Assembly (NCBI GenBank): GCA_964519125.1
Contig: CAZFIS010000001.1
Coordinates: 3,825 to 67,824, forward strand
DNA: 64,000 nt
Origin: an uncultured Gemmatimonadaceae bacterium
GTDB lineage: Bacteria; Gemmatimonadota; Gemmatimonadetes; Longimicrobiales; Gaopeijiaceae
Direction: 5' to 3'
Positions 1 through 64,000 of this stretch are shown here, piece after piece. Under the pieces are notes generated by a model. That model was not told the DNA's origin. It did no database searches and saw only the letters and a list, made by a program, of their open reading frames with translations. The first letter of the stretch is position 1, and the number at the start of each line of letters is the position of its first letter. The translations under genes were made by a program, and so were the position numbers.

Positions 1-236
1 TCGACACCATCGCCGTCCACCCGGAGTTCCACGGCCGCGGCGTGGGTGCGGCCTTGTTGGCCCAGTTACGGACCAACCTCGCCGGGGTCGGCGTGAGCCG
101 CGTGCAGACCGAAGTGAGTTGGGCCGACGCCGCCCTCCTGGGGTTCTTCCGCAGAGAGGGGTTCACCCTGTCCGATCGTCTCTGCCTCGAGCTGGACCCG
201 AGGCAGCGGCTGGAGGAGGCCGAAGAGCTCTCGTGA
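1..236 (+). CDS. GNAT-family N-acetyltransferase, C-terminal fragment (5' end outside window)
   Basis: Frame 3 is open from the window edge to TGA 234-236. The translation DTIAVHPEFHGRGVGAALLAQL... carries the GNAT motif-A acetyl-CoA loop (R-G-x-G-x-A). Confidence 0.75.
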   Translation, partial: DTIAVHPEFHGRGVGAALLAQLRTNLAGVGVSRVQTEVSWADAALLGFFRREGFTLSDRLCLELDPRQRLEEAEELS

Positions 237-715
237 TCCACAACAAGAGCACGCGGTATGCCCTGTACGCCGCGGTCGAGATGGCATCAGCGCCCTCGGA
301 CACCTTCGTGACCGCCTCCGAGGTGGCCGATCGCTACCGGATTCCCTCCACCGTTCTGGCCAAGGTGTTCCAGCAGCTCGTCCGAGCGGGGATCGCCCTG
401 GGTACGCGGGGCTCGGGAGGGGGCTACCAGCTCGCTCAGGACCCGTCCCAGCTCACCATGCTGGACATCATCCAGGTGTTCGAGCCCACCCCCACGGTGG
501 GAGCGTGCCTCCTCCAGGAGCTGGAGGATCTCGCTTGCCCGACGCCCGGGACCTGTCGGATCCGGAGGGTCTTCGACGAGGTGCAGGAGCAGGTCCGGAG
601 CACCTACGCCTCCATCACCCTGCAGACGCTCGCATGGGGTGGAAGGATGCCGGGCCTGGTGGAGATCGGTGAGCGGCGGACCAAGGAGCACTCCGGAGGG
701 GGCGCGGGAGCGTAG
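233..715 (+). CDS. Rrf2-family transcriptional regulator
   Basis: GTG at 233 overlaps the GNAT stop (GTGA). The N-terminus is (V)IHNKSTRYALYAAVEMA...VTASEVADRYRIPSTVLAKVFQQLVRAGI...GSGGGYQLA, a typical Rrf2 winged-helix region. The track ORF 119-715 is trimmed to this start. Confidence 0.85.
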   Translation: MIHNKSTRYALYAAVEMASAPSDTFVTASEVADRYRIPSTVLAKVFQQLVRAGIALGTRGSGGGYQLAQDPSQLTMLDIIQVFEPTPTVGACLLQELEDLACPTPGTCRIRRVFDEVQEQVRSTYASITLQTLAWGGRMPGLVEIGERRTKEHSGGGAGA

Positions 716-748
716 AACGCGGGCTCCCCGGAGACGACCCACCCTCGC

Positions 749-1729
749 TCAGCGACCGGTCGCGTCTCCCTTCCCGTACCCGAGCACTTCGTGTGTCTGC
801 CCGTCCAGCCTGCGGGAGAGGAGGAAGACGGTGCGCCCGTCCTTGTCGCGTCGTGCCCACAGCGACGCTTCCTCCCCATCGGGTCCGCTTCGGCTGTGCT
901 CCGCCTCGACCTCGTAACCGGCGTCCTCCAGGGCTTTACGGAAGGAGGCGACCCGCTCGCCGGGCGTGGCGTCGTCCTCCCACGCGACCGCACCCAGCGC
1001 CGCGTCCGGCGTGGTCACCGAGAAGAGGGGACGACCGGAGTCGGGCATGCCTTCCGGGCGCAGGACCCACCCGGGTGCTCCCCGGCTGCTCGAGCCGACA
1101 CCGAGCTCGACCGTTCCGTCGTCGCCGTGGATGACGAGCTGTCCACCGCCGGCTCCCCGGATGAGGTCGATCCGGGTGCGTCCGTCGTCGGAGTCGATCG
1201 TGAGCGTGCCACCCGTCGAGCTCTTCACCAGGTCGAAGCGGACGTGCCCGTCCTTCGAGTTCACGACGAGCGAGCCGCCGTTCTTTCCCCGGGTGAGGTC
1301 GACGCGCACGTCCCCGTCGCCGGAGTGGATGGTCGTCGAGCTCGCCTCGTCGTGGTGCGCGGCGCCCGACACGGCCTGAATCGCGTCCGGCAGATCCAGT
1401 TGTCGGCCCACCACGTTCTGCACGAGCGCCTGCGACGGATCGCCGGGCGCGAGTCCCTGCAGGAACGCCAGTCCGGCGTCCGGATCGAGCGCGACCAGGC
1501 GTGCGCTCCGGTCGAGGCGGGACACCATCCGGGCGATGTCGGCGCCCGACGAGGCCCTCAGCTCGTGGGCCACGTGCCTGACGCGGGATGCGACGCGGAT
1601 CATCCCATACCCGACCCCCACCGCTCCCACGAGCATCAGCATGCCGACGCTCACGCCAAGCCACCCCAGGGGCGACAGACCTCTGGGCCCGGTCTTTCCA
1701 GTCAGGGCACGCTCGTATTCGTCGTACAT
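749..1729 (-). CDS. Hypothetical single-pass membrane protein with four ~19-aa DGxVRxDL repeats
   Basis: This is track ORF 749-1786. I prefer the ATG at 1729 (MYDEYERAL...) because GGGAGG lies 6 nt upstream. There is one hydrophobic segment (LGWLGVSVGMLMLVGAVGVGYGMI). The repeats read GDGDVRVDLTRGKNGGSLVV / KDGHVRFDLVKSSTGGTLTI / DDGRTRIDLIRGAGGGQLVI / DDGTVELGV. I recognised no family. Confidence 0.6.
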   Translation of the reverse strand: MYDEYERALTGKTGPRGLSPLGWLGVSVGMLMLVGAVGVGYGMIRVASRVRHVAHELRASSGADIARMVSRLDRSARLVALDPDAGLAFLQGLAPGDPSQALVQNVVGRQLDLPDAIQAVSGAAHHDEASSTTIHSGDGDVRVDLTRGKNGGSLVVNSKDGHVRFDLVKSSTGGTLTIDSDDGRTRIDLIRGAGGGQLVIHGDDGTVELGVGSSSRGAPGWVLRPEGMPDSGRPLFSVTTPDAALGAVAWEDDATPGERVASFRKALEDAGYEVEAEHSRSGPDGEEASLWARRDKDGRTVFLLSRRLDGQTHEVLGYGKGDATGR

Positions 1730-1872
1730 GGCGCTCCTCCCGTTCCCGTCTTCCATGGACCCGCCGTCGGATCGACCGGGGCTCATCGAAACACTACGGA
1801 AGAAGGGCCCCGAAGGTTTTGGCGGGCGGCGGGTCTCCCGGGCCGGGAGGTCTGACCCGGGGGGAGCTCGCG

Positions 1873-3636
1873 CTACCGTCCCCCTCGCTTGATGATCGCC
1901 TGCTGGATCTCGATGTACTGGTCGCAGGCGTTGGCCATCTGGTTCGGGTCGACGTTCACCTTGCGGGGATAATCGCCGACATGGCGGAGGAGTGCCCGGG
2001 CCCGCTCGAACTTCGGGAGCGTCGCTTTGGCCGTCGCGAGCGTCTGCGGCCGCTGCTCGGCGATCGCACTCTGATAGATGGCGTACGCCTGCCAGAAGGC
2101 GAGCTGGCGCTGCATGTCCGCGCTCAGGTTGGGCAGGCTCGCGGCGGCCACGATCCCCGGCATGGCGGCGTCGTACTGGTTCTTCCTGACGTGGTTGTTG
2201 TAGGCGTCCGCGAAGATCACGTTCGCCGCTTGATCGGCGCTCTCCGGGTGTGCGGCCGCCAACGGCTGGAGCACGTTCACCGCGTCGTGGAGGCGGCCGG
2301 CCTGGACGAGCCAGCTCCCCTGCTTGAGCGTGGAGTTCGTGTCCAACGAGTCCAGCTTCCGGACCGTATCCAGCACGGCGATCGCCTGCTCGAGCCGCCC
2401 GTTCTCGTGCAGCGCGTCGGCGTACACCGACCAGATCTGCGCCTCGCCGGAGTGGGCTCGGACGGCTCGCGCTCCGAGCGACACGGCCTTGGCGGACTCG
2501 CCCAGCTTGTCGTACGCGATGATCGCGTTGCTGAGGAGCGAGGCCGAGGTCGAGTCGCCTCTGGCCGCGAAGACCTTCTCCGCGGCGCCGACGGCTTCGC
2601 GGTAGTGTGTCGTGGCCTTCGCGCTGTCCGTCGCCGCGGCGCTGCTGTCTGCGCCGTTGGCCGCCTGCTCCGACTTCAGGGCAGCGTTGAACGCGAAGCC
2701 CGCGTACTGCTCGAGCAAATCGACGTTGGTCGAATCGACCTTGAGCCCCACCTCGATGATCTGCATCGCACCCTCCGGGTCGCCGGCCTTGGCGAGGTCG
2801 TACGCGATCTTCATCCGGACGGTGGCGTCCCCGGGGTTCAGGTCGAGGTATCTCTGGTAGTATTGGCGCGCCTGCTCGTCCCTACCCAGCTTCACGGAGA
2901 TGTAGCCGGCCAGCGAGAGGGCGTTCCCGTGGTTCGGCTCCCGGGCCAGGATTCGCTCGAGCTCGGCCATGGCATCGTCGTACTTGTCCTGCCGGAAGAG
3001 CACGTCGGCGCGCGTGTAGCGTGCGCCGATCGCGTCCGGGTTGAGCCTGATCGCCCGGTCGCAGTTCTCCATGGCGTTCGCCCAGTCCCTGCTCTGAGCA
3101 TAGGAGCCGCAGAACTGGGCTGCGCGGATCTGGTCGACGTAGGTGTGGAAGGCGTCGAAGACATACCGCGCCGCAGCGTTCGCGTCCTTCTCACCGAATC
3201 TCTTGGGCTCGACCTTGAACGCCTCGCCGCTGGCGACGTCGTAGAAGGTAGCCTGGACCAGTTCCGTATTCCCTCCCTCGTCGCGGTAGTCCGAGCACAG
3301 CGCTACCTCCGCGTGCATCCTCGCGGCGAGCTGCCGTGTCCGGACGCAGTCGAGGTCCCTCATCTTCAGATGGAAGCGCTTGAGGGCGTTCTTGAGATCC
3401 TTCTCCTCGACCGGCGCGTTCGTGGCGAGCGTGTTGACGAGATCACGGAGTTTCTCGGCGGCGTCCCTCCCGAAACGATCGTCCGCGCCCTGCATCGGTT
3501 GGAAGGGAGGGATGAGCACGTGATACCGCCTGCCGACGTTCGTGCTGACGTCCTGGGCTCGGAGGGGGGCGACGCCCGTCATCGCGAGCGTGATTGCGGC
3601 GACCGCAGAGAGCATGAGCTCGAGCTTTCCGACCAT
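1873..3636 (-). CDS. Secreted TPR-repeat protein
   Basis: 587-aa ORF with an N-terminal signal-like segment (MLSAVAAITLAMTGVAPLRAQ). It has many 34-aa TPR-like units (W/Y..A...Y..AL.L.P....A). A GGGAG-type SD lies upstream of the ATG. Confidence 0.85.
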   Translation of the reverse strand: MVGKLELMLSAVAAITLAMTGVAPLRAQDVSTNVGRRYHVLIPPFQPMQGADDRFGRDAAEKLRDLVNTLATNAPVEEKDLKNALKRFHLKMRDLDCVRTRQLAARMHAEVALCSDYRDEGGNTELVQATFYDVASGEAFKVEPKRFGEKDANAAARYVFDAFHTYVDQIRAAQFCGSYAQSRDWANAMENCDRAIRLNPDAIGARYTRADVLFRQDKYDDAMAELERILAREPNHGNALSLAGYISVKLGRDEQARQYYQRYLDLNPGDATVRMKIAYDLAKAGDPEGAMQIIEVGLKVDSTNVDLLEQYAGFAFNAALKSEQAANGADSSAAATDSAKATTHYREAVGAAEKVFAARGDSTSASLLSNAIIAYDKLGESAKAVSLGARAVRAHSGEAQIWSVYADALHENGRLEQAIAVLDTVRKLDSLDTNSTLKQGSWLVQAGRLHDAVNVLQPLAAAHPESADQAANVIFADAYNNHVRKNQYDAAMPGIVAAASLPNLSADMQRQLAFWQAYAIYQSAIAEQRPQTLATAKATLPKFERARALLRHVGDYPRKVNVDPNQMANACDQYIEIQQAIIKRGGR

Positions 3637-3786
3637 GATCGTGGTCTCCCGGAAGGGTCTCGGCTTTCGAATCGCGCCGCGAGGGCGCGAAGTTCGGCTC
3701 GTACGCTACTACCAGATTGTACGACGCGAGTCGTCGCATCTTACACGGAAAGCTGGGGAAAGGCCGCGACGCAGTCCAGCGATCTG

Positions 3787-5262
3787 CTAGCTCGCCGGCC
3801 GATCGATGACGGCGATGCGGCCGTCCTCCTGGGCGACGAGGAGCTCCGAGCCGCGTACGGCGAGGCCGACGGGATGCGAGACGTGCGGCAGCACGTAGGC
3901 TGCGTTCACGGTCTTCTCCTGGAGGTCGACGACCAGAAGCGTGGAGTACGCGGCGCTCACGGCGTAGAGACGTCCGTCCGTGACCGCTGCGCCCGTCACC
4001 ACATACTCCGCCAGGGACCGATCCGGACCCGAGAGCGCCATCCCCGACGCGAGCCGTGGCTCGAACTCGGACGAAAGCAGCAGGTCTTCGCGAGCGAATC
4101 GTGACACGACGAGCTGTGGATGTCTCGGGTTGGGAATGCCGACCGTGATCAACTCGCGAGCCGCCGGATCGAAGGCGAGCGACAGCACATACATCTGGTG
4201 GGCGCGCACCGTCTGGAAGCGACCGAGTGCCAACTCCCTCATCTCGCCGTCGGTGGCGAGGAAGTGACGCCATTCGGCGCGCTCGTCGGCACGAGGATCT
4301 GGAACGAGGAGCGCGTAACTCTTGTTCGTGGACAGGACGGCCAGGGTATCGCCCCCGAGGAATGCCGCTCCGGCCAGGGGGGTGAGGTCGACGCTGAACC
4401 CGGGGTCCAGCACCACCCGGTGCACCGTGCGCGTGAGCGTGCTGTCCAGCAGGTATACGCCGTACCGATCGGTGACCGCGAGGAAGCCGCCCGTCGCAGC
4501 GTCGTGGGCGAGTCCGCTCAGGTTTCCCACGAGCGGCACTCCGATGCGCTCCCATCGGATCACCGGGAGCGACGGCAGCTCCGCGAGCGGCCCGTGCGCG
4601 GGATCCGGATCGGCCGCGGCCGGGTCGGGAACCGGAACCGACCAGGCTCCGCGCAACGACACGTAGGGCGGCTGCAACTCCTCGAACGACCACACCCAGT
4701 GCCGAGGGTTCAGCGAGAGCCGGACGGGATCGCCCTGGCCGATGAACGGAGGAGGGCCCGTCGACACGAACGCCTGGAGAGCGTTGGCGGCGACCACGAC
4801 CATGAACAGCCCCATCGCGAAGCGGCTCACGCGGCTGGGCGGGCGGATGCCGCCGGCGGGAGCGAGCTGGCGCAGGAACAGGAGCAGCACCCCGATCACG
4901 GCCAGCACCGTGACGTGGATGACCCACGCCCAGACGTAGGTGTGGATGCCGAAGATGGCAGTGCTGAACCCCTGTCCGACGTCCCGAGCCAGGTGGAGCG
5001 CAGAATGGCGTATCGCCATGAACGTGCCCCAGGTGCCCAGCAGAACCGCCATCCCGAGATAGCGTGGGCGCGCCCCATAGCGGATCACGAAGAGCCCCGT
5101 GAGCGCGATCAGAACCATGGACGTCCGCTCGGCCCAGCAGAGGATGCACGGTGAGTCGCCGTGCACCACCCCCAGCAGGACGGCGGCCGTGACGGGGCCG
5201 CCCACGAGTACGATCACGATCCAGGCCAGGATGGCCCGCAGCCGATCCTCGGAAAGCGGCAT
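3787..5262 (-). CDS. DsbB/BdbC-like membrane thiol-oxidoreductase domain fused to a C-terminal beta-propeller-like domain
   Basis: The N-terminal ~170 aa has four hydrophobic helices and the motif P-C-I-L-C-W directly after helix 1, as in DsbB-family proteins. The C-terminal ~300 aa is beta-rich with repeated blade-like units (GFLAVTDRYGVYLLD, LYAVSAAYSTLLVVD, LLVAQEDGRIAVID). Confidence 0.7.
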   Translation of the reverse strand: MPLSEDRLRAILAWIVIVLVGGPVTAAVLLGVVHGDSPCILCWAERTSMVLIALTGLFVIRYGARPRYLGMAVLLGTWGTFMAIRHSALHLARDVGQGFSTAIFGIHTYVWAWVIHVTVLAVIGVLLLFLRQLAPAGGIRPPSRVSRFAMGLFMVVVAANALQAFVSTGPPPFIGQGDPVRLSLNPRHWVWSFEELQPPYVSLRGAWSVPVPDPAAADPDPAHGPLAELPSLPVIRWERIGVPLVGNLSGLAHDAATGGFLAVTDRYGVYLLDSTLTRTVHRVVLDPGFSVDLTPLAGAAFLGGDTLAVLSTNKSYALLVPDPRADERAEWRHFLATDGEMRELALGRFQTVRAHQMYVLSLAFDPAARELITVGIPNPRHPQLVVSRFAREDLLLSSEFEPRLASGMALSGPDRSLAEYVVTGAAVTDGRLYAVSAAYSTLLVVDLQEKTVNAAYVLPHVSHPVGLAVRGSELLVAQEDGRIAVIDRPAS

Positions 5263-5429
5263 CAGAGGTTCACCCCCGGGACCAGCGATCCATGCGTGCC
5301 GATGAGGAACAGCAACGCCATGAGCACACAGCTGACGATGAGCAGCGTGAAGGCGAGGCGCTCACGCTCGGGCCGCCGCCAGACGAGCCACGCGGCCCAG
5401 AGGATGATGACGAAGTTCAGGAACTCCAT
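5262..5429 (-). CDS. Small (55 aa) two-helix membrane protein, translationally coupled to the DsbB-like gene (absent from the ORF track because it is under 60 aa)
   Basis: Read by hand on the minus strand: ATG 5429-5427 ... TGA 5264-5262, translating to MEFLNFVIILWAAWLVWRRPERERLAFTLLIVSCVLMALLFLIGTHGSLVPGVNL. Its stop overlaps the downstream ATG (ATGA at 5264-5260). It forms two hydrophobic helices around a basic loop. Confidence 0.5.
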   Translation of the reverse strand: MEFLNFVIILWAAWLVWRRPERERLAFTLLIVSCVLMALLFLIGTHGSLVPGVNL

Positions 5430-5598
5430 GGCCGCCCGGGGGAAGTGGACTCACTGCGCGCCGACGCGCCGGCTGACGGCCGGATCGCGTCGCGCTCGTT
5501 CGGGAGGGCCGCCTGCAACTTCGATCCGGGGAGCAGGGGTGTCAAATGACGGAAGCCCAGTCGGTCCGCGGTCTGCGAGAGCATCGCGCGTCGGGGCC

Positions 5599-8500
5599 TC
5601 AACCCCCCCCCTTCTTCCCGTTGCCGGCCGCGCTCTTGTCCGGATAGGCCGGGGCAGGGGGGACGGGATTGGGGTGCGCCCGCATCTCCTCCCGGAGCTC
5701 CTCGATGGCGGCCAGGAGTTGGGCATCGTGCCCCGCGAAGGTCTGATGGGGGGCGTTATCCACCCGGATGTCGGGGTCCACGCCGTGACCCTCGATGAGC
5801 CACTGCCCCTCGGGGCCGTACACGCCCATCTCCGCCGCGGACGCGATCCCGCCGTCGACCAACACGTTGTCGAAGCTGAGCCAGATCTCTCCACCCCAGG
5901 TGCGGGTCCCGAGCAGCTTCCCCAGGCCGAGGCGTCGGAATCCGGCGCTGAAGGCCTCTCCGTCCGACGCGGTGTGCTCGTTGATGAGCGCGATCATCGG
6001 ACCCCGCATGGCCTCCTGCATGTTCCATCTCGGCGCCTCTTTGCGGGCCTTGAAGTACATCCAGGCACGGCGCATGAGCTTCTCGAGAATCCAGCTGTCG
6101 ATGTTTCCTCCCCGGTTGTTGCGCACGTCGACGATGAGGGCGTGCCGGTCGAACACGGGGTAGAACTGTCGCTCCCACGCGGCGATGTCGGAGGACCCCA
6201 TGGCACGCAGGTGTACGTAGCCGATCGAGTCATGGCTCAGGCTGTCGACCTCGAGCCGCCGCGTGTACTCCCATTCGTCGTAGCGCAGGTCGGCGGCCTG
6301 GCTCTCGCTGATCGGCGACACGATGGCCTCGCGCTCGGTGCCGCCGCCGGCGGGCCGGATGGTCAGTAGCGTCTGCTTGCCGGTCTTGCGCCGAAGGAGC
6401 GAGCGATAGTCCGGCACCGAGAGCGTGGGCACGCCATCGACGGCGAGAATCACGTCTCCGTTGTGCACGTCGACGCCAGGGCGGGCGAGGGGCGAGATCT
6501 GGCCGGGGATGTCCGGATCGGCGCGGTAGACGTGCGCAACCCGGTACCCGCCGGCCTTCGGATCCCGCTGGAGCCGGGCTCCGAGCGCGGCCACCTGAAT
6601 CGTGTCCTGTCCCGGTCGATGGTCACCACCCCGCACGAAGGTATGGAGCGCGGAAAGCTCCGCGACCATCTGTCCGATCACGTCGGACAGCTCCTCCCGA
6701 TCGGTGACGCGACGCGCCAGCGGCAGGTACTTCCGCTCCATGGCCGGCCAGTCGACACCCTGCATTCCCGGGTCGTAGAAGTAGTCCCGATGCAGCCGCC
6801 ACGCCTCCCGGAACATCTCCATGTACTCCTGCCGCGGGTCGATCTGCAGCATCCAACCGCCCAGGTCGACCTCGTGCTCGGCCAGCTTCGCGGGTGGCTT
6901 GGCGCCTGCGTCGAATACGTACAGGTCGTGGCCCTTCCGGACGAGCAGCTTGTGCGCGTCCGCGGAGAGCTCGTAAGCCTCAACGCCCTCCACCACGGTC
7001 GCGGGTTTGGGCTCGTGGTTCGTGATCTCGAGAGCCTCGAGGGATATGGACCGCTGGGAGCCGTCGTGGCGTGAGAGCCAGTACAACGTTCCGTCTCCGG
7101 CCGAAAGGTCACGGTAGTTCCCGGGAGGAACCGGGACCTCCTCCAGTCGACCCTGGATGCCCTCGAGCTGGATGGGGACCCGGGGCGGCGCCGAGGTCGA
7201 ATCGGCTCCGTTCTGCTCCTTGCGGCCGGCCCTCGCGCTCGACCCCGTGTCGTGGTTGCGCGCCCTCTTCGACGTGGGCTCCAGTTCGTCGTCGGGCCGG
7301 AAGGGAAAGCGCGCACCAGGCTCCAGGGCGAGCGCGTAGACCTTCGTGGTCCGCGTGAAATACGGCTCCGGCTGTCGCGCCCCCCAGGGCGATCCGACCG
7401 AGGAGACGAAGTGCCGATCGGACAGCAGGTAGAGCCACGTTCCGTCCCTGCTCCAGGCCGGAGAGTAGCTCGCATAGCGATCCGTGGTCACGGGCGTCGT
7501 CGAGCCCGAGTCCACGCCGTAGAGCACGATCCGCTCGAATCCGTTCTGGAGCGGCTCCACGTAGGCGAGCCATCGTGAGTCGGGTGACCAGGCGAGGTCC
7601 GAGAAGTCCCCGTAGTCCGAGTGGGCCACCTCCTTGGAGTGACCCGAAGACGTGTCCAGGATCCACAAACGGTGGTCCTTGTCGTAGTGTGCGATCCAAC
7701 GTCCGTCCGGCGAGGGGATCGCGTCCCAGCGCATGATCGTGCCGTCGTCGGTGAGCTGCCTGGGCCGCCCGACCCCGTTGGCCGGGAGCTTCCAGATCTC
7801 GACCTCGCCGGTGGAATCGGACAGCGCCACCAGCGAGTCCCCACCCGGAGTGAAGCGGGCGCGACGGTAGCGCACGCTGTTCGTGCGCGTGGCCTCCACG
7901 AAGCGCCCCTGTCCGGTCGGTGCGACGAAGAGTTGGCCGCGGGCCGTGAGGACCACCCGATCGCCCGAGGGAGACAGGTGCATGTCCGTCAGGTAGTCCA
8001 TGGGGTCGTGGGCCCAGTGCTGCCTGAGCTGTCCGAAGTCGGAAGCGAGGCGAATCGGGACGACGCTGTCCTCTCCGGTCGACAGGTCCAGAAGCCTGAG
8101 GTCGGCGCCGTATTGGTAGACGACGCGACCGTCCGACGACGACGGCGACTCCAGGTTGTAGACCTTGTGATGGGTGAGCTCCTTCGCGTCTCCACCCGAT
8201 TCGTCTATGGACCAGAGGTTCATGACCCCGTCCCGGTCCGACGCGAACACGACTCGACCTTGCCACAGCATCGGGTCCTTGCTGGTGCCCGCATAGTCGG
8301 CCGTGAGCGGCGTGGCCTCCGCGGTGCCGGTCACGTACTTCCACAACTGCTGCACGCTACCCCCCTCGTAGCGGTCCGTGTGACTCCCCTGGAACGGGAG
8401 GCGCGTGAAGTAGAGGACCTTGCCCGAAGGGTCGTAGACGCCATCGGAGGCCTGAGCGAGGGGCAGCACCGTACGCTCGTGGGTCACGGTGTCGAGGGCC

Positions 8501-8967
8501 ACGAGCTGTGCGTTGGGCAACGTGGAGTACCGCCGCGTCGTGTAGAGGATGTCCCCGCCCGGTGTCCATCCGACGACGGTCGCGCCGCCTCCATCCCAGC
8601 TCCGCCGCACCGGCACACCGCCCGTGACGGGCATCGTGTACACCTCGTTCGGCCCCTCGTACGAGGCCGTGAACGCGAGGGTCCGTCCGTCCGGCGAGAA
8701 GGCGGCGTCGCGCTCCTCCCGCAGGCCCGTCGTGAGCCGTCGGGCCTCGCCGCCGTGGATGCCCACCGCCCACAGGTCCCCCTCGGCGGTGAACACGATC
8801 GTCGTGTCGTACAACGCCGGATACCGGTAGTAGCCCGGCTCGTCGACGCTGTCGGCCATCGACCCACCGGACATCATCGGCGCGGAGGGCCGCTTCGCGG
8901 CGCCGCTGATCAGAAGGGGCGCGAGGAGGATAGCGAAGGAGAAGAGGGTTTGAGGACGGCGAATCAT
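5599..8967 (-). CDS. Tricorn-like S41-family peptidase (TolB-type beta-propellers + PDZ + C-terminal serine peptidase domain)
   Basis: Track ORF 5599-9060 is trimmed to the ATG at 8967 (MIRRPQTLFSFAILLAPLL, signal-like), which has AAGGAG upstream. It contains repeated TolB/propeller motifs (FSPDG, SPDGR, WSPDS, WSRDG), a PDZ-like segment (GDVILAVDG) and an S41 core (LINEHTASDGEAFSAGFR...TWGG). Confidence 0.85.
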   Translation of the reverse strand: MIRRPQTLFSFAILLAPLLISGAAKRPSAPMMSGGSMADSVDEPGYYRYPALYDTTIVFTAEGDLWAVGIHGGEARRLTTGLREERDAAFSPDGRTLAFTASYEGPNEVYTMPVTGGVPVRRSWDGGGATVVGWTPGGDILYTTRRYSTLPNAQLVALDTVTHERTVLPLAQASDGVYDPSGKVLYFTRLPFQGSHTDRYEGGSVQQLWKYVTGTAEATPLTADYAGTSKDPMLWQGRVVFASDRDGVMNLWSIDESGGDAKELTHHKVYNLESPSSSDGRVVYQYGADLRLLDLSTGEDSVVPIRLASDFGQLRQHWAHDPMDYLTDMHLSPSGDRVVLTARGQLFVAPTGQGRFVEATRTNSVRYRRARFTPGGDSLVALSDSTGEVEIWKLPANGVGRPRQLTDDGTIMRWDAIPSPDGRWIAHYDKDHRLWILDTSSGHSKEVAHSDYGDFSDLAWSPDSRWLAYVEPLQNGFERIVLYGVDSGSTTPVTTDRYASYSPAWSRDGTWLYLLSDRHFVSSVGSPWGARQPEPYFTRTTKVYALALEPGARFPFRPDDELEPTSKRARNHDTGSSARAGRKEQNGADSTSAPPRVPIQLEGIQGRLEEVPVPPGNYRDLSAGDGTLYWLSRHDGSQRSISLEALEITNHEPKPATVVEGVEAYELSADAHKLLVRKGHDLYVFDAGAKPPAKLAEHEVDLGGWMLQIDPRQEYMEMFREAWRLHRDYFYDPGMQGVDWPAMERKYLPLARRVTDREELSDVIGQMVAELSALHTFVRGGDHRPGQDTIQVAALGARLQRDPKAGGYRVAHVYRADPDIPGQISPLARPGVDVHNGDVILAVDGVPTLSVPDYRSLLRRKTGKQTLLTIRPAGGGTEREAIVSPISESQAADLRYDEWEYTRRLEVDSLSHDSIGYVHLRAMGSSDIAAWERQFYPVFDRHALIVDVRNNRGGNIDSWILEKLMRRAWMYFKARKEAPRWNMQEAMRGPMIALINEHTASDGEAFSAGFRRLGLGKLLGTRTWGGEIWLSFDNVLVDGGIASAAEMGVYGPEGQWLIEGHGVDPDIRVDNAPHQTFAGHDAQLLAAIEELREEMRAHPNPVPPAPAYPDKSAAGNGKKGGG

Positions 8968-9180
8968 CACGGGCTCCTTGCGGCAGTTGGCCGTGTGCTC
9001 GGCTCCGGTCGGAGAGGCGGGCTGATCGTGGGCACACTCGCCGTCTCCGGCAAGTATCACGCTCGATCGGTTCGGAAATCCGCGTCACGTCGACGGAGAT
9101 CGTCGCCCGGCGTCACGGACCCGCCTATGTTGTGAGACGATGCCCGACCTCCCGCTCCGTCGACGGAGAGCTGCGGTGCC

Positions 9181-10653
9181 ATGAAGACCTCGTCGATCGC
9201 GTGGATCGCATGGGCCGCTGTGCTGGCGAGCGCGTGCGCAGGGGAATCGCGCCGGCCGGAGCAGGCCGCTCCGGACTTCTCCTCGGTGAGCCGCGTCGAC
9301 TCAGGCCGGGCCGTCTCGGTCATGCTCACGGCCTACAGCACCACGCTCCTGGCCGACGGGAAAGACCGGACTCCGCTTCGGATCGCCGTGACGGACAGCG
9401 CCGGGCGGGAGATCACGTCCGCCACCGACTCGATCCGCGTCTACGTGAGCGGCCACGCGACGATCACCGCCCTCGACGGCGACAACCTCACGCTCGCGAC
9501 CGACAGCTCCGGCGCGAGATACACGCCCACACGATTGGTGGACGGAGTCGACACGCTCGCCTTCCACGCCGGAACCTCACCGGAGCGTGTGAAGGTCGAA
9601 GCCCGCTCGGGCGGCCTCTTTCCGGCATCGCACGAGATCCACACCATCCCCGCCGACGTCCACCTCATGACGCCCTCGGCGGATCAGCTTCCTCGCACGA
9701 CCAAGCACATCGGCCGGATGATCGGGGCGGACATCTCCTTTCTGCCCCAGATCGAGAACCACGCGGACAGGTTCCGGCGGAGCGGGGGAAAGTTCTTCGA
9801 GAACGGACAGCCGATCGATGCCATCGAGCTCCTCGAGGAGCACGGCTTCAACACGATCCGTCTGAGGATCTTCGTGCATCCGGAGAACCCGAGGGGCTAC
9901 TCCCCCGGGCAGGGGTTCTGCGGTCTGGACTCCACGCTGAGCATGGCCAGGAGGGTCAAGGCCGCCGGCATGAAGCTCCTCCTGGACTTCCATTACAGCG
10001 ACTACTGGGCGGATCCCCAGCAGCAGAACAAGCCTCTGTCGTGGGCGAACCTCGACTTCGCGACGCTGGAAGACTCCATGCGGAGCTACACGACATCCGT
10101 GCTCGAGGCGATGAAGCGGCAGGGCACTTCACCCGACATGGTGCAGATCGGCAACGAGATCAACCACGGGCTCCTGTGGCCGGACGGGCACATCGACCAC
10201 CTGGACCAGTTGGCCGGGCTCCTGAAGGCGGGGGTCGAGGGCGCGGAAGCGGTCGATCCCGACATGCCGATCATGATGCACCTCGCCCTCGGCGGGCAGA
10301 ACTCCGAGGCGAGGTTCTGGCTGGACAACATGCTCGCCCGGGGCGTGAAGTTCGACGTCATCGGGCTCTCCTACTATCCGCGTTGGCACGGCACGCTCGA
10401 AGACCTCGACCGCAACCTCCACGACCTCGTCGCCCGCTACCACAAGCCGGTCATCGTGGTCGAATACTCGAGCTTCAAGAAGGCGGTAAACGACATCGTC
10501 TTCAGTCTCCCCGACAGCATGGGCAAGGGCACGGCCATCTGGGAACCTCTCGGCCCCCAGAGCGGACTGTTCGATCGGGACGGGAACGTGACGAAGCGGA
10601 TGCAGGTCTACGACCAGCTCAGCGCCGAGTACCTCGGGGCTGGGGGCAGATGA
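9181..10653 (+). CDS. Glycoside hydrolase family 53 arabinogalactan endo-beta-1,4-galactanase with an N-terminal Ig-like domain
   Basis: It has a signal peptide (MKTSSIAWIAWAAVLASACAG). GH53 hallmarks are present: GADISFLPQIE, FNTIRLRIFV, LLLDFHYSDYWADPQQQ and VQIGNEINHGLLWPDG. Confidence 0.85.
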   Translation: MKTSSIAWIAWAAVLASACAGESRRPEQAAPDFSSVSRVDSGRAVSVMLTAYSTTLLADGKDRTPLRIAVTDSAGREITSATDSIRVYVSGHATITALDGDNLTLATDSSGARYTPTRLVDGVDTLAFHAGTSPERVKVEARSGGLFPASHEIHTIPADVHLMTPSADQLPRTTKHIGRMIGADISFLPQIENHADRFRRSGGKFFENGQPIDAIELLEEHGFNTIRLRIFVHPENPRGYSPGQGFCGLDSTLSMARRVKAAGMKLLLDFHYSDYWADPQQQNKPLSWANLDFATLEDSMRSYTTSVLEAMKRQGTSPDMVQIGNEINHGLLWPDGHIDHLDQLAGLLKAGVEGAEAVDPDMPIMMHLALGGQNSEARFWLDNMLARGVKFDVIGLSYYPRWHGTLEDLDRNLHDLVARYHKPVIVVEYSSFKKAVNDIVFSLPDSMGKGTAIWEPLGPQSGLFDRDGNVTKRMQVYDQLSAEYLGAGGR

Positions 10654-10670
10654 GCCCTGCCGTCCTCCGC

Positions 10671-13298
10671 TCAGGCTACCTCGACCACCAGCCTCCGCTC
10701 GCGGGACAGCGTAGACGCGGGGATCAGCACGGAGCCTGCGCGCACGGTGCCGACCGTGGACCGACGCAGCGCGCGACCGTCAGGGGGATGCACGTGCACC
10801 ACGAGGTTCGCCGCGAAGCGCTCGGGTAGCTCGATCGTGATGCGCCACCCGCTCGCGGTCGGTTCCGTCACCCACCCGAGCTCTCCGAAGCGGGTCGGGC
10901 AGCGCTCGACGGCGATCCGCTGTCCGGTCGCGAACCAGTGCCTGGGCGCTGCCTTCTGGAGGTGCACCGCGGGCACGGCGCCGGGGCGGTCGTGCTCCTC
11001 CCAGCAGAGCAGCCACCGCAGTGCCATGGCCGGCTGGAGCTCGCTGTTGACCACCGCCGACCAGGCGTATTTGCTCCCTTCTCCGGGGAAATTGCCGGGC
11101 AGCAGCGCGTCTTCGGGCGCATACCGACTCCCGGAGTCCATCGCGTAGCAGAGGTTGCCGTACAGCGCGAGCAGGAACGGGCGGTAGTCCTCCTCGCGGA
11201 TCCGACCGGCGAGGGTGCCGTGCTCCATGAAGTTCGAGGTGCGCGGGTAGTGACCGTCGGTGTTCATGCCCAGGAGCTGCTCGCCGGCCCGGGTGCGGTG
11301 CGTGAAATGTCCCGCGTCCAGCTCGGCGTTGCCCCAGTCGGCGGTCCACCAGTCCATCATGAACCGATGGTTCTCGTAGCTCGACAGATCTTCGGGCCGG
11401 CGCTTCGTGTCGAACGGATGGAAGGGGGTGATTCCCGCCTTCTTCATCGCGTCGTCGCGCGCGGCGAGCGTCGCCCTGAGCGAGCGCTCGATCTTGGCGC
11501 GCATCTCCTCGGCGAGCCCGCGGGCCTCGGCTCCGTCGCGCTTCAGCTCGCGCGCGAGCTGCCCCTTGCCGTGCCGGCGCGCCTCACGCTCCGCGATCCC
11601 GAGCACACGCCCGTGCTCGTAGAGCCCGCGCCACGTCCAGACGGCGTTCTGGTAGTAGAAGGGGTGTGCATCGGGGGTGTCGTGCTTCGGATCGCCGAGG
11701 TCCGCCTCCGGCGAGCCCCAGACGAGCCCATGGCGCGGGTCGCTCTGCGGAAACGTGCGCAGCGAATACCGGTAGCGCCCCACCACGAAGCCGATCATGC
11801 GCCGCAGTACGGGCAGTCGGCGCGCCAGCGCGTCGAGATCGCGCCCGTAGTCGTAGGCGCGGGCCGAGTTCTCCAGGAAGATGCCTGCGTTGAGCGGCGC
11901 CTCCACCTGGTCCTGGGTGTTGTAGGTGAAATTGCCGTCGGGCTCGATGTACGTCGCGAGGTAGTGCTCGAAGTAGGGGTCGACCTCGGCCGAGAGGTTC
12001 CAGAGCTGCTGCGCCCACACGAACTCGTAGTGCGCCACCGGAAAGAGGGCGTGGCTGCGCTCGGGGATCTTCGTGTACGCGCCCTCGCCGATCTGGTACG
12101 TGGGCTCCAGCCCGCGATAGCTGCAGCGCGAGAGCACGATGCCGGCACGCGCCGCGTCGAGCAGCCACGGATCGGGGATCTCCACCCGCATGCGATCCTC
12201 GAAGAAGTGGCGCCACCGATTCCAGATGCCGAAGAGCTCGGTGAAGAACCCCTCGGCGGTTCCGTTCCAGTACCGATCGATCCAGTCCGCGCCGGGTAGC
12301 GCCTGGTCGGCGTTGGTGTCACCCGGAGGGATGAGATCTTCGCGGCCTTTCGGAAGCAGGGCGCGGACCCGGCCGATCGGCTTCGCGTCGGCGCCCGGAG
12401 GGAGCAGCACCATGACCTCGTAGCCGACCTCGAACGTCGGATTCCACACGCCGATGTCGGCCACGGGCAGGTAGCCGCCGAGCAGAGTGCGTTTGCTGTA
12501 GCCGTGCACGTACTCGTAGAGGTACTCCGAGGGAAGGAACCGCCGGGGATCGAACAGCCGCCCGTGGGTGTCGGGTGCCCACAGCGCCTGAGGGTCCCGC
12601 GCGAGCTCGCGGGACGTGCCGTCGGCCTCGAGCCAGAGGGAGCGCTCGGGGCCCGCTTCCTCGTTCGCGACGAGCGTCCACCCGATCAGCTCGTCGCCCA
12701 GAGCGGCGACGTTCTCGTAGCAGGGGTCCTCGTCCGAGCCGAGGATGTACAGGCCCGGCTTGTCCGGCTGCGCCGGGAACGCGGCGGGCCGCTCCAAGCG
12801 CGCATCCGGAGTCGCGTTGATCGGGCGGGGCCGGATGTGGGAGAGAGCGCCGATCCCCTTGGGGATGCGTGTGACCTCTCCCTCTTCCGTGACGTAGACG
12901 ATGGCGCCGCGGTGGGAGACGTGCCGCTCCAGGACCGCCGTCGGCATGCCGTCGAGGCTGCTCAGCAGCGCGACGAGCCGCCAGCCGTCGATCTCCTCGC
13001 CTACGCTCAGCCTACGCGCGGCTCCTGCGGGCGGCGTGGCGAGCACCGAGTCCGAGCGGAAGGCGCTCACCGCCGGCGCGCGCGCCAGCGCCTCGGCCTC
13101 GCCGGGAAGCAGGAGCGAATAGTCGTTGGGGATGCGCCCCGGCGCGTAGCCGGATCCTCGTGTCCGGTGCGCGGGGGGTGCGAGCTCGGAAGGTCCGGCC
13201 CCCCGTGTGGACGGGGTCGGGCCCGAGATCTCGAGGACCCGGCGGGGAAGCATGGCCGCGGCCGCGGCCCACTGGAGAAAGCGTCGTCGCTCGATCAT
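10671..13298 (-). CDS. Large Tat-signal secreted protein of unknown function
   Basis: 875-aa ORF whose N-terminus MIERRRFLQWAAAAAMLP is a twin-arginine motif (RRxFL). Codon usage is coherent across the ORF. I recognised no catalytic motif. It is convergent with the GH53 gene, with a 17-nt gap. Confidence 0.7.
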   Translation of the reverse strand: MIERRRFLQWAAAAAMLPRRVLEISGPTPSTRGAGPSELAPPAHRTRGSGYAPGRIPNDYSLLLPGEAEALARAPAVSAFRSDSVLATPPAGAARRLSVGEEIDGWRLVALLSSLDGMPTAVLERHVSHRGAIVYVTEEGEVTRIPKGIGALSHIRPRPINATPDARLERPAAFPAQPDKPGLYILGSDEDPCYENVAALGDELIGWTLVANEEAGPERSLWLEADGTSRELARDPQALWAPDTHGRLFDPRRFLPSEYLYEYVHGYSKRTLLGGYLPVADIGVWNPTFEVGYEVMVLLPPGADAKPIGRVRALLPKGREDLIPPGDTNADQALPGADWIDRYWNGTAEGFFTELFGIWNRWRHFFEDRMRVEIPDPWLLDAARAGIVLSRCSYRGLEPTYQIGEGAYTKIPERSHALFPVAHYEFVWAQQLWNLSAEVDPYFEHYLATYIEPDGNFTYNTQDQVEAPLNAGIFLENSARAYDYGRDLDALARRLPVLRRMIGFVVGRYRYSLRTFPQSDPRHGLVWGSPEADLGDPKHDTPDAHPFYYQNAVWTWRGLYEHGRVLGIAEREARRHGKGQLARELKRDGAEARGLAEEMRAKIERSLRATLAARDDAMKKAGITPFHPFDTKRRPEDLSSYENHRFMMDWWTADWGNAELDAGHFTHRTRAGEQLLGMNTDGHYPRTSNFMEHGTLAGRIREEDYRPFLLALYGNLCYAMDSGSRYAPEDALLPGNFPGEGSKYAWSAVVNSELQPAMALRWLLCWEEHDRPGAVPAVHLQKAAPRHWFATGQRIAVERCPTRFGELGWVTEPTASGWRITIELPERFAANLVVHVHPPDGRALRRSTVGTVRAGSVLIPASTLSRERRLVVEVA

Positions 13299-13523
13299 CG
13301 GATTCTGGAGGGGCCCGGGCCTCTCACTTCCTCATCGGTGGTTGACCTCTTCTGTTCGTCGTCCATGGAGACGACGCTAGAGCGGAGGCCGTTGGGTGGC
13401 AACCCGTGATCGCCGTTCGGAGCGAGGTGGGTGGGCCGACCCCTACTGGCGCGTCCGAACCCCTCGGTCCACCTTTGGCGCGGCCCGTTTCCGTCCACTC
13501 CACCGCCCTCTCGGAGGCTCGTC

Positions 13524-16500
13524 ATGAGGTGCGTCCGCTCGTGGCTCGTCGCTCCGGCGCTCACGCTGGTCGCGCTTTCCTTCGCCGCCTGTCCCTCTTC
13601 CGCCCAGGGCGAGCTGCACGGCTTCAAGCCAGGACGAGATCCGAGCCAGCCGATCGACTCGGCGTACACGGCCAGGATCCGCGAGTACACGACCGAGCCG
13701 TTCTTCAGCTCGCCGCTCGTGGACTACCTGCCCGCCTCCAAGACGGTCCCGACACCCATGGCCGTGCTCGGCGACATCGCCGGCGCGCGCAACAACCTCC
13801 CCTACTCGTCGCAGGTCTACGCGTACATGCGAATGCTCGCCAAGGCGAGCCCGCGCGTGCGCGTCTGGACGATCGGCCACACCGAGGAGGGACGCGAGAT
13901 GATCGCCGTGGGGGTCGCCTCCGAGAAGGTCTGGAGCAACCTCGACCGCAACAAGGAGAACCTCGCCAAGCTCGCCGACCCGCGCACGATCGGCATGAGC
14001 GACGCCGTCGCGGAGAAGCTCATCCCGGAGACCGTGCCCGTCTACTACATCACCGGGACGATCCACTCCCCGGAGACCGGCGCGCCGACCGCGCTCATGG
14101 AGATGGCCTACCGGCTGGCCGTGGACGAGAGCCCCTATATCGCCAACATCCGCGACCACCTGATCACGCTGATCACCCCCATCGTCGAGGTCGACGGCCG
14201 CGACCGCGAGGTGGACATCCAGCGCTGGCACCTGGCGCACCCGAAGGACACGCCGATTCCGCTCGTGTACTGGGGGCACTACGTGGCCCACGACAACAAC
14301 CGAGACGCGATGGGTGCGAGCCTCGATCTGACGCGGAACGTGATCGACACGTACGTGGGCTGGAACGCTCAGGTGCTGCACGACCTGCACGAATCCGTCC
14401 CGTTCCTCTACGACAACACGGTGGGCGACGGGCCGTACAACGCCTGGATCGATCCGCTACTCGCCAACGAGTGGCAGATGATCGGATGGAACAACGTCCA
14501 GGAGATGACCCGCTTCGGGATGCCCGGCGTGTTCGCGCACGGGAATTTCGACACCTGGTCGCCGGGCTACCTAATGTTCATCGGCGCGCTGCACAACGGC
14601 ATCAGCAGGCTCTACGAGACGTTCGGCAACGGTGGCACCGCCGAGACGCTGGAGCGCACGATCCCGCGGAGCGCGACCGAGAAGACGTGGTACCGGCAGG
14701 ATCCGCCGCTCCCGCACGTGCTGTGGTCGCTGCGCGACAACAACAACTACGAGGAGACCGGCCTCCTGGTCTCGCTCGAGTATTTCGCGAACAACCGGCA
14801 GCTCTTCCTCGAGAACTTCTACACGAAGGCGAAGCGATCCGTGGAGAAGGCGACGACCGAGGGGCCGGCGGCCTACGTGCTGCCCGCCGAGGATCCACGA
14901 CCCGGGTCGCAGGCCGATCTGCTCGAGGTCCTGCGGCGTCAGCATGTCGAGATCTCGAGGGCCACGGCCCCGTTCACCGTGCAGGTGCCGGTGAAGCGCT
15001 CGGCCCACGGGAACGGCCGGAACGGACGGGGTGCCGAAGCCGCGATGCCCGTCTCGGCCGCCGATACCGCCGTGCAGCCCACGCCACCCGCGACCGAGGC
15101 GCGCACGTTCCCGGCCGGCAGTTGGGTCATCCGCATGGATCAGCCCTATTCGCGCATCGCTGACGCGCTGCTGGACTACCAGTACTGGTCGCCGGACGAC
15201 CCGCAGAAGCACCCGTACGACGACACGGGCTGGACCTTCCCCGAGGGGTTCGGCGTGGAGTGCGTGCGGGTCGTCGACACGACGGTGCTCCACGCGTCCA
15301 TGCGGAGAGTCACCGGCGACATCGTCGCCCCGGGAGGCGTGCACGGAAGCGGATCCATGTACGCGATCGCGAATGAGGGTGAGGGCTCGCTCATCACGCT
15401 TCGCTACCGGCTCGCGAGCGCCGACTTCCGGGCCGTCGAGGAGCCGTTCGACATCGGCGAGCGTCACTTCGACCGCGGCTCGCTCGTCGTGAGCGGCGTG
15501 TCGCGGGATACGCTGGCTGCGGCCGCCAAGGCGCTCGGCGTCGAGGTGTACGCGCTGCCGTCGATGCCGAGCGTGAAGATGCATCCCGCGCGGGCCCCGC
15601 GCGTGGCGATCCTCCACACCTGGCAGGGCACACAGACCGAGGGGTGGTGGCGGATCGGCTTCGACGGGGAGCACGTACCCTACGACTACATCAGCACGCA
15701 GGACGTGGCGAAGGACGGCAACCTCAACGCGAAGTACGACGTCATCGTCTTCCCGCCGGTGGGGGCGAGCGCACGGGCGATCATCGAGGGGATGCCGATG
15801 TGGCGGAACCCGATTCCCTGGAAGAAGACGGCCGAGACGCCGAATCTGGGGCGCGTCGCGAGCACCGACGACATACGGCCGGGCCTCGGATGGGGCGGGC
15901 TCGAGCACCTGCGCGACTTCGTGAACGCCGGCGGGGTGCTCATCACGTCGGTGAACACGTCCAACTTCGCGATCGACTATGGACTCACCAACGGGGTGAG
16001 CGCCCGCACGCCGCGCGATCAGGAGGTCGTGGGAAGCCTGCTGCGCACGCGCATCGTGGACGCCGCGAGCCCGATCGTGTACGGGATCTCCGACAGCCTG
16101 GCCGTCTACAGCGAGCAGGGCGAGACGTTCGGCGTGAGCAACACGGAGGGCGGGCGCGGGGGACGCTTCGGCGGTGGTGGCGCGACGCGCGCCACCGGGC
16201 GCGGCACAGCCACCGACCACGACGTGGTGCAGGGCCGGCCCGCGCTGACGCCTCGGTTCGAGGAGCCGATCCGTCCGCGTGTCGAGCCGTGGCAGGCGCA
16301 GCCGATCACGGACGAGCAGCTCCGCAACCCGCTCGACATCATTCCGCCCGACCAGCGCCCGCGCGTCGTGCTGCGCTACAGCGATCAGCGCGACCTGCTG
16401 GTCTCGGGGCTGCTCGACGGCGGGAGCGGCATCGCCCAGCGCCCGGTCGTGGTGGACGACCCGGTGGGGAAGGGGCACGTGGTGCTGTTCGCCAACAACC

Positions 16501-16601
16501 CGGTGTACCGCGGGGAGACGATCGGGAGCTACGCGCTCGTGTTCAACACGCTCATGAATTGGGACAACCTGAACGCGGGCAGAGTGCTGGACGAGCGGTA
16601 G
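13524..16601 (+). CDS. M14-family zinc carboxypeptidase-like protein (large, secreted)
   Basis: Track ORF 13431-16601 is trimmed to the ATG at 13524 (MRCVRSWLVAPALTLVALSFAACPSSAQ), with GGAGG 7 nt upstream. An M14-like zinc site is present (YYITGTIHSPETGAPTALMEMAYRL, HxxE), together with ITPIVEVDGRDREV. Confidence 0.8.
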   Translation: MRCVRSWLVAPALTLVALSFAACPSSAQGELHGFKPGRDPSQPIDSAYTARIREYTTEPFFSSPLVDYLPASKTVPTPMAVLGDIAGARNNLPYSSQVYAYMRMLAKASPRVRVWTIGHTEEGREMIAVGVASEKVWSNLDRNKENLAKLADPRTIGMSDAVAEKLIPETVPVYYITGTIHSPETGAPTALMEMAYRLAVDESPYIANIRDHLITLITPIVEVDGRDREVDIQRWHLAHPKDTPIPLVYWGHYVAHDNNRDAMGASLDLTRNVIDTYVGWNAQVLHDLHESVPFLYDNTVGDGPYNAWIDPLLANEWQMIGWNNVQEMTRFGMPGVFAHGNFDTWSPGYLMFIGALHNGISRLYETFGNGGTAETLERTIPRSATEKTWYRQDPPLPHVLWSLRDNNNYEETGLLVSLEYFANNRQLFLENFYTKAKRSVEKATTEGPAAYVLPAEDPRPGSQADLLEVLRRQHVEISRATAPFTVQVPVKRSAHGNGRNGRGAEAAMPVSAADTAVQPTPPATEARTFPAGSWVIRMDQPYSRIADALLDYQYWSPDDPQKHPYDDTGWTFPEGFGVECVRVVDTTVLHASMRRVTGDIVAPGGVHGSGSMYAIANEGEGSLITLRYRLASADFRAVEEPFDIGERHFDRGSLVVSGVSRDTLAAAAKALGVEVYALPSMPSVKMHPARAPRVAILHTWQGTQTEGWWRIGFDGEHVPYDYISTQDVAKDGNLNAKYDVIVFPPVGASARAIIEGMPMWRNPIPWKKTAETPNLGRVASTDDIRPGLGWGGLEHLRDFVNAGGVLITSVNTSNFAIDYGLTNGVSARTPRDQEVVGSLLRTRIVDAASPIVYGISDSLAVYSEQGETFGVSNTEGGRGGRFGGGGATRATGRGTATDHDVVQGRPALTPRFEEPIRPRVEPWQAQPITDEQLRNPLDIIPPDQRPRVVLRYSDQRDLLVSGLLDGGSGIAQRPVVVDDPVGKGHVVLFANNPVYRGETIGSYALVFNTLMNWDNLNAGRVLDER

Positions 16602-16631
16602 GAGGGAGGGAGGGGCCGGCTCACGTCCACG

Positions 16632-17291
16632 TCAGGCCTGGGCGGGATTGCGCGGCCCGGCCCTCACCGCGTACCGCTTGATGCGCCACGAGTTGCCCGT
16701 GAGCGGGTCCATCGCCTCCACGGTCTCCGCCGAGGTCATCCACCTCCGCATCCGGTTCCACACGTGGTAGCGCTTGAGGCTCTTGTTGTGGATGGAGACG
16801 ATGATCGTGCCCGATCCGGTCCTCAGGAGGGCCCGCGCCCGCGCGAGCACCTCGGGGACGCGCCGTACGGGGTAGTAGTAGAGCATCTCGTTGAAGACGA
16901 CGGCGTCGAAGCGCTCGGAAGGTACGTAGTCGTCGAAGGACGTCGCCATGAACGTGCGGCTTCCGGACGAGTCCTCCTTCTCCCGGCAGATCCGGATCGC
17001 CTCGCTGGAGAGGTCGATACCCACGTAGCGCGCCACGTTGTCGGGGAGGTGCGGGACGAGCGCTCCGGTTCCGCATCCGACATCGAGGACCGACGCACCT
17101 TCGGCGCTGAGTGTACGCAGCATGCCCCCGATCACGTGGTGACGGGGACGCTGCTCCGCCGAGTCGAGGAACGTCCAGTGGCCCTCGGCGTAGCTCCGAT
17201 CCCAACGTCGCTTGTCGTTCTTCCCGAATAGGTTCAGGAAGCTCGCGCGGGTCTTGCGCAGGCTCTGACGCAACGAACCGTTCCGGCTCAA
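16632..17291 (-). CDS. Class I SAM-dependent methyltransferase
   Basis: Only the 3' 220 codons of track ORF 16632-18590 are credible. A TTG at 17291 is preceded by GAGGAG. Motif I is VLDVGCGTGAL, followed by YVGIDLS and AVVFNEMLYY. The upstream part of the track ORF is antisense to the phosphatase gene. Confidence 0.75.
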   Translation of the reverse strand: MSRNGSLRQSLRKTRASFLNLFGKNDKRRWDRSYAEGHWTFLDSAEQRPRHHVIGGMLRTLSAEGASVLDVGCGTGALVPHLPDNVARYVGIDLSSEAIRICREKEDSSGSRTFMATSFDDYVPSERFDAVVFNEMLYYYPVRRVPEVLARARALLRTGSGTIIVSIHNKSLKRYHVWNRMRRWMTSAETVEAMDPLTGNSWRIKRYAVRAGPRNPAQA

Positions 17292-17366
17292 AGAATGCTC
17301 CTCTCGGGGGATCACATCGCGCCCGTGCCGCTGGCGCAATCTCCAGGTCCGCGCGAACCTACGCCC

Positions 17367-17993
17367 ATGATGCCGCACATCTTCGTGCTCCGCCACGGTC
17401 GTAGCCTCGCGAACGAGGAAGGTCGGATCGCCAGCCGGATCGAGAACGCCGGCGACGCGTACGGTCTGACCCCACTCGGGTGCGAACAGGTCCATGGCAG
17501 CGTACAGGGTGCCGTCGACGCCGGTTCGCTGGCGCCTCCGGTGCTGCTGGTCTCGTCGCCGCTCCTGCGCGCTCGGGAATCCGCGCAGGTCGCGGGAGAG
17601 GTGCTGGGTGTGAGCCCGTCCGTGGACGCGCGGTTGATCGAGCGCGGCTTCGGGGACCTGGAGCTCGGCCCGGACCGGGCCTACGCCGAAGTCTGGGAGG
17701 CGGACCTGCGTGACCCGACGCACCGGAACCTGGGTGTGGAGAGCGTGGCCGACGTGCTCCGGCGCGCGGGGGGCGTGGTGGAGGATCTGGCCGAAAAGCC
17801 CGACGTCGGCACGGTCGTCCTGTGCACGCACGGAGACGTCGCGTCGACGCTGCTGTGCGCTTCCGTCGGAGCCCCGCTCGGACGCCACCGGGAGGTCGGA
17901 GCGCTCGCGACCGGCGCGCTGCAGGAGCTGCCCTCGGTGGCGAAGGTACTCGAGGCACGGGTCGCGCTCGGGCGTGGGAGGGCACCGCACTGA
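17367..17993 (+). CDS. Histidine phosphatase (phosphoglycerate-mutase-like) family protein
   Basis: Track ORF 17295-17993 is trimmed to MMPHIFVLRHGRSLANE, which contains the RHG catalytic motif. Later motifs are SSPLLRARESA and VLCTHGDV. Confidence 0.8.
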   Translation: MMPHIFVLRHGRSLANEEGRIASRIENAGDAYGLTPLGCEQVHGSVQGAVDAGSLAPPVLLVSSPLLRARESAQVAGEVLGVSPSVDARLIERGFGDLELGPDRAYAEVWEADLRDPTHRNLGVESVADVLRRAGGVVEDLAEKPDVGTVVLCTHGDVASTLLCASVGAPLGRHREVGALATGALQELPSVAKVLEARVALGRGRAPH

Positions 17994-18078
17994 CGCGGTC
18001 TCCGACTTCGTTCGGGGCGGTGGCGCGCAGGGGGTGGTCGGTGACGACGGTCCGCAGGTCGTAGCGCGTGCCGGCGGG

Positions 18079-19092
18079 CTACCCGGCGGAATCCGTCTTC
18101 GTCCGCCACGGAAGGGCGGGCACCAGCGTGGCTCCGCTCCCCCAGCCGCGCACGTCGAAGACCCTGGACCGGTGTGCGGTCTGGCCGCTCTCCTGGTCCG
18201 TGACGGTGACCGAGAGCCGGTAGCGGCCCTTGTCGAGCGACGAGCCCAGGTGGCGGAGCTCGTGCACGGAGCCGTCGGGCAGTGGGGTCGCCCGGCCCGT
18301 GAAGCGGGCGCGGACCACGTTGCTGTTCTTCGACTCCTTTCCCTTCTCGTCGGCGACGCGCTCGACCGACACCTCCGTCTCATAAGGGTGGCCGGCGGGA
18401 AGGTTGTAGATCTCGTAGTAGACGTCGAACGCGCTCTTCGGGAACTGGCTCGTCGGGAGGAGCTCCAGGGTGACGTCGCCACGCTTCCACCCGGCGCTCG
18501 AGTCCGGGAGCCCCAACACGACGTCGCTGAGCATGAGCTGCTTGCCGCGGTAGTCGGGGATCGGGAACGGCGCGCCGTACATCTGTCCAATCCCGGGCCT
18601 GGTCGCGTCGTTCATGATGACGCGCTCCAGGGTGGTGGTCGAGGGCGGAGCCTGCACCTCGATGTACGTGTGCAGCAGGTGCTTGTCGTCGAGCGATCGG
18701 CGTGCGGCGACGAACACGGTGTCGTCGGTGCGGGACACCGACTTGAGCGCCGTGTCGGCCAGCACGAGGGTCACGTCGAAGCGGTAGCTCACCTGGTTGC
18801 CCGAGCTCTGCTTGCGGAGCTTTCCCGCCGGAACCGCGAACGCCGCCACGATCGAGGTCTTCCCGGCATCGCCGCGGAACGTGTAGAGATCGTAGAAGAA
18901 CGGGAGCGAGCCCGGATCGGTTTGCACAAAAGGCGGGGCGGCGAGCACGGTGCAGCCCGGATCCACGGCGGGGCGACGTCCGGGAGCACAGGTGCCCGGC
19001 GCCCACGCGGCCGGCGTGGCCGTAAGGATGCAGGCGAGAGAAACCAGGCCTCGAAGCATGGGCGCGCGATCGGCGGAGGGGACGGCCTTCAC
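18079..19092 (-). CDS. Hypothetical secreted protein
   Basis: 337-aa ORF with a signal-like segment (MLRGLVSLACILTATPAAWA; the alternative ATG at 19059 would start there). The body is beta-rich. I recognised no family. Confidence 0.55.
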   Translation of the reverse strand: MKAVPSADRAPMLRGLVSLACILTATPAAWAPGTCAPGRRPAVDPGCTVLAAPPFVQTDPGSLPFFYDLYTFRGDAGKTSIVAAFAVPAGKLRKQSSGNQVSYRFDVTLVLADTALKSVSRTDDTVFVAARRSLDDKHLLHTYIEVQAPPSTTTLERVIMNDATRPGIGQMYGAPFPIPDYRGKQLMLSDVVLGLPDSSAGWKRGDVTLELLPTSQFPKSAFDVYYEIYNLPAGHPYETEVSVERVADEKGKESKNSNVVRARFTGRATPLPDGSVHELRHLGSSLDKGRYRLSVTVTDQESGQTAHRSRVFDVRGWGSGATLVPALPWRTKTDSAG

Positions 19093-19228
19093 CCCTGGGG
19101 TACACGCGCCCGCGAGGCGTCGTTCCTGGGCGAGGACGACGAGCCGTGCTCTGCCCTCCGAACGCGATCATGGCGCTGGAGGCCTCGCACCTTCATGTTG
19201 CGGCCGGTACCCAACCCGAGACCAGGCG

Positions 19229-20089
19229 ATGAACGAGCCAATCCCTCCCCAGTTCTCGAACATCGACGCCTGGGGCGTCACCCACCGCGGCAGCGTGCGG
19301 CGCGAGAACCAGGATCACTTCTTCCTGGGCGCGTTGGCCCGGGGCGTGACGGTGGACTGCTCGAGCACCGAGGGTGAGGGGAGGAGCGTAATCCACGCTC
19401 AGCGGATGGCCTCGCTCGCCATCGTGGCCGACGGCGTGGGCGGCTCGGCGGGTGGGGAGCAGGCGGCCCGCCGTGCCGTCGAGGATCTCCTCGCGTCCGT
19501 GTCGAAGTCCTTCCACGACGCCTGGTGCGCCGAGTCGCAGGACCCTGAGGCTTTCACCCACCTTCTCCACGACGCGGCGCTCGCGGTGCACGAGAGCCTG
19601 CTGGAGGAGGCAGGGCGGGAGGGCGGAGGGCGCCACTTCGCGACCACGCTGACCCTCTTCCTCGGACTCTGGCCACACGCCTACCTGCTCCAGGTCGGAG
19701 ACTCACGGTGCTACATCTACCGCGACGGTGTGCTGACGCAGATCACCCGGGATCAGACGATGGCGCAGGATCTCGTCGACGGCGGGGTCTTGACGAGGAC
19801 CGCCGCCGGGAAGACCCGGTGGGCACACGTGCTGTCGAGCGCGATCGGGGGGGAACAGGCAGCGCCGGTGGTCACGCGTGTCGTGAGGGATTGGGGCACG
19901 GTCGTGCTCCTGTGCAGCGACGGGCTCACCAAGCACGTGTCCGACGAGCTCATCGCCGAGCGGCTCGCGTCGATGACGAGCGCGCGCCAGGTCGTCGAGC
20001 AACTCCTTCAGGACGCGCTCGACAACGGCGGTACCGACAACGTGACGCTCATCGTGGGGCGGACGCTCACGCCGGAAGGCGGGGAGTGA
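19229..20089 (+). CDS. PP2C-family serine/threonine protein phosphatase
   Basis: Track ORF 18950-20089 is trimmed to the ATG at 19229 (MNEPIPPQF...). PP2C motifs are present: GVTHRGSVRRENQDHF, IVADGVGG, LLCSDGLT and GGTDNVTLIV. Confidence 0.85.
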   Translation: MNEPIPPQFSNIDAWGVTHRGSVRRENQDHFFLGALARGVTVDCSSTEGEGRSVIHAQRMASLAIVADGVGGSAGGEQAARRAVEDLLASVSKSFHDAWCAESQDPEAFTHLLHDAALAVHESLLEEAGREGGGRHFATTLTLFLGLWPHAYLLQVGDSRCYIYRDGVLTQITRDQTMAQDLVDGGVLTRTAAGKTRWAHVLSSAIGGEQAAPVVTRVVRDWGTVVLLCSDGLTKHVSDELIAERLASMTSARQVVEQLLQDALDNGGTDNVTLIVGRTLTPEGGE

Positions 20090-20115
20090 GCGTCCGGCGT
20101 TGCCGCCGGACGCTC
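20088..20115. terminator. GC-rich hairpin between convergent genes (candidate bidirectional terminator)
   Basis: It forms a perfect 12-bp stem, GAGCGTCCGGCG / CGCCGGACGCTC, with loop TTGC. It starts inside the PP2C stop codon and lies 32 nt from the M1 peptidase stop. No U-tract follows. Confidence 0.5.
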
Positions 20116-20146
20116 CACCCCGCACAGCCTGCCCTTCAGCGAAGCG

Positions 20147-22591
20147 TCAACGCATCCGCCGCCGCATCCTGGGCTGCCCCTTGAGCGCCTGCTCGATCAC
20201 GTTCTTCACCTGGACGCGCGTTTCCGTCTTCGCCGCGGCCTCGAGCTTCGCCTTGGCCTCCGGCGTTCCGATGTAGCCGAGCACGCGCGCGGCCGTCTCC
20301 GCGTAGAGCGGGTCGTAGTCGCCGAGCGCCTTCGCGGCGACTTCGATCGTGCGCACCGTGTCACCGCTCATCATGAGGCCCTGGAGTGCGCCCTGGCGGA
20401 GCCGGCGGACCTCGGACGGATCGGTGAACTTCACGAGCGCGTCCACCGCCGCCGGCGAGTGCAACTGCGAGAGGCTCCGCTCCGCCATCGCGCGGATCGC
20501 GACGGGGCGGCTCGGGGTGCTGGCTGTCACCAGCGTGTCCAGCGCTTCACCACCCGCAGCGTGCGCGTAGACGCCGAGCGCGGTCGCACGCACGTCTGAC
20601 GAAGGATCGTTCTCGTACATGTCCAGCGCCGTCGCCACGATCCCCTGCGAGTCCAGGCCCGCCAGCGTCTGCAGCGCCTGGCTGCGGACCGCCGGCGCGG
20701 GATCGCGCAGCGCGGAGCGCACGATGCCGATCCCGACCTCGGTCGAGTCGCGCGTCATCTGGCGGAGTGCCTCGACGCGGATCGGCGGCTCGTGCTCGTT
20801 GAGCACGATGAAGCGGCGCGCGTCGATGGCCGCCGAGTCCTGCGACTCGGCGAGCGCGTGCAGCGCCCAGTTGCGCGCGGACGTGTCGAGATCGTGGCGC
20901 GCCATGTCGGCGAGTTCCTTCGGCGTCTGGTCCGTGTGCACGGTCCCGAGGAGCCAACCGCCCTCGTCGAAGCGGAACGACTGGGGCTCGCTCGGCAGGG
21001 ACATGTCGAACGTCTGGCTCTTCGCCGCCTGGACCATCACGCTGTCCCGCACCACCGAGTCGGCGGTGATGACCCGGATCGTCGTCGGGAACTTGAAGAG
21101 CGGACGGGTCGAATCCGTGGGCTGGACCTGCTTCACGGTCACGTGCAGGATCTTCGAGGCTGGATCCCATCTCCGCGTCACGTCGAGTTGCGGATAGCCG
21201 ATCCCGTACACCCACTGGTTGAAGAACCAGCCGAGGTGGCAGCCGCACGTCTTCTCGAACGCGTCGACGAGGTCCTTCGTCGTCGTGGCCTTGTGGGCGT
21301 TGTCGACCAGGAACCGATGCATCCCGGCCCAGAAGACCTTGTCACCCAGGAGGCGCCGGAGCTGATGCAGGACCTGCGCGCCCTTCTGGTAGACGTGGCC
21401 GCTGAAGAAGAGCCCCATCGGGTTGGTCAGCTCGTTCACGCCCCACACGATCGGGCGCGCCTGTCGACGATCCGCGGCCATACCCTGCTGCTGTTGCTGA
21501 TACCACTCGAGTTGGGCCGCGTCCCACCCGCGGGTCTTCTCGTTCTGGACGGACTCCATGTACGTGGCGAACCCTTCGTTGAGCCAGATGTTGGCCCAGT
21601 TCGCCGTGGTCTCGTAGTCGCCGAACCACTGGTGCGCGAGCTCGTGGGCCACGAGGCTGCGTCCGCCCTGCATCGGGTCCGTGCCGGGTCCCTGGAGCGC
21701 GAAGTCGGTCTGGGTCGTCGCCGATACGTTCTCCATGCCTCCGTACGTGAAGTCGGGGATGGCGGACTGGTCGTACTTGTCCCATGGGAACGGCACATCC
21801 AGGAGACGCGAGTACAGCTCGATCATCGACGGGGTCTCGCCGAAGGCGCGCCACCCGGCATCGACCGTGTCCGGATAGACCCAGTAGTCGACCGGCTTGC
21901 CGCGCCAGTGGTCGTGCAGGATCGTGAACGGGCCCACGACCACCGAGTACAGGTACGTCGACGCCTTTTCCTCCTGCGACCAGTGCCAGACGTTCTCCTT
22001 TCCTCCGTCCACCGGCGTGACCGAGAGGAGCTTCCCGTTCGAGAGCACCTTGTAGGCCGAGTCCGCCGTGACGAGGAATTCCCACGTCGTCTTGTCGTTC
22101 GAGTAGTCGTACGTGGGGATCCAGGCGCGCGTCTCGTCCGCCTCGCCCTGAGACCAGATCACGTGGCGCCTCGGCACGAAGTAGAGCCCGCGCTCGGGGT
22201 GGGTGTGGTAGGCCAGCGTGAAGACGACCGTGTCGCCGGGGGAGGCGCGCTCGCGGAGTCTCACCGTGACGTGCGCGGTGTCGAAGGAGAAATGCAGGCG
22301 ACGGCCCCGTGCGTCGGTCGCGCGGTCGATCGTCATGTCCTCGGCTTCGAGCCGGATCGTGTTGGTGCGCACACGCGGAATCACCGTGGTGGTCACCTTG
22401 CCCGTCACGAGCCGCTTCGCCATGTCGAACTGCACGGCGATCTTCTGGTGCACGAGATCGAAGTTGTGCGCGCCTTGCGGCCACGTGCGCGGCGGGGTGT
22501 AGTGGCCGACGGCGCCTTGGGTCTGCGCGTGGGCCACCGACGGGATCGCGAGGAGGGTGAGGAGGGTGAGGGTTGGCAGCAAACGGTTCAT
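20147..22591 (-). CDS. M1-family aminopeptidase (aminopeptidase N-like) with C-terminal HEAT-like repeats
   Basis: Track ORF 20147-22627 is trimmed to MNRLLPTLTLLTLLAIPSVAHAQ (signal). It has the exopeptidase motif YGGMENVS and the zinc site HELAHQWFGD...WLNEGFATY. The C-terminus carries HEAT-like repeats (RVEALRQM, VRSQALQTLAG, VRATALGV). Confidence 0.85.
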   Translation of the reverse strand: MNRLLPTLTLLTLLAIPSVAHAQTQGAVGHYTPPRTWPQGAHNFDLVHQKIAVQFDMAKRLVTGKVTTTVIPRVRTNTIRLEAEDMTIDRATDARGRRLHFSFDTAHVTVRLRERASPGDTVVFTLAYHTHPERGLYFVPRRHVIWSQGEADETRAWIPTYDYSNDKTTWEFLVTADSAYKVLSNGKLLSVTPVDGGKENVWHWSQEEKASTYLYSVVVGPFTILHDHWRGKPVDYWVYPDTVDAGWRAFGETPSMIELYSRLLDVPFPWDKYDQSAIPDFTYGGMENVSATTQTDFALQGPGTDPMQGGRSLVAHELAHQWFGDYETTANWANIWLNEGFATYMESVQNEKTRGWDAAQLEWYQQQQQGMAADRRQARPIVWGVNELTNPMGLFFSGHVYQKGAQVLHQLRRLLGDKVFWAGMHRFLVDNAHKATTTKDLVDAFEKTCGCHLGWFFNQWVYGIGYPQLDVTRRWDPASKILHVTVKQVQPTDSTRPLFKFPTTIRVITADSVVRDSVMVQAAKSQTFDMSLPSEPQSFRFDEGGWLLGTVHTDQTPKELADMARHDLDTSARNWALHALAESQDSAAIDARRFIVLNEHEPPIRVEALRQMTRDSTEVGIGIVRSALRDPAPAVRSQALQTLAGLDSQGIVATALDMYENDPSSDVRATALGVYAHAAGGEALDTLVTASTPSRPVAIRAMAERSLSQLHSPAAVDALVKFTDPSEVRRLRQGALQGLMMSGDTVRTIEVAAKALGDYDPLYAETAARVLGYIGTPEAKAKLEAAAKTETRVQVKNVIEQALKGQPRMRRRMR

Positions 22592-22755
22592 CGGCTTTTC
22601 GCTCCAGTGACTCGGGTCCAGCAACATAGGACGCGGTATGCGACGACAAGGTTGCGCGTGTGGCCTTGTCCCACGGCCCCGCGCTCATCCATCGTGTTCC
22701 TGACGGCTGTCGTCCCTTCCGGGCGATGGGCCCGGTCGAGCGACGAGCGTAGAGC

Positions 22756-23880
22756 GTGAAAGTACACGGAACCCCTTATCGCAGCATCTTCCTGGACGAG
22801 GACGGTTGGTCGGTCCGAATCGTTGACCAGACCGCGCTTCCCCACGACTTCCGCGTCGCTCGACTCGCGGATGTGGAAGCGGCGGCCCGTGCCATCGCGG
22901 AGATGTGGGTGCGGGGAGCGCCGCTCATCGGGGCCACCGCGGCCTACGGGCTCGCCCTCGGTCTGAGGGTTGATGCGTCCGACGGCGGCTTGCGGCGCGC
23001 GCGCGATCTCCTGTCGAGCACGCGCCCGACGGCGGTGAACCTCCGGTGGGCGCTCGAGCGCGTGAGCGAGGTCGTCGAGCCGCTCCCGGAGAAGGAGCGC
23101 GCCCGGGCGGCATACCGCGTGGCCGGCCGGATCTCGGAGGAGGACGTCGAGTGCAACCGGAGCATCGGCGAGCACGGCCTGGAGCTGATCCGGGAGATCG
23201 CGGCGGGTCGGCCCGGCCACCCGGTCGAGATTCTCACGCACTGCAACGCGGGATGGCTCGCCACCGTCGACCTGGGAACGGCTACCGCACCGGTCTATCT
23301 CGCCCACGACGCGGGCATCGCCGTGCACGTTTGGGTCGACGAGACCCGTCCGCGCAACCAGGGGGCGAGCCTGACCGCCTGGGAGCTCGGCCAGCACGGC
23401 GTGCCCCACACGGTCATCGTCGACAACGCGGGTGGCTACCTCATGCGCAGCGGCCGCGTGGACGTGTGCCTCGTGGGCACGGATCGCACCACGGCGAACG
23501 GCGACGTCGCCAACAAGATCGGGACGTACCTCAAGGCGCTGGCCGCGAGGGACAACGGGGTCCCGTTCTACGTCGCGGCACCGTCGCCGTCGATCGATTG
23601 GACGCTCGACGACGGGGACGAGATCCCGATCGAGGAGCGGGACGGCGGGGAGGTGAGCTGGATCACCGGCCGGACGGAGGACGGCGTCGTCACGTCGGTC
23701 GCGCTGGTGCCGCCCGGATCCCCCGTGTTCAATCCCGCCTTCGACGTGACGCCGGCGAGGCTCGTCACCGGCATCGTCACGGAGCGAGGCGTTGCCCGGG
23801 CCAGCCGAGATGGTCTTCTCGCTCTCTTTCCCGAGCGGGGGACCGACGGTGACGCAGGAAGCCGGGCGGTGACGCGGTGA
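22756..23880 (+). CDS. mtnA: S-methyl-5-thioribose-1-phosphate isomerase
   Basis: 374-aa ORF with a GTG start. MtnA/eIF-2B-like motifs are present: LDQTALPHDF, MWVRGAPLIGATAAYGLAL, THCNAGWLATVD, VGTDRTTANGDVANKIGTY and FDVTPA. Confidence 0.85.
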   Translation: MKVHGTPYRSIFLDEDGWSVRIVDQTALPHDFRVARLADVEAAARAIAEMWVRGAPLIGATAAYGLALGLRVDASDGGLRRARDLLSSTRPTAVNLRWALERVSEVVEPLPEKERARAAYRVAGRISEEDVECNRSIGEHGLELIREIAAGRPGHPVEILTHCNAGWLATVDLGTATAPVYLAHDAGIAVHVWVDETRPRNQGASLTAWELGQHGVPHTVIVDNAGGYLMRSGRVDVCLVGTDRTTANGDVANKIGTYLKALAARDNGVPFYVAAPSPSIDWTLDDGDEIPIEERDGGEVSWITGRTEDGVVTSVALVPPGSPVFNPAFDVTPARLVTGIVTERGVARASRDGLLALFPERGTDGDAGSRAVTR

Positions 23881-24509
23881 GGGCGGAGGCGTCACGCTCG
23901 GCCGTCGTCCTCGCCGCGCGCGAGATGAGCGCCCTCGGGCTCAGCCGCGGCACCTCGGGCAACGTCAGCGCGCGGGTTTCGGAGGGGATGATCGTGACCC
24001 CGTCCGCCGTTCCGTACGCCGAGATGCAGGAAGCCGACATCGTCCTCATGGACCTGGAAGGGCAGGTTCTCAAAGGCGATCGGCAGCCGAGCACGGAATG
24101 GCCGATGCACGCCGCCGTGTACCGGGCGCGGCTGGAGACGGGTGCCGTCGTGCACACCCACGCCACGTTCTGTACGACGCTGGCAACGCTGCGTCGCGAG
24201 ATCCCGCCGTTCCACTACATGGTCGCCGTGGCGGGAGGAGCCTCGATCCGCTGCGCGCCGTACGCCCCGTTCGGGAGCCGGGAACTCGCGATGGGGGCGG
24301 TGGCGGCCCTGAACGGTCGGCGTGCCTGCCTTCTGGCCAACCACGGGATGGTGGCACTCGGGGCGTCGCTGCGGGAGGCCATCGACTTGGCCGGAGAGGT
24401 GGAGACGCTCGCGGAACTCTACTGGCGCGCGCTTCAGGTCGGCGAGCCCGTGCTGCTCCGACCCGAGGAGATGGCCGAGGCGCTCGATCGGTTCAGCGGG
24501 TATCGCTGA
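23877..24509 (+). CDS. mtnB: Class II aldolase/adducin-family protein, likely methylthioribulose-1-phosphate dehydratase
   Basis: Its start overlaps the mtnA stop (GTGA). Class II aldolase motifs are present: GTSGNVSAR, PSTEWPMHAAVY, VVHTHATF and LLANHGMVALG. The function is inferred from the pairing with mtnA. Confidence 0.65.
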   Translation: MRAEASRSAVVLAAREMSALGLSRGTSGNVSARVSEGMIVTPSAVPYAEMQEADIVLMDLEGQVLKGDRQPSTEWPMHAAVYRARLETGAVVHTHATFCTTLATLRREIPPFHYMVAVAGGASIRCAPYAPFGSRELAMGAVAALNGRRACLLANHGMVALGASLREAIDLAGEVETLAELYWRALQVGEPVLLRPEEMAEALDRFSGYR

Positions 24510-24549
24510 GGCTCACCGGCCGTCGGAGACGACGTCGCGCGCGGCCGGC

Positions 24550-26052
24550 TCACATCCAGTCTTCGTCATCCTCGTCCTCGTCGTCGTCGGGGGCCAGATA
24601 CGCCCGGCGGCGCGCGAGCGCAGTCCTGAGGTTCTCCATGAGACTGTCGGAGCCTTCCTTTACCTGTTCTCGCTGTCCCTTCCGCGGGAGTGTGTGTGAC
24701 CGTAGCGTCGAGCGGTCGAACCCCACGACCTCGTATGCGAGCTTGTGCTTCACGTCGTAGGCCAGCCCGATGCCGGCGGACCGCTTCTGCTGTCCCGACA
24801 GGGAGCGGCGCGTGTCGTAGGCCGCCAGGAGCTCATCGAGGAGTTTCAGCCGGGGCGCGATCATACTCTCGAAGGTCTTCACCTTGGCTTCCAGGGCCTT
24901 GACCTTCTCCCCCATCGCCTTGCGGTCCGGCTCGATGTAGCCGCGCAACTCCGCGACATGGGAAGGCTTCACCAGCGCGTCCTCGGAGGCGATCTGCCCG
25001 AAGATCTGGTTGAGGTGCTTCACCACGTCGCTCTCGTCGATGTCCTTCTGGATCTCCTCGATGTCCTTGCGCCATACCTCACACCACCACTTTGCCCGCC
25101 TGAAGTCCTCTCGGAGCTTATTCAGGTCGACGAGCGTGATGGTGGCGGCCTTTTCCAGCCGCTGTGGTCCCTCCTTCATCTGGAGCCGTAGCGTGTCGCC
25201 GTCCTCGATCACGCCCGCTCCCAGGTACTTCTTCCTCAGGTGCGTGATCTCCTGATCGAAGCCGAGCTGCGCCGAGAGGCGGCGGAAGTCCGCCTCCTTG
25301 TTCCGCACGAGATCGGTGAGGCCCGCAAGCAGACCGCCCAACTGATTGAGGATCTTCACACCGCCCTTCACAACGCTGACGAGCGTCTTCGGGTTCGGAG
25401 CGAGGACCATCTTGACGATGGATTTCCCCGTGGACAGTCCTGTCTTCACGACCCGCCACAACCCGCCGGCCGCGAGGATCTTCCGGTCCACGTCCGTCTG
25501 GGCCCCCCGCTGGGTCGCGTCGTCGAAGACGGCGTTGAGCGTCTGGTAGCCGGTGAGATACGGGCCGAAATAGCGATTCTGCGTGGACCAGTCCCCGACC
25601 TTGGCTTTCTTGGTCCGGAACCATGTCTTCATCTTCTTGAAGAAGCTCGAGGTGCGCTCTTCGGCGATCGCCTTGTAGCGCTTCTTCACGTCCTGCAGCG
25701 CGTTCCAGAAGTTCTTGTCCCCGGTGCCGAGCAGCTTGCGGCGGGTCCCCAGGTCCACCGTCTGTGCGAACCTGGAGCCGAGCCTCGAGCGTTCCGACGT
25801 CTGGAAGCAGGCGGCCCACTCACCGCAGAGCTCGACGATCTCGTCGTCGTCCAGCATCTGGAGCCAGGTGAAGTCGAACTGGCCGAACCTCAAGGTGGTG
25901 ATCGGAAGCGTGGAGACCTTCTGCCCGAGGACGAGCTTCTGGACGATCGGATCCAGGGCCCTGAGGTTCCCCTTGTTCGCTCCCGTGAACGGCTTGCTGA
26001 TGAACCGGGAGATGTGCTTCCGCGCACGCTGGGCCTTGCGTGAGAGATCCAT
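24550..26052 (-). CDS. Hypothetical lysine-rich ~500-aa protein with a poly-acidic C-terminus; third gene of the operon divergent from the T6SS
   Basis: Track ORF 24550-26085 is trimmed to the ATG at 26052 (MDLSRKAQRARKHISRF...), with AGGAG 7 nt upstream. No TM segment or signal peptide is visible. It ends ...APDDDEDEDDEDWM. G+C is visibly lower than in neighbouring genes (many AAG/GAA/TTC codons). I recognised no family. Confidence 0.7.
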   Translation of the reverse strand: MDLSRKAQRARKHISRFISKPFTGANKGNLRALDPIVQKLVLGQKVSTLPITTLRFGQFDFTWLQMLDDDEIVELCGEWAACFQTSERSRLGSRFAQTVDLGTRRKLLGTGDKNFWNALQDVKKRYKAIAEERTSSFFKKMKTWFRTKKAKVGDWSTQNRYFGPYLTGYQTLNAVFDDATQRGAQTDVDRKILAAGGLWRVVKTGLSTGKSIVKMVLAPNPKTLVSVVKGGVKILNQLGGLLAGLTDLVRNKEADFRRLSAQLGFDQEITHLRKKYLGAGVIEDGDTLRLQMKEGPQRLEKAATITLVDLNKLREDFRRAKWWCEVWRKDIEEIQKDIDESDVVKHLNQIFGQIASEDALVKPSHVAELRGYIEPDRKAMGEKVKALEAKVKTFESMIAPRLKLLDELLAAYDTRRSLSGQQKRSAGIGLAYDVKHKLAYEVVGFDRSTLRSHTLPRKGQREQVKEGSDSLMENLRTALARRRAYLAPDDDEDEDDEDWM

Positions 26053-26176
26053 GAGGGGCTCCTGACGTGAATGCCCTCCGACCATGCACTCCGCTGGTCG
26101 AAATTCGTTAGGACATACGGTGCGACAGTAGGCCGAGGGCGGGAAGCCGGCAAGCGATCACCCCGCAAGTCGCTCG

Positions 26177-29100
26177 TCAGGCCGGGGGATCACCACTGCT
26201 TCCGGTGTCCTCGATCTTCTCCAGCAGAGACGGTTTCTTGTCGCCTCCACCCTCCTCCGACGCGCCGCGTGGCTCGGCTCCGACGTGTGGCAGAGGGGCG
26301 TCGGTCGTCTGACGCGACGCGTCCTCCTCGGAGATCTCGGGCTCTCGGAGCTCCGGGGGAGGCGATGCCGTCACTGGAGGTTCGGGCAGCTTCGGCCCCG
26401 GGGCAGGGAGTGCCTCTGCAGGCGGCCCGGGCTCTTCCGGCTTCGGCGACGGCGGTCGCGCTTCCGGGGCGTCGGGGGTGGCTTCCCGGGCGGGGGGGCG
26501 CGGGAGCTCAGGCTCCTTCGGGGGTGCGGCGGGCTCGTCGGCAGGGGCTCCCCGATTTCGCGGGACCTTCACGCCGGGTGGGGCCCCCTCGCCCGAAGCC
26601 GTGCCCTTCTTCGGGAGGGTCTCTTCCCGCGGCGCCACGCCTCCGTCCCCGGAAGGAACCTCGTCCGACGGGAGGCCCGGATCGGGCACCGACCGCCCGG
26701 CGGAGCCGGCTCCTGCCGCCGCTGCCGCAGCGCCCGCCGCGGCGAGGCCCCCGGCCTGGTCCGGAGGCCGGGGGCTACCGGCGTCCCGACCGACCGCGCC
26801 GGTACCGGCGGTTGGGGCGGTTGGGGCGGGCGGCGTGGGGGCTTCCTTCGGAGCCATGCCGGAGGCTCTTCCCGTGGTGGCACCTCTTCTCTCCACGGGG
26901 GCGGCTCCCGATTCCTTCCGCCCGGCGGCGGGCTTCTCCGTCCCGCCTGCACCGGCGGGTTCGGTGACGGGTGCCGTGGGCTGCCCGCCGGCCCCTGCCG
27001 CTGTCCCGGTGCCTGCCTGTCCGCCGGCCCGGGCGGCCGTTCCTGCCGCGGGCCCGGCACCCGCTGCAGCGGGTGCGGCGGCCTGTCCCGCTCCTGCCGC
27101 GCCGGCGCCGCCGCCCTGGGCCGGTCCTCCGGCGGAGGCGTCGTCCTTCGAGGCTTCCCCACCCGGGCTCGCTCCCGCTGGCCCGGCTCCCGTGGCGGCG
27201 GCCTCCTTCGCGCCCTTCTTGCCTGCCGGCTTCGCCTTCTCTCGGGCGGACGGCTTGCCGCCGTGCTTCGCGACTTCCGCTTCCACGATGGACTCCGCGC
27301 TCGCCACGTCCGCTCGGGCCGCCTCGGTCTGGGCGTTGGCCACGTCGACGAGCGAGCGGGCTTCCTGGATCATCTTCGTTCCCTGGTCGCGCTTGGCGGT
27401 CGCGTTCCGTTCGGCCTCTTCGGTCTTCGCTCGGACCTCCCCGGAGGCTTTCGAGACCGACTGCTGGAGCGCGTCGGCCTGCGCGCGAGCCGCGGCCACG
27501 GGAGCCGACGCGTCTCTTCCGGCCGCATCAGCCTCGGGGCGCGGACGGGCGATGGAAGCGAGTGCGTCCGCCACCAGAGTGTCCATGCCGTTCCGGGAGT
27601 CGCTCAGGTGCGCCTGAGGCCGCTTCGAGGCCCGCTCGCCTTCCTCGGCGAGCGTCTGTGCGTGCTGGCGCACACCCTGCAGGTCCGTGGTCGCCGCGTC
27701 GATGCCGGCGGCCACTGAAGCTCTCGCCAGGGAGCCCGCGCCGATCGGAGCGGTGGCATCCACGGCGGGTTGGAAGTCGTCGCGCAGTCCGGCTGTGTTC
27801 CGGGAAGCGACGCTGCCCTGCGACTCCAGCTCCTGGCGCGCGCTCCGTGCTTCCGTCTGCCACTGCGTCACCTGCGCGCCGATTCCCTCGGTCGCGGCGG
27901 AGGCTTCCTCCGCGATCGCCTGGGCGCGGCTCGACTGATCGGCGAGCCGCATCATCGCCGCCAGCTCGGGTTCACCGGCGCGAGCCGCCGCGCCCGGCAC
28001 GATGCCGTCGAGGTCGGCTCCGTACCCGGAGAGGGCGTCGTCCGCCGACGCGAGCTGCTCGTCGACCAGGGCCTGACCGCGCTCCACGTAGCTCGTGAGC
28101 TGCTGCTTGGCCGCGTCGACGAGGGCGAACAGGGCATTCGCGGGGCGGCCGGCCTGGGTCCGCAGGTCGGTGATCTGGTTGCGAACGACGCCGACCGAGC
28201 CCGTGAGCTTGTCGCTGCACTGTTGCACCTGGGTCCTCGCGTCCGAGATCCACTGGACGACGGTGGCCTCGTGGCCAGCGATCGCCGCCTGAATCGGCGT
28301 CAGGGCGCGGTCCTTGAGCGTCAGGACCTCGTCGCGGACCTGATCCACCTTCTCGCGCGGCTGCACGGACGCCACGAAATCGTCTCGCGCCGATCGCACG
28401 CCGGTCAGAAGTCGGTCCGGCTGGGCCTTGACCGTGTCCACCGCTCCGTGCATCTGCGTCGACACCTCGCCCATGCGAGCGTCGGCCTGCTCCAGCGCCT
28501 GCCGGACCTTCTCCAGCGCCTGGACGACCGCTGCGATCGCCGTGCGGACCGCTTCCACAACCCGGGCGAGCACGGGCCGGAGCGCCTCCACGCCCAACGC
28601 GGCCTGCTCGAGCAGCTCAGTGGAGGTCGAGCCCGCCGTCTCGACCCCGGCCCGGGCCGTGGCCACGGAGACCTTGATGCCCGGGATGCTGGCCTTCACG
28701 CCCATGAACAGGGCGCGCGCCGCCATCAACGCCGGCGCGCGCCCCATGTACTTCGTGCAGACGGCGATGGCGTTGTCGCACTGCTGGTCGGCCTGGCTCA
28801 ACTCGATGTCCGCCTGGTCCAGGGCGTCCTCGGCCTGCGTCACGAACTGGGGGATGCGGGCCTGCACGTCCCGGATGACGCCGAGGGCTGCGTCGATCTT
28901 CTCCGACACGGGAGTGAAGCGTTCGGGGAGCACGCCGAGCTTCGCTTCCAGGTCGTCGATCTCTCCCGTGAGCTGGGCGAGAAGTCCCTTGAGACCGTCG
29001 ATCGCGGCATCGACGGTGGCGGCGGATTCCTCCAGGCACTGGGTCATCGCGGCGAAGATCTCCTCGAGCTTTCCGATCTCCGCGTCGACTCCGGCGAGGG

Positions 29101-36335: not shown

Positions 36336-36719
36336 ATGGGTCAGGCCGTCTGTATGGGAGCGATGCTCAAGTGCAGCTTCGGTGTGGCACCCAGCACCCT
36401 CGTGGTGCTGCCCACGAGCCGCACGATGACGGGCACCCCCACGGCCAACATCATGGACTTCAAGCCCATGGTGAACATACCTCCGTTCGGCGTGTGCCAA
36501 TCGTTGGCCAACCCGACGGTCGCGGCGGCCACGGCGGCGGCGCTGGGCGTGCTGACGCCCATGCCCTGCGTGCCGGTCACCACTCCGTGGGTTCCGGGCT
36601 CTCCGACGGTCCTGGTGGGCTCCATGCCCGCACTCAACAACTCGTCGAAATGCATGTGCGCGTGGGGTGGGGTCATCGAGATCCTGAACCCCGGGCAAGT
36701 GACGACAGAGGTGCCGTAA
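36336..36719 (+). CDS. DUF4280 (PAAR-like) spike-tip protein
   Basis: Track ORF 36330-36719, with the ATG at 36336 6 nt after GGGGAGG. The sequence MGQAVCMGAMLKCSFGVAPSTLVVLP...ANIMDFKPMVNIPPFGVCQSLANPTVAAATAAALGVLTPMPCVP...PTVLVGSMPALNNSSKCMCAWGGVIEI matches the DUF4280 pattern as I remember it. Confidence 0.85.
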   Translation: MGQAVCMGAMLKCSFGVAPSTLVVLPTSRTMTGTPTANIMDFKPMVNIPPFGVCQSLANPTVAAATAAALGVLTPMPCVPVTTPWVPGSPTVLVGSMPALNNSSKCMCAWGGVIEILNPGQVTTEVP

Positions 36720-36722
36720 ACC

Positions 36723-37397
36723 GTGAGCACGAAGAAGGAAGTGGTCCTGGATCGGGCCGGACTCGCCCGCCTGGTGGTGGGCGTGATCGTCCTGGTGGGG
36801 CTCGGATTCACGACGGGGGCGGTCATCGGCTTCGGCCTCCACCCGGAGATCGGGGATGCGGCCGGCACCTCCGCCCGGGCGGCACCGCAGCCCGTACGCC
36901 AAGCGTCCGCGGCGCAGCCTTGTCCAGCCCCGGACTCCGGGCGCGCGGTGGGCATGGCCAGCGCGGCGCACTCCGGAAGGACGTCCGCGGTCCGCGATCC
37001 GGGCGCCCGGGTCTCCGATCCCGGGGTCGTGGTCTCGAAGCGGACCGGCAAGGAGTTGGCGCAGGCTCCGGCCCAACCTCGGAACGAGGTGGCCCGGGCT
37101 CCGGCGCGACCCGGGAGCGAGATGGCCCGGGCCACGGCGCCGCCCGGCCCCAGCTACGCCGTGCAGGTCGGCGTGTTCGGCGTCTCACGCAACGCGGACC
37201 GGCTCGCCGCCCGGCTGAGGAACAGGGGGTACGATCCGCTGATCACGGCCATGAGGAACCGCTCGGGCCACTGGCTGAGACGCGTGGCGCTCTCGCTCTA
37301 TTCCACGCAGGACGAGGCGCAGGACGCCGCCGCCTCCTTCCGGGCTCGGGAGGGGCTGCCGGCGGTCGTCGTGGTCTACCGGGAGCCCGAGCGGTGA
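36723..37397 (+). CDS. Membrane-anchored SPOR-domain (peptidoglycan-binding) protein
   Basis: GTG start 3 nt after the DUF4280 stop. It has one TM helix (LARLVVGVIVLVGLGFTTGAVIGFGL), then a Pro/Ala-rich linker. The C-terminal SPOR-like fold reads YAVQVGVFGVSRNADRLAARLRNRGYDPLI...WLRRVALSLYSTQDEAQDAAASFRAREGLPAVVV. Confidence 0.8.
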   Translation: MSTKKEVVLDRAGLARLVVGVIVLVGLGFTTGAVIGFGLHPEIGDAAGTSARAAPQPVRQASAAQPCPAPDSGRAVGMASAAHSGRTSAVRDPGARVSDPGVVVSKRTGKELAQAPAQPRNEVARAPARPGSEMARATAPPGPSYAVQVGVFGVSRNADRLAARLRNRGYDPLITAMRNRSGHWLRRVALSLYSTQDEAQDAAASFRAREGLPAVVVVYREPER

Positions 37398-37858
37398 GCG
37401 TGAGCCGCGCCTATTGCGCCTGTAGACTGCTGCCATGGGTCACTGTGGCTCTGGCCACGACGCTTTCGGGGTGCGCGGCGAAGGTCGCGACCCGCAGTTT
37501 TCAGGTCGTGGCGACGCCCCACGCCAACAAGGACAGCCCGGTGCCGGTGGACCTGGTCCTCATCAAGGCCGGGCCGCTGGTGCCCATGGTCGCGAACCTT
37601 TCCGCCAAACAGTGGTTTCAGGAGAGATCCCAACTGCTCCGGGACCACCCGGGACAGATCGAATACAGGAGTTGGCAGTTCGTGCCGGGCCAGGTCGTCG
37701 ACGTGCGCCATCTGCCGTTCGCCAATCGTAAAGGGGTGGCTCTCTTCGTCTTCGCAGACTACCTCTCCGAGGGCGTTCACAGGCTGCGCGTGGACCCCAT
37801 GAAGAAATTCCGCTTGATCCTGAACGCCGATGGGTTCCAGGCAGAGACCATCAGCTGA
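37394..37858 (+). CDS. tssJ: T6SS outer-membrane lipoprotein TssJ
   Basis: The GTG at 37394 overlaps the SPOR stop (GTGA). It is in frame with track ORF 36371-37858. It has a lipobox (ATTLSGC) and is ~150 aa, beta-rich, with VPVDLVLIK...QWF...FVPGQ...VALFVFADY as in TssJ/SciN. Its position immediately upstream of tssK-tssL-tssM supports the call. Confidence 0.7.
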   Translation: MSVSRAYCACRLLPWVTVALATTLSGCAAKVATRSFQVVATPHANKDSPVPVDLVLIKAGPLVPMVANLSAKQWFQERSQLLRDHPGQIEYRSWQFVPGQVVDVRHLPFANRKGVALFVFADYLSEGVHRLRVDPMKKFRLILNADGFQAETIS

Positions 37859-37900
37859 CGGTCCCGCCCTCCCTTCACATCCTCCGGGACGACGCCGAGC

Positions 37901-39232
37901 ATGACGGACGGAAGAGATCTGCCGGACCCGATCCAGTGGCACGAAGGCATGCTTCTGGCGCCTCAGCACTTCCAACAGGCCGACCTTCGCAGCGAGGGGC
38001 TGCTGCACTATCACGTGAGCGTCTCCTCGCCCTTCCACTGGGGCGTTCGACTCCTGCACGTCGACAGCCGGGCCCTGGCCAGCGGCATCTTCCAGGTGTC
38101 GCAGATCGAAGCGGTCCTTCCCGACGGCGCGCTGGTGACGGAGCCGCTCGAGGTTGATCTCAACCTGTTCGCCCAGAGCATGGGCGGACGCGGTGTCCTT
38201 ACGATCCATCTCGCGGTGCCCGCACGACGCGGCCCGACGGAGCCGATCGCGGGGAGCATGCCGAGGTACGAGTCGGTGGAGGGCTACCCGGTCGCGGACG
38301 AGCAGCTCGGAGAAGGCTCCCTCCGCATCCCGCGCTTGCGACCCGCGGCCACTCTGCTCGTCACCGACACGCCGGCCGACAAGTACACCAGCTTCCCGCT
38401 GGCAAAGGTGAGGGTCCAGCAGGAGAACTACACCCTGACCGACTTCGTACCGCCGGTGCTGACAGCGGATGCCGTGGGATACCCCGCCTCGGCGACCTCC
38501 GATCTCGTCCGCACCATCCGGGAGAAGGCGAAGTTCCTCTCGGACAAGATCCGGGCTTCGTCGGCCATGGCCAAGCGCGGAAAGGGCGACGAGCTGCAGG
38601 CCACGGTGGAGAGGCTGTTCGCGGGGCTGCCCGAGCTCGAGGCGCTTCTCGCGGCTCCCGGCACCCACCCGTTTCCGCTCTACCTCGCGGCCTGCTCGTT
38701 GGCGGGCAGGCTGGCCGGCCTCACACCGGGCCTTCTGCCGCACGGCTTCGGGCGGTACGAGCACAACGACCTGAGGTCGACCTTTGGGGAGGTCCTCGAC
38801 TTCTGCCAGCGGATGGTCGACAGCGTCGAGCAGGCGTACGAGGTCATCCCGTTCCAGTTCGAACGCGATGCGTTCCGCCTGAAGCTGCGGCCGGGGTGGA
38901 AGGGTGGTACCGCCGTCATCGGAGCTGCCGGAGCTCCGGGCGCCAGCGAGACCAGCGTCCTGTCGTGGATCATGGAAAGCCGCATCGGGACGACCGACAA
39001 GATGCGCTCGATCGAAGAGCGACGCATCCGCGGCGCATCCCGCGTGCGCATCGACTCGGACGATGAGCTCGGGCTCGTGCCCAGCAGTGGCGTCCTCCTC
39101 TTCCGGATTCAGATGGATCCGGAGTTCGTGACGCCGAACGACGTGCTTCTCGTCTCTCACCCCGCCGAGCGGCAGGGGCGGGAGCGTCCGGCGGAGATCG
39201 TGCTCTTCGCCCCCGAGCAGGGCACGACATGA
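37901..39232 (+). CDS. tssK: T6SS baseplate protein TssK
   Basis: 443-aa ORF. The N-terminus PIQWHEGMLLAPQHFQQADLRSEGLLHY...PFHWGV...IEAVLPDGALV is the conserved TssK (ImpJ/VasE) signature. Confidence 0.9.
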   Translation: MTDGRDLPDPIQWHEGMLLAPQHFQQADLRSEGLLHYHVSVSSPFHWGVRLLHVDSRALASGIFQVSQIEAVLPDGALVTEPLEVDLNLFAQSMGGRGVLTIHLAVPARRGPTEPIAGSMPRYESVEGYPVADEQLGEGSLRIPRLRPAATLLVTDTPADKYTSFPLAKVRVQQENYTLTDFVPPVLTADAVGYPASATSDLVRTIREKAKFLSDKIRASSAMAKRGKGDELQATVERLFAGLPELEALLAAPGTHPFPLYLAACSLAGRLAGLTPGLLPHGFGRYEHNDLRSTFGEVLDFCQRMVDSVEQAYEVIPFQFERDAFRLKLRPGWKGGTAVIGAAGAPGASETSVLSWIMESRIGTTDKMRSIEERRIRGASRVRIDSDDELGLVPSSGVLLFRIQMDPEFVTPNDVLLVSHPAERQGRERPAEIVLFAPEQGTT

Positions 39233-40026
39233 CCGACGGGTGGACGCACCGCGTCCTGGCAAACGCGTTCCGGGACTTCTACGCGCGCCTCTCCGACGTG
39301 GGGGCCGAGATCGAGGCCGATCCCTGGCATTTCACGAAGCTGGCCGGCGAGGAGGTGCAGGACCGGACCGCGGCCCGCGAGCAGGCGGTGACGCGCGTGC
39401 GGAACCAGCTACGCTCGTTCCTCCAGCGGCAGGCGACGGAGCTGGGGCGGCGTCTCGGACCCGAGGGGGGCGATCGGCTCGACGAGGCCCAGTACGTGAT
39501 GGCCGCGCTCGCCGACGAGGTGCTCGTCAACCTCGAGTGGGAGGGCCGGGAGGTGTGGGCCCACGAATTGCTCGAGACACACATGTTCGGGAGCCACGTC
39601 TCCGGGGAGCTTGTCTTCCAGCGTGCCGACGAGCTCCTCCAGGGAGCCGACGACACGGACTGGGACCTGGCGTACATCTACCTCTCCGCCATCTCTCTGG
39701 GCTTTCTCGGCAGGTACCGTGGGACGTCGGACGACGGCTCGCTGAAGAGCCTCAGACGGCGGCTCTTCACTTTCGTGACGAGGGGTCGCACCACGCTCGC
39801 CGACGACATCGAGCCGCTCTTCCCGGAAGCGGTGGAGCACACGCTGGTCTCGAACGAGAACCTGCGGCTGCCCCCCGTGCGGCGCTGGGCGACGATTCTC
39901 GCCGTGCTCGTGGCGGTCTACCTCGTCGTCGCCCACGTCGTCTGGATCGACGTGTCCTCCGGCCTGCGTGAGGTCAGCGAGCAGGTGGCCAGAACCACGA
40001 CGAGCGTGCGGGGGTCGACACCTTGA
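39229..40026 (+). CDS. tssL: T6SS membrane-complex protein TssL (DotU family), without a C-terminal peptidoglycan-binding extension
   Basis: Its start overlaps the tssK stop (ATGA). The DotU core reads EAQYVMAALADEVLVN..W....W..ELLE...FGSHVSGELVF...LSAISLGFLGRYRG. A single C-terminal TM helix (WATILAVLVAVYLVVAHVVW) is followed by only ~20 aa. Confidence 0.85.
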   Translation: MTDGWTHRVLANAFRDFYARLSDVGAEIEADPWHFTKLAGEEVQDRTAAREQAVTRVRNQLRSFLQRQATELGRRLGPEGGDRLDEAQYVMAALADEVLVNLEWEGREVWAHELLETHMFGSHVSGELVFQRADELLQGADDTDWDLAYIYLSAISLGFLGRYRGTSDDGSLKSLRRRLFTFVTRGRTTLADDIEPLFPEAVEHTLVSNENLRLPPVRRWATILAVLVAVYLVVAHVVWIDVSSGLREVSEQVARTTTSVRGSTP

Positions 40027-43000
40027 GAGAAGTGCTGTCGTTCCTGTCGAGCCACATGCTCGTGGTCGTCCTCCTGGCCGTGGTGCTCGCCCTGTTGGTG
40101 GCCGGCTACATCGGGCTCGTCCTCTGGCGTGCGCGGCGCCAGGAGAGTGGCGAAGAGGCCTCCGCAGAAGCCGAACCTTCGGCCGCCGTCACCATGGTGA
40201 CCCAGGCAGCGGACCTCGAGATGTCGTTCCGGCGGGCCCTGAAGACGCTGCGGTCCGTCACCACGGGCTCGGAGTACCGGTATCGCATCCCCTGGTATCT
40301 GATGCTGGGACCCGTCGGGACGGGGAAGACCACCCTCGTGGAGTCCCTTCCCCTTCCGCGTCGCGTCCAGGCCGACAGCGCCCTGCCTTCCTCCGAGCGT
40401 GCCTGCCGCTGGCACTTCTTCGACGACGGCGTCGTCCTCGACGTGGCAGGCACCCTGACGCTGAAGGCGAACCTCACGTCCGACGAGGTCGGGTGGCGGC
40501 GGCTCCTGAGCCTGCTCAAGCGCTACCGCTCCGAGCGGCCTGTCGACGGCGTCATCCTGACTTTGTCGGCCGCCGATCTCCTGAGTTGGGAGAGCCGTCC
40601 GGCGGACGAGGTGCGAGCCATCGGCACGGGGCTTTTCCAGTGCCTGCGCCGCGCGCAGGCGGAGCTGGGGGTCCGTTTTCCGGTTTACGTGATCCTGACG
40701 GGGGCGGATCGGTTGCCGGGCTTCTCGAGCTTCGCGGCGGCCGTTCCGCGCAGGTTCCATCAGGACATCTTCGGCTGGTCGAACCCCTACGCGCTCGATG
40801 CCGCCTTCCGGGGTGAGTGGGTGGACGAGGCCATGTCGGAGGTCGGGGACTGGCTGAGGGATCGCGCGACCGAGGTGCTGGCGTCGCGTAGCCTCCTCCC
40901 GGGTGCGGATGCGGTCTTCCGGTTCGCGGACGTCGCTCTCCGACTTGTGCCCGCCACGAAGACGCTCCTGAGCGAGATCTTCGAGCAGAGCGCATACCAC
41001 GAGAGCTTCTTCTTGCGCGGCATCTACTTCACCGGCCGCGTGGAGGAGTCTCGTGCAGCGCACTTCCAGCCGGAGGAGACGACGGTCGAATCGGACGCCG
41101 GCAGCGGTGGGGGGGACGGGCGGGATGATCTCGTCTTCGCCGGTCGACTCTTCCAGAAGAAGATCTTCCCGGAGCGCGGGTTGGCCCGGGCGTTCGCGCG
41201 GGGCCTCCTGGACCGGAATCGGCTCATCCGTTGGATCCAGATCGCGGCAGCCGCCCTGGTGATCTTCGGGATCCCCGGGATGTGGCTGGGCCACGCGAGC
41301 CTCGAGCGCAAGGCACGGCCGCTCGGAGAGCTCCTGGACTCCGTGGGCAACAACTTCAGCCTCATGTCCGCGGACATGTCGGCCCAGTCGGGCGGCCAGC
41401 AGCTCACGCAGATGGGCCGCGAGAACGTCGTGTTCGAGCTGCTCCAGCAGATGGCCAGGCTCAATGCCGGACCGTTCTGGTCTTTGGCGTTGCCCAGCTC
41501 CTGGTTCAGTAGCCTGGACGGAGAGATCACGCAGAATCTCACGGGAGGCTTCCAGGACGTGATCCTCCCGACGATGCGTATGGGCATCATCCAGTGGGCG
41601 GACACGCTCTCCGACGAGCATTGGGCGACCACCATCGGACAACGCATCCCCCCGCCGGACTCGGTCGAGTCCGTGCACTCCATCCAGGAGCTGCAGGAGT
41701 ACCGGGTGCTCATCCGCTACATGAGCGAAGTGCGCCAGTTCATCACGAACGCCGGTCGCTTCAACCAGATCGCGCAGCGCGGCAGCGACGAGATGCAGCT
41801 CTTTTCGAAGCTCTTCGTGTGGTACTACGAGCAGGAGTTGCCTCCGGAATTCTTCAAGAACGACGAATTCTACCGCAGGGCGTTGGCGGGCGCGTCGGAG
41901 AGCCCCGTGGCGGCGTCCGACTGGCCCGGATTCGAACCGGCGTCGGCTCGCGTCGCGACGTTTCTCACCGACCGGTTCTACGGGAGGCTCGATCATGCCG
42001 TCGGTGAGCTCGATCAGGACTTCAACGGGACGGTGGATCCTTCCTCCTTCACGACCTCCGACCTCCGGCGCCTGTGGGAGGACGTCGGACAGGTCGAGGA
42101 CCTGCTGACCTCCTCGGACACGGCGTGGCTGCGCTCGGACGCACCGCTGGCTCCGGCGCTCCAGCTCATGCTGGACTCGCTTCCGGACTCTTCTCCCCTG
42201 TTTGCGAAGAAGAAGTTCGTCATGCCGTTCATCAACGGCTTCGATCAGGTGAGGAGCCGACGGCTCGCGACCCTCTCCGGGGAGCTGGCCGCCCTGTCGC
42301 AGGCGTTCGTGTCGGGCACGTCCAGCGCGGTCGACTCGGCGTCGGGCGGCAGAGCGAACGTGACCCGCATCGCCCTCGGCTCGCGGCTCACCAAGCTGCG
42401 CACCGCCCTGGGTGACCTCCTCAACCAGAGCTTCATGACGCCGGTCGCCGCTCCCCCGGGGCAGGCGCCGCCAACGTTCGCGGGGCGTCCCACCTGGACC
42501 GTCGGTCCCCTGGACGATGCTCTGGGCTATTTCCGGGAATACCAGACCTTCCGGGACAGCGCGCTCGACAACGTTCCGTCCAGCCTCCAGGGGCTCGTGC
42601 TGGGCGTAGCCAACCGCTCGCTCAAGGCGCACGTGAGTGCTTCGCTGACGCGGGCGATGACCTACACGTCGGGTGTGGAGCCGGAGGGGCGGGCAGGGAT
42701 GGAGCAGGACCTCCAGGCGCGGTTGAAGAGCTTCGACCAGGCGGCGCGACGGTTGGTGGGCATGCTCGACGTGGACGCCAAGTTCGGCGGTACCCCCGCG
42801 GGGGCGTCCGTGGCGGAGACGATCATCCTCGAGAGCTCCGATCTCCTGGACCAGGTCGACGACCTGCTGGGCCAGGACGGCCTCTACGCCCCGGTCGACG
42901 GAAGCCTCGCCATCTGGCACGGCAAGCGGCCGGCCTCGTGGGCGGGCTTCGGGGTGTCGAGCGCCGACGGTCTGGAGCAGTACCTTGCCGAGCAGCGCCA

Positions 43001-44159
43001 GTCGCTGCGGGATCTGAGCCAATACGCCTCTCAGATTCTCGGGTACCTTACCCTCCCGCCCGTTGCCGACCTCCTTCGCTCCCAGGGCCGCGAACTGGTG
43101 CCGGATACCGAAGCCCTGATGAGGAAGTGGCGGGGGATCGTGCAGACGCTCGACGACTACGACAAGAAGACGCCGGGCAACTCCCTCGGGGCGCTGGACC
43201 AGTTCATTCGTCAGGACATGGCCATCGAATCGCTATCCAAGTGTCCGGCGGCGACGCAGCAAGCCGAGGGCCCGGCCCGCGACTACTTCGACAGCGTGCG
43301 GACGCATCTCGCGGGGATGCTGAGGGACCGGTGCGGCCAGCTCGCTCGGCTGACACTGCGCCAGGGCTACGAGGACATGCGGCGGCTGTTCTCGACCCGC
43401 CTGGCGGGAAGGTTCCCGTTCGTCGACTTGACAACGACACCCGACGCTCCGGACGCCGACGTGGCGGACGTACGCCGGCTCCTCGAGATGTACGACGACG
43501 TCCAGACCTCCGTGAACGGCGACGTCGCGAGCGTCGCCGAGTTCCTCGGTGGTAGTGCCCCGGCCGACTTTCTGCGCCGAGTCGGCGAGATGCGCCGGTT
43601 CCTCGGGCCCCTCGTCCTGCCCGACTCGGAGGGTGTCGCCAGGGCGGTGGCCTTCCGCGTCGAGTTGCGCACCGACCGCGGAGCGGAGCGGGGTGCCGAC
43701 CAGATCGTCGATTGGCGGCTGAGGGTCGGTAGCGACTCCGTCACGTACCTGAATCCGGCCGGGGGCACCGGCGGCCAGTGGCATCTCGGCGATCCCGTGT
43801 CGATGAGCCTCGTGTGGGCCTCGGGCTCCAAGTGGCGTCCGGTGAGCGACCAGGCCGATGCCGCCATGACCGTCGACAGCACTACGGCGACGTGGCAATA
43901 CGGCGGCCCGTGGTCGCTTCTCCGGCTGATCGCGGCGCACCGCCCCAGGGCGGCCGATCTTTCTGGGGGCCCGGCCGAAGACCGGTCTACCGTCAACCTG
44001 CGTGTGTTGACCCGCTCGCGGAACGCCTCGGATGTGAAGGATTCCAGGGGGGAGATGACGAGCGTCTTCCTCCATCTGCGCTTCACCACCTCGGCCCAGG
44101 GCGGCACGCTTGCGTATCCCCGTTTCCCGGTCCGAACTCCGACTTCTCCCACGCGTTGA
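40023..44159 (+). CDS. tssM: T6SS membrane-complex protein TssM (IcmF family)
   Basis: 1378-aa ORF. Its TTG start overlaps the tssL stop. It has an N-terminal TM helix, a Walker A motif (LGPVGTGKTT), IcmF-type cytoplasmic helical domains and a long periplasmic C-terminal region. Confidence 0.9.
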   Translation: MREVLSFLSSHMLVVVLLAVVLALLVAGYIGLVLWRARRQESGEEASAEAEPSAAVTMVTQAADLEMSFRRALKTLRSVTTGSEYRYRIPWYLMLGPVGTGKTTLVESLPLPRRVQADSALPSSERACRWHFFDDGVVLDVAGTLTLKANLTSDEVGWRRLLSLLKRYRSERPVDGVILTLSAADLLSWESRPADEVRAIGTGLFQCLRRAQAELGVRFPVYVILTGADRLPGFSSFAAAVPRRFHQDIFGWSNPYALDAAFRGEWVDEAMSEVGDWLRDRATEVLASRSLLPGADAVFRFADVALRLVPATKTLLSEIFEQSAYHESFFLRGIYFTGRVEESRAAHFQPEETTVESDAGSGGGDGRDDLVFAGRLFQKKIFPERGLARAFARGLLDRNRLIRWIQIAAAALVIFGIPGMWLGHASLERKARPLGELLDSVGNNFSLMSADMSAQSGGQQLTQMGRENVVFELLQQMARLNAGPFWSLALPSSWFSSLDGEITQNLTGGFQDVILPTMRMGIIQWADTLSDEHWATTIGQRIPPPDSVESVHSIQELQEYRVLIRYMSEVRQFITNAGRFNQIAQRGSDEMQLFSKLFVWYYEQELPPEFFKNDEFYRRALAGASESPVAASDWPGFEPASARVATFLTDRFYGRLDHAVGELDQDFNGTVDPSSFTTSDLRRLWEDVGQVEDLLTSSDTAWLRSDAPLAPALQLMLDSLPDSSPLFAKKKFVMPFINGFDQVRSRRLATLSGELAALSQAFVSGTSSAVDSASGGRANVTRIALGSRLTKLRTALGDLLNQSFMTPVAAPPGQAPPTFAGRPTWTVGPLDDALGYFREYQTFRDSALDNVPSSLQGLVLGVANRSLKAHVSASLTRAMTYTSGVEPEGRAGMEQDLQARLKSFDQAARRLVGMLDVDAKFGGTPAGASVAETIILESSDLLDQVDDLLGQDGLYAPVDGSLAIWHGKRPASWAGFGVSSADGLEQYLAEQRQSLRDLSQYASQILGYLTLPPVADLLRSQGRELVPDTEALMRKWRGIVQTLDDYDKKTPGNSLGALDQFIRQDMAIESLSKCPAATQQAEGPARDYFDSVRTHLAGMLRDRCGQLARLTLRQGYEDMRRLFSTRLAGRFPFVDLTTTPDAPDADVADVRRLLEMYDDVQTSVNGDVASVAEFLGGSAPADFLRRVGEMRRFLGPLVLPDSEGVARAVAFRVELRTDRGAERGADQIVDWRLRVGSDSVTYLNPAGGTGGQWHLGDPVSMSLVWASGSKWRPVSDQADAAMTVDSTTATWQYGGPWSLLRLIAAHRPRAADLSGGPAEDRSTVNLRVLTRSRNASDVKDSRGEMTSVFLHLRFTTSAQGGTLAYPRFPVRTPTSPTR

Positions 44160-44230
44160 CGCGCTGACATGACAGCTCGCCAGTCGGGGACCCGTGACGT
44201 TCAGAGGCAAACAGCTGTGTCGTGTTCTCC

Positions 44231-44259
44231 TTGCGCACCGGGAGACCCCGTCGAATAAT
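44231..44259 (+). promoter_or_regulatory. Candidate internal sigma70-like promoter upstream of tssA-tssBC-hcp-tssEFG
   Basis: TTGCGC (44231-44236), a 17-nt spacer, then AATAAT (44254-44259). It lies in the 157-nt tssM-tssA gap, the largest non-coding gap inside the cluster. Confidence 0.25.
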
Positions 44260-44316
44260 GCACCTCCCCCCGAAGCGGGGTGAGCGCCGTAGAGGCCCAA
44301 ACCCACGAATCCGAGA

Positions 44317-45459
44317 TTGACCGAGAGGACCCTCCTGTCCACGCTCACGATGGATGACCGTCAGGCGGTCACGTTCGAGGCGCTCCTGCGCCCCCTGTCG
44401 GGTCCGGATCCGTCGGGCCGGCCTCTCCGGTACGACCCTATCTATGACCGGATCAAGGAAGCGCGCAGGGCCGATGATCCTGCTGCGCCGAGGGACATCT
44501 GGTCCAAGGATCTCAAAGTCGCGGACTGGAACACCGTCCGGCGCCTGTGCGAGGGGGCCCTGACCGGCGAGACCAAGGACCTGCAGATCTGCGCGTGGCT
44601 GGCCGAGGCGTGGCTCCACCTCGAAGGTCTGAGGGGGCTCCGGCGCGGGGTGGATCTGTTGCTCCAGATGTCGGAGAGCTACTGGGAGTCCGTGCACCCC
44701 GCCCTTTCGGAGGGTGTGGACTTCAGGGTCGCGCCCTTCGTATGGGTGAACGAGAAGCTACCCGCCGCCCTGGGCGAGATCCACATCGTGGCTCCTGAGG
44801 ACGAGCCGACCCTTACCGCGACCTGGAACGACTGGAAGAAGGCCCTCTGGCTCGACAAGGTGAGCGCTCGTCGCCCTCACGATGCCGAGACCCTCCGCGA
44901 GCTCGAGTCCTCGCCGACGCTTGCCGGCTTCCGGGCAAGGAGCGCGGAGACGCCCGAGTCGTTCTTCCGCGACAATCTCGCGGTGCTCGACGACACCATC
45001 GACGTCACGCGTGCGCTCGAAGCCTTCCTGGACGACCGCTTGGAGAAGCAGTCTCCGAGCCTGGTTCGCTTCCGGGAGGGCTTGGACGAGATCCGCACGT
45101 GGATCGGGGTGGTCGTGCGGGAGGGGACTTTCAGACCCGAGACGCAAGGGGAATCCGAAATGGCCGACGAGACGAGCCCCGAGGAGTCCGAAGCGACCGT
45201 GTCGGCCGGGACGGCCGAGCCCGGCCCGCGGGAGGGAGGTCGGATCCGAGGGCGCACGGATGCCTATCGCATGCTTCGCGAGGCCGCGGATTACCTGAAG
45301 GAGGTGGAGCCCCACAGCCCGACTCCGTATCTGGTCTTGAAGGCGGTCTCGTGGGGAGACAAGAGCCTGGACGACCTCCTGCGCGAGTTCGTGCGGGAAG
45401 GTCTCAATCTGGAGGCGCTGTTCACGTTCCTCGGCATCGAGCCGGATGATGAACGTTGA
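44317..45459 (+). CDS. tssA: T6SS protein TssA (ImpA N-terminal domain family)
   Basis: This is track ORF 44317-45459, starting at TTG. An alternative ATG at 44350 would give MDDRQAV.... The ImpA_N signature is present: GRPLRYDPIYDRIKEARRADDP....W..DLKVADW..V..LC..AL...TKDLQICAWLAEAWLHLEGLRGL..G..LL.....YW..VHP. Confidence 0.85.
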   Translation: MTERTLLSTLTMDDRQAVTFEALLRPLSGPDPSGRPLRYDPIYDRIKEARRADDPAAPRDIWSKDLKVADWNTVRRLCEGALTGETKDLQICAWLAEAWLHLEGLRGLRRGVDLLLQMSESYWESVHPALSEGVDFRVAPFVWVNEKLPAALGEIHIVAPEDEPTLTATWNDWKKALWLDKVSARRPHDAETLRELESSPTLAGFRARSAETPESFFRDNLAVLDDTIDVTRALEAFLDDRLEKQSPSLVRFREGLDEIRTWIGVVVREGTFRPETQGESEMADETSPEESEATVSAGTAEPGPREGGRIRGRTDAYRMLREAADYLKEVEPHSPTPYLVLKAVSWGDKSLDDLLREFVREGLNLEALFTFLGIEPDDER

Positions 45460-45561
45460 TGCGGCGAAGCGGGAGGGTGGGGTTCTCCTGATGTGTGTGG
45501 GTCATCGTCGCGTAGGCGGCGGGGCCGTCCTCGTTTCCGGCTGTCAGTGAGGAGGTTAACC

Positions 45562-46077
45562 ATGGCAGAAAGCACTCAGCACAAGCTCGATCGCGTCCGT
45601 CCACCGCGGGTCCAGATTACGTACGACGTGGAGATCGGAGATGCGATCCAGAAGAAGGAGCTCCCGTTCGTCATGGGTGTGATCTCAGACCTGGCGGGGA
45701 GCCCCGCGGAGGCTCCGCCGCCCATGAAGGACCGGAAGTTCATCATGATCGACCGGGACAACTTCAACGACGTGATGTCGGCCGTGGGCCCGCGGGTCGC
45801 GTTCCAGGTGGCCAACCGCCTCACGGAGGAGGACTCGAAGCTGAACGTCGAACTCACCTTTTCCAGCATGGACGATTTCGACCCCGCGAACCTGGTGCAG
45901 CAGGTGGAGCCGCTGCGCAAGCTCTTCGAGGCGCGTCAGCGTTTGAGCGACCTGCGGGCGAAGCTGGACGGGAACGACGAGCTCGATCGCCTGCTCAGCG
46001 AGATCGTCGAGAACACCGATGGCCTGAAGGAGATTCAGGACGCGACGGCCGAGCCGGAAGAGGAATCCGGGGAGTAG
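45562..46077 (+). CDS. tssB: T6SS contractile sheath small subunit TssB
   Basis: The ATG at 45562 follows GAGGAGG. It is in frame with track ORF 45493-46077. The signature reads RPPRVQITYDVEIGDAIQKKELPFVMGVISDLAG...RKFIMIDRDNFNDVM...LTFSSMDDFDPANLV. Confidence 0.9.
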   Translation: MAESTQHKLDRVRPPRVQITYDVEIGDAIQKKELPFVMGVISDLAGSPAEAPPPMKDRKFIMIDRDNFNDVMSAVGPRVAFQVANRLTEEDSKLNVELTFSSMDDFDPANLVQQVEPLRKLFEARQRLSDLRAKLDGNDELDRLLSEIVENTDGLKEIQDATAEPEEESGE

Positions 46078-46138
46078 CTCGCGGAGCCTGAATCCCACAA
46101 GACCAGCCAACGTCCATCATTGATCTGGAGAAGGTCCC

Positions 46139-47626
46139 ATGGCAACGAAGAAGGCAGAGTCCACCGACGGCGGAGGCGCGGCGACCGCGGAGATGAGCCT
46201 GCTCGATCGCATCATCTCGGAAGGCCGCATGGCCCAGGACGACGCCCAGGCCGCTCACGCGAGACACCTCGTGGGAGAGTTCGCGAGCCAGGTTCTCTCG
46301 GAAGAGATTACCGTCTCGGCCGACACGGTGGCGATGATCAACGCTCGCATCGCTCGTATCGACGAGCTGCTCAGCGCGCAGCTCAACGAGATCATGCACG
46401 ATTCCGACTTCCGGAAGCTCGAGGCCAGCTGGAGAGGGCTCGCGTATCTCGTATTCAACAGCGAGACCGGAACGCGCTTGAAGATCCGGGTGCTCGCGGC
46501 GAGCCAGAAGGAGGTCCAGGCGGACCTGGACAAGGCGGTGGAGTTCGACCAGAGCCGTTTGTTCAAGATGCTGTACGAGGAAGAGTACGGTACCTTCGGC
46601 GGCAATCCCTACAGCTGCCTCGTGTGTGACTACGAGTTCGGACGCCATCCGCAGGACATCGCACTGCTCGAGAAGCTCTCGAACGTCGCGGCGGCCGCGC
46701 ACGCTCCCGTCATCGCAGCGGCCAGCCCCCGGATGTTCGACCTGCAGAGCTTTACGGGGCTCGGCGGGCCGCGCGACTTGGCGAAGGTCTTCGAGAGCTC
46801 GGAGCTCATCAAGTGGAACTCGTTCCGCGCGACCGAGGACTCCCGCTACGTGGCTCTCGTCCTGCCGCACATCCTCATGCGTCTTCCGTACGGTCCCGAC
46901 ACGAAGCCGGTCGACGGCTTCGACTTCGTCGAGGAGGTGGACGGGCGGGATCACTCCAAGTACCTGTGGGGGAACGCGGCATGGGCGCTCGGGCAGCGCA
47001 TCACGGACGCGTTCTCGCAACACGGCTGGACGGCCGCCATTCGCGGCGTCGAGGGTGGCGGAATCGTGGAGGGGCTGCCTACGCACACCTTCAAGACGGA
47101 CGAGGGCGACATCGCGCTCAAGTGCCCCACGGAGATCGCCATCACGGACCGGCGCGAGAAGGAGTTGAGCGACCTCGGGTTCATCGCCCTGTGCCACTGC
47201 CAGGGAACGGACTACGCCGCCTTCTTCGGCGGTGCGACGGCGCAGAAGCCCACGGTCTACAACACGCCTCAGGCCAACGCCAACGCTCGGGTCTCGGCAC
47301 AGCTCCCGTACGTTCTCGCAGCGTCGCGGTTCGCCCACTACCTCAAGTCGATCATGCGCGACAAGGTGGGAAGCTTCATGACCCGGGCGAACGTGGAGAA
47401 CTTCCTCAACCGATGGATCTCGGATTACGTCCTCATCAACGACGACGCCCCTCAGTCCGCGAAGGCGAAGTATCCGCTGAGCGAAGCGCGTGTCGACGTG
47501 GTCGGGGTGGCGGGTAAGCCGGGCGTCTACTCGGCGACCGTGTTTCTGAAGCCGCACTTCCAGCTCGAGGAGCTGACCGCGTCCATGCGCCTGGTGGCCG
47601 AGTTGCCCCCGCCCGCGGGTGGCTGA
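46139..47626 (+). CDS. tssC: T6SS contractile sheath large subunit TssC
   Basis: 495-aa ORF with SLLDRII...IDELLSAQLNEIMHDSDFRKLEASWRGLAYLV...YGTFGGNPYSCLVCDYEF...AAAAHAPVIAAASP, the canonical TssC pattern. Confidence 0.95.
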   Translation: MATKKAESTDGGGAATAEMSLLDRIISEGRMAQDDAQAAHARHLVGEFASQVLSEEITVSADTVAMINARIARIDELLSAQLNEIMHDSDFRKLEASWRGLAYLVFNSETGTRLKIRVLAASQKEVQADLDKAVEFDQSRLFKMLYEEEYGTFGGNPYSCLVCDYEFGRHPQDIALLEKLSNVAAAAHAPVIAAASPRMFDLQSFTGLGGPRDLAKVFESSELIKWNSFRATEDSRYVALVLPHILMRLPYGPDTKPVDGFDFVEEVDGRDHSKYLWGNAAWALGQRITDAFSQHGWTAAIRGVEGGGIVEGLPTHTFKTDEGDIALKCPTEIAITDRREKELSDLGFIALCHCQGTDYAAFFGGATAQKPTVYNTPQANANARVSAQLPYVLAASRFAHYLKSIMRDKVGSFMTRANVENFLNRWISDYVLINDDAPQSAKAKYPLSEARVDVVGVAGKPGVYSATVFLKPHFQLEELTASMRLVAELPPPAGG

Positions 47627-47654
47627 TCGGATTCCCGGAGGCGGACGGGGGCGT

Positions 47655-47673
47655 GGGCCCGTGGTCCGGGCCC
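47655..47673 (+). other. GC hairpin in the tssC-hcp intergenic region (possible mRNA processing, stability or attenuation element)
   Basis: GGGCCCG-TGGTC-CGGGCCC forms a 7-bp all-GC stem with a 5-nt loop, 29 nt after the tssC stop. No U-tract follows. The hcp SD (GAGGAGG) lies 48 nt downstream. Confidence 0.3.
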
Positions 47674-47732
47674 GCCCCTCGCCGTCGAAGAACTGCCAAG
47701 GATGATTTCGAGAGCCACACGAGGAGGATTGG

Positions 47733-48218
47733 ATGGACATCGTTTTGATGAAGGTGAAGGACGTTCCGGGCCAGACGCAGATCAACGGCTACGCGGACTA
47801 CATGGAGCTGTTCTCATACAGCCACGGGATCGCGCAGCAGGTCACGGCCAACGTCAGCAACGCCGACCGCACGACCGGCCGGCCGATTCACCAGGACTTC
47901 GCGGTGACGAAGGACGTGGACAAGGCGACCCCCTCGCTGCTCCAGGGGTGCAACTCGGCGAACGTCTACAGCTCGGTGGAGATCCTGGTGGGCCGCAACG
48001 ACGACGGCAACATCATCAAGTTCTTCAGCTACACGCTGACCGACGCCATCATCTCGTCGATCTCCGTGAGCGGTGGAGGCGGCGGCAAGCCCGTCGAGTC
48101 CATCACGTGGAACTACAGCAAGATCGAGTGGACCTACTACGCGCAGAAGGAAGCGGGCGGCGCGGGCGGCAACGCGGTTGCCTCCTGGGATGTGGCACTG
48201 AACAAGGCTGCTAGCTGA
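47733..48218 (+). CDS. hcp: T6SS inner tube protein Hcp (TssD)
   Basis: 161-aa ORF with GAGGAGG 6 nt upstream. The sequence is Hcp-like: MDIVLMKVKDVPGQTQ..GYADYMELFSYSHGI...GRPIHQDFAVTKDVDKATPSLLQGC...I.W.Y.KIEWTY. Confidence 0.9.
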   Translation: MDIVLMKVKDVPGQTQINGYADYMELFSYSHGIAQQVTANVSNADRTTGRPIHQDFAVTKDVDKATPSLLQGCNSANVYSSVEILVGRNDDGNIIKFFSYTLTDAIISSISVSGGGGGKPVESITWNYSKIEWTYYAQKEAGGAGGNAVASWDVALNKAAS

Positions 48219-48226
48219 GCTTCACG

Positions 48227-48694
48227 TTGCTTCGCGACACGAGGTCCACGCAGGGAGCCCGGGCGCTGCTGTTCGACCGACTGGTCGATCTGGATCCGTC
48301 CGATCCGGTCGAGCAGCGGCCGCTCCGGGTTCTCTCGCTCGAGGAGATGTTGGAGTCCGTGCGGCGGGAGCTCGAGCGGCTTCTCAACACACGGTCTCCG
48401 ACGCCTCCCGAGGAGTTGGAGGGGAGGGAGTGGACGGTCCTCGATTGGGGCCTCCCCGACTATTCGGGCTGGTACACCCGCTCGGCTGTGTCCCAGGAGC
48501 GGCTGGCTCGACTCATCGAGGCGACGATTCGAGCCTTCGAGCCCAGGATGATCGACCCTCACGTGATTGTGAAGCCCACGGAAGGCAACGATCGCATGCT
48601 GATCGTCCACATCGACGGTGCTGTCCGGGTGGGCACGATGCTCGAGCCCGTCTCTTTCCCACTGGCGCTCGAAGGAGGGCCCTCACGGGGGTAG
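48227..48694 (+). CDS. tssE: T6SS baseplate protein TssE (gp25-like)
   Basis: 155-aa ORF with a TTG start 8 nt after the hcp stop. It has LLFDRLVDLDP...SVRRELERLLNTRSP...LPDYS and the GPW/gp25-like C-terminal part. Confidence 0.85.
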   Translation: MLRDTRSTQGARALLFDRLVDLDPSDPVEQRPLRVLSLEEMLESVRRELERLLNTRSPTPPEELEGREWTVLDWGLPDYSGWYTRSAVSQERLARLIEATIRAFEPRMIDPHVIVKPTEGNDRMLIVHIDGAVRVGTMLEPVSFPLALEGGPSRG

Positions 48695-48704
48695 CAAGGC
48701 GCAG

Positions 48705-50525
48705 ATGGCAGACGACGCGCAAGCGGAACTCCTCCGGTACTACCTGTCCGAGCTCACCTATCTCCGGGAGATGGGCTCGGCGTTCGCGGATGAATATCCC
48801 AAGGTCGCCAACCGGCTGGAGTTGAGCCCGGACGAGAGTCCGGACCCGCACGTCGAGCGACTGTTGGAGGCGTTCGCCTTCCTCACGGCGCGCGTCCAGC
48901 GCAACCTCGACCTGCAGTTTCCCGAGATCAGCTCGGCGCTTCTCGACCTCCTGTATCCCCACTACCTCACGCCCGTCCCGTCGATGACGGTCGTGCGCTT
49001 CGAGCCGGATCCGGAGCAGGGGATGCTGACGACCGGGTATGAGGTCCCGGCGCACGCGCCACTGTACGCGGAGGCTCGCGGCACCGGGGGGCTGTCCGCC
49101 AGGTTCCGGACCTGCTACCCGGTCACGTTGTGGCCCCTGCGGGTGACCTACGCCGGTCTCGAGTCGAGCAGCCAGTACGACTTCCTGGACGGGCGCAGCG
49201 ACATCGTCAGCGTCATTCGCATCCACATCGAAGTCGAGGGGATGGCACTCGAAGACCTGGAGATGACCTCGCTCCGCTTCTATCTCAACCGTGAGATGCG
49301 CGCAGCGACCGATCTCTACGAATTGATCTTCGCGCAGCTCGAGGGAGTGATGCTGCTGCAGGAGGGCTCGAGCCGACCCGTTGATCTGGGCTCGGGCTCG
49401 GTCCGCCCCGTCGGGTTCGGTCCGGACGAGGCTGTGCTGCCCTATCCGCGCCAGGCCCAACCCGGATATCGGCTCCTGCAGGAGTACTTCACGTTTCCGC
49501 GGAAATTCCTCTTCGTGGACGTGGACGGGCTGGACCGGGGGATGTCGGGCAACGCGTTCGATCTTCTACTCCTGCTCGGGCGGTCCCCTGAGACGGACCT
49601 GATGATCGACGCGGACACGTTCGCGTTGGGCTGCACACCCGCGATCAACCTGTTCCCGAAGACGACCGAGCCCGTCCGGTTGGACCAGACGAAGTCGGAG
49701 TATCGTCTGGTTCCCGACGTGCACCGGGAGGCCAGTACCGAGATCCACTCGGTACTTTCGGTGTCTTCGTCCATGGACGACGAGGAAGAGCCGAAGCGGC
49801 TCAGTCCCTACTATTCGTTCGGCCACGCGTCGTCGCGCGAGGTGGAAAGCGTGTTCTGGGTGACGCGGCGCGTCCCCACGGGTCGGCGGGAGATCCCCGG
49901 CACGCAGATGATGTTGTCGTTGGTCGACCTCGACTTCGACCCGCGAGTCCCCGCCGGTGAGACCGTCTACGCGCATACCCTGTGCACCAACCGGCGGCTC
50001 GCTGGGCAGCTCCCCGTGGGGGCACGGCTCACGACCGAGATCGGTGCCCCCGTGTCGTCTATCGAGACCCTCCACAAGCCCACGCCCCAACTCGATCCTC
50101 CGCTGGGTGGGGAGACACGCTGGCGGCTCGTCTCGCACCTGTCCCTGAACCACCTCTCGTTGGAGAACGGCCCGGAGGGGCTGGCAGCGCTCCGCGAGAT
50201 CCTGCTGCTGTACAGCGACTACGACAACAAGTCGGCGCATCGGCAGATCAACGGGATCCGCGAGATGCGCAGCCGCCCGGTCGTCGAGCGCCTCGGCAGG
50301 GAGGCGTGGAGAGGATTCGCTCGGGGCACGGAGGTGCGACTGGTCTTCGATCCCGCCGCATTCCCCGGCGCGAACCCGCTTCTGTTCGCGTCGACGCTGC
50401 GGCATTTTTTCGCGCTGTACGCGTCGATCAACTCCTTTACCCGGTTGGTGGTGGAGGACGCTCGCCGACCGGGTGAGATCTGGAAAAAATGGCCGCCGCT
50501 CGCAGGAACACGAGAGCTCCTGTAG
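48705..50525 (+). CDS. tssF: T6SS baseplate protein TssF
   Basis: Track ORF 48618-50525 is trimmed to the ATG at 48705. The TssF signature is LLRYYLSELTYLREMGSAFADEYPKVANRLEL...DPHVERLLEAFAFLTARVQRNLDLQFPEISSALLDLLYPHYLTPVPS. Confidence 0.9.
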   Translation: MADDAQAELLRYYLSELTYLREMGSAFADEYPKVANRLELSPDESPDPHVERLLEAFAFLTARVQRNLDLQFPEISSALLDLLYPHYLTPVPSMTVVRFEPDPEQGMLTTGYEVPAHAPLYAEARGTGGLSARFRTCYPVTLWPLRVTYAGLESSSQYDFLDGRSDIVSVIRIHIEVEGMALEDLEMTSLRFYLNREMRAATDLYELIFAQLEGVMLLQEGSSRPVDLGSGSVRPVGFGPDEAVLPYPRQAQPGYRLLQEYFTFPRKFLFVDVDGLDRGMSGNAFDLLLLLGRSPETDLMIDADTFALGCTPAINLFPKTTEPVRLDQTKSEYRLVPDVHREASTEIHSVLSVSSSMDDEEEPKRLSPYYSFGHASSREVESVFWVTRRVPTGRREIPGTQMMLSLVDLDFDPRVPAGETVYAHTLCTNRRLAGQLPVGARLTTEIGAPVSSIETLHKPTPQLDPPLGGETRWRLVSHLSLNHLSLENGPEGLAALREILLLYSDYDNKSAHRQINGIREMRSRPVVERLGREAWRGFARGTEVRLVFDPAAFPGANPLLFASTLRHFFALYASINSFTRLVVEDARRPGEIWKKWPPLAGTRELL

Positions 50526-51559
50526 TCGAGGAGCTTCGCGAGGGCGCGTACGCCTTCGATTTCTTCCAGGTGGTGCGTATCCTGGAAGCGATGGCTGTGG
50601 GCGCCTCACCCGTCGGCACGGGGTCCGATCCGTCGCTCGAGGCCGTGCGATTCCGCTCCGATCCGTCCTTGGCCTTTCCGGCCAGTGAGATCGTCGACGT
50701 GCGCCTGGGGGAGTTTCCGGAAGAGCCGGCCGAAGTGGTGGTCAGCTTCCTGGGACTGGCGGGCGAGCAGGGCCCGTTGCCGCGCCCGTTCACGGAGCTG
50801 ATCCTGCGACGGATCGCAGACCGGGATACGGCGGCGCGCGATTTCCTGGACATCTTCAACCACCGACTCGTTTCCCTGCTGTACCGGGCCCGCGAGAAGC
50901 ATCGCGTGGGCCTGCGGATCCAGCCGCCCGAAGAGAGCCGGCTCGCAGACATCGGCTTCGCCCTCGTGGGCCTCGGCGCCTCCCCTCTCCGGGACCGCAT
51001 GGGGTTCGCGGATCGCTCGCTTCTTTTCTATGCTGGTACCCTCTCCCAGGGGCGTCGTACGGCCGTAGGGCTGGAGGGCCTGCTCGCGGCGCACTTCCAT
51101 GCCGTGCTCGGAGCGCGGAGCGAGTATGACGGGGGCGTCCACGTCCGCGAGTTCGTGGGGCGCTGGCACGCGCTCGAACTCGATCAAGGGACGGCGCTGG
51201 GTGCCGTCGATGGCCATCGGGAGCTCGGCGTGGATGCCGTCCTCGGTCACCGGGTCTGGGACCAGCTCGGGATGATCGAAGTCGTACTCGGTCCCCTCGA
51301 TCTGGAGAGCTTCCAGCGCTTCCTGCCCGGAGGAGACGCCCTCGAGCCGTTGAGGGACATGGTCACCTTCTATCTGAGGGGTGACGTGGATTTCGTCATT
51401 CGCCTCGTCCTTCGCGCGGAGGACGTTCCCGCGACGGTGTTGACGGCCGGATCCGGGGCCGCGCGTCTGGGTCTGACTTCCTGGCTCAAGACCCGTCCGT
51501 TCCGGAACGACGCCGCCGATATCGTCCTCGGTCCGAGATCCAGCGCCCCCACGGTCTGA
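50489..51559 (+). CDS. tssG: T6SS baseplate protein TssG
   Basis: 356-aa ORF that overlaps tssF by 37 nt. The TssG N-terminal signature is YAFDFFQVVRILE....P.G.GSDP..EAVRFRSDPSLAFPASEI. Confidence 0.9.
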   Translation: MAAARRNTRAPVVEELREGAYAFDFFQVVRILEAMAVGASPVGTGSDPSLEAVRFRSDPSLAFPASEIVDVRLGEFPEEPAEVVVSFLGLAGEQGPLPRPFTELILRRIADRDTAARDFLDIFNHRLVSLLYRAREKHRVGLRIQPPEESRLADIGFALVGLGASPLRDRMGFADRSLLFYAGTLSQGRRTAVGLEGLLAAHFHAVLGARSEYDGGVHVREFVGRWHALELDQGTALGAVDGHRELGVDAVLGHRVWDQLGMIEVVLGPLDLESFQRFLPGGDALEPLRDMVTFYLRGDVDFVIRLVLRAEDVPATVLTAGSGAARLGLTSWLKTRPFRNDAADIVLGPRSSAPTV

Positions 51560-51575
51560 GAAAGCGCGTGCGATC

Positions 51576-54500
51576 TTGCCCTCCGGAGCCAAACCCCTGA
51601 GCACGTCCGAATCGATTCTGAGGCGGGTGTTCAAGCTCGAGCCCGGAGAGGGCCGCAAGGTCCTGCTGTTCGCGCTGCTGGCCGGGCTGATCCAGGGCGG
51701 GGTCATGGTGGGGCTCACCGCTTCGGATACGCTGTTCCTGTCGAGGGTGGGATTCGAGAAGTTGCCGTTCGTCTTCATGGCGACGCCGTTCGTCATGCTG
51801 GCGTACGTGCCGGCGTTCGCCTTCCTCATCAGCCGTCTGGGAACCCCGCGTACGCTCGAGTGGACGCTGGTGGTGCTGGCGATCGGGGGCGGCGGGCTCT
51901 TCGTCTGGATCGCGCTGGCTTCGTCGGGCGGCTCAGCGGAGGGCGGGGTCGGGCTTGTCTACTACGTGGCCCGCATCTGGGCCGATCTGTGCTATACGGC
52001 CCTGTACAGTCTCTTCTGGAACTTCACGGACACGTTCTTCGACATCCAGGACGCGAAGCGACTGTTCCCCCTCTTCAGCGCCGGAATGGCCGCCGGAGCC
52101 ATGATCGGCGGTGGGCTGGTGGCCGTGATCTCCCAGACGATCGGAGTCGCGTGGCTCTACTTGTTCTGGTCGGCCATCGCGCTGCTCTCCCTTCCGGTCG
52201 TGGCCGGCATCAGGAGGCGGTTCGACATCCTGCAGGAGGGAGAGTTCGAAGGCGAGACCGGGCTGTGGGAGCAGTTGAAGGAGACGAGGGTCGCGCTCTT
52301 CCGCTCCCGCTTCGTGCTGATCCTGGTCAGCGCGATCGTCGCGGTCGTCTTCCTGAGCTCGATCAACGAATACGAGTACCTGCGGATCCTCTCAGGGCCG
52401 CTCAACGAGGCCCAACTGGGATCCTTGCTGGGTCGGCTCCTCGTCCTGGTGAACGTCTTCAACGTCCTCTTCAGCCTCTTCGTCTTCAATCGGCTGGTCT
52501 TGAGGGTGGGGGTGGGTAACGTCGCCATCCTCCAGCCGCTGACCTACCTGGCGGTCTTCTACTTCCTCCTGTTTCAGGGGGGGGTCGGAGCGGCGATCTT
52601 CGGGTTCGTCGCCTTCCAGGGCATCCTCCCCTCCATCGAGTACAACAACCAGAACTTTCTCTTCAACGCGGTGCCGCAGGCGGTCAAGCAGCAGGTGCGG
52701 ACCGCCGTGGAGGGACTCGCGGAGCCGCTCGCCACGGCCCTGGCCGGAGCCCTTCTCCTCTTGCTCGCGCGTTTCCTTCCCTCCGTGCGCATCGCCGCGC
52801 TCGGTTTCCTGCTGGCAGGTGGGTACCTGGGCATCGCCGTGCTGCTGAGGAACGCCTACCTCCCGTCTTTGGTGAAGAACCTGAGGAGAGGGTGGCTGGA
52901 CCTCTCACGGCCCGCCGCAGAAGCGCTCTCGGGGCTCGGGTCCGCGGAGGAGGCTCGGCTTCGGGAGATGGCCGCGCAGGGCGACGGCGAGCTCGCGCGG
53001 TGTGCGTTGAGGATTCTGTCCATCAACAATCCCCAGGCGGGGTTCAAGGCGACGCTCCAGTACCTGAAGAGGACGCCAGACGACAGGATCTCGGAGGCGC
53101 GGTTCTTCGTGGAGGCCCTGTTGGAGCGGGCCGGGCCGGATGCCACACGGGAGTTCCTCGACTGGGTCGACCAGGGGAGCGATACGCTGGGAGCGAGGTT
53201 CCTCGAGGAGATGGGAGGCCACGGGCTCATCATGCCCACCGAGGTGAAGGGTCTCGTCCGGTCGGAGGAGCCCGCCGAGGTGGCGGCGGCCGTGGTCGTG
53301 CTGTGGCGGTCGTGGGATCCCCAGGACAGGCTCCTCGCGGCGGAAGGGCTCGTACGGCTCCTGAGCGGCTCGGAGGCGGAGATCGTCGCGGGGCTGCGCA
53401 CCATCGGGAGGCTGCGCGACGAGACGCTGGCCCGGTTCGCGGCCTCTCATCTCGTCGGGGGGAGCGAGGCGGTGCAGCGCGAGGCGCTGGCTTCGTTGCG
53501 GAGCATCGTGACGCCGAACTCCACTGCGCTGGTTCCCGACATCCTCGACAGCCTCGCTCTCGTGGGCGACCGCGGGCAGTACGACGGGCTGGAGGTGCTC
53601 GGGAGGATCGCCGACCCTACGTGTATCGCGCGTCTGCTCGACGTCTCGGTCGACTTCTCTCCTCCCGTGCGGCGCAGCGTCCTGCGGGTCCTGGAGAGGA
53701 TGGGGCTGCGCAGCGTGCCGGCGTCCGTCGCCGTGTTCACGGATCGTCGCCACGCGTACCCCGCGCGCGCGATCGCTGCGCGCTTCCTCGGCACCGCGGC
53801 CAGCCCCCAGCTCGAAGCCTTATGGCCCGGCGTTATCCAGCGGGAGCTGGCGCAGGCCGACCAGTTCCGCTCCTTCCACCGCACGCTGACGGCCGTGTCG
53901 CTTTCCACGTCGGGCATCCGCATCCTGCGCCGTTTCTACCGCGACACGCAGGATCGCACGGTGGACTTCATCCTCGAGGTCCTGCACATCGCCGGCAGGC
54001 TCCCGTCCTTCGAGATGCTGTCGTCCTCGCTGCGGTCGGATCTCCCGAAGGAGCGGGCCAACGCCCTGGAGACCGTCGAGCAGGGTGTGCCGCGGTATCT
54101 CTTCAAGCGCCTGCGCTCCCTGCTCGTGGATCCCGGAGCGGCATCCGAGGCGGGGGCGAGCGAAGGCTTGACGGTGGGCCCGTCGGTCGAGGAGATCCTG
54201 GACGCGGCCCTGCAGAGCCCCTTCGCTTCGGAGGCGGCCGCGGCCGCCGACGCTTCGTGGGTCACCGAGAACCCCGAGATCCTGGCCAAGCTGCGCAGCC
54301 GCCTGGCGGACCTCCGCGGGGAGATCTACCGCGAGACCGTGGTCACCCTGGCGGCCGAAGGCCAGGAGGGGATGACCCCGGTCGACATCATGGACTTCCT
54401 GGCCGCGGCGCCGTTCTTCGACAACCTTCGCGTGGGCGACCTCGAGGAGATCGCCGTGCGCGCGGAGGTGATGGAGCTCGAGCCGGGAGCCTACCTCTTC

Positions 54501-54764
54501 CGCGAGGGTGAGCCGGCGGACCGTGCGTTCGTCATCGCCAAGGGTCGGGCGAGCGTGGAAGGAGAGGTCGTGGAGGCCGGCATCCTCCTGGGCGGCGAGG
54601 CGCTCGGGACGGCGGAAACCTATGCCTCCACGGGCGTCTCGGAGGGGGTAACGGTCGTGTGCGTCCGGTCCCGGCCTGTGATGGACCTCGCGAACGTGAG
54701 CTCTGCGCTGGGCATCGAGCTCATCCGCCATGCAGCGGGAGTGCACGGTGTCCGAGCGCTCTAG
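51576..54764 (+). CDS. Three-part fusion: polytopic transporter-like (MFS / ATP-ADP-translocase-like) membrane domain + HEAT-like repeats + C-terminal cyclic-nucleotide-binding-like domain
   Basis: 1062-aa ORF with a TTG start 16 nt after the tssG stop. Residues ~1-430 contain ~11-12 hydrophobic helices (the opening VFKLEPGEGRKVLLFALLAG... resembles TLC/Npt-type carriers). The middle ~500 aa are helical repeats (ARCALRILS, REALASLRSI, VRRSVLRVLERMG). The last ~120 aa (from 54390) form a CNB fold: FFDNLRVGDLEEIAVRAEVMELEPGAYLFREGEPADRAFVIAKGRASVE...LGGEALG. Confidence 0.75.
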   Translation: MPSGAKPLSTSESILRRVFKLEPGEGRKVLLFALLAGLIQGGVMVGLTASDTLFLSRVGFEKLPFVFMATPFVMLAYVPAFAFLISRLGTPRTLEWTLVVLAIGGGGLFVWIALASSGGSAEGGVGLVYYVARIWADLCYTALYSLFWNFTDTFFDIQDAKRLFPLFSAGMAAGAMIGGGLVAVISQTIGVAWLYLFWSAIALLSLPVVAGIRRRFDILQEGEFEGETGLWEQLKETRVALFRSRFVLILVSAIVAVVFLSSINEYEYLRILSGPLNEAQLGSLLGRLLVLVNVFNVLFSLFVFNRLVLRVGVGNVAILQPLTYLAVFYFLLFQGGVGAAIFGFVAFQGILPSIEYNNQNFLFNAVPQAVKQQVRTAVEGLAEPLATALAGALLLLLARFLPSVRIAALGFLLAGGYLGIAVLLRNAYLPSLVKNLRRGWLDLSRPAAEALSGLGSAEEARLREMAAQGDGELARCALRILSINNPQAGFKATLQYLKRTPDDRISEARFFVEALLERAGPDATREFLDWVDQGSDTLGARFLEEMGGHGLIMPTEVKGLVRSEEPAEVAAAVVVLWRSWDPQDRLLAAEGLVRLLSGSEAEIVAGLRTIGRLRDETLARFAASHLVGGSEAVQREALASLRSIVTPNSTALVPDILDSLALVGDRGQYDGLEVLGRIADPTCIARLLDVSVDFSPPVRRSVLRVLERMGLRSVPASVAVFTDRRHAYPARAIAARFLGTAASPQLEALWPGVIQRELAQADQFRSFHRTLTAVSLSTSGIRILRRFYRDTQDRTVDFILEVLHIAGRLPSFEMLSSSLRSDLPKERANALETVEQGVPRYLFKRLRSLLVDPGAASEAGASEGLTVGPSVEEILDAALQSPFASEAAAAADASWVTENPEILAKLRSRLADLRGEIYRETVVTLAAEGQEGMTPVDIMDFLAAAPFFDNLRVGDLEEIAVRAEVMELEPGAYLFREGEPADRAFVIAKGRASVEGEVVEAGILLGGEALGTAETYASTGVSEGVTVVCVRSRPVMDLANVSSALGIELIRHAAGVHGVRAL

Positions 54765-56805
54765 GCAGAGTCTCCGGGGCCTGACCCTCATGGTCCTCAC
54801 CCCGTGCTTGCTGTTCAGCGCGGCGGTCTCGGGGTGGGTGACGTACAAGGATCTCTACGACGTCATCCTGAACGACGGGTTCGAACAGAAGCTCGAGGCG
54901 GTGAGCACGGGTGTGGCTGCCTTCATCGACGGAGACACCCATCTCGCGTTGAGTCGGCCGACGCGCCTGACCGGGATCGCGGCGGATCCGTCGAAGCCGC
55001 TCCTGTGGGGACTGGACTCGGCGAACGATCGGCTCGTGACCATCGACGTGACGAACGGGGGTGCGACGCCGCTCGACACCGTCCCGGTGAGCGGCCTGAG
55101 CGGCCTCACCTACGACGCAGGGAACGCGCGCCTCCTGTCCGTGCGCCCTGCCACCGGGGAGTTGTTCGCGTTCGCGCCGTCCTCCGTCCGGCCCGTGCTC
55201 GTGGGTCACGTCCAGCCGGGTGCACGCGCTCTCGCCATCGACGCGTCGGGGAAGCACCTGGTGGTCGCGGGTCCGTGGGGGTTGAGAGGCTACACGCTGG
55301 CGGGGCCGAAGGGTGCGCCCACGCAGACCTGGACGAGCGAGACGAGCGTCGAAGCCGTCGCGGTGTCGCCTCGGACCGGAGCCTTGTACGGACTCCGGGG
55401 AGACGGGAGCGTCCTGGTCGCGGACAGCCTGGGCGCGCCGCTTCGGGAGGTGGGCGTCCTGAAGAGTACCGACGACGAGGGTGACCCCGGGCAGTTGCAC
55501 GAGGTGCGGGCGCTGGCGGCGAGCCCCGTCGCCCCCACCGTATTCGCGGCCGGAAGGCGCCTCATGGAGATCTCGCTCGACGACCTCACCGTCGAGGCCG
55601 AGCGGTTCCGGCGGGGGTACCGCAACGAGAATCTCCCGACCTACCAGGAGTACGTGGTGCCGATGCGGCGCATCAGGGACGCGCTGGACATCACGTACCT
55701 GTATACGCAGAACCTGGTGCCCGGGGACTCGATCGAGTACGTGATCGACAGCACACCGTTCGGCCCGGACTATTCGCCCATCGGCAGCCGGGAGGCGCTG
55801 GACACCGAGGCGGACGTGCGTGGCATGGACGCCTTGATGGAGCGGGGCTCCGTGTACTCGTCACGGATCGAGTACTCACCGGAGTGGGGCCTGCTGAAGT
55901 CGGCGTTCGCGCCGATCCTCGGGCACGACGGAAGGTCTGTGGGCATGGTCGGCACGGACATCTCCGTCTCCACGATCCGCGACCGGACGCAACTCGCCCT
56001 GGCCAAGGTCGGCCTGGTCACCGTCGTGATCCTCTTCCTCGGCGGGCTCGGCTCGCTGGCCATCTCCCTGCGCCTCGCCGGACCGCTGGCGGCCCTCCAG
56101 GAAGGGGCCACCCGCGTAGCCGCCGGCCGGGCGGGCGAGCCGATCGAGCTGCCCCGCCTGCGTGACCTCGCCGCCCTGACGAGCTCCTTCAACGAGATGA
56201 CGGACACCCTGACGTCCCTGGTCGACGAGTTGCACGAGGAAACCAGTCGGGTCGAGTCCATGCGGACCCGGAGACACCTGGCTCGCGAGTTGGCGCGGCG
56301 CGCGGCTTCGGCCGATCCGCTTCCCGACGGAGTAAGCGTGGAGTGGCGCGGGCCGAGCCCCCACGCGCCGGCTCCTTCGGGATTCGCCGTCGTGGGCGAG
56401 CCCCAACGCCCCTTCACCGCCGTGTGGCTCCGGCCGGAAGGCCCGGATGCTCTGGCCGGGTTGGCCGACCGGGAGGAGACCGCCTTGCTCGCCCGGCGGG
56501 CCGCGGAAGCCGAGCCGGCGTCGCCGGAGGCGCTGCTCTCGGCGCTGGAGCGGCTCCACGACGGGGAGGGCTTCCGCTTCGTGGTCGTCGACGCCGTGGA
56601 AGGTCGGGTGATCGTTTCCGCGGGCTCGCCCGTGCGGGCCGTCCTGGCGTCGGAGGGAGGGCGGGAGCGGCCCGTGGACCTGGCTCCCGGCCAGGCGTTC
56701 CGGGTGCCCTCCCGGTCCGCGCTCTCGCTCGTCCTGGGTTCGCCCGGTGCAGGGGACGCGCACGGGCCGGCCTGGGTCCTTCGCATGCGGGGGGCGACGG
56801 CATGA
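54730..56805 (+). CDS. Transmembrane sensor: periplasmic beta-propeller-like + Cache-like domains, TM, HAMP, C-terminal degenerate SpoIIE/PP2C-like domain
   Basis: 691-aa ORF that overlaps the upstream gene by 35 nt (an alternative ATG lies at 54790). It has an N-terminal TM helix. Blade-like repeats follow (LLWGLDSANDRLVTIDV, LTYDAGNARLLSV, LAIDASGKHLVVAG, VAVSPRTGALYGL). A Cache-like segment reads YLYTQNLVPGDSIEYVIDS...EWGLLKSAFAPILGHDGRSVGMVGTDISV. A second TM helix is followed by HAMP (AGPLAALQEGATRVAAGR...LTSSFNEMTDTL). The C-terminal ~190 aa align by eye to SpoIIE but lack the GGDFYD and GDVxGHG aspartates. Confidence 0.7.
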   Translation: MQRECTVSERSRQSLRGLTLMVLTPCLLFSAAVSGWVTYKDLYDVILNDGFEQKLEAVSTGVAAFIDGDTHLALSRPTRLTGIAADPSKPLLWGLDSANDRLVTIDVTNGGATPLDTVPVSGLSGLTYDAGNARLLSVRPATGELFAFAPSSVRPVLVGHVQPGARALAIDASGKHLVVAGPWGLRGYTLAGPKGAPTQTWTSETSVEAVAVSPRTGALYGLRGDGSVLVADSLGAPLREVGVLKSTDDEGDPGQLHEVRALAASPVAPTVFAAGRRLMEISLDDLTVEAERFRRGYRNENLPTYQEYVVPMRRIRDALDITYLYTQNLVPGDSIEYVIDSTPFGPDYSPIGSREALDTEADVRGMDALMERGSVYSSRIEYSPEWGLLKSAFAPILGHDGRSVGMVGTDISVSTIRDRTQLALAKVGLVTVVILFLGGLGSLAISLRLAGPLAALQEGATRVAAGRAGEPIELPRLRDLAALTSSFNEMTDTLTSLVDELHEETSRVESMRTRRHLARELARRAASADPLPDGVSVEWRGPSPHAPAPSGFAVVGEPQRPFTAVWLRPEGPDALAGLADREETALLARRAAEAEPASPEALLSALERLHDGEGFRFVVVDAVEGRVIVSAGSPVRAVLASEGGRERPVDLAPGQAFRVPSRSALSLVLGSPGAGDAHGPAWVLRMRGATA

Positions 56806-57206
56806 GCACGACGGTGACCCTGGCCGATCGCATCTTCCTCCTGCGTGGCCTGCCGGCGTTCTCGCGGCTCTACGACAGCGAGGTCGGCTCGATCGCCGCC
56901 GTATGCCGCGTGCGGACGTACGAGCCAGGAGAAACGATCTCCCGCCCCGGCCAGCCCCTCAGGCACCTCTACCTCGTCGCGAGCGGGCGGGTGCTCGACG
57001 AACGGGCTGGACCGCTTCCGGCGGTCTTCGGCGCCACCTCACTCCTCACCGGGCAGCCTCTGGACACGGCCCTGACCGCCGATCCGGAGGAGGGTGCCAC
57101 GTGCTTCCTGCTCGGCCGGGCGCACTTCTTCACGTTGGTCCACGAATATCCTCCACTCCTCGTGAACCTGCTGAACGAGTGGCGGGGCGGGTGGGCCGGG
57201 TCATGA
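56802..57206 (+). CDS. Small stand-alone cyclic-nucleotide-binding-like protein
   Basis: The ATG at 56802 overlaps the upstream stop (ATGA). It is in frame with track ORF 56343-57206. The CNB-like pattern is IFLLRGLPAFSRLYDSEVGSIAAVCRVRTYEPGETISRPGQPLRHLYLVASGRV...VFGATSLLTGQPLDTALTA. Confidence 0.7.
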   Translation: MSTTVTLADRIFLLRGLPAFSRLYDSEVGSIAAVCRVRTYEPGETISRPGQPLRHLYLVASGRVLDERAGPLPAVFGATSLLTGQPLDTALTADPEEGATCFLLGRAHFFTLVHEYPPLLVNLLNEWRGGWAGS

Positions 57207-58570
57207 CGATTCGACTCCAGAACCTGGTCATCATCCCTCCGATCTTTCTGATTCTGGCGCTCGCGGTCGGGTTCCTCGCCGATCGGGCGGCCAGGGAAGA
57301 GATCCTCTGGGGGCTCCACCAGGAGTCCGTGGCCCTCGCGGTCACGGTGGCGGACATGACGGGCGGGGCCACGATCGACCGCCTGTCGACGGGGGATGCG
57401 CTCGCGGAGCGGCGGGCGATGGCGCATCTCCGTGAGCTCGCTGGCCATGGCCAGGTGGAGGCCATCGTCCTCTATTCGCGCGCCGCGGGCCACGCCGTCC
57501 TCTCCTGGGACCGTGACAGCACCGCCCTTACGGTGAAGCAGGCGCTGTGGACCTCGAAGCTCACGAACCTGAAGAGCCAGGAGGTCGTGGGCGGTGTCGG
57601 GCCCTGGGGGCCGTATCCCGAAGCGCTCGTCGCGGCGGCCCCGATCTACGCCTCGGGCAACCCCTCGAACCCGCGAGGGGTTGCGGCCGTGATCATCGAC
57701 GCGAGCCGCATGACATCGGCTACCCAGGCGCTTCGGCGCGACTTCGCCCTGCTGGTGCTACTCGTGACCGGGCTCGGGATCGCGGCGGCGCTGTTCCTGT
57801 CCGTGCGGATCGGGCGGCAGGTAAGAGAGCTGGGACGTGTCGGCGCCACGGTCGCGGCCGGCGAGTACCGGGCTCCGGTCCAGGTTTCGGGGGTGAAGGA
57901 GGTCCAGGACCTGTCCAACACCCTGGGGACGATGGCGAGTATCCTGTCCGACGTGCTGTCCAGGGGCCGTCGCGCCCTGCTGGTCGGAGACGCCTTCCAA
58001 CTCAGCCACAACATGGCGGCTGCCTACAAGGAGGTACGCCTGGACGGTGCTCCCCCGCCCGAGGGATTGGAGGTCGGTTACAGCTCCCTGGGAGAGATCT
58101 CGCCGGGATGCTTCCACGGATGGACGGAAACTCCGCGCCATACGGTGCTCTGGGTCGGTGAGGTATCCGCGGGCGACTCCCTGGATCTCGCCATCGAGGC
58201 CGCCGCCGCGAACCGCGTGCTCGAGCGGGGACTACGGCATGGATCGCCCGAAGAGGTGGCCGGATCCATCTCGAACCTGTTCCACCTTTCCGCCCTCCAG
58301 ATCGCCTGGTTCACGCGTCCGATCGTCGGTGACCCCGAGGTCCGGGTCGCCGCCGGCACGGGAGCCCCCCTGACGAAGGGTGACTACTGCGTGATCCACT
58401 CGTTCCAGTCGGAGCACATGGATTCCCTCTCGGGCTCCCTTTCGCTCTTCAAGGATCTCCCCGCGGAGCAGGCGGCGAAGGAGGTCCCTCTGGCACTCCC
58501 CCGGACGTTCTCGGGTGCCTTGCTTCTCATTCGGCCGTTGCGCCCATCCTCTGAAGGAGACACATCGTGA
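57203..58570 (+). CDS. Transmembrane sensor: periplasmic domain, TM, HAMP, degenerate SpoIIE/PP2C-like domain (shorter paralogue-like partner of 54730-56805)
   Basis: The ATG at 57203 overlaps the upstream stop (ATGA). It is in frame with track ORF 56747-58570. There are two TM helices (LVIIPPIFLILALAVGFL and FALLVLLVTGLGIAAALFLSV). HAMP reads RIGRQVRELGRVGATVAAGEY...VQDLSNTLGTMASIL. The C-terminal part (GLEVGYSSLGEISPGCFHGW...VLWVGEVSAGDSLDLAIEAAAA...AAGTGAP...GDYCVIHSF) has SpoIIE-like spacing with the metal-binding Asp positions substituted. Confidence 0.7.
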   Translation: MTIRLQNLVIIPPIFLILALAVGFLADRAAREEILWGLHQESVALAVTVADMTGGATIDRLSTGDALAERRAMAHLRELAGHGQVEAIVLYSRAAGHAVLSWDRDSTALTVKQALWTSKLTNLKSQEVVGGVGPWGPYPEALVAAAPIYASGNPSNPRGVAAVIIDASRMTSATQALRRDFALLVLLVTGLGIAAALFLSVRIGRQVRELGRVGATVAAGEYRAPVQVSGVKEVQDLSNTLGTMASILSDVLSRGRRALLVGDAFQLSHNMAAAYKEVRLDGAPPPEGLEVGYSSLGEISPGCFHGWTETPRHTVLWVGEVSAGDSLDLAIEAAAANRVLERGLRHGSPEEVAGSISNLFHLSALQIAWFTRPIVGDPEVRVAAGTGAPLTKGDYCVIHSFQSEHMDSLSGSLSLFKDLPAEQAAKEVPLALPRTFSGALLLIRPLRPSSEGDTS

Positions 58571-59289
58571 CCCATCGGATTCGCCGTTCCGCGCGGCACA
58601 CCGTCCTCCTGATCGCCGCGATGAGCGCCTTCCTTCCGGGCACGGGGAGGGCACAGGAGGACTCGTCATCGGCGTGGTCGGTCGGCGCCGACGGTGAGCT
58701 CGTCTCGCAGTTCGTCTGGCGTGGGCTGGTGCTCAACAACCACCCGAGCCTCCAGCCGGAGGTCTACCTGGAGCACGGGAGCTTCGATCTCGGAGTCTGG
58801 GCCTCGTTCCCGTTCGATGGGAGCTACAGGGAGATCGATACGTACCTCTCGTGGTCACACAGCTTCTCTGCGGGCGAGCTCGACCTGAATGCCCAGGACT
58901 ACTACTACCCGCAGTATGCGGGGTTCTTCGACTTCAGCCAGGCCGCGGGGGGCCACACCGGCGAGCTGAGCGGGGCGTTCACGCCCTCCGTCGTGCCCCT
59001 GACGTTCACGCTCGCCTGGAATGCCTATGACGACCCGGACCACTCCCTGTTCGCGAAGGTGGGCGGCGAGCACTCCTTCGACGGCATCGTCGACCTGGAC
59101 GCCAACATCGGATTTCTCCTGAAGAACAGTCCCTACTACTACGGGGCGAGCGCCGGAGACGTGATGAACTACACGATCCGGGCGACGCGGAACTTCTCGC
59201 TGGCCCGGGTGCAACCGCACGTGTCGGTCGCCTTGACCCGCAGCCCTGTGCTTGGAAAGACCCTGTGGGTGTTCGCGGTCGGCCTGTGA
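58567..59289 (+). CDS. TorF-family-like outer-membrane beta-barrel (putative porin)
   Basis: Its GTG start overlaps the upstream stop (GTGA). It has a signal peptide (VLLIAAMSAFLPGTGRAQ). The motif SQFVWRGLVLNNHPSLQPEVYLEHGSFDLGVWASF resembles the TorF/Gcw_chp porin N-terminus (S.YvWRG......P..Q......G...G.W.S). Alternating beta-strand patterns run to a C-terminal aromatic residue (WVFAVGL). Confidence 0.65.
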   Translation: MTHRIRRSARHTVLLIAAMSAFLPGTGRAQEDSSSAWSVGADGELVSQFVWRGLVLNNHPSLQPEVYLEHGSFDLGVWASFPFDGSYREIDTYLSWSHSFSAGELDLNAQDYYYPQYAGFFDFSQAAGGHTGELSGAFTPSVVPLTFTLAWNAYDDPDHSLFAKVGGEHSFDGIVDLDANIGFLLKNSPYYYGASAGDVMNYTIRATRNFSLARVQPHVSVALTRSPVLGKTLWVFAVGL

Positions 59290-59304
59290 CGTAGTCGCGT
59301 GCCT

Positions 59305-59330
59305 GCGGGTCCGGCGTGCGCCGGACCCGC
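59305..59330 (+). terminator. Strong GC hairpin terminating the T6SS-plus-extension operon
   Basis: GCGGGTCCGG-CGTGCG-CCGGACCCGC forms a 10-12-bp perfect stem, 16 nt after the porin stop. No U-tract follows. The next gene has its own AGGAG SD ~100 nt downstream. Confidence 0.5.
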
Positions 59331-59435
59331 GAAGGAGATACCCTTCCGCTCGACCCGACGGAACGTTCGCCCGGCTCCCTCCCTCCGGGTGGCCGTTTCG
59401 CGTGCAGCCGGATTCCTTCCTCAGGAGCTCGATCG

Positions 59436-61871
59436 ATGGCTTCCGTTCGTCGGCAGACATGGCCCGGTCTCGCCGCCTTCGGCGTGGCCCTGTTCGCTCT
59501 CGGACCCGCCCCGGTGACCGCACAGAGCACCGCCACCTGGGTTCCCGAGCCCGTGCGTGGCCAGACCTTCCAGCTCTCCATCCAGAACATCATGCGGGGC
59601 CCCGAACTGGTGGGAGAGGCGCCGATTGGCCTCCGCTGGACGGACGACTCGCAGTGGCTCTACTTCCGCTGGCGGCCGGGCGGGCTCGCCTGGAACGTCG
59701 GCCGCTCCCTCTACCGCCTGAGCGCCAAGGGTGGTGAGCCCGAGAAGCTCACCGGCGACGAGGCCCGCAAGGCGGCGCCGCTCATCGCCCCGGGCGACAT
59801 CTCGCCCGACCGGAGGTGGCGCATCTCGAGCGTGGAGGGGGACCTCTGGCTCGTCGACCGCCGCACCATGAAGACGCGGCGCCTGACACACACGGCGGAC
59901 GCGGAAACGTCGCCGAGGTTCTCGGCGGACGGCAAGAGCGTGATCTACCGCCAGGGTGACAACCTCTTCCGCACCTCGCTCGTCGACGGATCGTGGGAGC
60001 AGCTCACGCGCATCGAGCAGGGGCCGGAGGCGAAGACCCCCCCCGAGCCGACCGGAGAGGCCAAGTTCCTCAGGGACCAGCAACTCGAGCTGTTCGCGCA
60101 CGTCCGCCGGATCGAAGCCGAACAGGACTCACAGAAAGCGGAACGCGAAGCCCGGAGGGCCGAGGAACCCCAGACGCTCTACCTCGACAAGGGAGAGCGC
60201 GTGCGCTCCCTCGACGCGACGCCCGACGGTGCCCATGTGCTCATCGCCACCTATACACCGGCCGCGAACGTGAAGCGTCCCATCGTTCCGGAATGGGTCA
60301 CGGAGGACGGATTCACGCACGAGATCCCGGGCCGGCCTCTCGTCGGCGAGGAACAGGGGACGGGGCGTATCGGGCTCATCACCACGGCGACGGGCCGGAT
60401 GACCTGGCTGCCGATCGCCCCGGGCGACTACAAGGGGAGCGGCGAGCCGCGCCCGGTGAACGCAGGGTGGAACGACGCCGGCACGATGGGCTTCGTCCTG
60501 TCGCGCTCCTTCGACAACAAGGACTGGTGGCTCTGGTCGGTGGATCCGTCGAGCGGCGACGTCACGCTCGTGGACCACCTCCACGACGACGCCTGGGTCG
60601 GCGGGCCGTGCTTCGGCTGCGTCGGGTTCGTGCCGGGCACGAAGCGCATCTGGTACGTGAGCGAGGCCACCGGCTGGGCGCAGCTGTACTCCGTGAACCC
60701 GGACGGGACGGACCGCAAGGCGCTCACCACCGGGCAGTGGGAGGTGTCGGGCGTGGACATTCCCGAGGACCGCTCGGGCTTCCTGATCACCGCGGACAAG
60801 AGCTCGCCGTTCAACCAGAACGTCTACCGGCTGGATTTCGACGGAAAGGATTTCCGCGCCGTCACCCGGGGTGACGGGCGGTATACGGTGACGCCGTCTC
60901 CCGACGGACGCCGGCTCGCGCTCGTGCACGACGTCGCGAACCGACCTCAGGAGCTCTTCCTCGCGGACGCGAAGAGCCCCATGACGATGACCCAGGTGAC
61001 GCACTCGCCGACGAAGGAGTGGCTCACCTTCCCGTGGATCAAGCCCGAGATCATCCACTTCCAGGCACGGGACGGGGTGATGGTCCCGGCGCGCATCTAC
61101 CGCCCCTCCGACATGGGGGCCAAGCCGAATGGCGCGGCCGTGATCTTCGTGCACGGGGCCGGTTACCTGCACAACGTCCACAATTACTGGTCCGACTACT
61201 ACCGCGAGTACATGTTCAACCACTTCCTCGCGGCGAGCGGCTACACGGTGCTCGACATCGACTATCGTGGATCCGCGGGCTACGGGCGTGATTGGCGCAC
61301 CGCCATCTACGAGTGGATGGGTGGCAAGGACATGAGCGATCAGGTGGACGGAGCGCACTGGCTCGTGTCGCACGAGGGCGTCGACCCCCGTCGTATCGGC
61401 ATGTACGGGGGCTCGTACGGCGGGTTCATGACCGAGATGTCGATGTTCACCGCGGGCGAGACGTTCAGGGCCGGCGCGGCGCTCCGCTCGGTGACGGACT
61501 GGGCGCACTACAACCACGGTTACACGAGCGACATCCTGAACCTGCCGCAAAACGATTCCGCTGCGTACAAGAGGTCGTCACCGATCTACTTCGCGCAGAA
61601 CCTGCGTCCCGACCAATACCTGCTCATCCTGCACGGCATGGTGGACACCAACGTCCACTTCTCGGACGACGTGCGCCTCGTGCAGCGCCTCATCGAGCTC
61701 GGCAAGGAGAACTGGGAGTTCCAGCCGTATCCCGTCGAGAGTCACGGCTTCGTGGAGCCCACATCGTGGACGGACGAGTACCGCCGGATCTTCGAGCTCT
61801 TTGAGCGGACGATCAGCAAGCCCGGGTGCACCGAGAACGGCGGGCTGTGCGCGGTGCCGCGCGGCCGATAG
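59436..61871 (+). CDS. S9-family serine peptidase (prolyl oligopeptidase / DPP-like) with N-terminal beta-propeller
   Basis: Track ORF 59316-61871 is trimmed to the ATG at 59436 (MASVRRQTWPGLAAFGVALFALGPAPVTAQ), with AGGAG upstream. Propeller motifs are ISPDRRW, FSADGKS, ATPDGAH and PSPDGRR. The catalytic triad context is GMYGGSYGGFMT (Ser), LILHGMVDTNV (Asp) and YPVESHGF (His). Confidence 0.9.
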   Translation: MASVRRQTWPGLAAFGVALFALGPAPVTAQSTATWVPEPVRGQTFQLSIQNIMRGPELVGEAPIGLRWTDDSQWLYFRWRPGGLAWNVGRSLYRLSAKGGEPEKLTGDEARKAAPLIAPGDISPDRRWRISSVEGDLWLVDRRTMKTRRLTHTADAETSPRFSADGKSVIYRQGDNLFRTSLVDGSWEQLTRIEQGPEAKTPPEPTGEAKFLRDQQLELFAHVRRIEAEQDSQKAEREARRAEEPQTLYLDKGERVRSLDATPDGAHVLIATYTPAANVKRPIVPEWVTEDGFTHEIPGRPLVGEEQGTGRIGLITTATGRMTWLPIAPGDYKGSGEPRPVNAGWNDAGTMGFVLSRSFDNKDWWLWSVDPSSGDVTLVDHLHDDAWVGGPCFGCVGFVPGTKRIWYVSEATGWAQLYSVNPDGTDRKALTTGQWEVSGVDIPEDRSGFLITADKSSPFNQNVYRLDFDGKDFRAVTRGDGRYTVTPSPDGRRLALVHDVANRPQELFLADAKSPMTMTQVTHSPTKEWLTFPWIKPEIIHFQARDGVMVPARIYRPSDMGAKPNGAAVIFVHGAGYLHNVHNYWSDYYREYMFNHFLAASGYTVLDIDYRGSAGYGRDWRTAIYEWMGGKDMSDQVDGAHWLVSHEGVDPRRIGMYGGSYGGFMTEMSMFTAGETFRAGAALRSVTDWAHYNHGYTSDILNLPQNDSAAYKRSSPIYFAQNLRPDQYLLILHGMVDTNVHFSDDVRLVQRLIELGKENWEFQPYPVESHGFVEPTSWTDEYRRIFELFERTISKPGCTENGGLCAVPRGR

Positions 61872-61903
61872 GGCACGTGCCGTGGGGCTTTCGCGACAAG
61901 CTT

Positions 61904-61953
61904 GCGGGGCGGGGGAGCGCGCACGAGTGTTCGGATGCGCTGCCCCCGCCCGC
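61904..61953 (+). terminator. Long GC hairpin after the S9 peptidase gene
   Basis: GCGGGGCGGGGGAGCGC ... GCGCTGCCCCCGCCCGC forms a ~16-bp stem with one bulged G and a 16-nt loop. It begins 33 nt after the stop codon. Confidence 0.45.
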
Positions 61954-61990
61954 GCATCGCGGCGGACACCCAAGGACCAGAGGTGGCACG

Positions 61991-62611
61991 ATGACGATCG
62001 ACTACGAATCGATGCTCGGCGAGGGAATCTCGAGGGGCGTGCGGCGCGCGGCTCTGCTGCTTGCGGCGGCGACGCTCGCGACGGGGTGCGCTTCGTCCGG
62101 GCGAGGCGAGCTCGACACGGGTTCGAGAGGTGGCTACACGCGCATTGAGGGTGACTCCAGGGTCTACGGGTTCGATCTGGGCACCGACAGGACGGCGGTC
62201 CGCCTCGCGCTCGCGGTCGATCCGGGCGCGGCGTGGGCGGCGCTGCCCGATGCCTATGCTGCCATCGGGTTGAAGGGTGCCGGTGTGGTCGACGCCCGGG
62301 GACGTGTGTTCGGGATCCCGGACCGCCAGGTCATGCCCCAGAGCCTCGCGGGCCAACCGCTCGGCCGCTTCCTCACGTGCGGGTCGACCACGACGGGGTC
62401 CGCCGCGGATACCTACGAGGTCCGCATGCTCGCCCTCACGCAGATCGATTCCACGGCGCAGGGGACCGTCGTCCTCACCCGCCTCGACGCCGTGGCGCGC
62501 TCGCGCGGTGTATCGGGAGTGCCTGTAAACTGCTCAACCACGGGGCGGCTCGAGCGGCTGCTCGCGGATTCGCTCCAGGCCCGGGTCGGCCGGGTGAGTG
62601 AGCCTCGATGA
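61991..62611 (+). CDS. Hypothetical lipoprotein
   Basis: Track ORF 61826-62611 is trimmed to the ATG at 61991. It has a lipobox (LLLAAATLATGCASS). I recognised no family. Confidence 0.6.
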   Translation: MTIDYESMLGEGISRGVRRAALLLAAATLATGCASSGRGELDTGSRGGYTRIEGDSRVYGFDLGTDRTAVRLALAVDPGAAWAALPDAYAAIGLKGAGVVDARGRVFGIPDRQVMPQSLAGQPLGRFLTCGSTTTGSAADTYEVRMLALTQIDSTAQGTVVLTRLDAVARSRGVSGVPVNCSTTGRLERLLADSLQARVGRVSEPR

Positions 62612-62672
62612 CGGATCTTTGTGGATGACCGGACACTCCCGACCGACAACCTTCTTTCCGGAGTTACGAACG

Positions 62673-64000: not shown

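Follow-up and report, generated by a model that had tools for sequence, protein, structure and literature searches.

The gene string behind tssG

The window, the whole stretch of 64,000 nucleotides analysed here, displays a full T6SSi set identified by Pfam and NCBIfam matches, followed on the same strand by five ORFs, g1 to g5, behind tssG, the last structural T6SS gene (Table 1). The earlier sequence-only reading placed this group 16 nt behind tssG, and the distance from the tssG stop to the TTG of g1 at 51576 is confirmed. The start of g1 is uncertain, being either this TTG or a conserved CTG at 51597; the start analysis discloses a conserved N-terminal peptide, and in two related lineages (L005 and L033) the tssG stop overlaps the conserved CTG of the g1 N-terminus (CTGA). 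Across all lineages, the tssG stop and the g1 start overlap or lie at most about 50 nt apart. The tssG-g1 gap is too small for a terminator, and the block physically belongs to the T6SS gene string.

Table 1. Coordinates of the T6SS cluster, the five-gene cassette and the hairpin in the window
Feature	Position	Strand	Assignment or basis
T6SSi structural cluster	30891..51559	+	Pfam, NCBIfam matches
clpV/tssH	30891-33596	+	Pfam/NCBIfam
vgrG	33593-35551	+	Pfam/NCBIfam
MORN protein	35548-36333	+	Pfam/NCBIfam
PAAR-like DUF4280	36330-36719	+	Pfam/NCBIfam
SPOR protein	36723-37397	+	Pfam/NCBIfam
TssJ-like lipoprotein	about 37400-37858	+	lipobox LSGC in translation
tssK	37901-39232	+	Pfam/NCBIfam
tssL	39229-40026	+	Pfam/NCBIfam
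tssM	40023-44159	+	Pfam/NCBIfam
tssA	44317-45459	+	Pfam/NCBIfam
tssB	45493-46077	+	Pfam/NCBIfam
tssC	46139-47626	+	Pfam/NCBIfam
hcp	47733-48218	+	Pfam/NCBIfam
tssE	48227-48694	+	Pfam/NCBIfam
tssF	48618-50525	+	Pfam/NCBIfam
tssG	50489-51559	+	PF06996, E 1.6e-94
g1, 1062 aa	51576..54764	+	NTT/TLC(MFS)-like polytopic domain, HEAT-repeat region, C-terminal CNB-like domain
g2, about 685 aa (691 from ATG 54730)	54748..56805	+	AF2 model, profile matches
g3, 134 aa	56802..57206	+	cytoplasmic CNB-like; Pfam cNMP_binding
g4, 455 aa	57203..58570	+	AF2 model, Foldseek
g5, 240 aa	58567..59289	+	Gcw_chp (TorF-type) outer-membrane beta-barrel; PF09694 29.4 bits, cut-off 24
GC-rich hairpin	59305..59330	+	15 nt past g5 stop; 11-bp stem, 4-nt loop

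The last three junctions comprise 4-nt overlaps, as previously proposed and now read directly (ATGA at 56802, ATGA at 57203 and GTGA at 58567), the latter, between g4 and g5, preceded by the Shine-Dalgarno motif GAAGGAGA. In contrast, the proposed 35-nt overlap between g1 and g2 probably gives way to one of 17 nt, since the GTG at 54748, the more likely start of g2, corresponds in the alignment to the start Met in most homologues and L032 displays the same 17-nt overlap. The strong hairpin claimed at the end of the run is borne out, with 11 G-C-rich pairs in a region folding at -37.3 kcal/mol (z = -3.84 against shuffles); it lacks a U-tract and represents a candidate end of the transcription unit. 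A scan found no internal promoter on the + strand by sigma-70 rules, which may not be those of this phylum. The genes of the T6SS cluster show no FHA, kinase or TagF-like match, in agreement with the earlier remark that canonical T6SS regulators are absent.

Domain architecture of the five products

The predicted fusion of polytopic transporter-like, HEAT and CNB-like parts in g1 is borne out by Pfam matches to TLC (24.4 bits, cut-off 21), HEAT_2 (sub-threshold) and cNMP_binding (27.4 bits, cut-off 27.5), and by a hydropathy profile with about 12 hydrophobic/TM segments within residues 29-424; orthologues match MFS_1, TLC and HEAT_2. The NTT/TLC match is short (residues 127-188), whereas the CNB-like domain (residues about 940-1062) has PDB matches to MlotiK1 and PKG. 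The protein g3 is paralogous to this C-terminus (BLASTP, 32% identity, E 2e-7) and matches cNMP_binding above the cut-off (29.4 bits), so that its CNB-like assignment stands, but not with canonical cNMP-contact residues: both CNB-like domains miss the contact Glu and Arg, the g3 family lacking the phosphate-binding-cassette (PBC) Glu and Arg in a family alignment against CRP, and the g1 domain having lost the Arg in the T6SS-linked clade, whereas distant relatives keep it. The fifth protein is the TorF-like outer-membrane beta-barrel anticipated, with Gcw_chp above the Pfam cut-off and a signal-peptide-like N-terminus in its translation.

The three-part architecture of g1 is that of the NTT-HEAT-cNBD fusion family described by Major, Embley and Williams 2017 (PMC5381601), with the difference that the TLC match of g1 is short and its HEAT match sub-threshold, and g3 resembles the separate cNBD gene located just downstream of NTT-HEAT genes in that work. 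There, NTT-HEAT-cNBD proteins are treated as single proteins of unknown function, and the association with SAM-methyltransferases occurs as a fusion, whereas the cassette has neighbouring methyltransferase genes. That study covers neither the two Cache-HAMP-pseudo-PP2C partners nor the outer-membrane barrel nor any T6SS linkage.

The g2 protein comprises, in order, TM1, a periplasmic beta-propeller (residues about 80-290), a Cache domain (about 303-412), TM2, HAMP, a coiled coil and a C-terminal alpha/beta domain (AF2 model, pLDDT 82), the propeller being confirmed by profile-to-PDB search as well as by the model. The HAMP match reaches 24.9 bits against a Pfam cut-off of 25, and the Cache-TM-HAMP part can be aligned, as far as HAMP extends, with that of a true Cache-HAMP-SpoIIE protein (hhalign, probability 95.7%). 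The propeller, Cache and HAMP of the first description are thus retained, but not its SpoIIE-like end: the C-terminal domain (535-687) is poorly conserved, matches the g4 C-terminus with an E of 0.0018 and a probability of 15%, and is possibly a degenerate PP2C-like fold. In g4, the AF2 model displays TM1, a periplasmic sCache/PAS-like domain, TM2, HAMP and a C-terminal alpha/beta SpoIIE/RsbU-fold domain. The sensor part has Foldseek matches to the sensor domains of WalK, DcuS and CitA, the HAMP match is weak, and the C-terminal domain matches the RsbU PP2C domain 3ke6_B (E 4.5e-4), i.e., the RsbU domain of Rv1364c. Besides, NCBIfam SiaA is matched by both g2 and g4 over the HAMP region. The TM-HAMP sensor assigned earlier to g4 therefore stands, with SpoIIE likeness at the fold level only: Pfam SpoIIE has no match in g4, and hhalign of the g4 family with a true SpoIIE protein found nothing. 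Motif comparison with true SpoIIE proteins discloses a family lacking the GDV, TDG and DDxT aspartates, and in the window clade also the GGD aspartate; the domain therefore appears to be a pseudo-phosphatase throughout the family.

The cassette sensors share the TM-sensor-HAMP-PP2C-fold architecture of membrane-bound HAMP-SpoIIE/PP2C phosphatases from partner-switching systems (RsbU, and SiaA of P. aeruginosa). A cAMP/cGMP-responsive phospho-relay might be built on such parts, with the CNB domains binding cyclic nucleotides and the SpoIIE-like domains dephosphorylating a partner and thereby controlling the T6SS through partner switching of the RsbU/SiaA type, much as PppA acts on Fha. The CNB-fold matches in g1 and g3, the SpoIIE/RsbU fold in g4, and the presence of class III cyclases (7TMR-DISM-cyclase and HAMP-cyclase) and true HAMP-SpoIIE phosphatases beside the cassette in other phyla are in line with this proposal; nevertheless, we consider it very improbable given the missing catalytic aspartates and cNMP-contact residues, the lack of a Pfam SpoIIE match, and a T6SS/cassette locus in which no cyclase, STAS, anti-sigma partner, kinase or FHA gene was found.

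Distribution inside and outside T6SS loci

The order tssG followed by g1 to g5 is kept in every close relative, comprising five lineages when all sufficiently long contigs whose TssG shows 65% identity or more are counted. The carriers are the window, L004/L014, the L005/L028-31/L034 group, L032, L033 and the L035 fragment; all T6SS-linked carriers are uncultured MAGs or metagenome contigs. Across the lineages keeping the tssG-g1 junction, g2 is about 50-72% identical, and the genes past g5 differ lineage by lineage, with synteny breaking directly after g5 and never at tssG/g1. L115 carries a more distant copy (g2 32% identical) located directly upstream of tssH/clpV, in the order g1-g5, a 277-aa protein and tssH (TIGR03345, 1237 bits). 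On the other hand, 37 related T6SS loci (TssG 38-51% identical) display clpV and/or vgrG after tssG and no cassette, so that the co-occurrence expected by the sequence-only reading holds in the close lineages, and by way of tssH in L115, but not in these 37.

Common descent might in part explain an adjacency kept in a single lineage. Taken further, the cassette would be a fortuitous neighbour, an unrelated operon inserted in a recent common ancestor and retained by phylogenetic inertia with no shared regulation, as the narrow clade of linkage, the 37 loci without it and the mobility of the cassette across phyla and contexts would allow. We find this improbable in view of (i) the overlapping or closely spaced tssG/g1 junction in all lineages, CTGA overlaps included, (ii) the position of the synteny breaks, and (iii) the independent tssH adjacency in L115.

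Outside T6SS loci, the core order g1-g2-g3-g4 is conserved across phyla, and the g2 family comprises about 377 50%-identity clusters at E <= 1e-30. Verrucomicrobiota, Armatimonadota, Proteobacteria and Schekmanbacteria carry the g1-g4 cassette in surroundings devoid of T6SS genes; in other phyla, at least 12 loci with flanks of 4 kb or more on each side carry g1-g2-g3(-g4) with no Tss homologue nearby. This speaks against a role dedicated to the T6SS and weakens the sequence-only reading: outside the lineage, homologous blocks are largely found away from T6SS genes. Since most cassette copies lie away from T6SSs and the majority of related T6SSs do without it, the cassette has a function independent of the T6SS.

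In other phyla, the partner genes of the cassette vary, being class III cyclases, true SpoIIE phosphatases or genes of amine biosynthesis. Recurrent neighbours of the cassette include an Orn/DAP/Arg decarboxylase (four loci), SAM/NNMT-type methyltransferase genes and non-orthologous outer-membrane barrels (Gcw_chp, DUF481, BBP2), a company that suggests a small-molecule pathway. The cassette could accordingly be a ligand-regulated transporter system, co-expressed with the T6SS and not acting on the machine, in which g1 would move a nucleotide-like or amine-like molecule, g2, g3 and g4 would gate it, and g5 would provide outer-membrane passage; having landed behind tssG, it would profit from the same expression conditions. 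Membership of g1 in the NTT/TLC-HEAT-cNBD fusion family, the T6SS-free loci in several phyla and the absence from g1-g5 of a recognisable output domain or enzyme, or of similarity to known T6SS regulators, fit such a system. It is nonetheless rather unlikely, the tssG-g1 junction being kept in five lineages despite diverging cassette proteins and flank, a second, different adjacency existing to tssH, the NTT-like match being short, and the fusion family not being known to carry out transport.

A possible accessory input to the T6SS

The best reading of g1-g5 is one copy of a widespread, uncharacterised, self-contained envelope sensing/transport cassette. Tentatively, it is taken as a portable front-end for sensing that one Longimicrobiales lineage has recruited to its T6SS, i.e., a lineage-specific accessory T6SS input; the cassette normally lives elsewhere, and a T6SS input here is therefore plausible but unproven. 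The observations cover the structure of the genes, the folds of the domains, the topology, the conservation of order and coupling, and the distribution, whereas we infer each protein-protein step of the following scheme and any consequence for T6SS assembly or firing. In this Longimicrobiales (Gemmatimonadota) lineage, the cassette has become attached to the T6SS structural operon at its 3' end, in tight coupling with tssG, and is passed on together with the T6SS. Its components are (i) g1, in which an inner-membrane NTT-like transporter domain is fused to a HEAT scaffold and a CNB-like domain in the cytoplasm; (ii) g2 and g4, bitopic periplasmic Cache sensors whose HAMP leads into presumably catalytically dead SpoIIE-type domains; and (iii) g3, a CNB-like protein that stands alone. 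A gene for an outer-membrane barrel, in this case g5, usually accompanies them. Small periplasmic ligands would enter via g5 and be sensed by the Cache/propeller domains of g2 and g4, HAMP would shift the state of the pseudo-PP2C domains, and these, through binding and not through catalysis, would act on the HEAT scaffold of g1 and the CNB-like domains of g1 and g3, from where the signal might reach the T6SS membrane complex or baseplate of this uncultured soil/marine Longimicrobiales group.

The TagQRST-PpkA-PppA-Fha1 system is the threonine-phosphorylation pathway of the Pseudomonas aeruginosa H1-T6SS. Compared to it, g1-g5 share neither sequence nor domain homology with TagQ, TagR, TagS or TagT, the cassette/T6SS cluster comprises neither a Ser/Thr kinase nor an FHA protein, the PP2C-like domain belongs to the SpoIIE/RsbU type and is devoid of the catalytic residues, and the cassette is mostly located away from T6SS loci. 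On the other hand, both are accessory gene sets inside a T6SS cluster, whose products reach from the outer membrane through the periplasm and inner membrane to the cytoplasm, among them a transporter-like component of the inner membrane and a protein with a PP2C fold. Elsewhere in the window, an unrelated PP2C_2 gene is located at 18950-20089, about 11 kb upstream of clpV.

The five-gene run and its junction with tssG

A complete T6SSi cluster occupies a single strand of the window, where GC content is high (about 65-74%), and is directly followed on that strand by the five genes g1-g5 (see table). There is good support for this block being, in this lineage, part of the T6SS gene string: (i) the genes share one strand, with no space for a terminator and a conserved stop/start coupling, and (ii) the junction persists although the flanks have diverged, and a further junction, with tssH, occurs elsewhere. 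Direct reading bears out the 16-nt distance from tssG and the overlaps ATGA, ATGA and GTGA at the last three junctions, the GTGA being preceded by GAAGGAGA. Where tested, the GC3 of the ORFs is biased as in genuine genes of this genome, and independent contigs from JGI and Logan carry exact copies annotated as genes.

An overlap between g1 and g2 is also present, but its length, initially read as 35 nt, is probably 17 nt. ATG 54730 was rejected as the start of g2: most homologues have their initiator Met at the position of GTG 54748, and L032, a contig from a close relative, displays the same 17-nt overlap, so that g2 probably starts at this GTG. The strong hairpin proposed to end the run folds far better than shuffled sequence but lacks a U-tract. 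Between 44000 and 62000, a sigma-70 scan returned no plus-strand promoter-like site and a terminator consensus scan returned terminator-like sites at chance level, neither consensus being informative for this phylum; a sigma-54 consensus scan gave one irrelevant, chance-level match, and Rfam and tRNA scans of the window gave none.

The g1 proteins of the T6SS-linked clade, comprising close relatives with tssG followed by g1-g5, all share the N-terminal peptide LSxSxS..RRLFKLEPGEG, which must be translated, since it is conserved in the clade, precedes TM1 and resembles the TLC N-terminus. The peptide begins at a conserved CTG (CTGAGC; window 51597-51602). In two contigs from this clade, L005 (6794-6797) and L033 (6800-6803), the tssG stop TGA overlaps the CTG as CTGA and no ATG, GTG or TTG occurs from the preceding in-frame stop to the peptide, so that g1 of some lineages probably depends on CTG initiation or termination-reinitiation. 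The CTG of L032 (4362-4364) lies 51 nt past the tssG stop with no canonical start in between; the window and the related contig L004 offer a TTG or GTG seven codons upstream of the CTG, 16-18 nt past the tssG stop, and the g1 start in the window is ambiguous. ATG-based starts, as used by gene callers in relatives, were rejected because the conserved peptide and TM1 would be lost. In all cases g1 is pressed against tssG, and this conserved stop/start arrangement supports the proposed translational coupling better than the 16-nt gap alone.

Coordinates of features in the window and in other loci carrying homologues
Locus	Feature	Position	Strand	Remark
Window	Histidine-phosphatase-superfamily gene	17295-17993	+	
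Window	PP2C_2-family phosphatase gene	18950-20089	+	
Window	1359-aa ORF	26177-30256	-	
Window	clpV/tssH, vgrG, MORN protein, PAAR-like DUF4280 protein, SPOR protein, TssJ-like lipoprotein	from 30891	+	T6SSi cluster, in gene order
Window	tssK, tssL, tssM, tssA, tssB, tssC, hcp, tssE, tssF, tssG	to 51559	+	T6SSi cluster, continued
Window	vgrG-tssK interval	35548-37858	+	
Window	g1	TTG start 16 nt after tssG end	+	1062 codons
Window	g2	to 56805	+	start probably GTG 54748
Window	g3	56802-57206	+	
Window	g4	57203-58570	+	
Window	g5	58567-59289	+	
Window	Hairpin	59305-59330		11-bp G-C-rich stem, 4-nt loop; z -3.84 vs shuffled sequence
Window, L004	Gene after g5 (in the window, after the hairpin)			S9 peptidase
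L005 group	Genes after g5			small ORFs, then PGA_cap genes
L032	Gene immediately after g5	12118-13296	-	392 aa, opposite strand; Anthrax_toxA (PF03497) match
L033	Gene after g5		-	unrelated
L019	Intact SpoIIE/cyclase neighbour	4108-5715		
L027	Intact SpoIIE/cyclase neighbour	5022-6695	-	
L018	Intact SpoIIE/cyclase neighbour	13775-15229		
L008	Intact SpoIIE/cyclase neighbour	13835-15220		
L010	Intact SpoIIE/cyclase neighbour	3939-5432		
L011	Decarboxylase/methyltransferase	4983-6904		
L018	Decarboxylase/methyltransferase	3845-5230		
L020	Decarboxylase/methyltransferase	2659-3555, 12084-14376		
L027	Decarboxylase/methyltransferase	12352-13605		
L008	Decarboxylase/methyltransferase	6138-6830		
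L023	Decarboxylase/methyltransferase	6107-6796		

Architecture of the encoded proteins

The g1 protein comprises about 12 hydrophobic segments (residues 29-424, by hydropathy), a TLC (NTT) match above cut-off (24.4 bits against 21) confined to residues 127-188, a sub-threshold HEAT_2 match (15.2 bits) and a C-terminal cNMP_binding match (PF00027) of 27.4 bits, 0.1 under the cut-off of 27.5. Its C-terminus also matches the CNB domains of MlotiK1 and PKG in the PDB (E about 3e-4), and its orthologues score for MFS_1, TLC, HEAT_2 and cNMP. The transporter-like, HEAT and CNB-like fusion originally described is upheld: with an N-terminal 12-TM TLC/NTT part (transport putative), a central HEAT region and a C-terminal cNBD, g1 falls, as judged from these matches, in the NTT-HEAT-cNBD family, which is known but uncharacterised. 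Major, Embley and Williams (2017; PMC5381601) reported this architecture without assigning it a function, and observed that NTT-HEAT genes can be followed directly by a separate cNBD gene, which corresponds to g3 here.

The g3 protein is 32% identical to the g1 C-terminus and passes PF00027 (29.4 bits against 27.5). The CNB-like assignment stands at the level of these scores, but the residues that contact the cyclic nucleotide are lost. Neither the Glu nor the Arg of the CRP phosphate-binding cassette has an equivalent in the g3 family, where Ala/Val/Leu and variable residues occupy the positions aligned with CRP E72 and R82; the g1 domain retains Gly-Glu, but its Arg, present in distant relatives, has given way to other residues in the T6SS-linked clade (ETYAST, DVYTST). 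Canonical cAMP/cGMP binding by both domains is doubtful for this reason.

Besides these cytoplasmic modules, g2 and g4 display the sensor architectures assigned to them at the outset. The g2 model (pLDDT 82) comprises TM1, a periplasmic β-propeller confirmed by a profile-to-PDB search and Foldseek, a Cache domain, TM2, HAMP, a coiled coil and a small α/β domain. Its Cache-TM-HAMP part aligns (probability 95.7%) with a genuine Cache-HAMP-SpoIIE phosphatase encoded beside the cassette in L019, a locus with a distant copy, and the alignment ends where the SpoIIE domain of that protein starts. Foldseek with the full g2 model does not resolve the C-terminal domain, since propeller matches swamp the output. 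The g4 model (pLDDT 73) comprises a periplasmic sCache/PAS-like domain of the WalK/DcuS/CitA kind, TM2, HAMP and a C-terminal domain of pLDDT 73-92. Among structures other than sensors, this last domain comes closest to the RsbU (PP2C) domain of Rv1364c (3ke6_B; Foldseek E 4.5e-4, probability 1.0), consistent with a PP2C α/β sandwich.

The SpoIIE-like label, given to both sensors in the sequence-only reading, holds for g4 at the fold level but not for its sequence or catalytic residues, and for g2 it is weak: the two C-termini align in register by hhalign at E 0.0018 with a probability of 15%, and BLASTP detects only HAMP in common. In Pfam, PF07228 (SpoIIE) has no match to g2 or g4 at E <= 1, whereas the same model recognizes the true L019 protein at E 7e-51; Pfam and NCBIfam searches for SpoIIE/PP2C gave matches in the HAMP regions only, and hhalign of the g4 family with a true SpoIIE protein gave no signal (probability 0.1%). 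In an alignment of g4 homologues of all phyla with two true SpoIIE domains, the order of strands and helices agrees and every g4 lacks the metal-binding aspartates of GDVsGKG, TDG and DDxT, the low identity of the alignment making residue equivalence an inference. In the window g4, GGDLYD is replaced by PGCFHG, GDV by GEV (a position that is not conserved), TDG by HSF and DDxT by G, and the GGD aspartate is Cys throughout its clade. Because the fold alone matches, g4 is best described as a predicted pseudo-phosphatase. It shares the architecture of SiaA/RsbU-type HAMP-PP2C proteins, but differs from them in both sequence-model match and catalytic residues.

The g5 protein matches Gcw_chp (PF09694) above cut-off (29.4 bits against 24) and starts with a signal peptide (a basic region and a hydrophobic stretch, then GRA-QE), in keeping with the TorF-like outer-membrane β-barrel first proposed. 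Pfam and NCBIfam detected no kinase, cyclase, GGDEF, DNA-binding or other recognizable output domain in g1-g5, and a Pycsar-like CNB defence system was rejected, as no PADLOC model matched any of the five.

Distribution of the cassette with and without T6SS genes

A word-indexed search retrieved only about 20 g2 homologues; an exhaustive g2 profile search retrieved 377 clusters (50% identity) at E <= 1e-30, most of them full length. Close relatives, with a g2 50-72% identical to that of the window, comprise (i) L004/L014, (ii) the L005/L006/L028-31/L034 group, (iii) L032, (iv) L033, and (v) the fragment L035. Longimicrobiales is the label of the MAGs L014, which is the closest species-representative genome, and P0035, a named cluster member. 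Wherever enough sequence is available, the contigs of these close relatives read tssA...tssG and then g1-g5, and all contigs with a TssG at least 65% identical carry the block. The gene after g5 differs between lineages; synteny thus stops exactly where the block does, and tssG and g1 are never separated. The Anthrax_toxA domain of the gene that follows g5 in L032 is of the edema-factor/ExoY nucleotidyl cyclase toxin type, and this gene could encode a T6SS effector or a cNMP source.

A second, different junction of the cassette with a T6SS gene occurs in L115, a more distant copy (g1 42% and g2 32% identical; GC 67.6%), where g1-g5 are followed by a 277-aa TM/coiled-coil protein and, at the contig end, by tssH/clpV (1237 bits against TIGR03345, cut-off 885; 58% identical to the window ClpV, which scores 1204 bits); upstream of g1 lie non-T6SS genes. 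In the window, clpV and vgrG open the cluster and the cassette holds the place after tssG, a place taken by clpV and vgrG in most related loci (L036-L113); in L115 the cassette precedes clpV. An ancestral tssG-cassette-clpV order, interrupted at different places, could have given rise to the arrangements of both the window and L115.

Among 80 metagenomic loci with a TssG relative, the block is present only in the two with a TssG about 66% identical; 37 loci with at least 3 kb past tssG (TssG 38-51% identical) mostly show clpV and/or vgrG there, never g1-g5. A fortuitous neighbourhood of cassette and T6SS would fit this pattern, but sits poorly with the conserved tssG/g1 junction and the adjacency in L115, and is judged improbable. 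Distant copies, with g2 24-38% identical, keep the order g1-g2-g3(-g4) and occur in Opitutaceae, Chthoniobacterales, Armatimonadota, Azospirillaceae, Candidatus Schekmanbacteria, Thiorhodospira sibirica, Thiohalocapsa and unclassified MAGs. The window Tss proteins found no match in 12 distant loci flanked by 4 kb or more in both directions (about 7-10 kb reach); the same TssB and TssC queries find homologues with 59-75% identity across diverse T6SS loci. Co-occurrence with T6SS is thus seen in all in-lineage contigs and L115, but not in the 12 loci of other phyla or the 37 related T6SS loci.

The distant cassettes adjoin intact enzyme genes in Chthoniobacterales, Thiohalocapsa and Opitutaceae, including (i) true HAMP-SpoIIE phosphatases (L019, L027) and (ii) class III adenylate/guanylate cyclases, namely a 7TMR-DISM-cyclase after g4 in L008/L025 and L018 and a HAMP-cyclase in L010, which look like swappable output genes. 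PLP-dependent Orn/DAP/Arg decarboxylases (L011, L018, L020, L027) and SAM methyltransferases, two of them of the NNMT/PNMT/TEMT type in L020, also lie near the cassette, which hints at the synthesis of methylated amines, perhaps handled by the NTT-like g1 or the Cache sensors; in the window, no such gene is adjacent to it. Non-orthologous outer-membrane barrels (DUF481, BBP2) recur beside distant cassettes.

Candidate roles of the cassette

The T6SS-linked block is real, conserved and uncharacterised; searches of the literature on T6SS with HAMP/SpoIIE/CNB, on T6SS in Gemmatimonadota and on NTT-HEAT gave no description of the cassette or of a T6SS link. The proposal of a new T6SS control module is retained for membership in the gene string, but a control role is only plausible, and narrower than first put, because the cassette is autonomous outside T6SS in many phyla and most T6SSs, the next-closest included, lack it. 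The swappable enzyme neighbours suggest a sensory front-end plugged into different outputs, of which the T6SS would be one in Longimicrobiales. That the cassette acts as an accessory input to the T6SS is held tentatively, with slightly less than even confidence. Alternatively, g1-g5 may form a co-expressed but separate regulated transporter system; the NTT-like g1 and the T6SS-independent copies fit this reading, the conserved coupling to tssG argues for a closer tie, and we regard it as rather unlikely.

A classical cNMP/phosphatase relay would suit the intact cyclases and phosphatases beside distant cassettes, but the cassette's own domains have lost the corresponding residues, and this possibility is given very little weight. 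With catalytically dead PP2C-like domains and CNB-like domains devoid of cNMP contacts, any signalling by the cassette would have to work by binding rather than catalysis, likely with the pseudo-PP2C, CNB-like and HEAT parts switching partners. Taken to its full extent, g1-g4, with the outer-membrane barrel, would constitute an unrecognised kinase-free trans-envelope device, in which two receptors of the Cache-HAMP-pseudo-phosphatase type and the CNB-like modules exchange binding partners on a HEAT scaffold anchored by the transporter. In the course of evolution the device would have been connected to different outputs, namely cyclases, true PP2C phosphatases, amine-biosynthesis genes and, in Gemmatimonadota, the direct licensing of T6SS assembly or firing; as a whole, this scheme is speculative and unlikely.

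Compared with TagQRST-PpkA-PppA-Fha, the cassette is likewise an envelope-spanning accessory set within a T6SS cluster, but no part is homologous and the kinase and FHA protein are absent. The reported absence of canonical regulators is confirmed for g1-g5 and the cluster genes, which show no homology to TagQRST, PpkA, PppA, Fha or TagF, and no Pkinase, FHA, TagF or ABC match. We provisionally place the block with the accessory signalling genes of T6SS clusters, a known kind of gene set, here made of different parts. To our knowledge, post-translational T6SS control is understood almost only in Proteobacteria (TagQRST/PpkA/Fha, TagF), and a kinase-free accessory set in Gemmatimonadota would, if true, represent another way to couple envelope signals to firing. 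T6SS aside, a multi-phylum cassette is defined around NTT-HEAT-cNBD fusion proteins, which gain as partners two Cache-HAMP pseudo-phosphatases, a free CNB-like protein and an outer-membrane barrel. These partners and the recurrent neighbours (cyclases, SpoIIE phosphatases, decarboxylase and N-methyltransferase genes) make function testable, including in isolates: the T6SS-linked carriers are uncultured, and Thiorhodospira sibirica ATCC 700588 and Opitutaceae MBA3-11 are isolate genomes with the cassette.

Elsewhere in the window, the vgrG-tssK interval encodes MORN-repeat, PAAR-like DUF4280, SPOR (peptidoglycan-binding) and TssJ-like (LSGC lipobox) proteins; a 495-aa mechanical ORF (36371-37858) overlapping the latter three was rejected as spurious. 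The histidine-phosphatase gene and the PP2C_2 gene, which is the window's sole catalytic-type PP2C, precede clpV by about 11-13 kb. Unrelated genes (M1 peptidase, MtnA-like, aldolase) stand between them and the T6SS, with which both phosphatases probably have no connection. The 1359-aa ORF, located where the window is richest in GC (74%), gives only weak coiled-coil and apolipoprotein-like repeat matches and is divergent from clpV across a 635-nt intergenic region.

Follow-up and report, generated by a model that had tools for sequence, protein, structure and literature searches.

A carrier-HEAT-CNB fusion gene and its probable signaling gene cassette at the 3' end of a T6SS operon

Gene content of the locus

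The window, the whole stretch of 64,000 nucleotides analyzed here, is from an uncultured Gemmatimonadaceae bacterium (GCA_964519125.1 CAZFIS010000001.1:3825-67824). An open reading frame on the + strand at 51576..54764 (GC3 0.90) encodes a protein of 1062 aa, termed NTT-HEAT-cNBD. The start of the gene is uncertain and is either TTG 51576 or GTG 51627. One identical 1062-aa protein and one protein of 84% identity were found on record, and the AlphaFold2 model has a pLDDT of 85.5 and a pTM of 0.73. Pfam places TLC first along the protein, then HEAT_2 and then cNMP_binding, and the order proposed in the original prediction, a carrier followed by HEAT repeats and a CNB-like domain, was borne out by Pfam, the AlphaFold2 model, Foldseek and profile searches of the PDB.

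The upstream region (30891..51559, + strand) carries T6SS structural genes identified with Pfam. From 30891 the order is clpV, vgrG, a MORN-like gene, a DUF4280 gene, a SPOR gene, a 154-aa open reading frame without a Pfam hit (37394-37858, + strand) and tssK, followed at 39229-51559 by tssL, tssM, tssA, tssB, tssC, hcp (47733-48218, + strand, Pfam), tssE, tssF and tssG. The NTT-HEAT-cNBD gene was found directly 3' of tssG, which agrees with its earlier placement in a T6SS operon. The gap is 16 nt with the TTG start and 67 nt with the GTG start, and a scan of the junction revealed no terminator-like or promoter-like site. Judged by this spacing, the gene is probably co-transcribed with the genes for the T6SS sheath and baseplate. 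The protein matched no T6SS family in Pfam or NCBIfam when homology to Tss or Tag proteins was looked for. We know of no T6SS accessory gene that resembles such a membrane carrier, and a literature search for T6SS accessory genes of this kind returned nothing relevant.

The gene for HAMP sensor 1 (54730..56805, + strand) starts before the NTT-HEAT-cNBD gene ends and encodes a membrane protein of 691 aa, in which a large periplasmic region is combined with a HAMP domain (Pfam) and a C-terminal domain. It is followed by a gene for a stand-alone CNB-like protein of 134 aa (56802..57206, + strand), which was recognized by the family CNB HMM and by Pfam PF00027 (29.4 bits, above cut-off) and is flanked by ATGA overlaps on both sides. 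HAMP sensor 2 (57203..58570, + strand; 455 aa) was found by AlphaFold2 (pLDDT 85.3) and Foldseek to consist of a TM helix, a periplasmic PAS/Cache-like domain, a second TM helix, a HAMP domain and a PP2C-fold domain. Its Foldseek matches are SpoIIE (5ucg), RssB (3f79), RsbX (3w40) and Rv1364c (3ke6), as well as the sensor domains of WalK and DcuS. The family alignment contains no conserved metal-binding Asp in the PP2C-fold domain, which therefore looks like a pseudo-phosphatase. The C-terminal domains of the two HAMP sensors are related to each other (hhalign, E 4e-8). A GTGA overlap joins the gene for a predicted outer-membrane protein of the Gcw_chp family (58567..59289, + strand; 240 aa, PF09694), which closes the cassette in Gemmatimonadota and was found after the cassette also at the related loci L004, L008, L084, L085, and L086. 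Domain scans of the cassette proteins revealed no T6SS-related domain.

The carrier, HEAT and CNB domains

The carrier domain (aa 1-440, 51576..52895, + strand) is of the NTT/TLC type, as judged by Pfam TLC (24.4 bits, cut-off 21), hydropathy, the AlphaFold2 helices, Foldseek and the family profile. Residues 26-438 form 12 long helices in the AlphaFold2 model, in agreement with hydropathy, and these have an MFS-like 6+6 arrangement with a central cytoplasmic loop at 216-244. When the N-terminal domain was compared by Foldseek an NTT-type fold was returned, the best matches being two ATP/ADP translocators of solved structure, AtNTT1 and Chlamydia pneumoniae NTT1 (9j3l, 9j3n, and 9j3m; E ~5e-9, TMt 0.63-0.73, with 0.73 for AtNTT1). 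The N-terminal family profile searched against the PDB matched NTTs only (E 3.5e-8), and the profile alignment of the family to canonical NTTs spans TM1-9 only. The segment LFWNFTDTFFDIQDAKRLFPLFSAG aligns to the NTT signature FWGFAN....EAKRFY.LFG of TM4-TM5. W148, K161, and R162 are invariant across the NTT-HEAT family, and the family-invariant polar residues D51, D152, K161, R162, E265, N357, N360, R375, and E379 are all kept in the window protein. Conservation of the charged residues is equally compatible with a functional transporter and with a sensor. Canonical NTTs (TLC/AAA family, TC 2.A.12; AtNTT1 and C. pneumoniae NTT1) share with the window carrier the 12 TM helices and the motif FW.F....(E/D)AKR.(F/Y).LF, but the identity is only ~16% and they lack the cytoplasmic HEAT-CNB extension of ~600 residues.

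The carrier is followed by a HEAT/PBS-HEAT-like helical-repeat solenoid (aa 456-944, 52941..54407, + strand), which is seen as helix pairs in the AlphaFold2 model and in the family profile. Searched against the PDB, the solenoid profile found alphaRep HEAT proteins (E 2.8e-39), and Pfam HEAT_2 scored below threshold.

Residues 945-1057 (54408..54746, + strand) form a beta-roll with helices in the AlphaFold2 model. The assignment of this C-terminal domain to the CNB fold comes from Pfam PF00027 (cNMP_binding, 27.4 bits, just below the 27.5 cut-off), phmmer matches to PKG and MloK1, a Foldseek match to the MloK1 CNBD (TMt 0.78, rmsd 2.5) and the family profile, which found PKG in the PDB with an E of 4e-27. 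The phosphate-binding cassette GGEALGTAETYAST (54591..54632, + strand), identified from pairwise, family and profile alignments, is degenerate. It opens with G1006-G-E-A-L-G, continues with T-A-E-T and ends with Y1016-A-S-T. Tyr1016 was found on the canonical Arg column in three alignments, i.e., pairwise to MloK1, within the family and between the family profile and the PKG cassettes, which confirms the earlier suggestion that a Tyr replaces the Arg. The Glu, by contrast, had been considered present; Gly1007 occupies its canonical column (+1 after Gly) and Glu1008 is shifted by one residue. The profile alignment hence lacks both conserved residues, the Arg for the cyclic phosphate and the Glu (G-E) for the ribose 2'-OH, and read directly, GGEALGTAETYASTGVSEG is free of Arg whichever register is chosen.

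Since the Arg is replaced by Tyr, the domain does not appear to be an ordinary cAMP/cGMP sensor, as had been predicted, and the best reading of the alignments is that it does not bind these nucleotides canonically. The fused CNB domains of the family are mixed in this respect: among 50 distinct sequences 24 have kept the Arg and 15 have both Glu and Arg. The window protein and seven relatives of 67-84% identity, at least five of these eight sequences shown to adjoin T6SS genes, all have Tyr or His in the Arg column (8/8), while the Glu column varies between G, S, E, and D. The stand-alone CNB protein of the window has neither Glu nor Arg in its phosphate-binding cassette, and none of its 71 homologues examined has both (0/71). 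It is very improbable that the fused domain is an ordinary cAMP/cGMP sensor whose Arg was lost through an alignment error; the CNB fold is bona fide, about half of the family has the canonical Arg, and one low-scoring pairwise alignment to PKG (domain 1) moves the register by 3-4 residues, but the absence of Arg in every register, the gap-free alignment of the family profile to the PKG cassettes and the Tyr or His in all eight related sequences speak against it.

A transporter and a cytoplasmic CNB domain are also found on one chain in the sperm Na+/H+ exchanger SLC9C1, which was among the Foldseek matches. The TM-scores are ~0.1, so there is no similarity at the level of the fold and the two proteins are alike in design alone. 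Furthermore, SLC9C1 uses a canonical cassette for cAMP, unlike the CNB domain of the window protein.

Distribution of the cassette and of its T6SS linkage

The fusion had been considered unusual in the original prediction, but the same family was already described. NTT-HEAT-cNBD fusions were presented as a broadly conserved, monophyletic bacterial family spread over many phyla, with a small gene for a cNBD just a few nucleotides 3' of the fusion gene, and ATP uptake tuned by cNBD/cAMP was proposed (Major et al., 2017, Genome Biol Evol 9:480, PMC5381601). The domain order NTT (PF03219-type), HEAT, cNBD is the same as in the window protein, which is 40% identical (E 6e-89) to the NTT domain of the Sphingomonas wittichii NTT-HEAT protein in the supplementary data set and 23% identical over ~880 residues (E 9e-51) to a chlamydial NTT-HEAT protein. 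The parts of the study considered here make no mention of a HAMP, PP2C-fold or partner-switching neighborhood or of T6SS linkage, and the proposed cAMP-tuned uptake differs from the situation in the window, where the cNBD lacks the cyclic-phosphate contacts.

We counted the cassette genes at 67 non-redundant loci with at least 5.5 kb of downstream sequence each, from free-living bacteria of ~13 phyla. A homologue of HAMP sensor 1 was found at every locus (67/67), the CNB-like gene at 63, a gene like that of HAMP sensor 2 at 53, a SpoIIE-type PP2C at 44, and STAS at 27. The near-universal set is NTT-HEAT(-cNBD), a HAMP sensor, a degenerate CNB protein of ~130 aa and a HAMP protein with a PP2C-fold pseudo-phosphatase domain, and it often extends to an RsbU-type PP2C, an RsbW-like kinase and a STAS protein. 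In Niveispirillum irakense the order is SpoIIE, NTT-HEAT-cNBD, HAMP, a 130-aa gene, HAMP-HATPase_c_2 and STAS. The kinase-bearing protein of N. irakense has a middle domain homologous to the C-terminal domain of HAMP sensor 2 (E 2.5e-55), and HAMP sensor 1 is a paralogue of the sensor half of the true PP2C protein. The conserved partners of the NTT-HEAT-cNBD gene are thus HAMP, CNB-like and PP2C-fold genes and not T6SS genes. That the window gene belongs to the NTT-HEAT-cNBD family and to this cassette is in our view close to certain. The chlamydial locus has just NTT-HEAT and a single CNB gene; HAMP and PP2C genes are absent from the 8 kb on either side, and the carrier can thus occur without the signaling genes. 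The nearby small CNB gene is the arrangement reported for the family (Major et al., 2017).

The neighborhood resembles RsbU/RsbV/RsbW partner switching in part, in that HAMP-SpoIIE/PP2C, an HATPase_c_2 kinase and STAS adjoin the gene at most family loci. The PP2C fold of HAMP sensor 2 is likewise similar to SpoIIE, RsbX, and Rv1364c and to the inactive PP2C domain of the RssB adaptor. Unlike in the Rsb systems, the PP2C-fold sensors of the window and of its T6SS-linked relatives lack the conserved Asp, no kinase or STAS lies nearby, and a transporter-HEAT subunit is part of no known partner-switching system.

T6SS genes were found at 5 of the 67 related loci, each with at least 5 kb of upstream sequence, and were absent from the other 62. 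The order tssG followed by the cassette is common to the window, L004, L005, L009, L084, and L085. Five of these (the window, L004, L005, L084, and L085) form one clade with an SH-aLRT of 100; L009 was too short and was left out of the tree. The T6SS linkage is lineage-specific, being confined to one shallow Longimicrobiales clade, and the cassette was found at the end of a T6SS operon in one small group of salt-marsh bacteria only. No co-occurrence with T6SS across independent lineages was seen among the 67 loci. Homologues without T6SS linkage had been named beforehand as an outcome that would weigh against the prediction, and this is largely what the counts show. The T6SS-linked relatives are 65-84% identical to the window protein and have junction gaps of 65-114 nt on the same strand, while the genes 3' of the cassette differ among them. 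The branch leading to the clade is long (0.62). Two other Gemmatimonadota (L007 and L008) and the sister lineage L086 have the cassette without T6SS.

Possible roles of the cassette

Several known post-translational regulators of T6SS, i.e., the PpkA/PppA/Fha threonine-phosphorylation pathway, TagQRST and TagF, have membrane sensor genes inside the T6SS cluster, as the window does. PppA has a PP2C-type fold, as does one element of the window cassette. In contrast to these systems, the scanned genes of the window T6SS cluster contain no FHA, PpkA, PppA, Ser/Thr kinase, TagF or TagQRST domain, the PP2C-fold domains of the window lack the conserved catalytic Asp, and the T6SS linkage is limited to a single clade. 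No active PP2C, kinase or STAS was found in the window or, in the T6SS-linked relatives, within 8-10 kb. With no recognizable output, the T6SS-linked cassettes offer no visible route to the T6SS.

We propose that the NTT-HEAT-cNBD protein is the carrier or scaffold subunit of a membrane signaling module that acts on the T6SS in this lineage, and as one whole statement, with the T6SS step included, we give this a probability of about 0.4. The gene is the first of an old, portable and translationally coupled cassette whose proteins may form one membrane signaling complex. The carrier domain would bind or move a nucleotide-like ligand, the HEAT solenoid would serve as a scaffold for the cytoplasmic PP2C-fold domains, and the CNB folds could act as switch or latch modules between proteins. 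The two residues for holding the cyclic phosphate, the Arg and the canonical Glu, are gone from the fused CNB of the Longimicrobiales lineage. Elsewhere, in most phyla, the cassette runs on into genes for an RsbU-type PP2C, an RsbW-like kinase and STAS, which would together form a partner-switching output. One subclade of the Longimicrobiales has the complete cassette attached behind tssG, at the end of the tssA-tssG operon, where it would probably be made together with the sheath and baseplate, so that an envelope or nucleotide signal would most likely be fed into T6SS activity. The parts differ in strength. That the cassette is a signaling module rather than a plain importer is somewhat favored, whereas an action on the T6SS, although plausible as a form of control, is the more doubtful part.

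Since the linkage is limited to close relatives, the synteny may reflect plain descent and not selection. The cassette could then be an independent signaling unit that merely lies beside the T6SS, without meaning for secretion. It is self-contained, occurs without T6SS at 62 of 67 loci, including L007, L008, and L086, and its proteins carry no T6SS-related domain. L086, with no T6SS beside the gene, also lacks the Arg of the phosphate-binding cassette, and loss of this Arg is therefore probably older than the T6SS linkage. On the other hand, the join is tight and on one strand (16-67 nt in the window, 65-114 nt in the relatives) with no terminator-like or promoter-like site, it has outlasted divergence to 65% protein identity though the genes past the cassette differ, and the branch to the T6SS-linked clade is long. 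On balance we consider such a meaningless adjacency rather unlikely, though it is the strongest of the alternatives.

It is less likely still that the protein is a working nucleotide importer or exchanger that scavenges ATP and nucleotides from neighbors lysed by the T6SS, with the HEAT and CNB parts only tuning transport. The nearest solved folds and the sole sequence relatives in the PDB are ATP/ADP translocators, the signature FW.F....AKR.F.LF and all family-invariant charged membrane residues are kept, the chlamydial copy has no signaling genes, and co-expression with a killing machine would be ecologically sensible. ATP uptake tuned by the cNBD is also what the earlier study proposes (Major et al., 2017). 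However, HAMP genes follow at all 67 loci, usually with PP2C-fold and partner-switching genes, surroundings that do not suit a metabolic importer, and 62 loci have no adjoining T6SS. The CNB regulator here furthermore lacks the nucleotide-phosphate contacts, and the identity to characterized NTTs is only ~16%.

The signaling reading can also be stated more boldly. NTT-HEAT(-cNBD) would then be the ligand-sensing scaffold of an undescribed, widespread transmembrane complex with two HAMP pseudo-PP2C sensors and a degenerate CNB adaptor, and not an importer; it would normally drive an RsbU/V/W switch and would in Longimicrobiales have been rewired to gate T6SS assembly or firing in place of control of the PpkA/PppA/Fha type. 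In this full form we regard the proposal as speculative and improbable.

NTT-HEAT fusions occur in oomycetes and chlamydial pathogens as well as across many phyla of bacteria, and have so far been discussed only as possible ATP importers. The steady company of HAMP sensors, a second CNB-like protein and PP2C folds, often with a full partner-switching set, points to signaling and not to feeding, and the neighbors in the cassette provide concrete candidate interaction partners for NTT-HEAT proteins. If the arrangement in Longimicrobiales is not functional, the window protein is a new member of a known family in an unusual place; if it is functional, it would represent a new kind of sensory input to the T6SS.

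Domain structure and family of the NTT-HEAT-cNBD protein

The NTT-HEAT-cNBD gene (51576-54764, + strand, GC3 0.90) encodes 1062 amino acids, with one identical and one 84%-identical protein in the databases; its start codon is uncertain, being either TTG at 51576 or GTG at 51627. Pfam TLC was matched by residues 127-188 (24.4 bits, cut-off 21), HEAT_2 was matched below threshold, and cNMP_binding by residues 966-1029 (27.4 bits, cut-off 27.5). The AlphaFold2 model, made with 48 homologues as input (mean pLDDT 85.5, pTM 0.73), contains twelve long helices with a central cytoplasmic loop (residues 26-438), in concordance with hydropathy, followed by a helical-repeat solenoid (residues 456-944) and a beta-roll with flanking helices (residues 945-1057). 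Foldseek against PDB placed the N-terminal domain nearest to the ATP/ADP translocators AtNTT1 and C. pneumoniae NTT1 (E ~5e-9, TMt up to 0.73), with generic MFS transporters ranking below them, while the C-terminal domain matched the MloK1 CNBD (TMt 0.78, rmsd 2.5 Å). The carrier domain had no match in PDB as a single-sequence query; NTTs were reached by the family profile only, which matched them alone (E 3.5e-8) and pairs LFWNFTDTFFDIQDAKRLFPLFSAG of the window protein with the NTT signature FWGFANEITKIHEAKRFYALFG. HEAT-type alphaRep proteins (E 3e-39) and the CNB domains of PKG, PKA and MloK1 were also matched by family profile. The Pfam, AlphaFold2, Foldseek and profile evidence thus confirms the domain order of the original prediction (carrier, HEAT, CNB-like).

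The fusion had been called unusual, but it belongs to a family already described. According to Major et al. (2017; PMC5381601), NTT-HEAT and NTT-HEAT-cNBD fusions are monophyletic and a small cNBD gene is often found 3' of the fusion gene. The window protein is a member of this family, with 40% identity (E 6e-89) to an S. wittichii NTT-HEAT protein from their data set and homology to chlamydial NTT-HEAT through carrier and HEAT. Its close relatives are named "Npt1/Npt2 family nucleotide transporter" by NCBI. Three C-terminal HEAT_2 repeats were also seen in an M1-family aminopeptidase encoded elsewhere in the window (20147-22627, - strand), which is unrelated to the NTT-HEAT-cNBD finding.

The phosphate-binding cassette of the fused CNB domain

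The phosphate-binding cassette (PBC) of the window protein reads G1006-G-E-A-L-G-T-A-E-T-Y1016-A-S-T (nt 54591-54632, + strand). Tyr1016 occupied the Arg column, as originally predicted, in the pairwise alignment to MloK1, the 48-sequence family alignment and the family profile. The Glu had been taken to be present; however, all three alignments have Gly1007 in its column, and Glu1008 is off register by one residue. The consensus of the family profile, G-e-e-a-L-f-g-e-e-v-r-t, aligns without gaps to the canonical PKG cassettes F-G-E-R-A-L-L-Y-D-E-P-R-S-A. No Arg is found in the window PBC segment whatever the register, and neither canonical contact is present.

The PBC Arg was present in 24 of 50 distinct fused CNB domains and accompanied by Glu in 15 (the L007 and L002 copies are examples with both), and the degeneration of the PBC is a feature of the clade of the window protein, not of the whole family. 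Eight PBC sequences of this group were compared, one from the window protein and seven from relatives with 67-84% identity; five or more of them come from genes beside a T6SS. All eight carry Tyr or His in the Arg column, and three have an Arg one position later. The PBC Arg is also missing in the sister lineage L086, where no T6SS adjoins the gene, so the loss of Arg is probably older than the T6SS linkage.

Cassette genes and the conserved neighbourhood

The window cassette consists of five translationally coupled genes. The NTT-HEAT-cNBD gene is followed by HAMP sensor 1 (54730-56805, + strand), a CNB-like gene (56802-57206, + strand) with an ATGA overlap at each end, HAMP sensor 2 (57203-58570, + strand) and a Gcw_chp protein gene (58567-59289, + strand) with a GTGA overlap. 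An ORF at 56747-58570 (607 aa) was rejected as a single gene; at its 5' end the CNB-like gene runs across it in another frame, and the real genes are the CNB-like gene and HAMP sensor 2. A large insertion in the periplasmic part of HAMP sensor 1 (residues ~77-300) gave faint matches to DUF4394/DUF6923 (beta-propeller-like) and is missing from short versions such as the 437-aa Niveispirillum irakense copy.

In the AlphaFold2 model of HAMP sensor 2 (pLDDT 85.3), two TM helices flank a periplasmic PAS/Cache-like domain and are followed by HAMP and an alpha/beta C-domain. Foldseek matched this C-domain to SpoIIE, RsbX, the RsbU domain of Rv1364c and the inactive PP2C domain of RssB. No Asp is conserved in it in a 39-sequence family alignment, and it therefore looks like a pseudo-phosphatase. 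The PP2C fold is a predicted one, seen by structure modelling and Foldseek only; hhalign of the C-domains of both HAMP sensors against the SpoIIE domain gave E ~0.002-0.003 at a probability of ~10%. The C-domain of HAMP sensor 2 shares homology with the middle domain of the kinase-bearing N. irakense protein (E 2.5e-55) and with the HAMP sensor 1 C-domain (E 4e-8). HAMP sensor 1 is itself paralogous to the sensor half of the true PP2C protein.

A homologue scan with one genome per species gave 80 loci from Gemmatimonadota, Verrucomicrobiota, Kiritimatiellota, Lentisphaerota, Cyanobacteriota, Bacteroidota, Balneolota, Spirochaetota, Cloacimonadota, Armatimonadota, Myxococcota, Actinomycetota and Pseudomonadota, which were queried with the proteins of the window and of the N. 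irakense locus. All 67 non-redundant loci that extend 5.5 kb or more downstream have a HAMP sensor after the NTT-HEAT gene. Most also encode a ~130-aa protein (63 loci) and a second HAMP protein (53); SpoIIE-type PP2C and STAS proteins are encoded in 44 and 27 loci, respectively. The gene order in N. irakense, a cultured species whose strain DSM 11586 has the full cassette, is HAMP-SpoIIE, NTT-HEAT-cNBD, HAMP, the 130-aa gene, HAMP-HATPase_c_2 (RsbW-like) and STAS. The ~130-aa protein has a CNB fold (family CNB HMM, E 1e-5 to 1e-12; the window copy scores over the Pfam cut-off), and Glu and Arg do not occur together in the PBC of any of its 71 distinct homologues. The conserved partners of the gene are HAMP, CNB-like and PP2C-fold genes, joined in most phyla by a partner-switching set. 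This neighbourhood is not mentioned in the available text of Major et al. (2017; PMC5381601), and a keyword search of the literature on partner switching linked to HEAT gave nothing usable on it.

Other genes were found by the cassette in some lineages. Genes for a SET-domain protein and for a small methyltransferase (MTS) each occurred in 24 of the 67 loci (e.g. L001:6710-8172), mainly in Alphaproteobacteria, Verrucomicrobiota and Lysobacterales. Two distant lineages have an Orn/DAP/Arg decarboxylase gene near the NTT-HEAT-cNBD gene, namely L001 of Azospirillaceae (5476-6696) and the Gemmatimonadota relative L086 (1289-2551). The L086 cassette also contains a homologue of Cys-loop ligand-gated ion channels (8734-9906; Neur_chan_LBD and Neur_chan_memb), and differs in gene order, its CNB-like gene being located directly 3' of the NTT-HEAT-cNBD gene.

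T6SS linkage and the possible role of the cassette

The T6SS context noted in the original prediction is real at this locus but specific to one lineage. Where 5 kb or more of upstream sequence was available (67 loci), T6SS genes preceded the homologue only five times (L004, L005, L009, L084 and L085; 65-84% identity), all sharing the window order tssM-A-B-C-hcp-E-F-G followed by the five-gene cassette. In the tree, from which L009 was left out as too short, the window and four T6SS-linked loci form one clade (SH-aLRT 100, stem length 0.62) nested within Gemmatimonadota copies without an adjoining T6SS (L086, L007 and L008). A sixth member, L006, is on a contig of 2.7 kb, too short for upstream genes. 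The T6SS adjacency has a single origin, in a Longimicrobiales subclade; the organism comes from salt-marsh metagenomes. The window Hcp is encoded by 47733-48218 (161 aa, GC3 0.92, Pfam Hcp), the overlapping ORF 47702-48214 (170 aa) having no match. A literature search on T6SS in Gemmatimonadota gave no relevant paper.

The gap between tssG and the NTT-HEAT-cNBD gene is 16-67 nt in the window, a scan of the junction found no terminator-like or promoter-like site, and the cassette is, judged from sequence, probably co-transcribed with the T6SS. No FHA, PpkA, PppA or TagF domains were found among the scanned genes of the T6SS cluster. In the T6SS-linked relative L085, the five-gene cassette is immediately followed by a gene of opposite orientation (17694-18872, - strand; 392 aa) that matches Pfam Anthrax_toxA, of the nucleotidyl-cyclase toxin family. 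This gene, which has no equivalent in the window, may encode a candidate T6SS effector or supply cyclic nucleotide locally.

We consider it reasonably likely (probability about 0.6) that the cassette encodes one membrane signalling complex, in which the carrier domain would sense or move a nucleotide-like ligand, the HEAT solenoid would scaffold the PP2C-fold domains and the CNB folds would act as protein switches. Tentatively, this complex may modulate the T6SS in the Longimicrobiales lineage. That the cassette is a functionally unrelated neighbour of the T6SS is rather unlikely.

It is improbable that the protein simply imports nucleotides, which might be scavenged from prey killed by the T6SS. 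Two observations speak for an importer: the window carrier domain keeps all invariant polar residues of the family alignment, and the chlamydial copy consists of a carrier-HEAT gene and a cNBD gene only. A homologue search with the C. trachomatis NTT-HEAT sequence of Major et al. (PMC5381601) led to the C. muridarum locus (L087:8001-11196), where the NTT-HEAT gene (918 aa) is followed 25 nt later by one for a 137-aa PF00027 (cNBD) protein. This pair adjoins acpP, fabG, fabD, fabH, recR and bamA; the 8 kb on either side contain neither HAMP nor PP2C genes. A candidate for the chlamydial gene was CT590, next to the pseudo-phosphatase CT589 and RsbU (CT588); this would have connected the family with an Rsb system that has been studied. 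With the C. muridarum neighbours and no PP2C gene at the locus, this identification was rejected; a literature search for CT590 together with RsbU yielded nothing usable. Against an importer, HAMP genes adjoin in every informative locus of free-living bacteria, and this universal linkage favours a signalling complex. That the CNB domain is an ordinary cNMP sensor is highly improbable. The signalling neighbourhood conserved throughout the NTT-HEAT family is the more useful result.

Follow-up and report, generated by a model that had tools for sequence, protein, structure and literature searches.

Positions 54,730 to 58,570 of the stretch of DNA analysed here probably hold most of a conserved four-gene membrane signalling module, in which PP2C-derived, non-catalytic sensor outputs would serve as protein-binding switches. 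We give this reading a probability of about 0.6, and a non-catalytic, protein-binding signalling module is the most likely account of the quartet. The stretch, referred to below as the window, is 64,000 nt long and comes from an uncultured Gemmatimonadaceae bacterium (GCA_964519125.1 CAZFIS010000001.1:3825-67824). The quartet consists, in order, of genes for an NTT/TLC-HEAT-cNBD protein, a first sensor (sensor 1), a stand-alone cNBD protein and a second sensor (sensor 2), and the region named above covers three of the four (Table 1).

Table 1. Positions of the features discussed in the text, counted from the first nucleotide of the window.
Feature	Position	Strand	Basis or remark
Intact PPM/PP2C Ser/Thr phosphatase	19229..20089	+	Pfam PP2C_2 E 5.9e-11
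T6SS gene cluster	30891..51559	+	Pfam matches; same strand, upstream of quartet
NTT/TLC-HEAT-cNBD protein (1062 aa)	51576..54764	+	First quartet gene; 17 nt past tssG stop
Sensor 1 (691 aa)	54730..56805	+	ORF and translation
Sensor 1 periplasmic β-propeller	54958..55599	+	About residues 77-290
Sensor 1 Cache/PDC-like domain	55627..55965	+	About residues 300-412; TM2 next; AF2 α-β-β...β-β
Sensor 1 HAMP	56062..56211	+	Residues 445-494; Pfam HAMP E 2.6e-5, 24.9 bits (cut-off 25)
Sensor 1 C-terminal degenerate PP2C-like domain	56320..56790	+	Residues 531-687
PSGFAVVGEP, sensor 1	56374-56403	+	Residues 549-558
WLRPEGPDA, sensor 1	56425-56451	+	Residues 566-574
Stand-alone cNBD-like protein (134 aa)	56802..57206	+	Pfam cNMP_binding E 7.7e-7, 29.4 bits
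Degenerate phosphate-binding cassette FGATSLLTGQPLDTALTA, 134-aa cNBD protein	57027-57080	+	Residues 76-93
Sensor 2 (455 aa)	57203..58570	+	ORF and translation
Sensor 2 periplasmic single Cache/PDC domain	57305..57712	+	About residues 35-170
Sensor 2 HAMP	57800..57940	+	Residues 200-246; Pfam HAMP E 0.0034, 18.1 bits
Sensor 2 PP2C-like pseudophosphatase domain	58049..58546	+	Residues 283-448
GEISPGCFHGW, sensor 2	58091-58123	+	Residues 297-307
VGEVSAGDS, sensor 2	58154-58180	+	Residues 318-326
LTKGDYCVIHSFQSE, sensor 2 motif remnant	58370-58414	+	
FSGALLLIRP, sensor 2 motif remnant	58508-58537	+	
Gcw_chp/TorF-like outer-membrane protein	58567..59289	+	Pfam Gcw_chp E 9.6e-7

Operon setting and companion proteins

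The T6SS cluster upstream of the quartet contains, in order, clpV, vgrG, tssK, tssL, tssM, tssA, tssB, tssC, hcp, tssE, tssF and tssG. The three ORFs originally predicted for the region (both sensors and the small cNBD protein) were confirmed, and every motif quoted for them was found at its place. Start/stop overlaps (ATGA/ATGA/GTGA) join the cassette ORFs, and at the level of gene arrangement the quartet genes have been shown to be translationally coupled to one another, directly 3' of tssG, in Longimicrobiales. On the same footing, the sensor cassette is the 3' end of the predicted T6SS operon. The original text on the region mentions neither this setting nor the quartet. The Gcw_chp gene is the final operon gene in Longimicrobiales only, where a GC hairpin comes after it; it was found in loci L001-L003 and L006-L009, and is missing after the quartet in L010-L012.

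All loci of sufficient length keep the order of the quartet, at identities as low as about 28%. Homologues of the NTT/TLC-HEAT-cNBD protein are syntenic (39-84% identity) in L001-L003, L006 and L010-L012, and a C-terminal fragment of one lies at the contig edge of L009. The order tssC-hcp-tssE-tssF-tssG-quartet is common to L001-L003 and L006. The quartet also occurs without T6SS genes within 10 kb, and therefore a role in T6SS is lineage-specific at best. Decay of the whole cassette into pseudogenes was considered and rejected, as dN/dS is 0.07-0.26 outside the sensor 1 tail and the ORFs are intact down to 28% identity.

The 1062-aa protein combines an NTT/TLC-like 12-TM carrier domain, HEAT repeats and a C-terminal cNBD-like domain, with Pfam matches to TLC (24.4 bits, cut-off 21), cNMP_binding (27.4 bits) and, weakly, HEAT_2. 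The 134-aa protein passes the Pfam cNMP_binding model (PF00027, cut-off 27.5 bits), and its gene always lies directly 5' of the sensor 2 gene. The canonical phosphate-binding cassette, as in CRP and PKA, reads FGE[LI][AG]L...PR[ST]A and includes a Glu and an Arg. In the 134-aa protein the corresponding segment, FGATSLLTGQPLDTALTA, has Ala for the Glu and Leu for the Arg, and so does not qualify as such a cassette. The predicted loss of both residues extends to all five homologues aligned, which follow the pattern FGA/FSV...P[LV]xxx.

It had been suggested that the cassette works by partner-switching or scaffolding. Partner-switching modules of the Rsb type are defined by a STAS anti-anti-sigma protein and an RsbW-type kinase; no match to STAS or HATPase_c was found in the window ORFs scanned, and the cassette itself comprises NTT-HEAT-cNBD, sensor, cNBD, sensor and Gcw_chp. 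Rsb-type partner-switching therefore finds no support. The window does contain, about 11 kb upstream of clpV, a PppA-like PP2C which was predicted to be intact and, to judge from its Pfam match, motifs (RxxNQD, ADGVGG, SDG and GGTDN) and PDB matches (tPphA 1e-27, PstP 1e-23, PppA 5.5e-17), is so.

Architecture and kinship of the two sensors

Sensor 2 is built, according to AF2, Foldseek and Pfam, of a TM helix, an sCache/PDC domain, a second TM helix, HAMP, linker helices and a PP2C-like pseudophosphatase domain. Its Cache domain matches the sensor domains of WalK, DcuS and CitA (Foldseek, TMt 0.57-0.65), and sCache_3 Pfam matches occur in its relatives. HAMP (PF00672) is matched past the second TM helix in both sensors, in 35 of the 44 sensor-2 family members (best E 1.9e-10) and, as precomputed, in most sensor 1 homologues. 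The sensor 2 family is small, with only 53 clusters among 1.84 billion representative proteins, and the 15 orthologues are all about 455 aa long. A search for related loci seeded with the alignment A1 returned only four Longimicrobiales MAG contigs.

Sensor 1 has a larger periplasmic part, with a β-propeller and a Cache-like domain between its TM helices, followed by HAMP, a coiled coil and a degenerate PP2C-like domain. The AF2 model (mean pLDDT 82; 23 homologues) places the strands of the propeller at residues 80-289, with block pLDDT mostly 89-96 and two blocks near 80. The propeller matches YVTN/YWTD/WD40 propellers (Foldseek E 1e-8 to 1e-10) and, weakly, Pfam DUF4394/DUF6923. A database twin (P0018) has been called at 671 aa, and the true start of sensor 1 may lie a few codons downstream.

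The two sensors have been shown, by sequence comparison, to be paralogues with homologous cytoplasmic output domains. BLASTP aligns sensor 1 with the sCache-TM-HAMP part of a P0003-family member (P0042) at E 7e-10, and hhalign links the two C-terminal families at E 6.9e-4, with a score of 29 against 10.3±1.9 for shuffles. The score rises to 35 for the distant subset.

PP2C likeness and loss of the metal ligands

The sensor 2 output domain has been shown, in its AF2 model, to have the PP2C fold of the SpoIIE-RsbU type. The domain (block pLDDT 67-92) has the order βββ-αα-ββββ-αα-β, which is the order of the αββα sandwich (β1-3, α1-2, β4-7(+), α3-4, β-last). Its only strong structural match by Foldseek is the RsbU (PP2C) domain of Rv1364c, in a structure which contains RsbU and RsbW domains (3ke6_B; E 4.5e-4, probability 1.0, 226 columns). 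This was the one PP2C structure among the best 50 matches of sensor 2, and it is judged here by its overall scores. TM multiplied by length comes to about 120 units for this match, more than the RsbW part of about 130 residues could give at 6.7 Å rmsd.

The sequence statistics are weaker. Against an RsbU profile of 18 orthologues, taken from the best 120 matches listed and narrow in range (at least 63% identity), hhalign gives an alignment which runs collinearly along the entire PP2C domain and supports the register first proposed. Its score, 16.8 against 12.0±2.1 for column shuffles, is exceeded by some of these (maximum 18.2; z about 2.3), and with E values of 0.1-0.15 the match to RsbU is non-significant for either C-terminal profile; the -glob mode gave no sensible alignment. 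No SpoIIE/PP2C Pfam match was found in either sensor, the 44 relatives or seven distant sensor-1 tails, and PP2C was not found when the sensors, relatives and family profiles (A3 and A5) were searched with Pfam, NCBIfam or PDB sequences. Beyond the HAMP region the family is unrecognised by any Pfam or NCBIfam model tried. The sensor-2 family consensus touches SpoIIE alone in Pfam, at E 0.04 and 14.3 bits (cut-off 25). PP2C ancestry of these domains is thus not established by sequence statistics alone. The original prediction, that both sensors end in SpoIIE/PP2C-like regions, stands for sensor 2 by AF2 and Foldseek, and is confirmed for neither sensor at the level of sequence statistics. Of the checks proposed with it, alignment to PF07228 and PF13672 brought neither sensor to the gathering score, and comparison of AlphaFold models matched sensor 2 to the RsbU domain of Rv1364c.

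These statistics leave some room for the explanation that the C-terminal domains belong to a separate α/β sandwich family, PP2C-like by analogy, which never were phosphatases and whose "replaced aspartates" are an artefact of forced alignment. That neither sequences nor profiles link the domains significantly to SpoIIE/PP2C would fit this, as would the shorter domain, in which about 25 residues separate the AGH turn from the SDG strand, against about 60 in RsbU. However, the Foldseek probability of 1.0, the 12 secondary-structure elements in identical order, the two independent profiles collinear with RsbU in the same register and the lone SpoIIE match of the consensus all point to kinship. 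Remnants of the motifs are also in place (GD in 10 of 42 relatives, AGTG for AGH, LxKGDxxVxxS for LEKGDMIVLFSDG), and distant sensor-1 relatives carry WLAD/WMAD and LALASDG. We consider mere analogy unlikely, and both C-terminal domains are best read, from sequence and models together, as PP2C-derived domains without the metal-ligand aspartates.

The loss of these aspartates (D137, D154, D274 and D325 in the reference RsbU), also predicted originally, was borne out by mapping the four sites. In sensor 2 they correspond to C303, E320, H399/S400/F401 and F436/S437/G438, none of which is Asp, and the loss is family-wide. Among 42 relatives the D154 position is Arg in 20, Glu in four, Gln in four and Asp in none, the G438 position at the last ligand site is Gly in 40, and no ligand position has a conserved acid; acidic residues are best conserved in the linker and helix α4, away from these positions. 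The sensor 2 domain and the small cNBD protein are, judging by their dN/dS (0.24 and 0.20), under purifying selection. Taken with the family-wide losses of metal ligands and of the phosphate-binding residues, this makes a non-catalytic role a reasonable reading. The claim that the domains are catalytically dead is supported to that extent. Their PP2C origin lacks significant sequence statistics.

The residues now near the former metal site include Cys, His and Glu, and the domains might still be enzymes with a non-canonical site made of Cys303, His305, Glu320 and His399. All 15 orthologues of sensor 2 keep His399, and 30 of the 42 relatives have His at this position. The other three candidates vary among close orthologues (Cys303 as C/G/S, His305 as H/Y, Glu320 as E/Q/V/R), position 320 is mostly Arg in the family, and there is no conserved acidic or Cys/His set. 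Because three of its four residues vary among close orthologues, such a metal site was rejected, and retained catalysis of this kind is very improbable.

Sensor 1 follows the sandwich order in part. Its C-terminal domain is modelled as βββ-αα-ββββ-ββ, without helices α3/α4, at pLDDT of about 77-91 in most blocks. When the full model was searched against PDB and BFVD with Foldseek, β-propellers filled both lists, which are uninformative on the C-terminal domain, so that its assignment to PP2C is indirect and draws on AF2 topology and homology to the sensor 2 domain. Lacking two helices and evolving fast, the domain may be a vestige. It is possible, if rather doubtful, that only the sensor 2 domain works and that the last 160 residues of sensor 1 are a decaying remnant, with sensor 1 signalling solely through its HAMP and coiled coil, for example as a heterodimer with sensor 2. 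A dN/dS of 0.58 in the tail, compared with 0.13-0.26 elsewhere in sensor 1, would agree with this, together with the lack of any invariant residue past L521 and one homologue (P0031) which stops early. Yet almost every homologue, even at 29% identity, has the full-length domain, which AF2 models at pLDDT of about 80-90 and whose dN/dS is still below 1.

Foldseek also lists full-length histidine kinases over 420-475 aligned columns, and the conserved EQFRT of relatives resembles HELRT, so that the sensors could be taken for degenerate histidine kinases (HAMP-DHp-CA) with a decayed H-box. These matches stem from Cache, TM and HAMP, with probability 0.3-0.7, TM 0.17-0.19 and rmsd 20-45 Å. There is no match to HisKA (PF00512) or HATPase_c (PF02518) in 44 members, and hhalign to two kinase cores gives only noise (8.9-10.6). 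The order of eight strands and four helices is unlike the Bergerat fold, and the linker has no conserved His. With neither an H-box nor a GHKL domain to be recognised, the kinase reading was rejected as highly improbable.

Known relatives and proposed role

The PP2C-derived, non-catalytic reading has a close counterpart in CT589 of Chlamydia trachomatis, a membrane sensor whose cytoplasmic PP2C-like domain lacks the Mn2+/Mg2+ coordination residues. CT589 also has a periplasmic domain, and is a paralogue of the membrane RsbU CT588 (PMC4552016). Sensor 2, as modelled, would have the same features. The two systems, likened by description only, share a TM sensor, a PP2C-like domain without metal ligands and a paralogue of the same build. 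They differ in that CT589 is still recognised as PP2C-like (IPR001932) and has an active RsbU and RsbV/RsbW partner-switching proteins beside it, whereas here both paralogues appear dead, neither is recognised as PP2C by Pfam and the cassette has no STAS or RsbW genes. The RsbU/SpoIIE type (PF07228), including the HAMP-PP2C sensor SiaA and Rv1364c (3ke6), shares the order sensor-HAMP-coiled coil-PP2C, and the NCBIfam SiaA model matches the TM/HAMP part of a cassette sensor. In contrast to this type, the four metal aspartates are absent here and both sensors lie below every family threshold; in sensor 2 the flap and two strands that would follow the AGH turn and precede the SDG strand are also missing, and sensor 1 lacks α3/α4.

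T6SS-encoded envelope-sensing accessory modules with a PP2C-family fold are known from Pseudomonas aeruginosa (TagQRST-PpkA-PppA-Fha1). The cassette resembles this system in being a putative envelope-sensing accessory module encoded with T6SS genes and having a PP2C-family fold. Unlike it, the cassette has no kinase or FHA protein, its PP2C-like domains are apparently dead and fused to receptors, and the module also exists without nearby T6SS genes.

NTT-HEAT(-cNBD) proteins with an adjoining cNBD gene have been published, uncharacterised (Major, Embley & Williams 2017, PMC5381601). The first quartet gene has exactly their NTT-HEAT-cNBD architecture, a fusion of TLC, HEAT and cNBD, and a stand-alone cNBD gene lies two genes downstream in the same operon. 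HAMP or PP2C partners are unmentioned in that paper ("HAMP" occurs 0 times). In the present cassette the NTT-HEAT-cNBD and cNBD genes alternate with two sensor genes, and the stand-alone cNBD lacks the phosphate-binding residues. Our literature search found no description of the four-gene module, no paper linking dead-PP2C membrane sensors (CT589) with NTT-HEAT(-cNBD) proteins and no study of T6SS regulation in Gemmatimonadota.

A precedent for a PP2C-like domain as a switch is RssB, the E. coli σS adaptor, whose C-terminal domain is described as PP2C-like, without phosphatase activity, binding proteins and changing conformation (PMC6546054). RssB is a soluble response regulator, whereas here the PP2C-like domain would be the output of transmembrane HAMP receptors. 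By analogy with RssB, binding of a periplasmic ligand may be relayed via HAMP and coiled coil to the PP2C-derived domain, which would act as a conformational switch, binding or releasing a protein partner. Neither sensor would then be a phosphatase, and any binding of cAMP or cGMP by the cNBD proteins would be non-canonical. The likeliest partners would be the cNBD modules encoded in the same quartet and the HEAT scaffold within the NTT-like protein, and the output in this genome would probably tune assembly or firing of the T6SS, which is predicted to be co-transcribed. More speculatively, and on balance unlikely, all four proteins could form one inner-membrane complex, in which two dead-PP2C HAMP receptors read different periplasmic cues and nucleotide-blind cNBD adaptors gate or reposition the NTT-like carrier and HEAT scaffold, providing in Longimicrobiales a phosphorylation-independent trigger for T6SS assembly. 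Such a complex, if true, would be a functional counterpart of TagQRST-PpkA-PppA-Fha, and would open a first route to the function of the NTT-HEAT family, which has stayed uncharacterised since 2017, and to that of the CT589-type pseudophosphatase sensors.

CT589-type sensors and NTT-HEAT(-cNBD) proteins have each been published without known function, and here they are fixed operon partners across distant lineages. Two separate unknowns thereby become one testable module, which includes a cNBD protein without nucleotide-binding residues, and the sensor family adds to the bacterial pseudoenzyme families. It is also a candidate for a new kind of accessory control for T6SS in Gemmatimonadota.

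Fold and active site of sensor 2

For the second of the two HAMP sensors (sensor 2) there are 15 orthologues, uniform in length at about 455 aa. When 1.84 billion representative proteins were searched with a profile of the C-terminal 206 residues of sensor 2, only 53 clusters reached E ≤ 0.001, and nearly all of these share its length and layout. The AF2 model runs from a TM helix through a periplasmic PDC/sCache domain, a TM helix, HAMP and linker helices of low confidence to a C-terminal domain. This domain (residues 283-448) is well predicted, with block pLDDT of 67-92, and its topology, β-β-β-α-α-β-β-β-β-α-α-β, has strands and helices in the same order as bacterial PP2C domains. In Foldseek searches of the PDB, the N-terminal half matched the Cache sensor domains of WalK, DcuS and CitA, and the sole strong match able to cover the C-terminal domain was 3ke6_B (E 4.5e-4, probability 1.0, 226 columns), which consists of the RsbU (PP2C) and RsbW domains of M. 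tuberculosis Rv1364c. The match amounts to ~120 residue-equivalents (rmsd 6.7 Å), more than the roughly 130-residue RsbW could supply, so by this model-based measure (TM-score x length) the match must involve the PP2C part.

The original prediction had read PP2C-like domains in both sensors. For sensor 2 the fold bears this out, whereas Pfam, NCBIfam and PDB sequence searches with sensor 2, 44 relatives and the family profiles returned no PP2C. A profile of RsbU, a PP2C phosphatase, was built from real orthologues and compared with a profile of 42 sensor-2-family C-terminal domains. The two aligned collinearly across the entire PP2C domain, in the register first proposed, with a non-significant score (E 0.1-0.14; 16.8 vs 12.0±2.1, maximum 18.2, in column-shuffled controls). 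The family consensus matches one Pfam model of 24,736, SpoIIE, at a score below the cut-off (E 0.04, 14.3 bits). Since the RsbU score is non-significant and the SpoIIE match sub-threshold, the sequence agrees with the structural assignment without proving it.

In the collinear alignment, D137 and D154 of RsbU fall on C303 and E320 of sensor 2, the Asp of the SDG motif on H399-S400-F401 and the DD pair on F436-S437-G438; all four ligand positions are non-Asp, as had been suggested. Of 42 relatives, none has Asp at the D154 position (R in 20, E in 4, Q in 4) and only 10 have it at the D137 position; T, L or F occupies the SDG position, and 40 have Gly at the last ligand position. The most conserved acidic columns of the family lie in the linker and helix α4, none at ligand positions. 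Even close orthologues differ at C303, H305 and E320, which makes a substitute Cys/His/Glu/His metal site unlikely. A dN/dS of 0.24 against a 78%-identical orthologue (0.18 for the sensor domain) indicates that the PP2C-like domain is under purifying selection. As judged from sequence, lost ligands together with purifying selection are the signature of a pseudoenzyme retained for a non-catalytic job, a reading to which we give a probability of about 0.7.

Sensor 1 and the small cNBD protein

The AF2 model of sensor 1 (mean pLDDT 82) comprises a TM helix, a β-propeller (~77-290), a Cache-like domain, a TM helix, HAMP, a long coiled coil and a domain at residues 531-687, whose topology, β-β-β-α-α-β-β-β-β-β-β, follows that of PP2C except that helices α3/α4 are missing. 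Because Foldseek matches in the PDB and BFVD were taken up by propellers and were uninformative on the C-terminal domain, the evidence for PP2C is indirect here. Sensor 1 aligns with a sensor-2 family member across Cache-TM-HAMP (E 7e-10), which identifies the two sensors as paralogues at the sequence level. Their C-terminal profiles align in the expected register, at E 0.004 initially and 6.9e-4 with three distant members added, and score 29 (35 for the distant subset) vs 10.3±1.9 (maximum 15.4) for shuffles. The start of sensor 1 is ambiguous (window 54730-54800): a start at the ATG at 54730 gives a 35-nt overlap with the upstream gene, whereas homologues start near 'MSERSRQS' (GTG at 54748) and a database protein of identical sequence is annotated with 671 aa (ATG at 54790).

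Distant sensor-1 members (L010:6376-8532 and L011:6644-8809 on fetched contigs, and the homologous protein P0032) retain PP2C-like remnants, namely WLAD/WMAD at the site of the PP2C GDV, LALASDG at the site of RsbU VLFSDG, and IADLG. These are gone from the window's sensor 1, which suggests that the active site eroded stepwise within the lineage. In the homologue alignment no residue of the C-terminal domain is invariant after L521, and its dN/dS is 0.58, compared with 0.13-0.26 elsewhere in the protein. The domain is far more eroded than that of sensor 2 and may be near-vestigial; the homology chain somewhat favours a pseudoenzyme here too.

The protein encoded between the two sensors exceeds the Pfam cNMP_binding threshold. 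The PKA/CRP phosphate-binding pattern is FGE[LI][AG]L....PR[ST]A, and the cassette of the small protein, FGATSLLTGQPLDTALTA, aligns to it without gaps but has Ala in place of Glu and Leu in place of Arg, the same two substitutions that had been noticed originally. Both residues are also missing from every homologue from four other loci (36-64% identity), and the loss characterises the whole family. Its dN/dS of 0.20 points to purifying selection.

The quartet and its T6SS context

The window has a GC content of about 68%, its nearest relatives are Longimicrobiales (Gemmatimonadota) MAGs, and the stretch is contained in salt-marsh sediment metagenomes. Five genes lie directly 3' of tssG on the same strand, and the last four are joined by start-stop overlaps (ATGA, ATGA, GTGA), which indicate translational coupling. 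A GC-rich perfect hairpin, GCGGGTCCGGCG-tgcg-CGCCGGACCCGC, is found 16 nt 3' of the Gcw_chp stop. No comparable gap occurs between tssG and that stop, so the arrangement is consistent with one transcription unit from tssG through Gcw_chp.

Features of the window, with window coordinates
Feature	Position	Strand
Intact PPM-type PP2C	19229-20089	
T6SS cluster (clpV, vgrG, tssK, tssL, tssM, tssA, tssB, tssC, hcp, tssE, tssF, tssG)	30891 (clpV) to 51559 (tssG end)	+
MORN-repeat ORF	34789-36333	
495-aa ORF	36371-37858	
NTT/TLC-HEAT-cNBD protein, 1062 aa	51576-54764	+
Sensor 1, 691 aa	54730-56805	+
cNBD-like protein, 134 aa	56802-57206	+
Sensor 2, 455 aa	57203-58570	+
Gcw_chp-type (Gcw_chp/TorF-like) outer-membrane protein	58567-59289	+
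Hairpin	59290-59340	

Two ORFs after vgrG, one with MORN repeats and one of 495 aa without a Pfam family, are possible T6SS effector or adaptor genes; the listed start of the first overlaps vgrG, and its real start is probably later. The phosphatase about 11 kb upstream of clpV is indeed intact, with all PPM-type PP2C motifs. It resembles tPphA, PstP and PppA: in the PDB it best matches tPphA and PstP, followed by PppA, a phosphatase of T6SS (E 5.5e-17). No PpkA-like kinase or FHA protein occurs among the window ORFs scanned.

Synteny was assessed by tblastn of the window proteins against all fetched loci. The order NTT-HEAT-cNBD, sensor 1, small cNBD, sensor 2 is identical in every contig long enough (L001-L003 and L006-L012), even where sensor 2 is only 28-30% and sensor 1 only 32-36% identical, and on two very short contigs the cNBD gene lies directly 5' of the sensor-2 gene. 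The quartet directly follows tssG in Longimicrobiales and lies upstream of clpV-vgrG-tssK-tssL in the distant lineage L011; two further distant lineages (quartet at L010:3081-11500 and L012:1682-10767) have no T6SS genes within 10 kb. Because the order persists in all these settings, the quartet is an autonomous module that in some lineages has come to lie within or next to T6SS clusters. Neither the synteny nor the T6SS context was mentioned in the original prediction. In L010 and L012 an extra 232-aa POPDC-like cNBD membrane protein is encoded inside or beside the module, where arginine/ornithine decarboxylase and methyltransferase genes also lie; this hints that the module may be connected with polyamine or amino-acid metabolism. 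The Gcw_chp/TorF-like gene is attached only in Longimicrobiales (L001-L003, L006-L009); other genes lie 3' of the quartet in L010-L012, including ones for ~900-aa proteins of no known family.

Known systems and a possible mechanism

As membrane sensors with an apparently dead PP2C-like domain, the two proteins resemble C. trachomatis CT589, an RsbU paralogue without metal-coordinating residues and with no known role (PMC4552016). The first gene of the quartet matches the architecture of the published NTT-HEAT-cNBD family, which is widespread, often has a cNBD gene after it and is functionally uncharacterised; HAMP partners are unmentioned in that paper (PMC5381601). Our literature search found no later paper adding a function for this family, and none linking NTT-HEAT-cNBD, dead-PP2C sensors and cNBD or tying them to T6SS.

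Periplasmic signals would pass through HAMP and the coiled coil to the PP2C-derived domain of each sensor, which may act as a binding switch; RssB, which is soluble, offers a precedent for protein binding by a PP2C-like domain. The likeliest partners would be the cNBD modules encoded alongside the sensors and the HEAT scaffold, and in the window genome the output would bear on the probably co-transcribed T6SS. Partner switching, which had also been proposed, is unsupported in the strict Rsb sense, since neither the module nor the window ORFs scanned include a STAS or RsbW-like gene. The original observation is otherwise largely right, its quoted strings all lying at the expected residues, and the pseudoenzyme reading is supported. 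The finding belongs with membrane PP2C pseudophosphatase sensors, a known kind, and its main interest lies in a conserved, undescribed quartet with NTT-HEAT-cNBD and in the insertion of this quartet into a T6SS operon.
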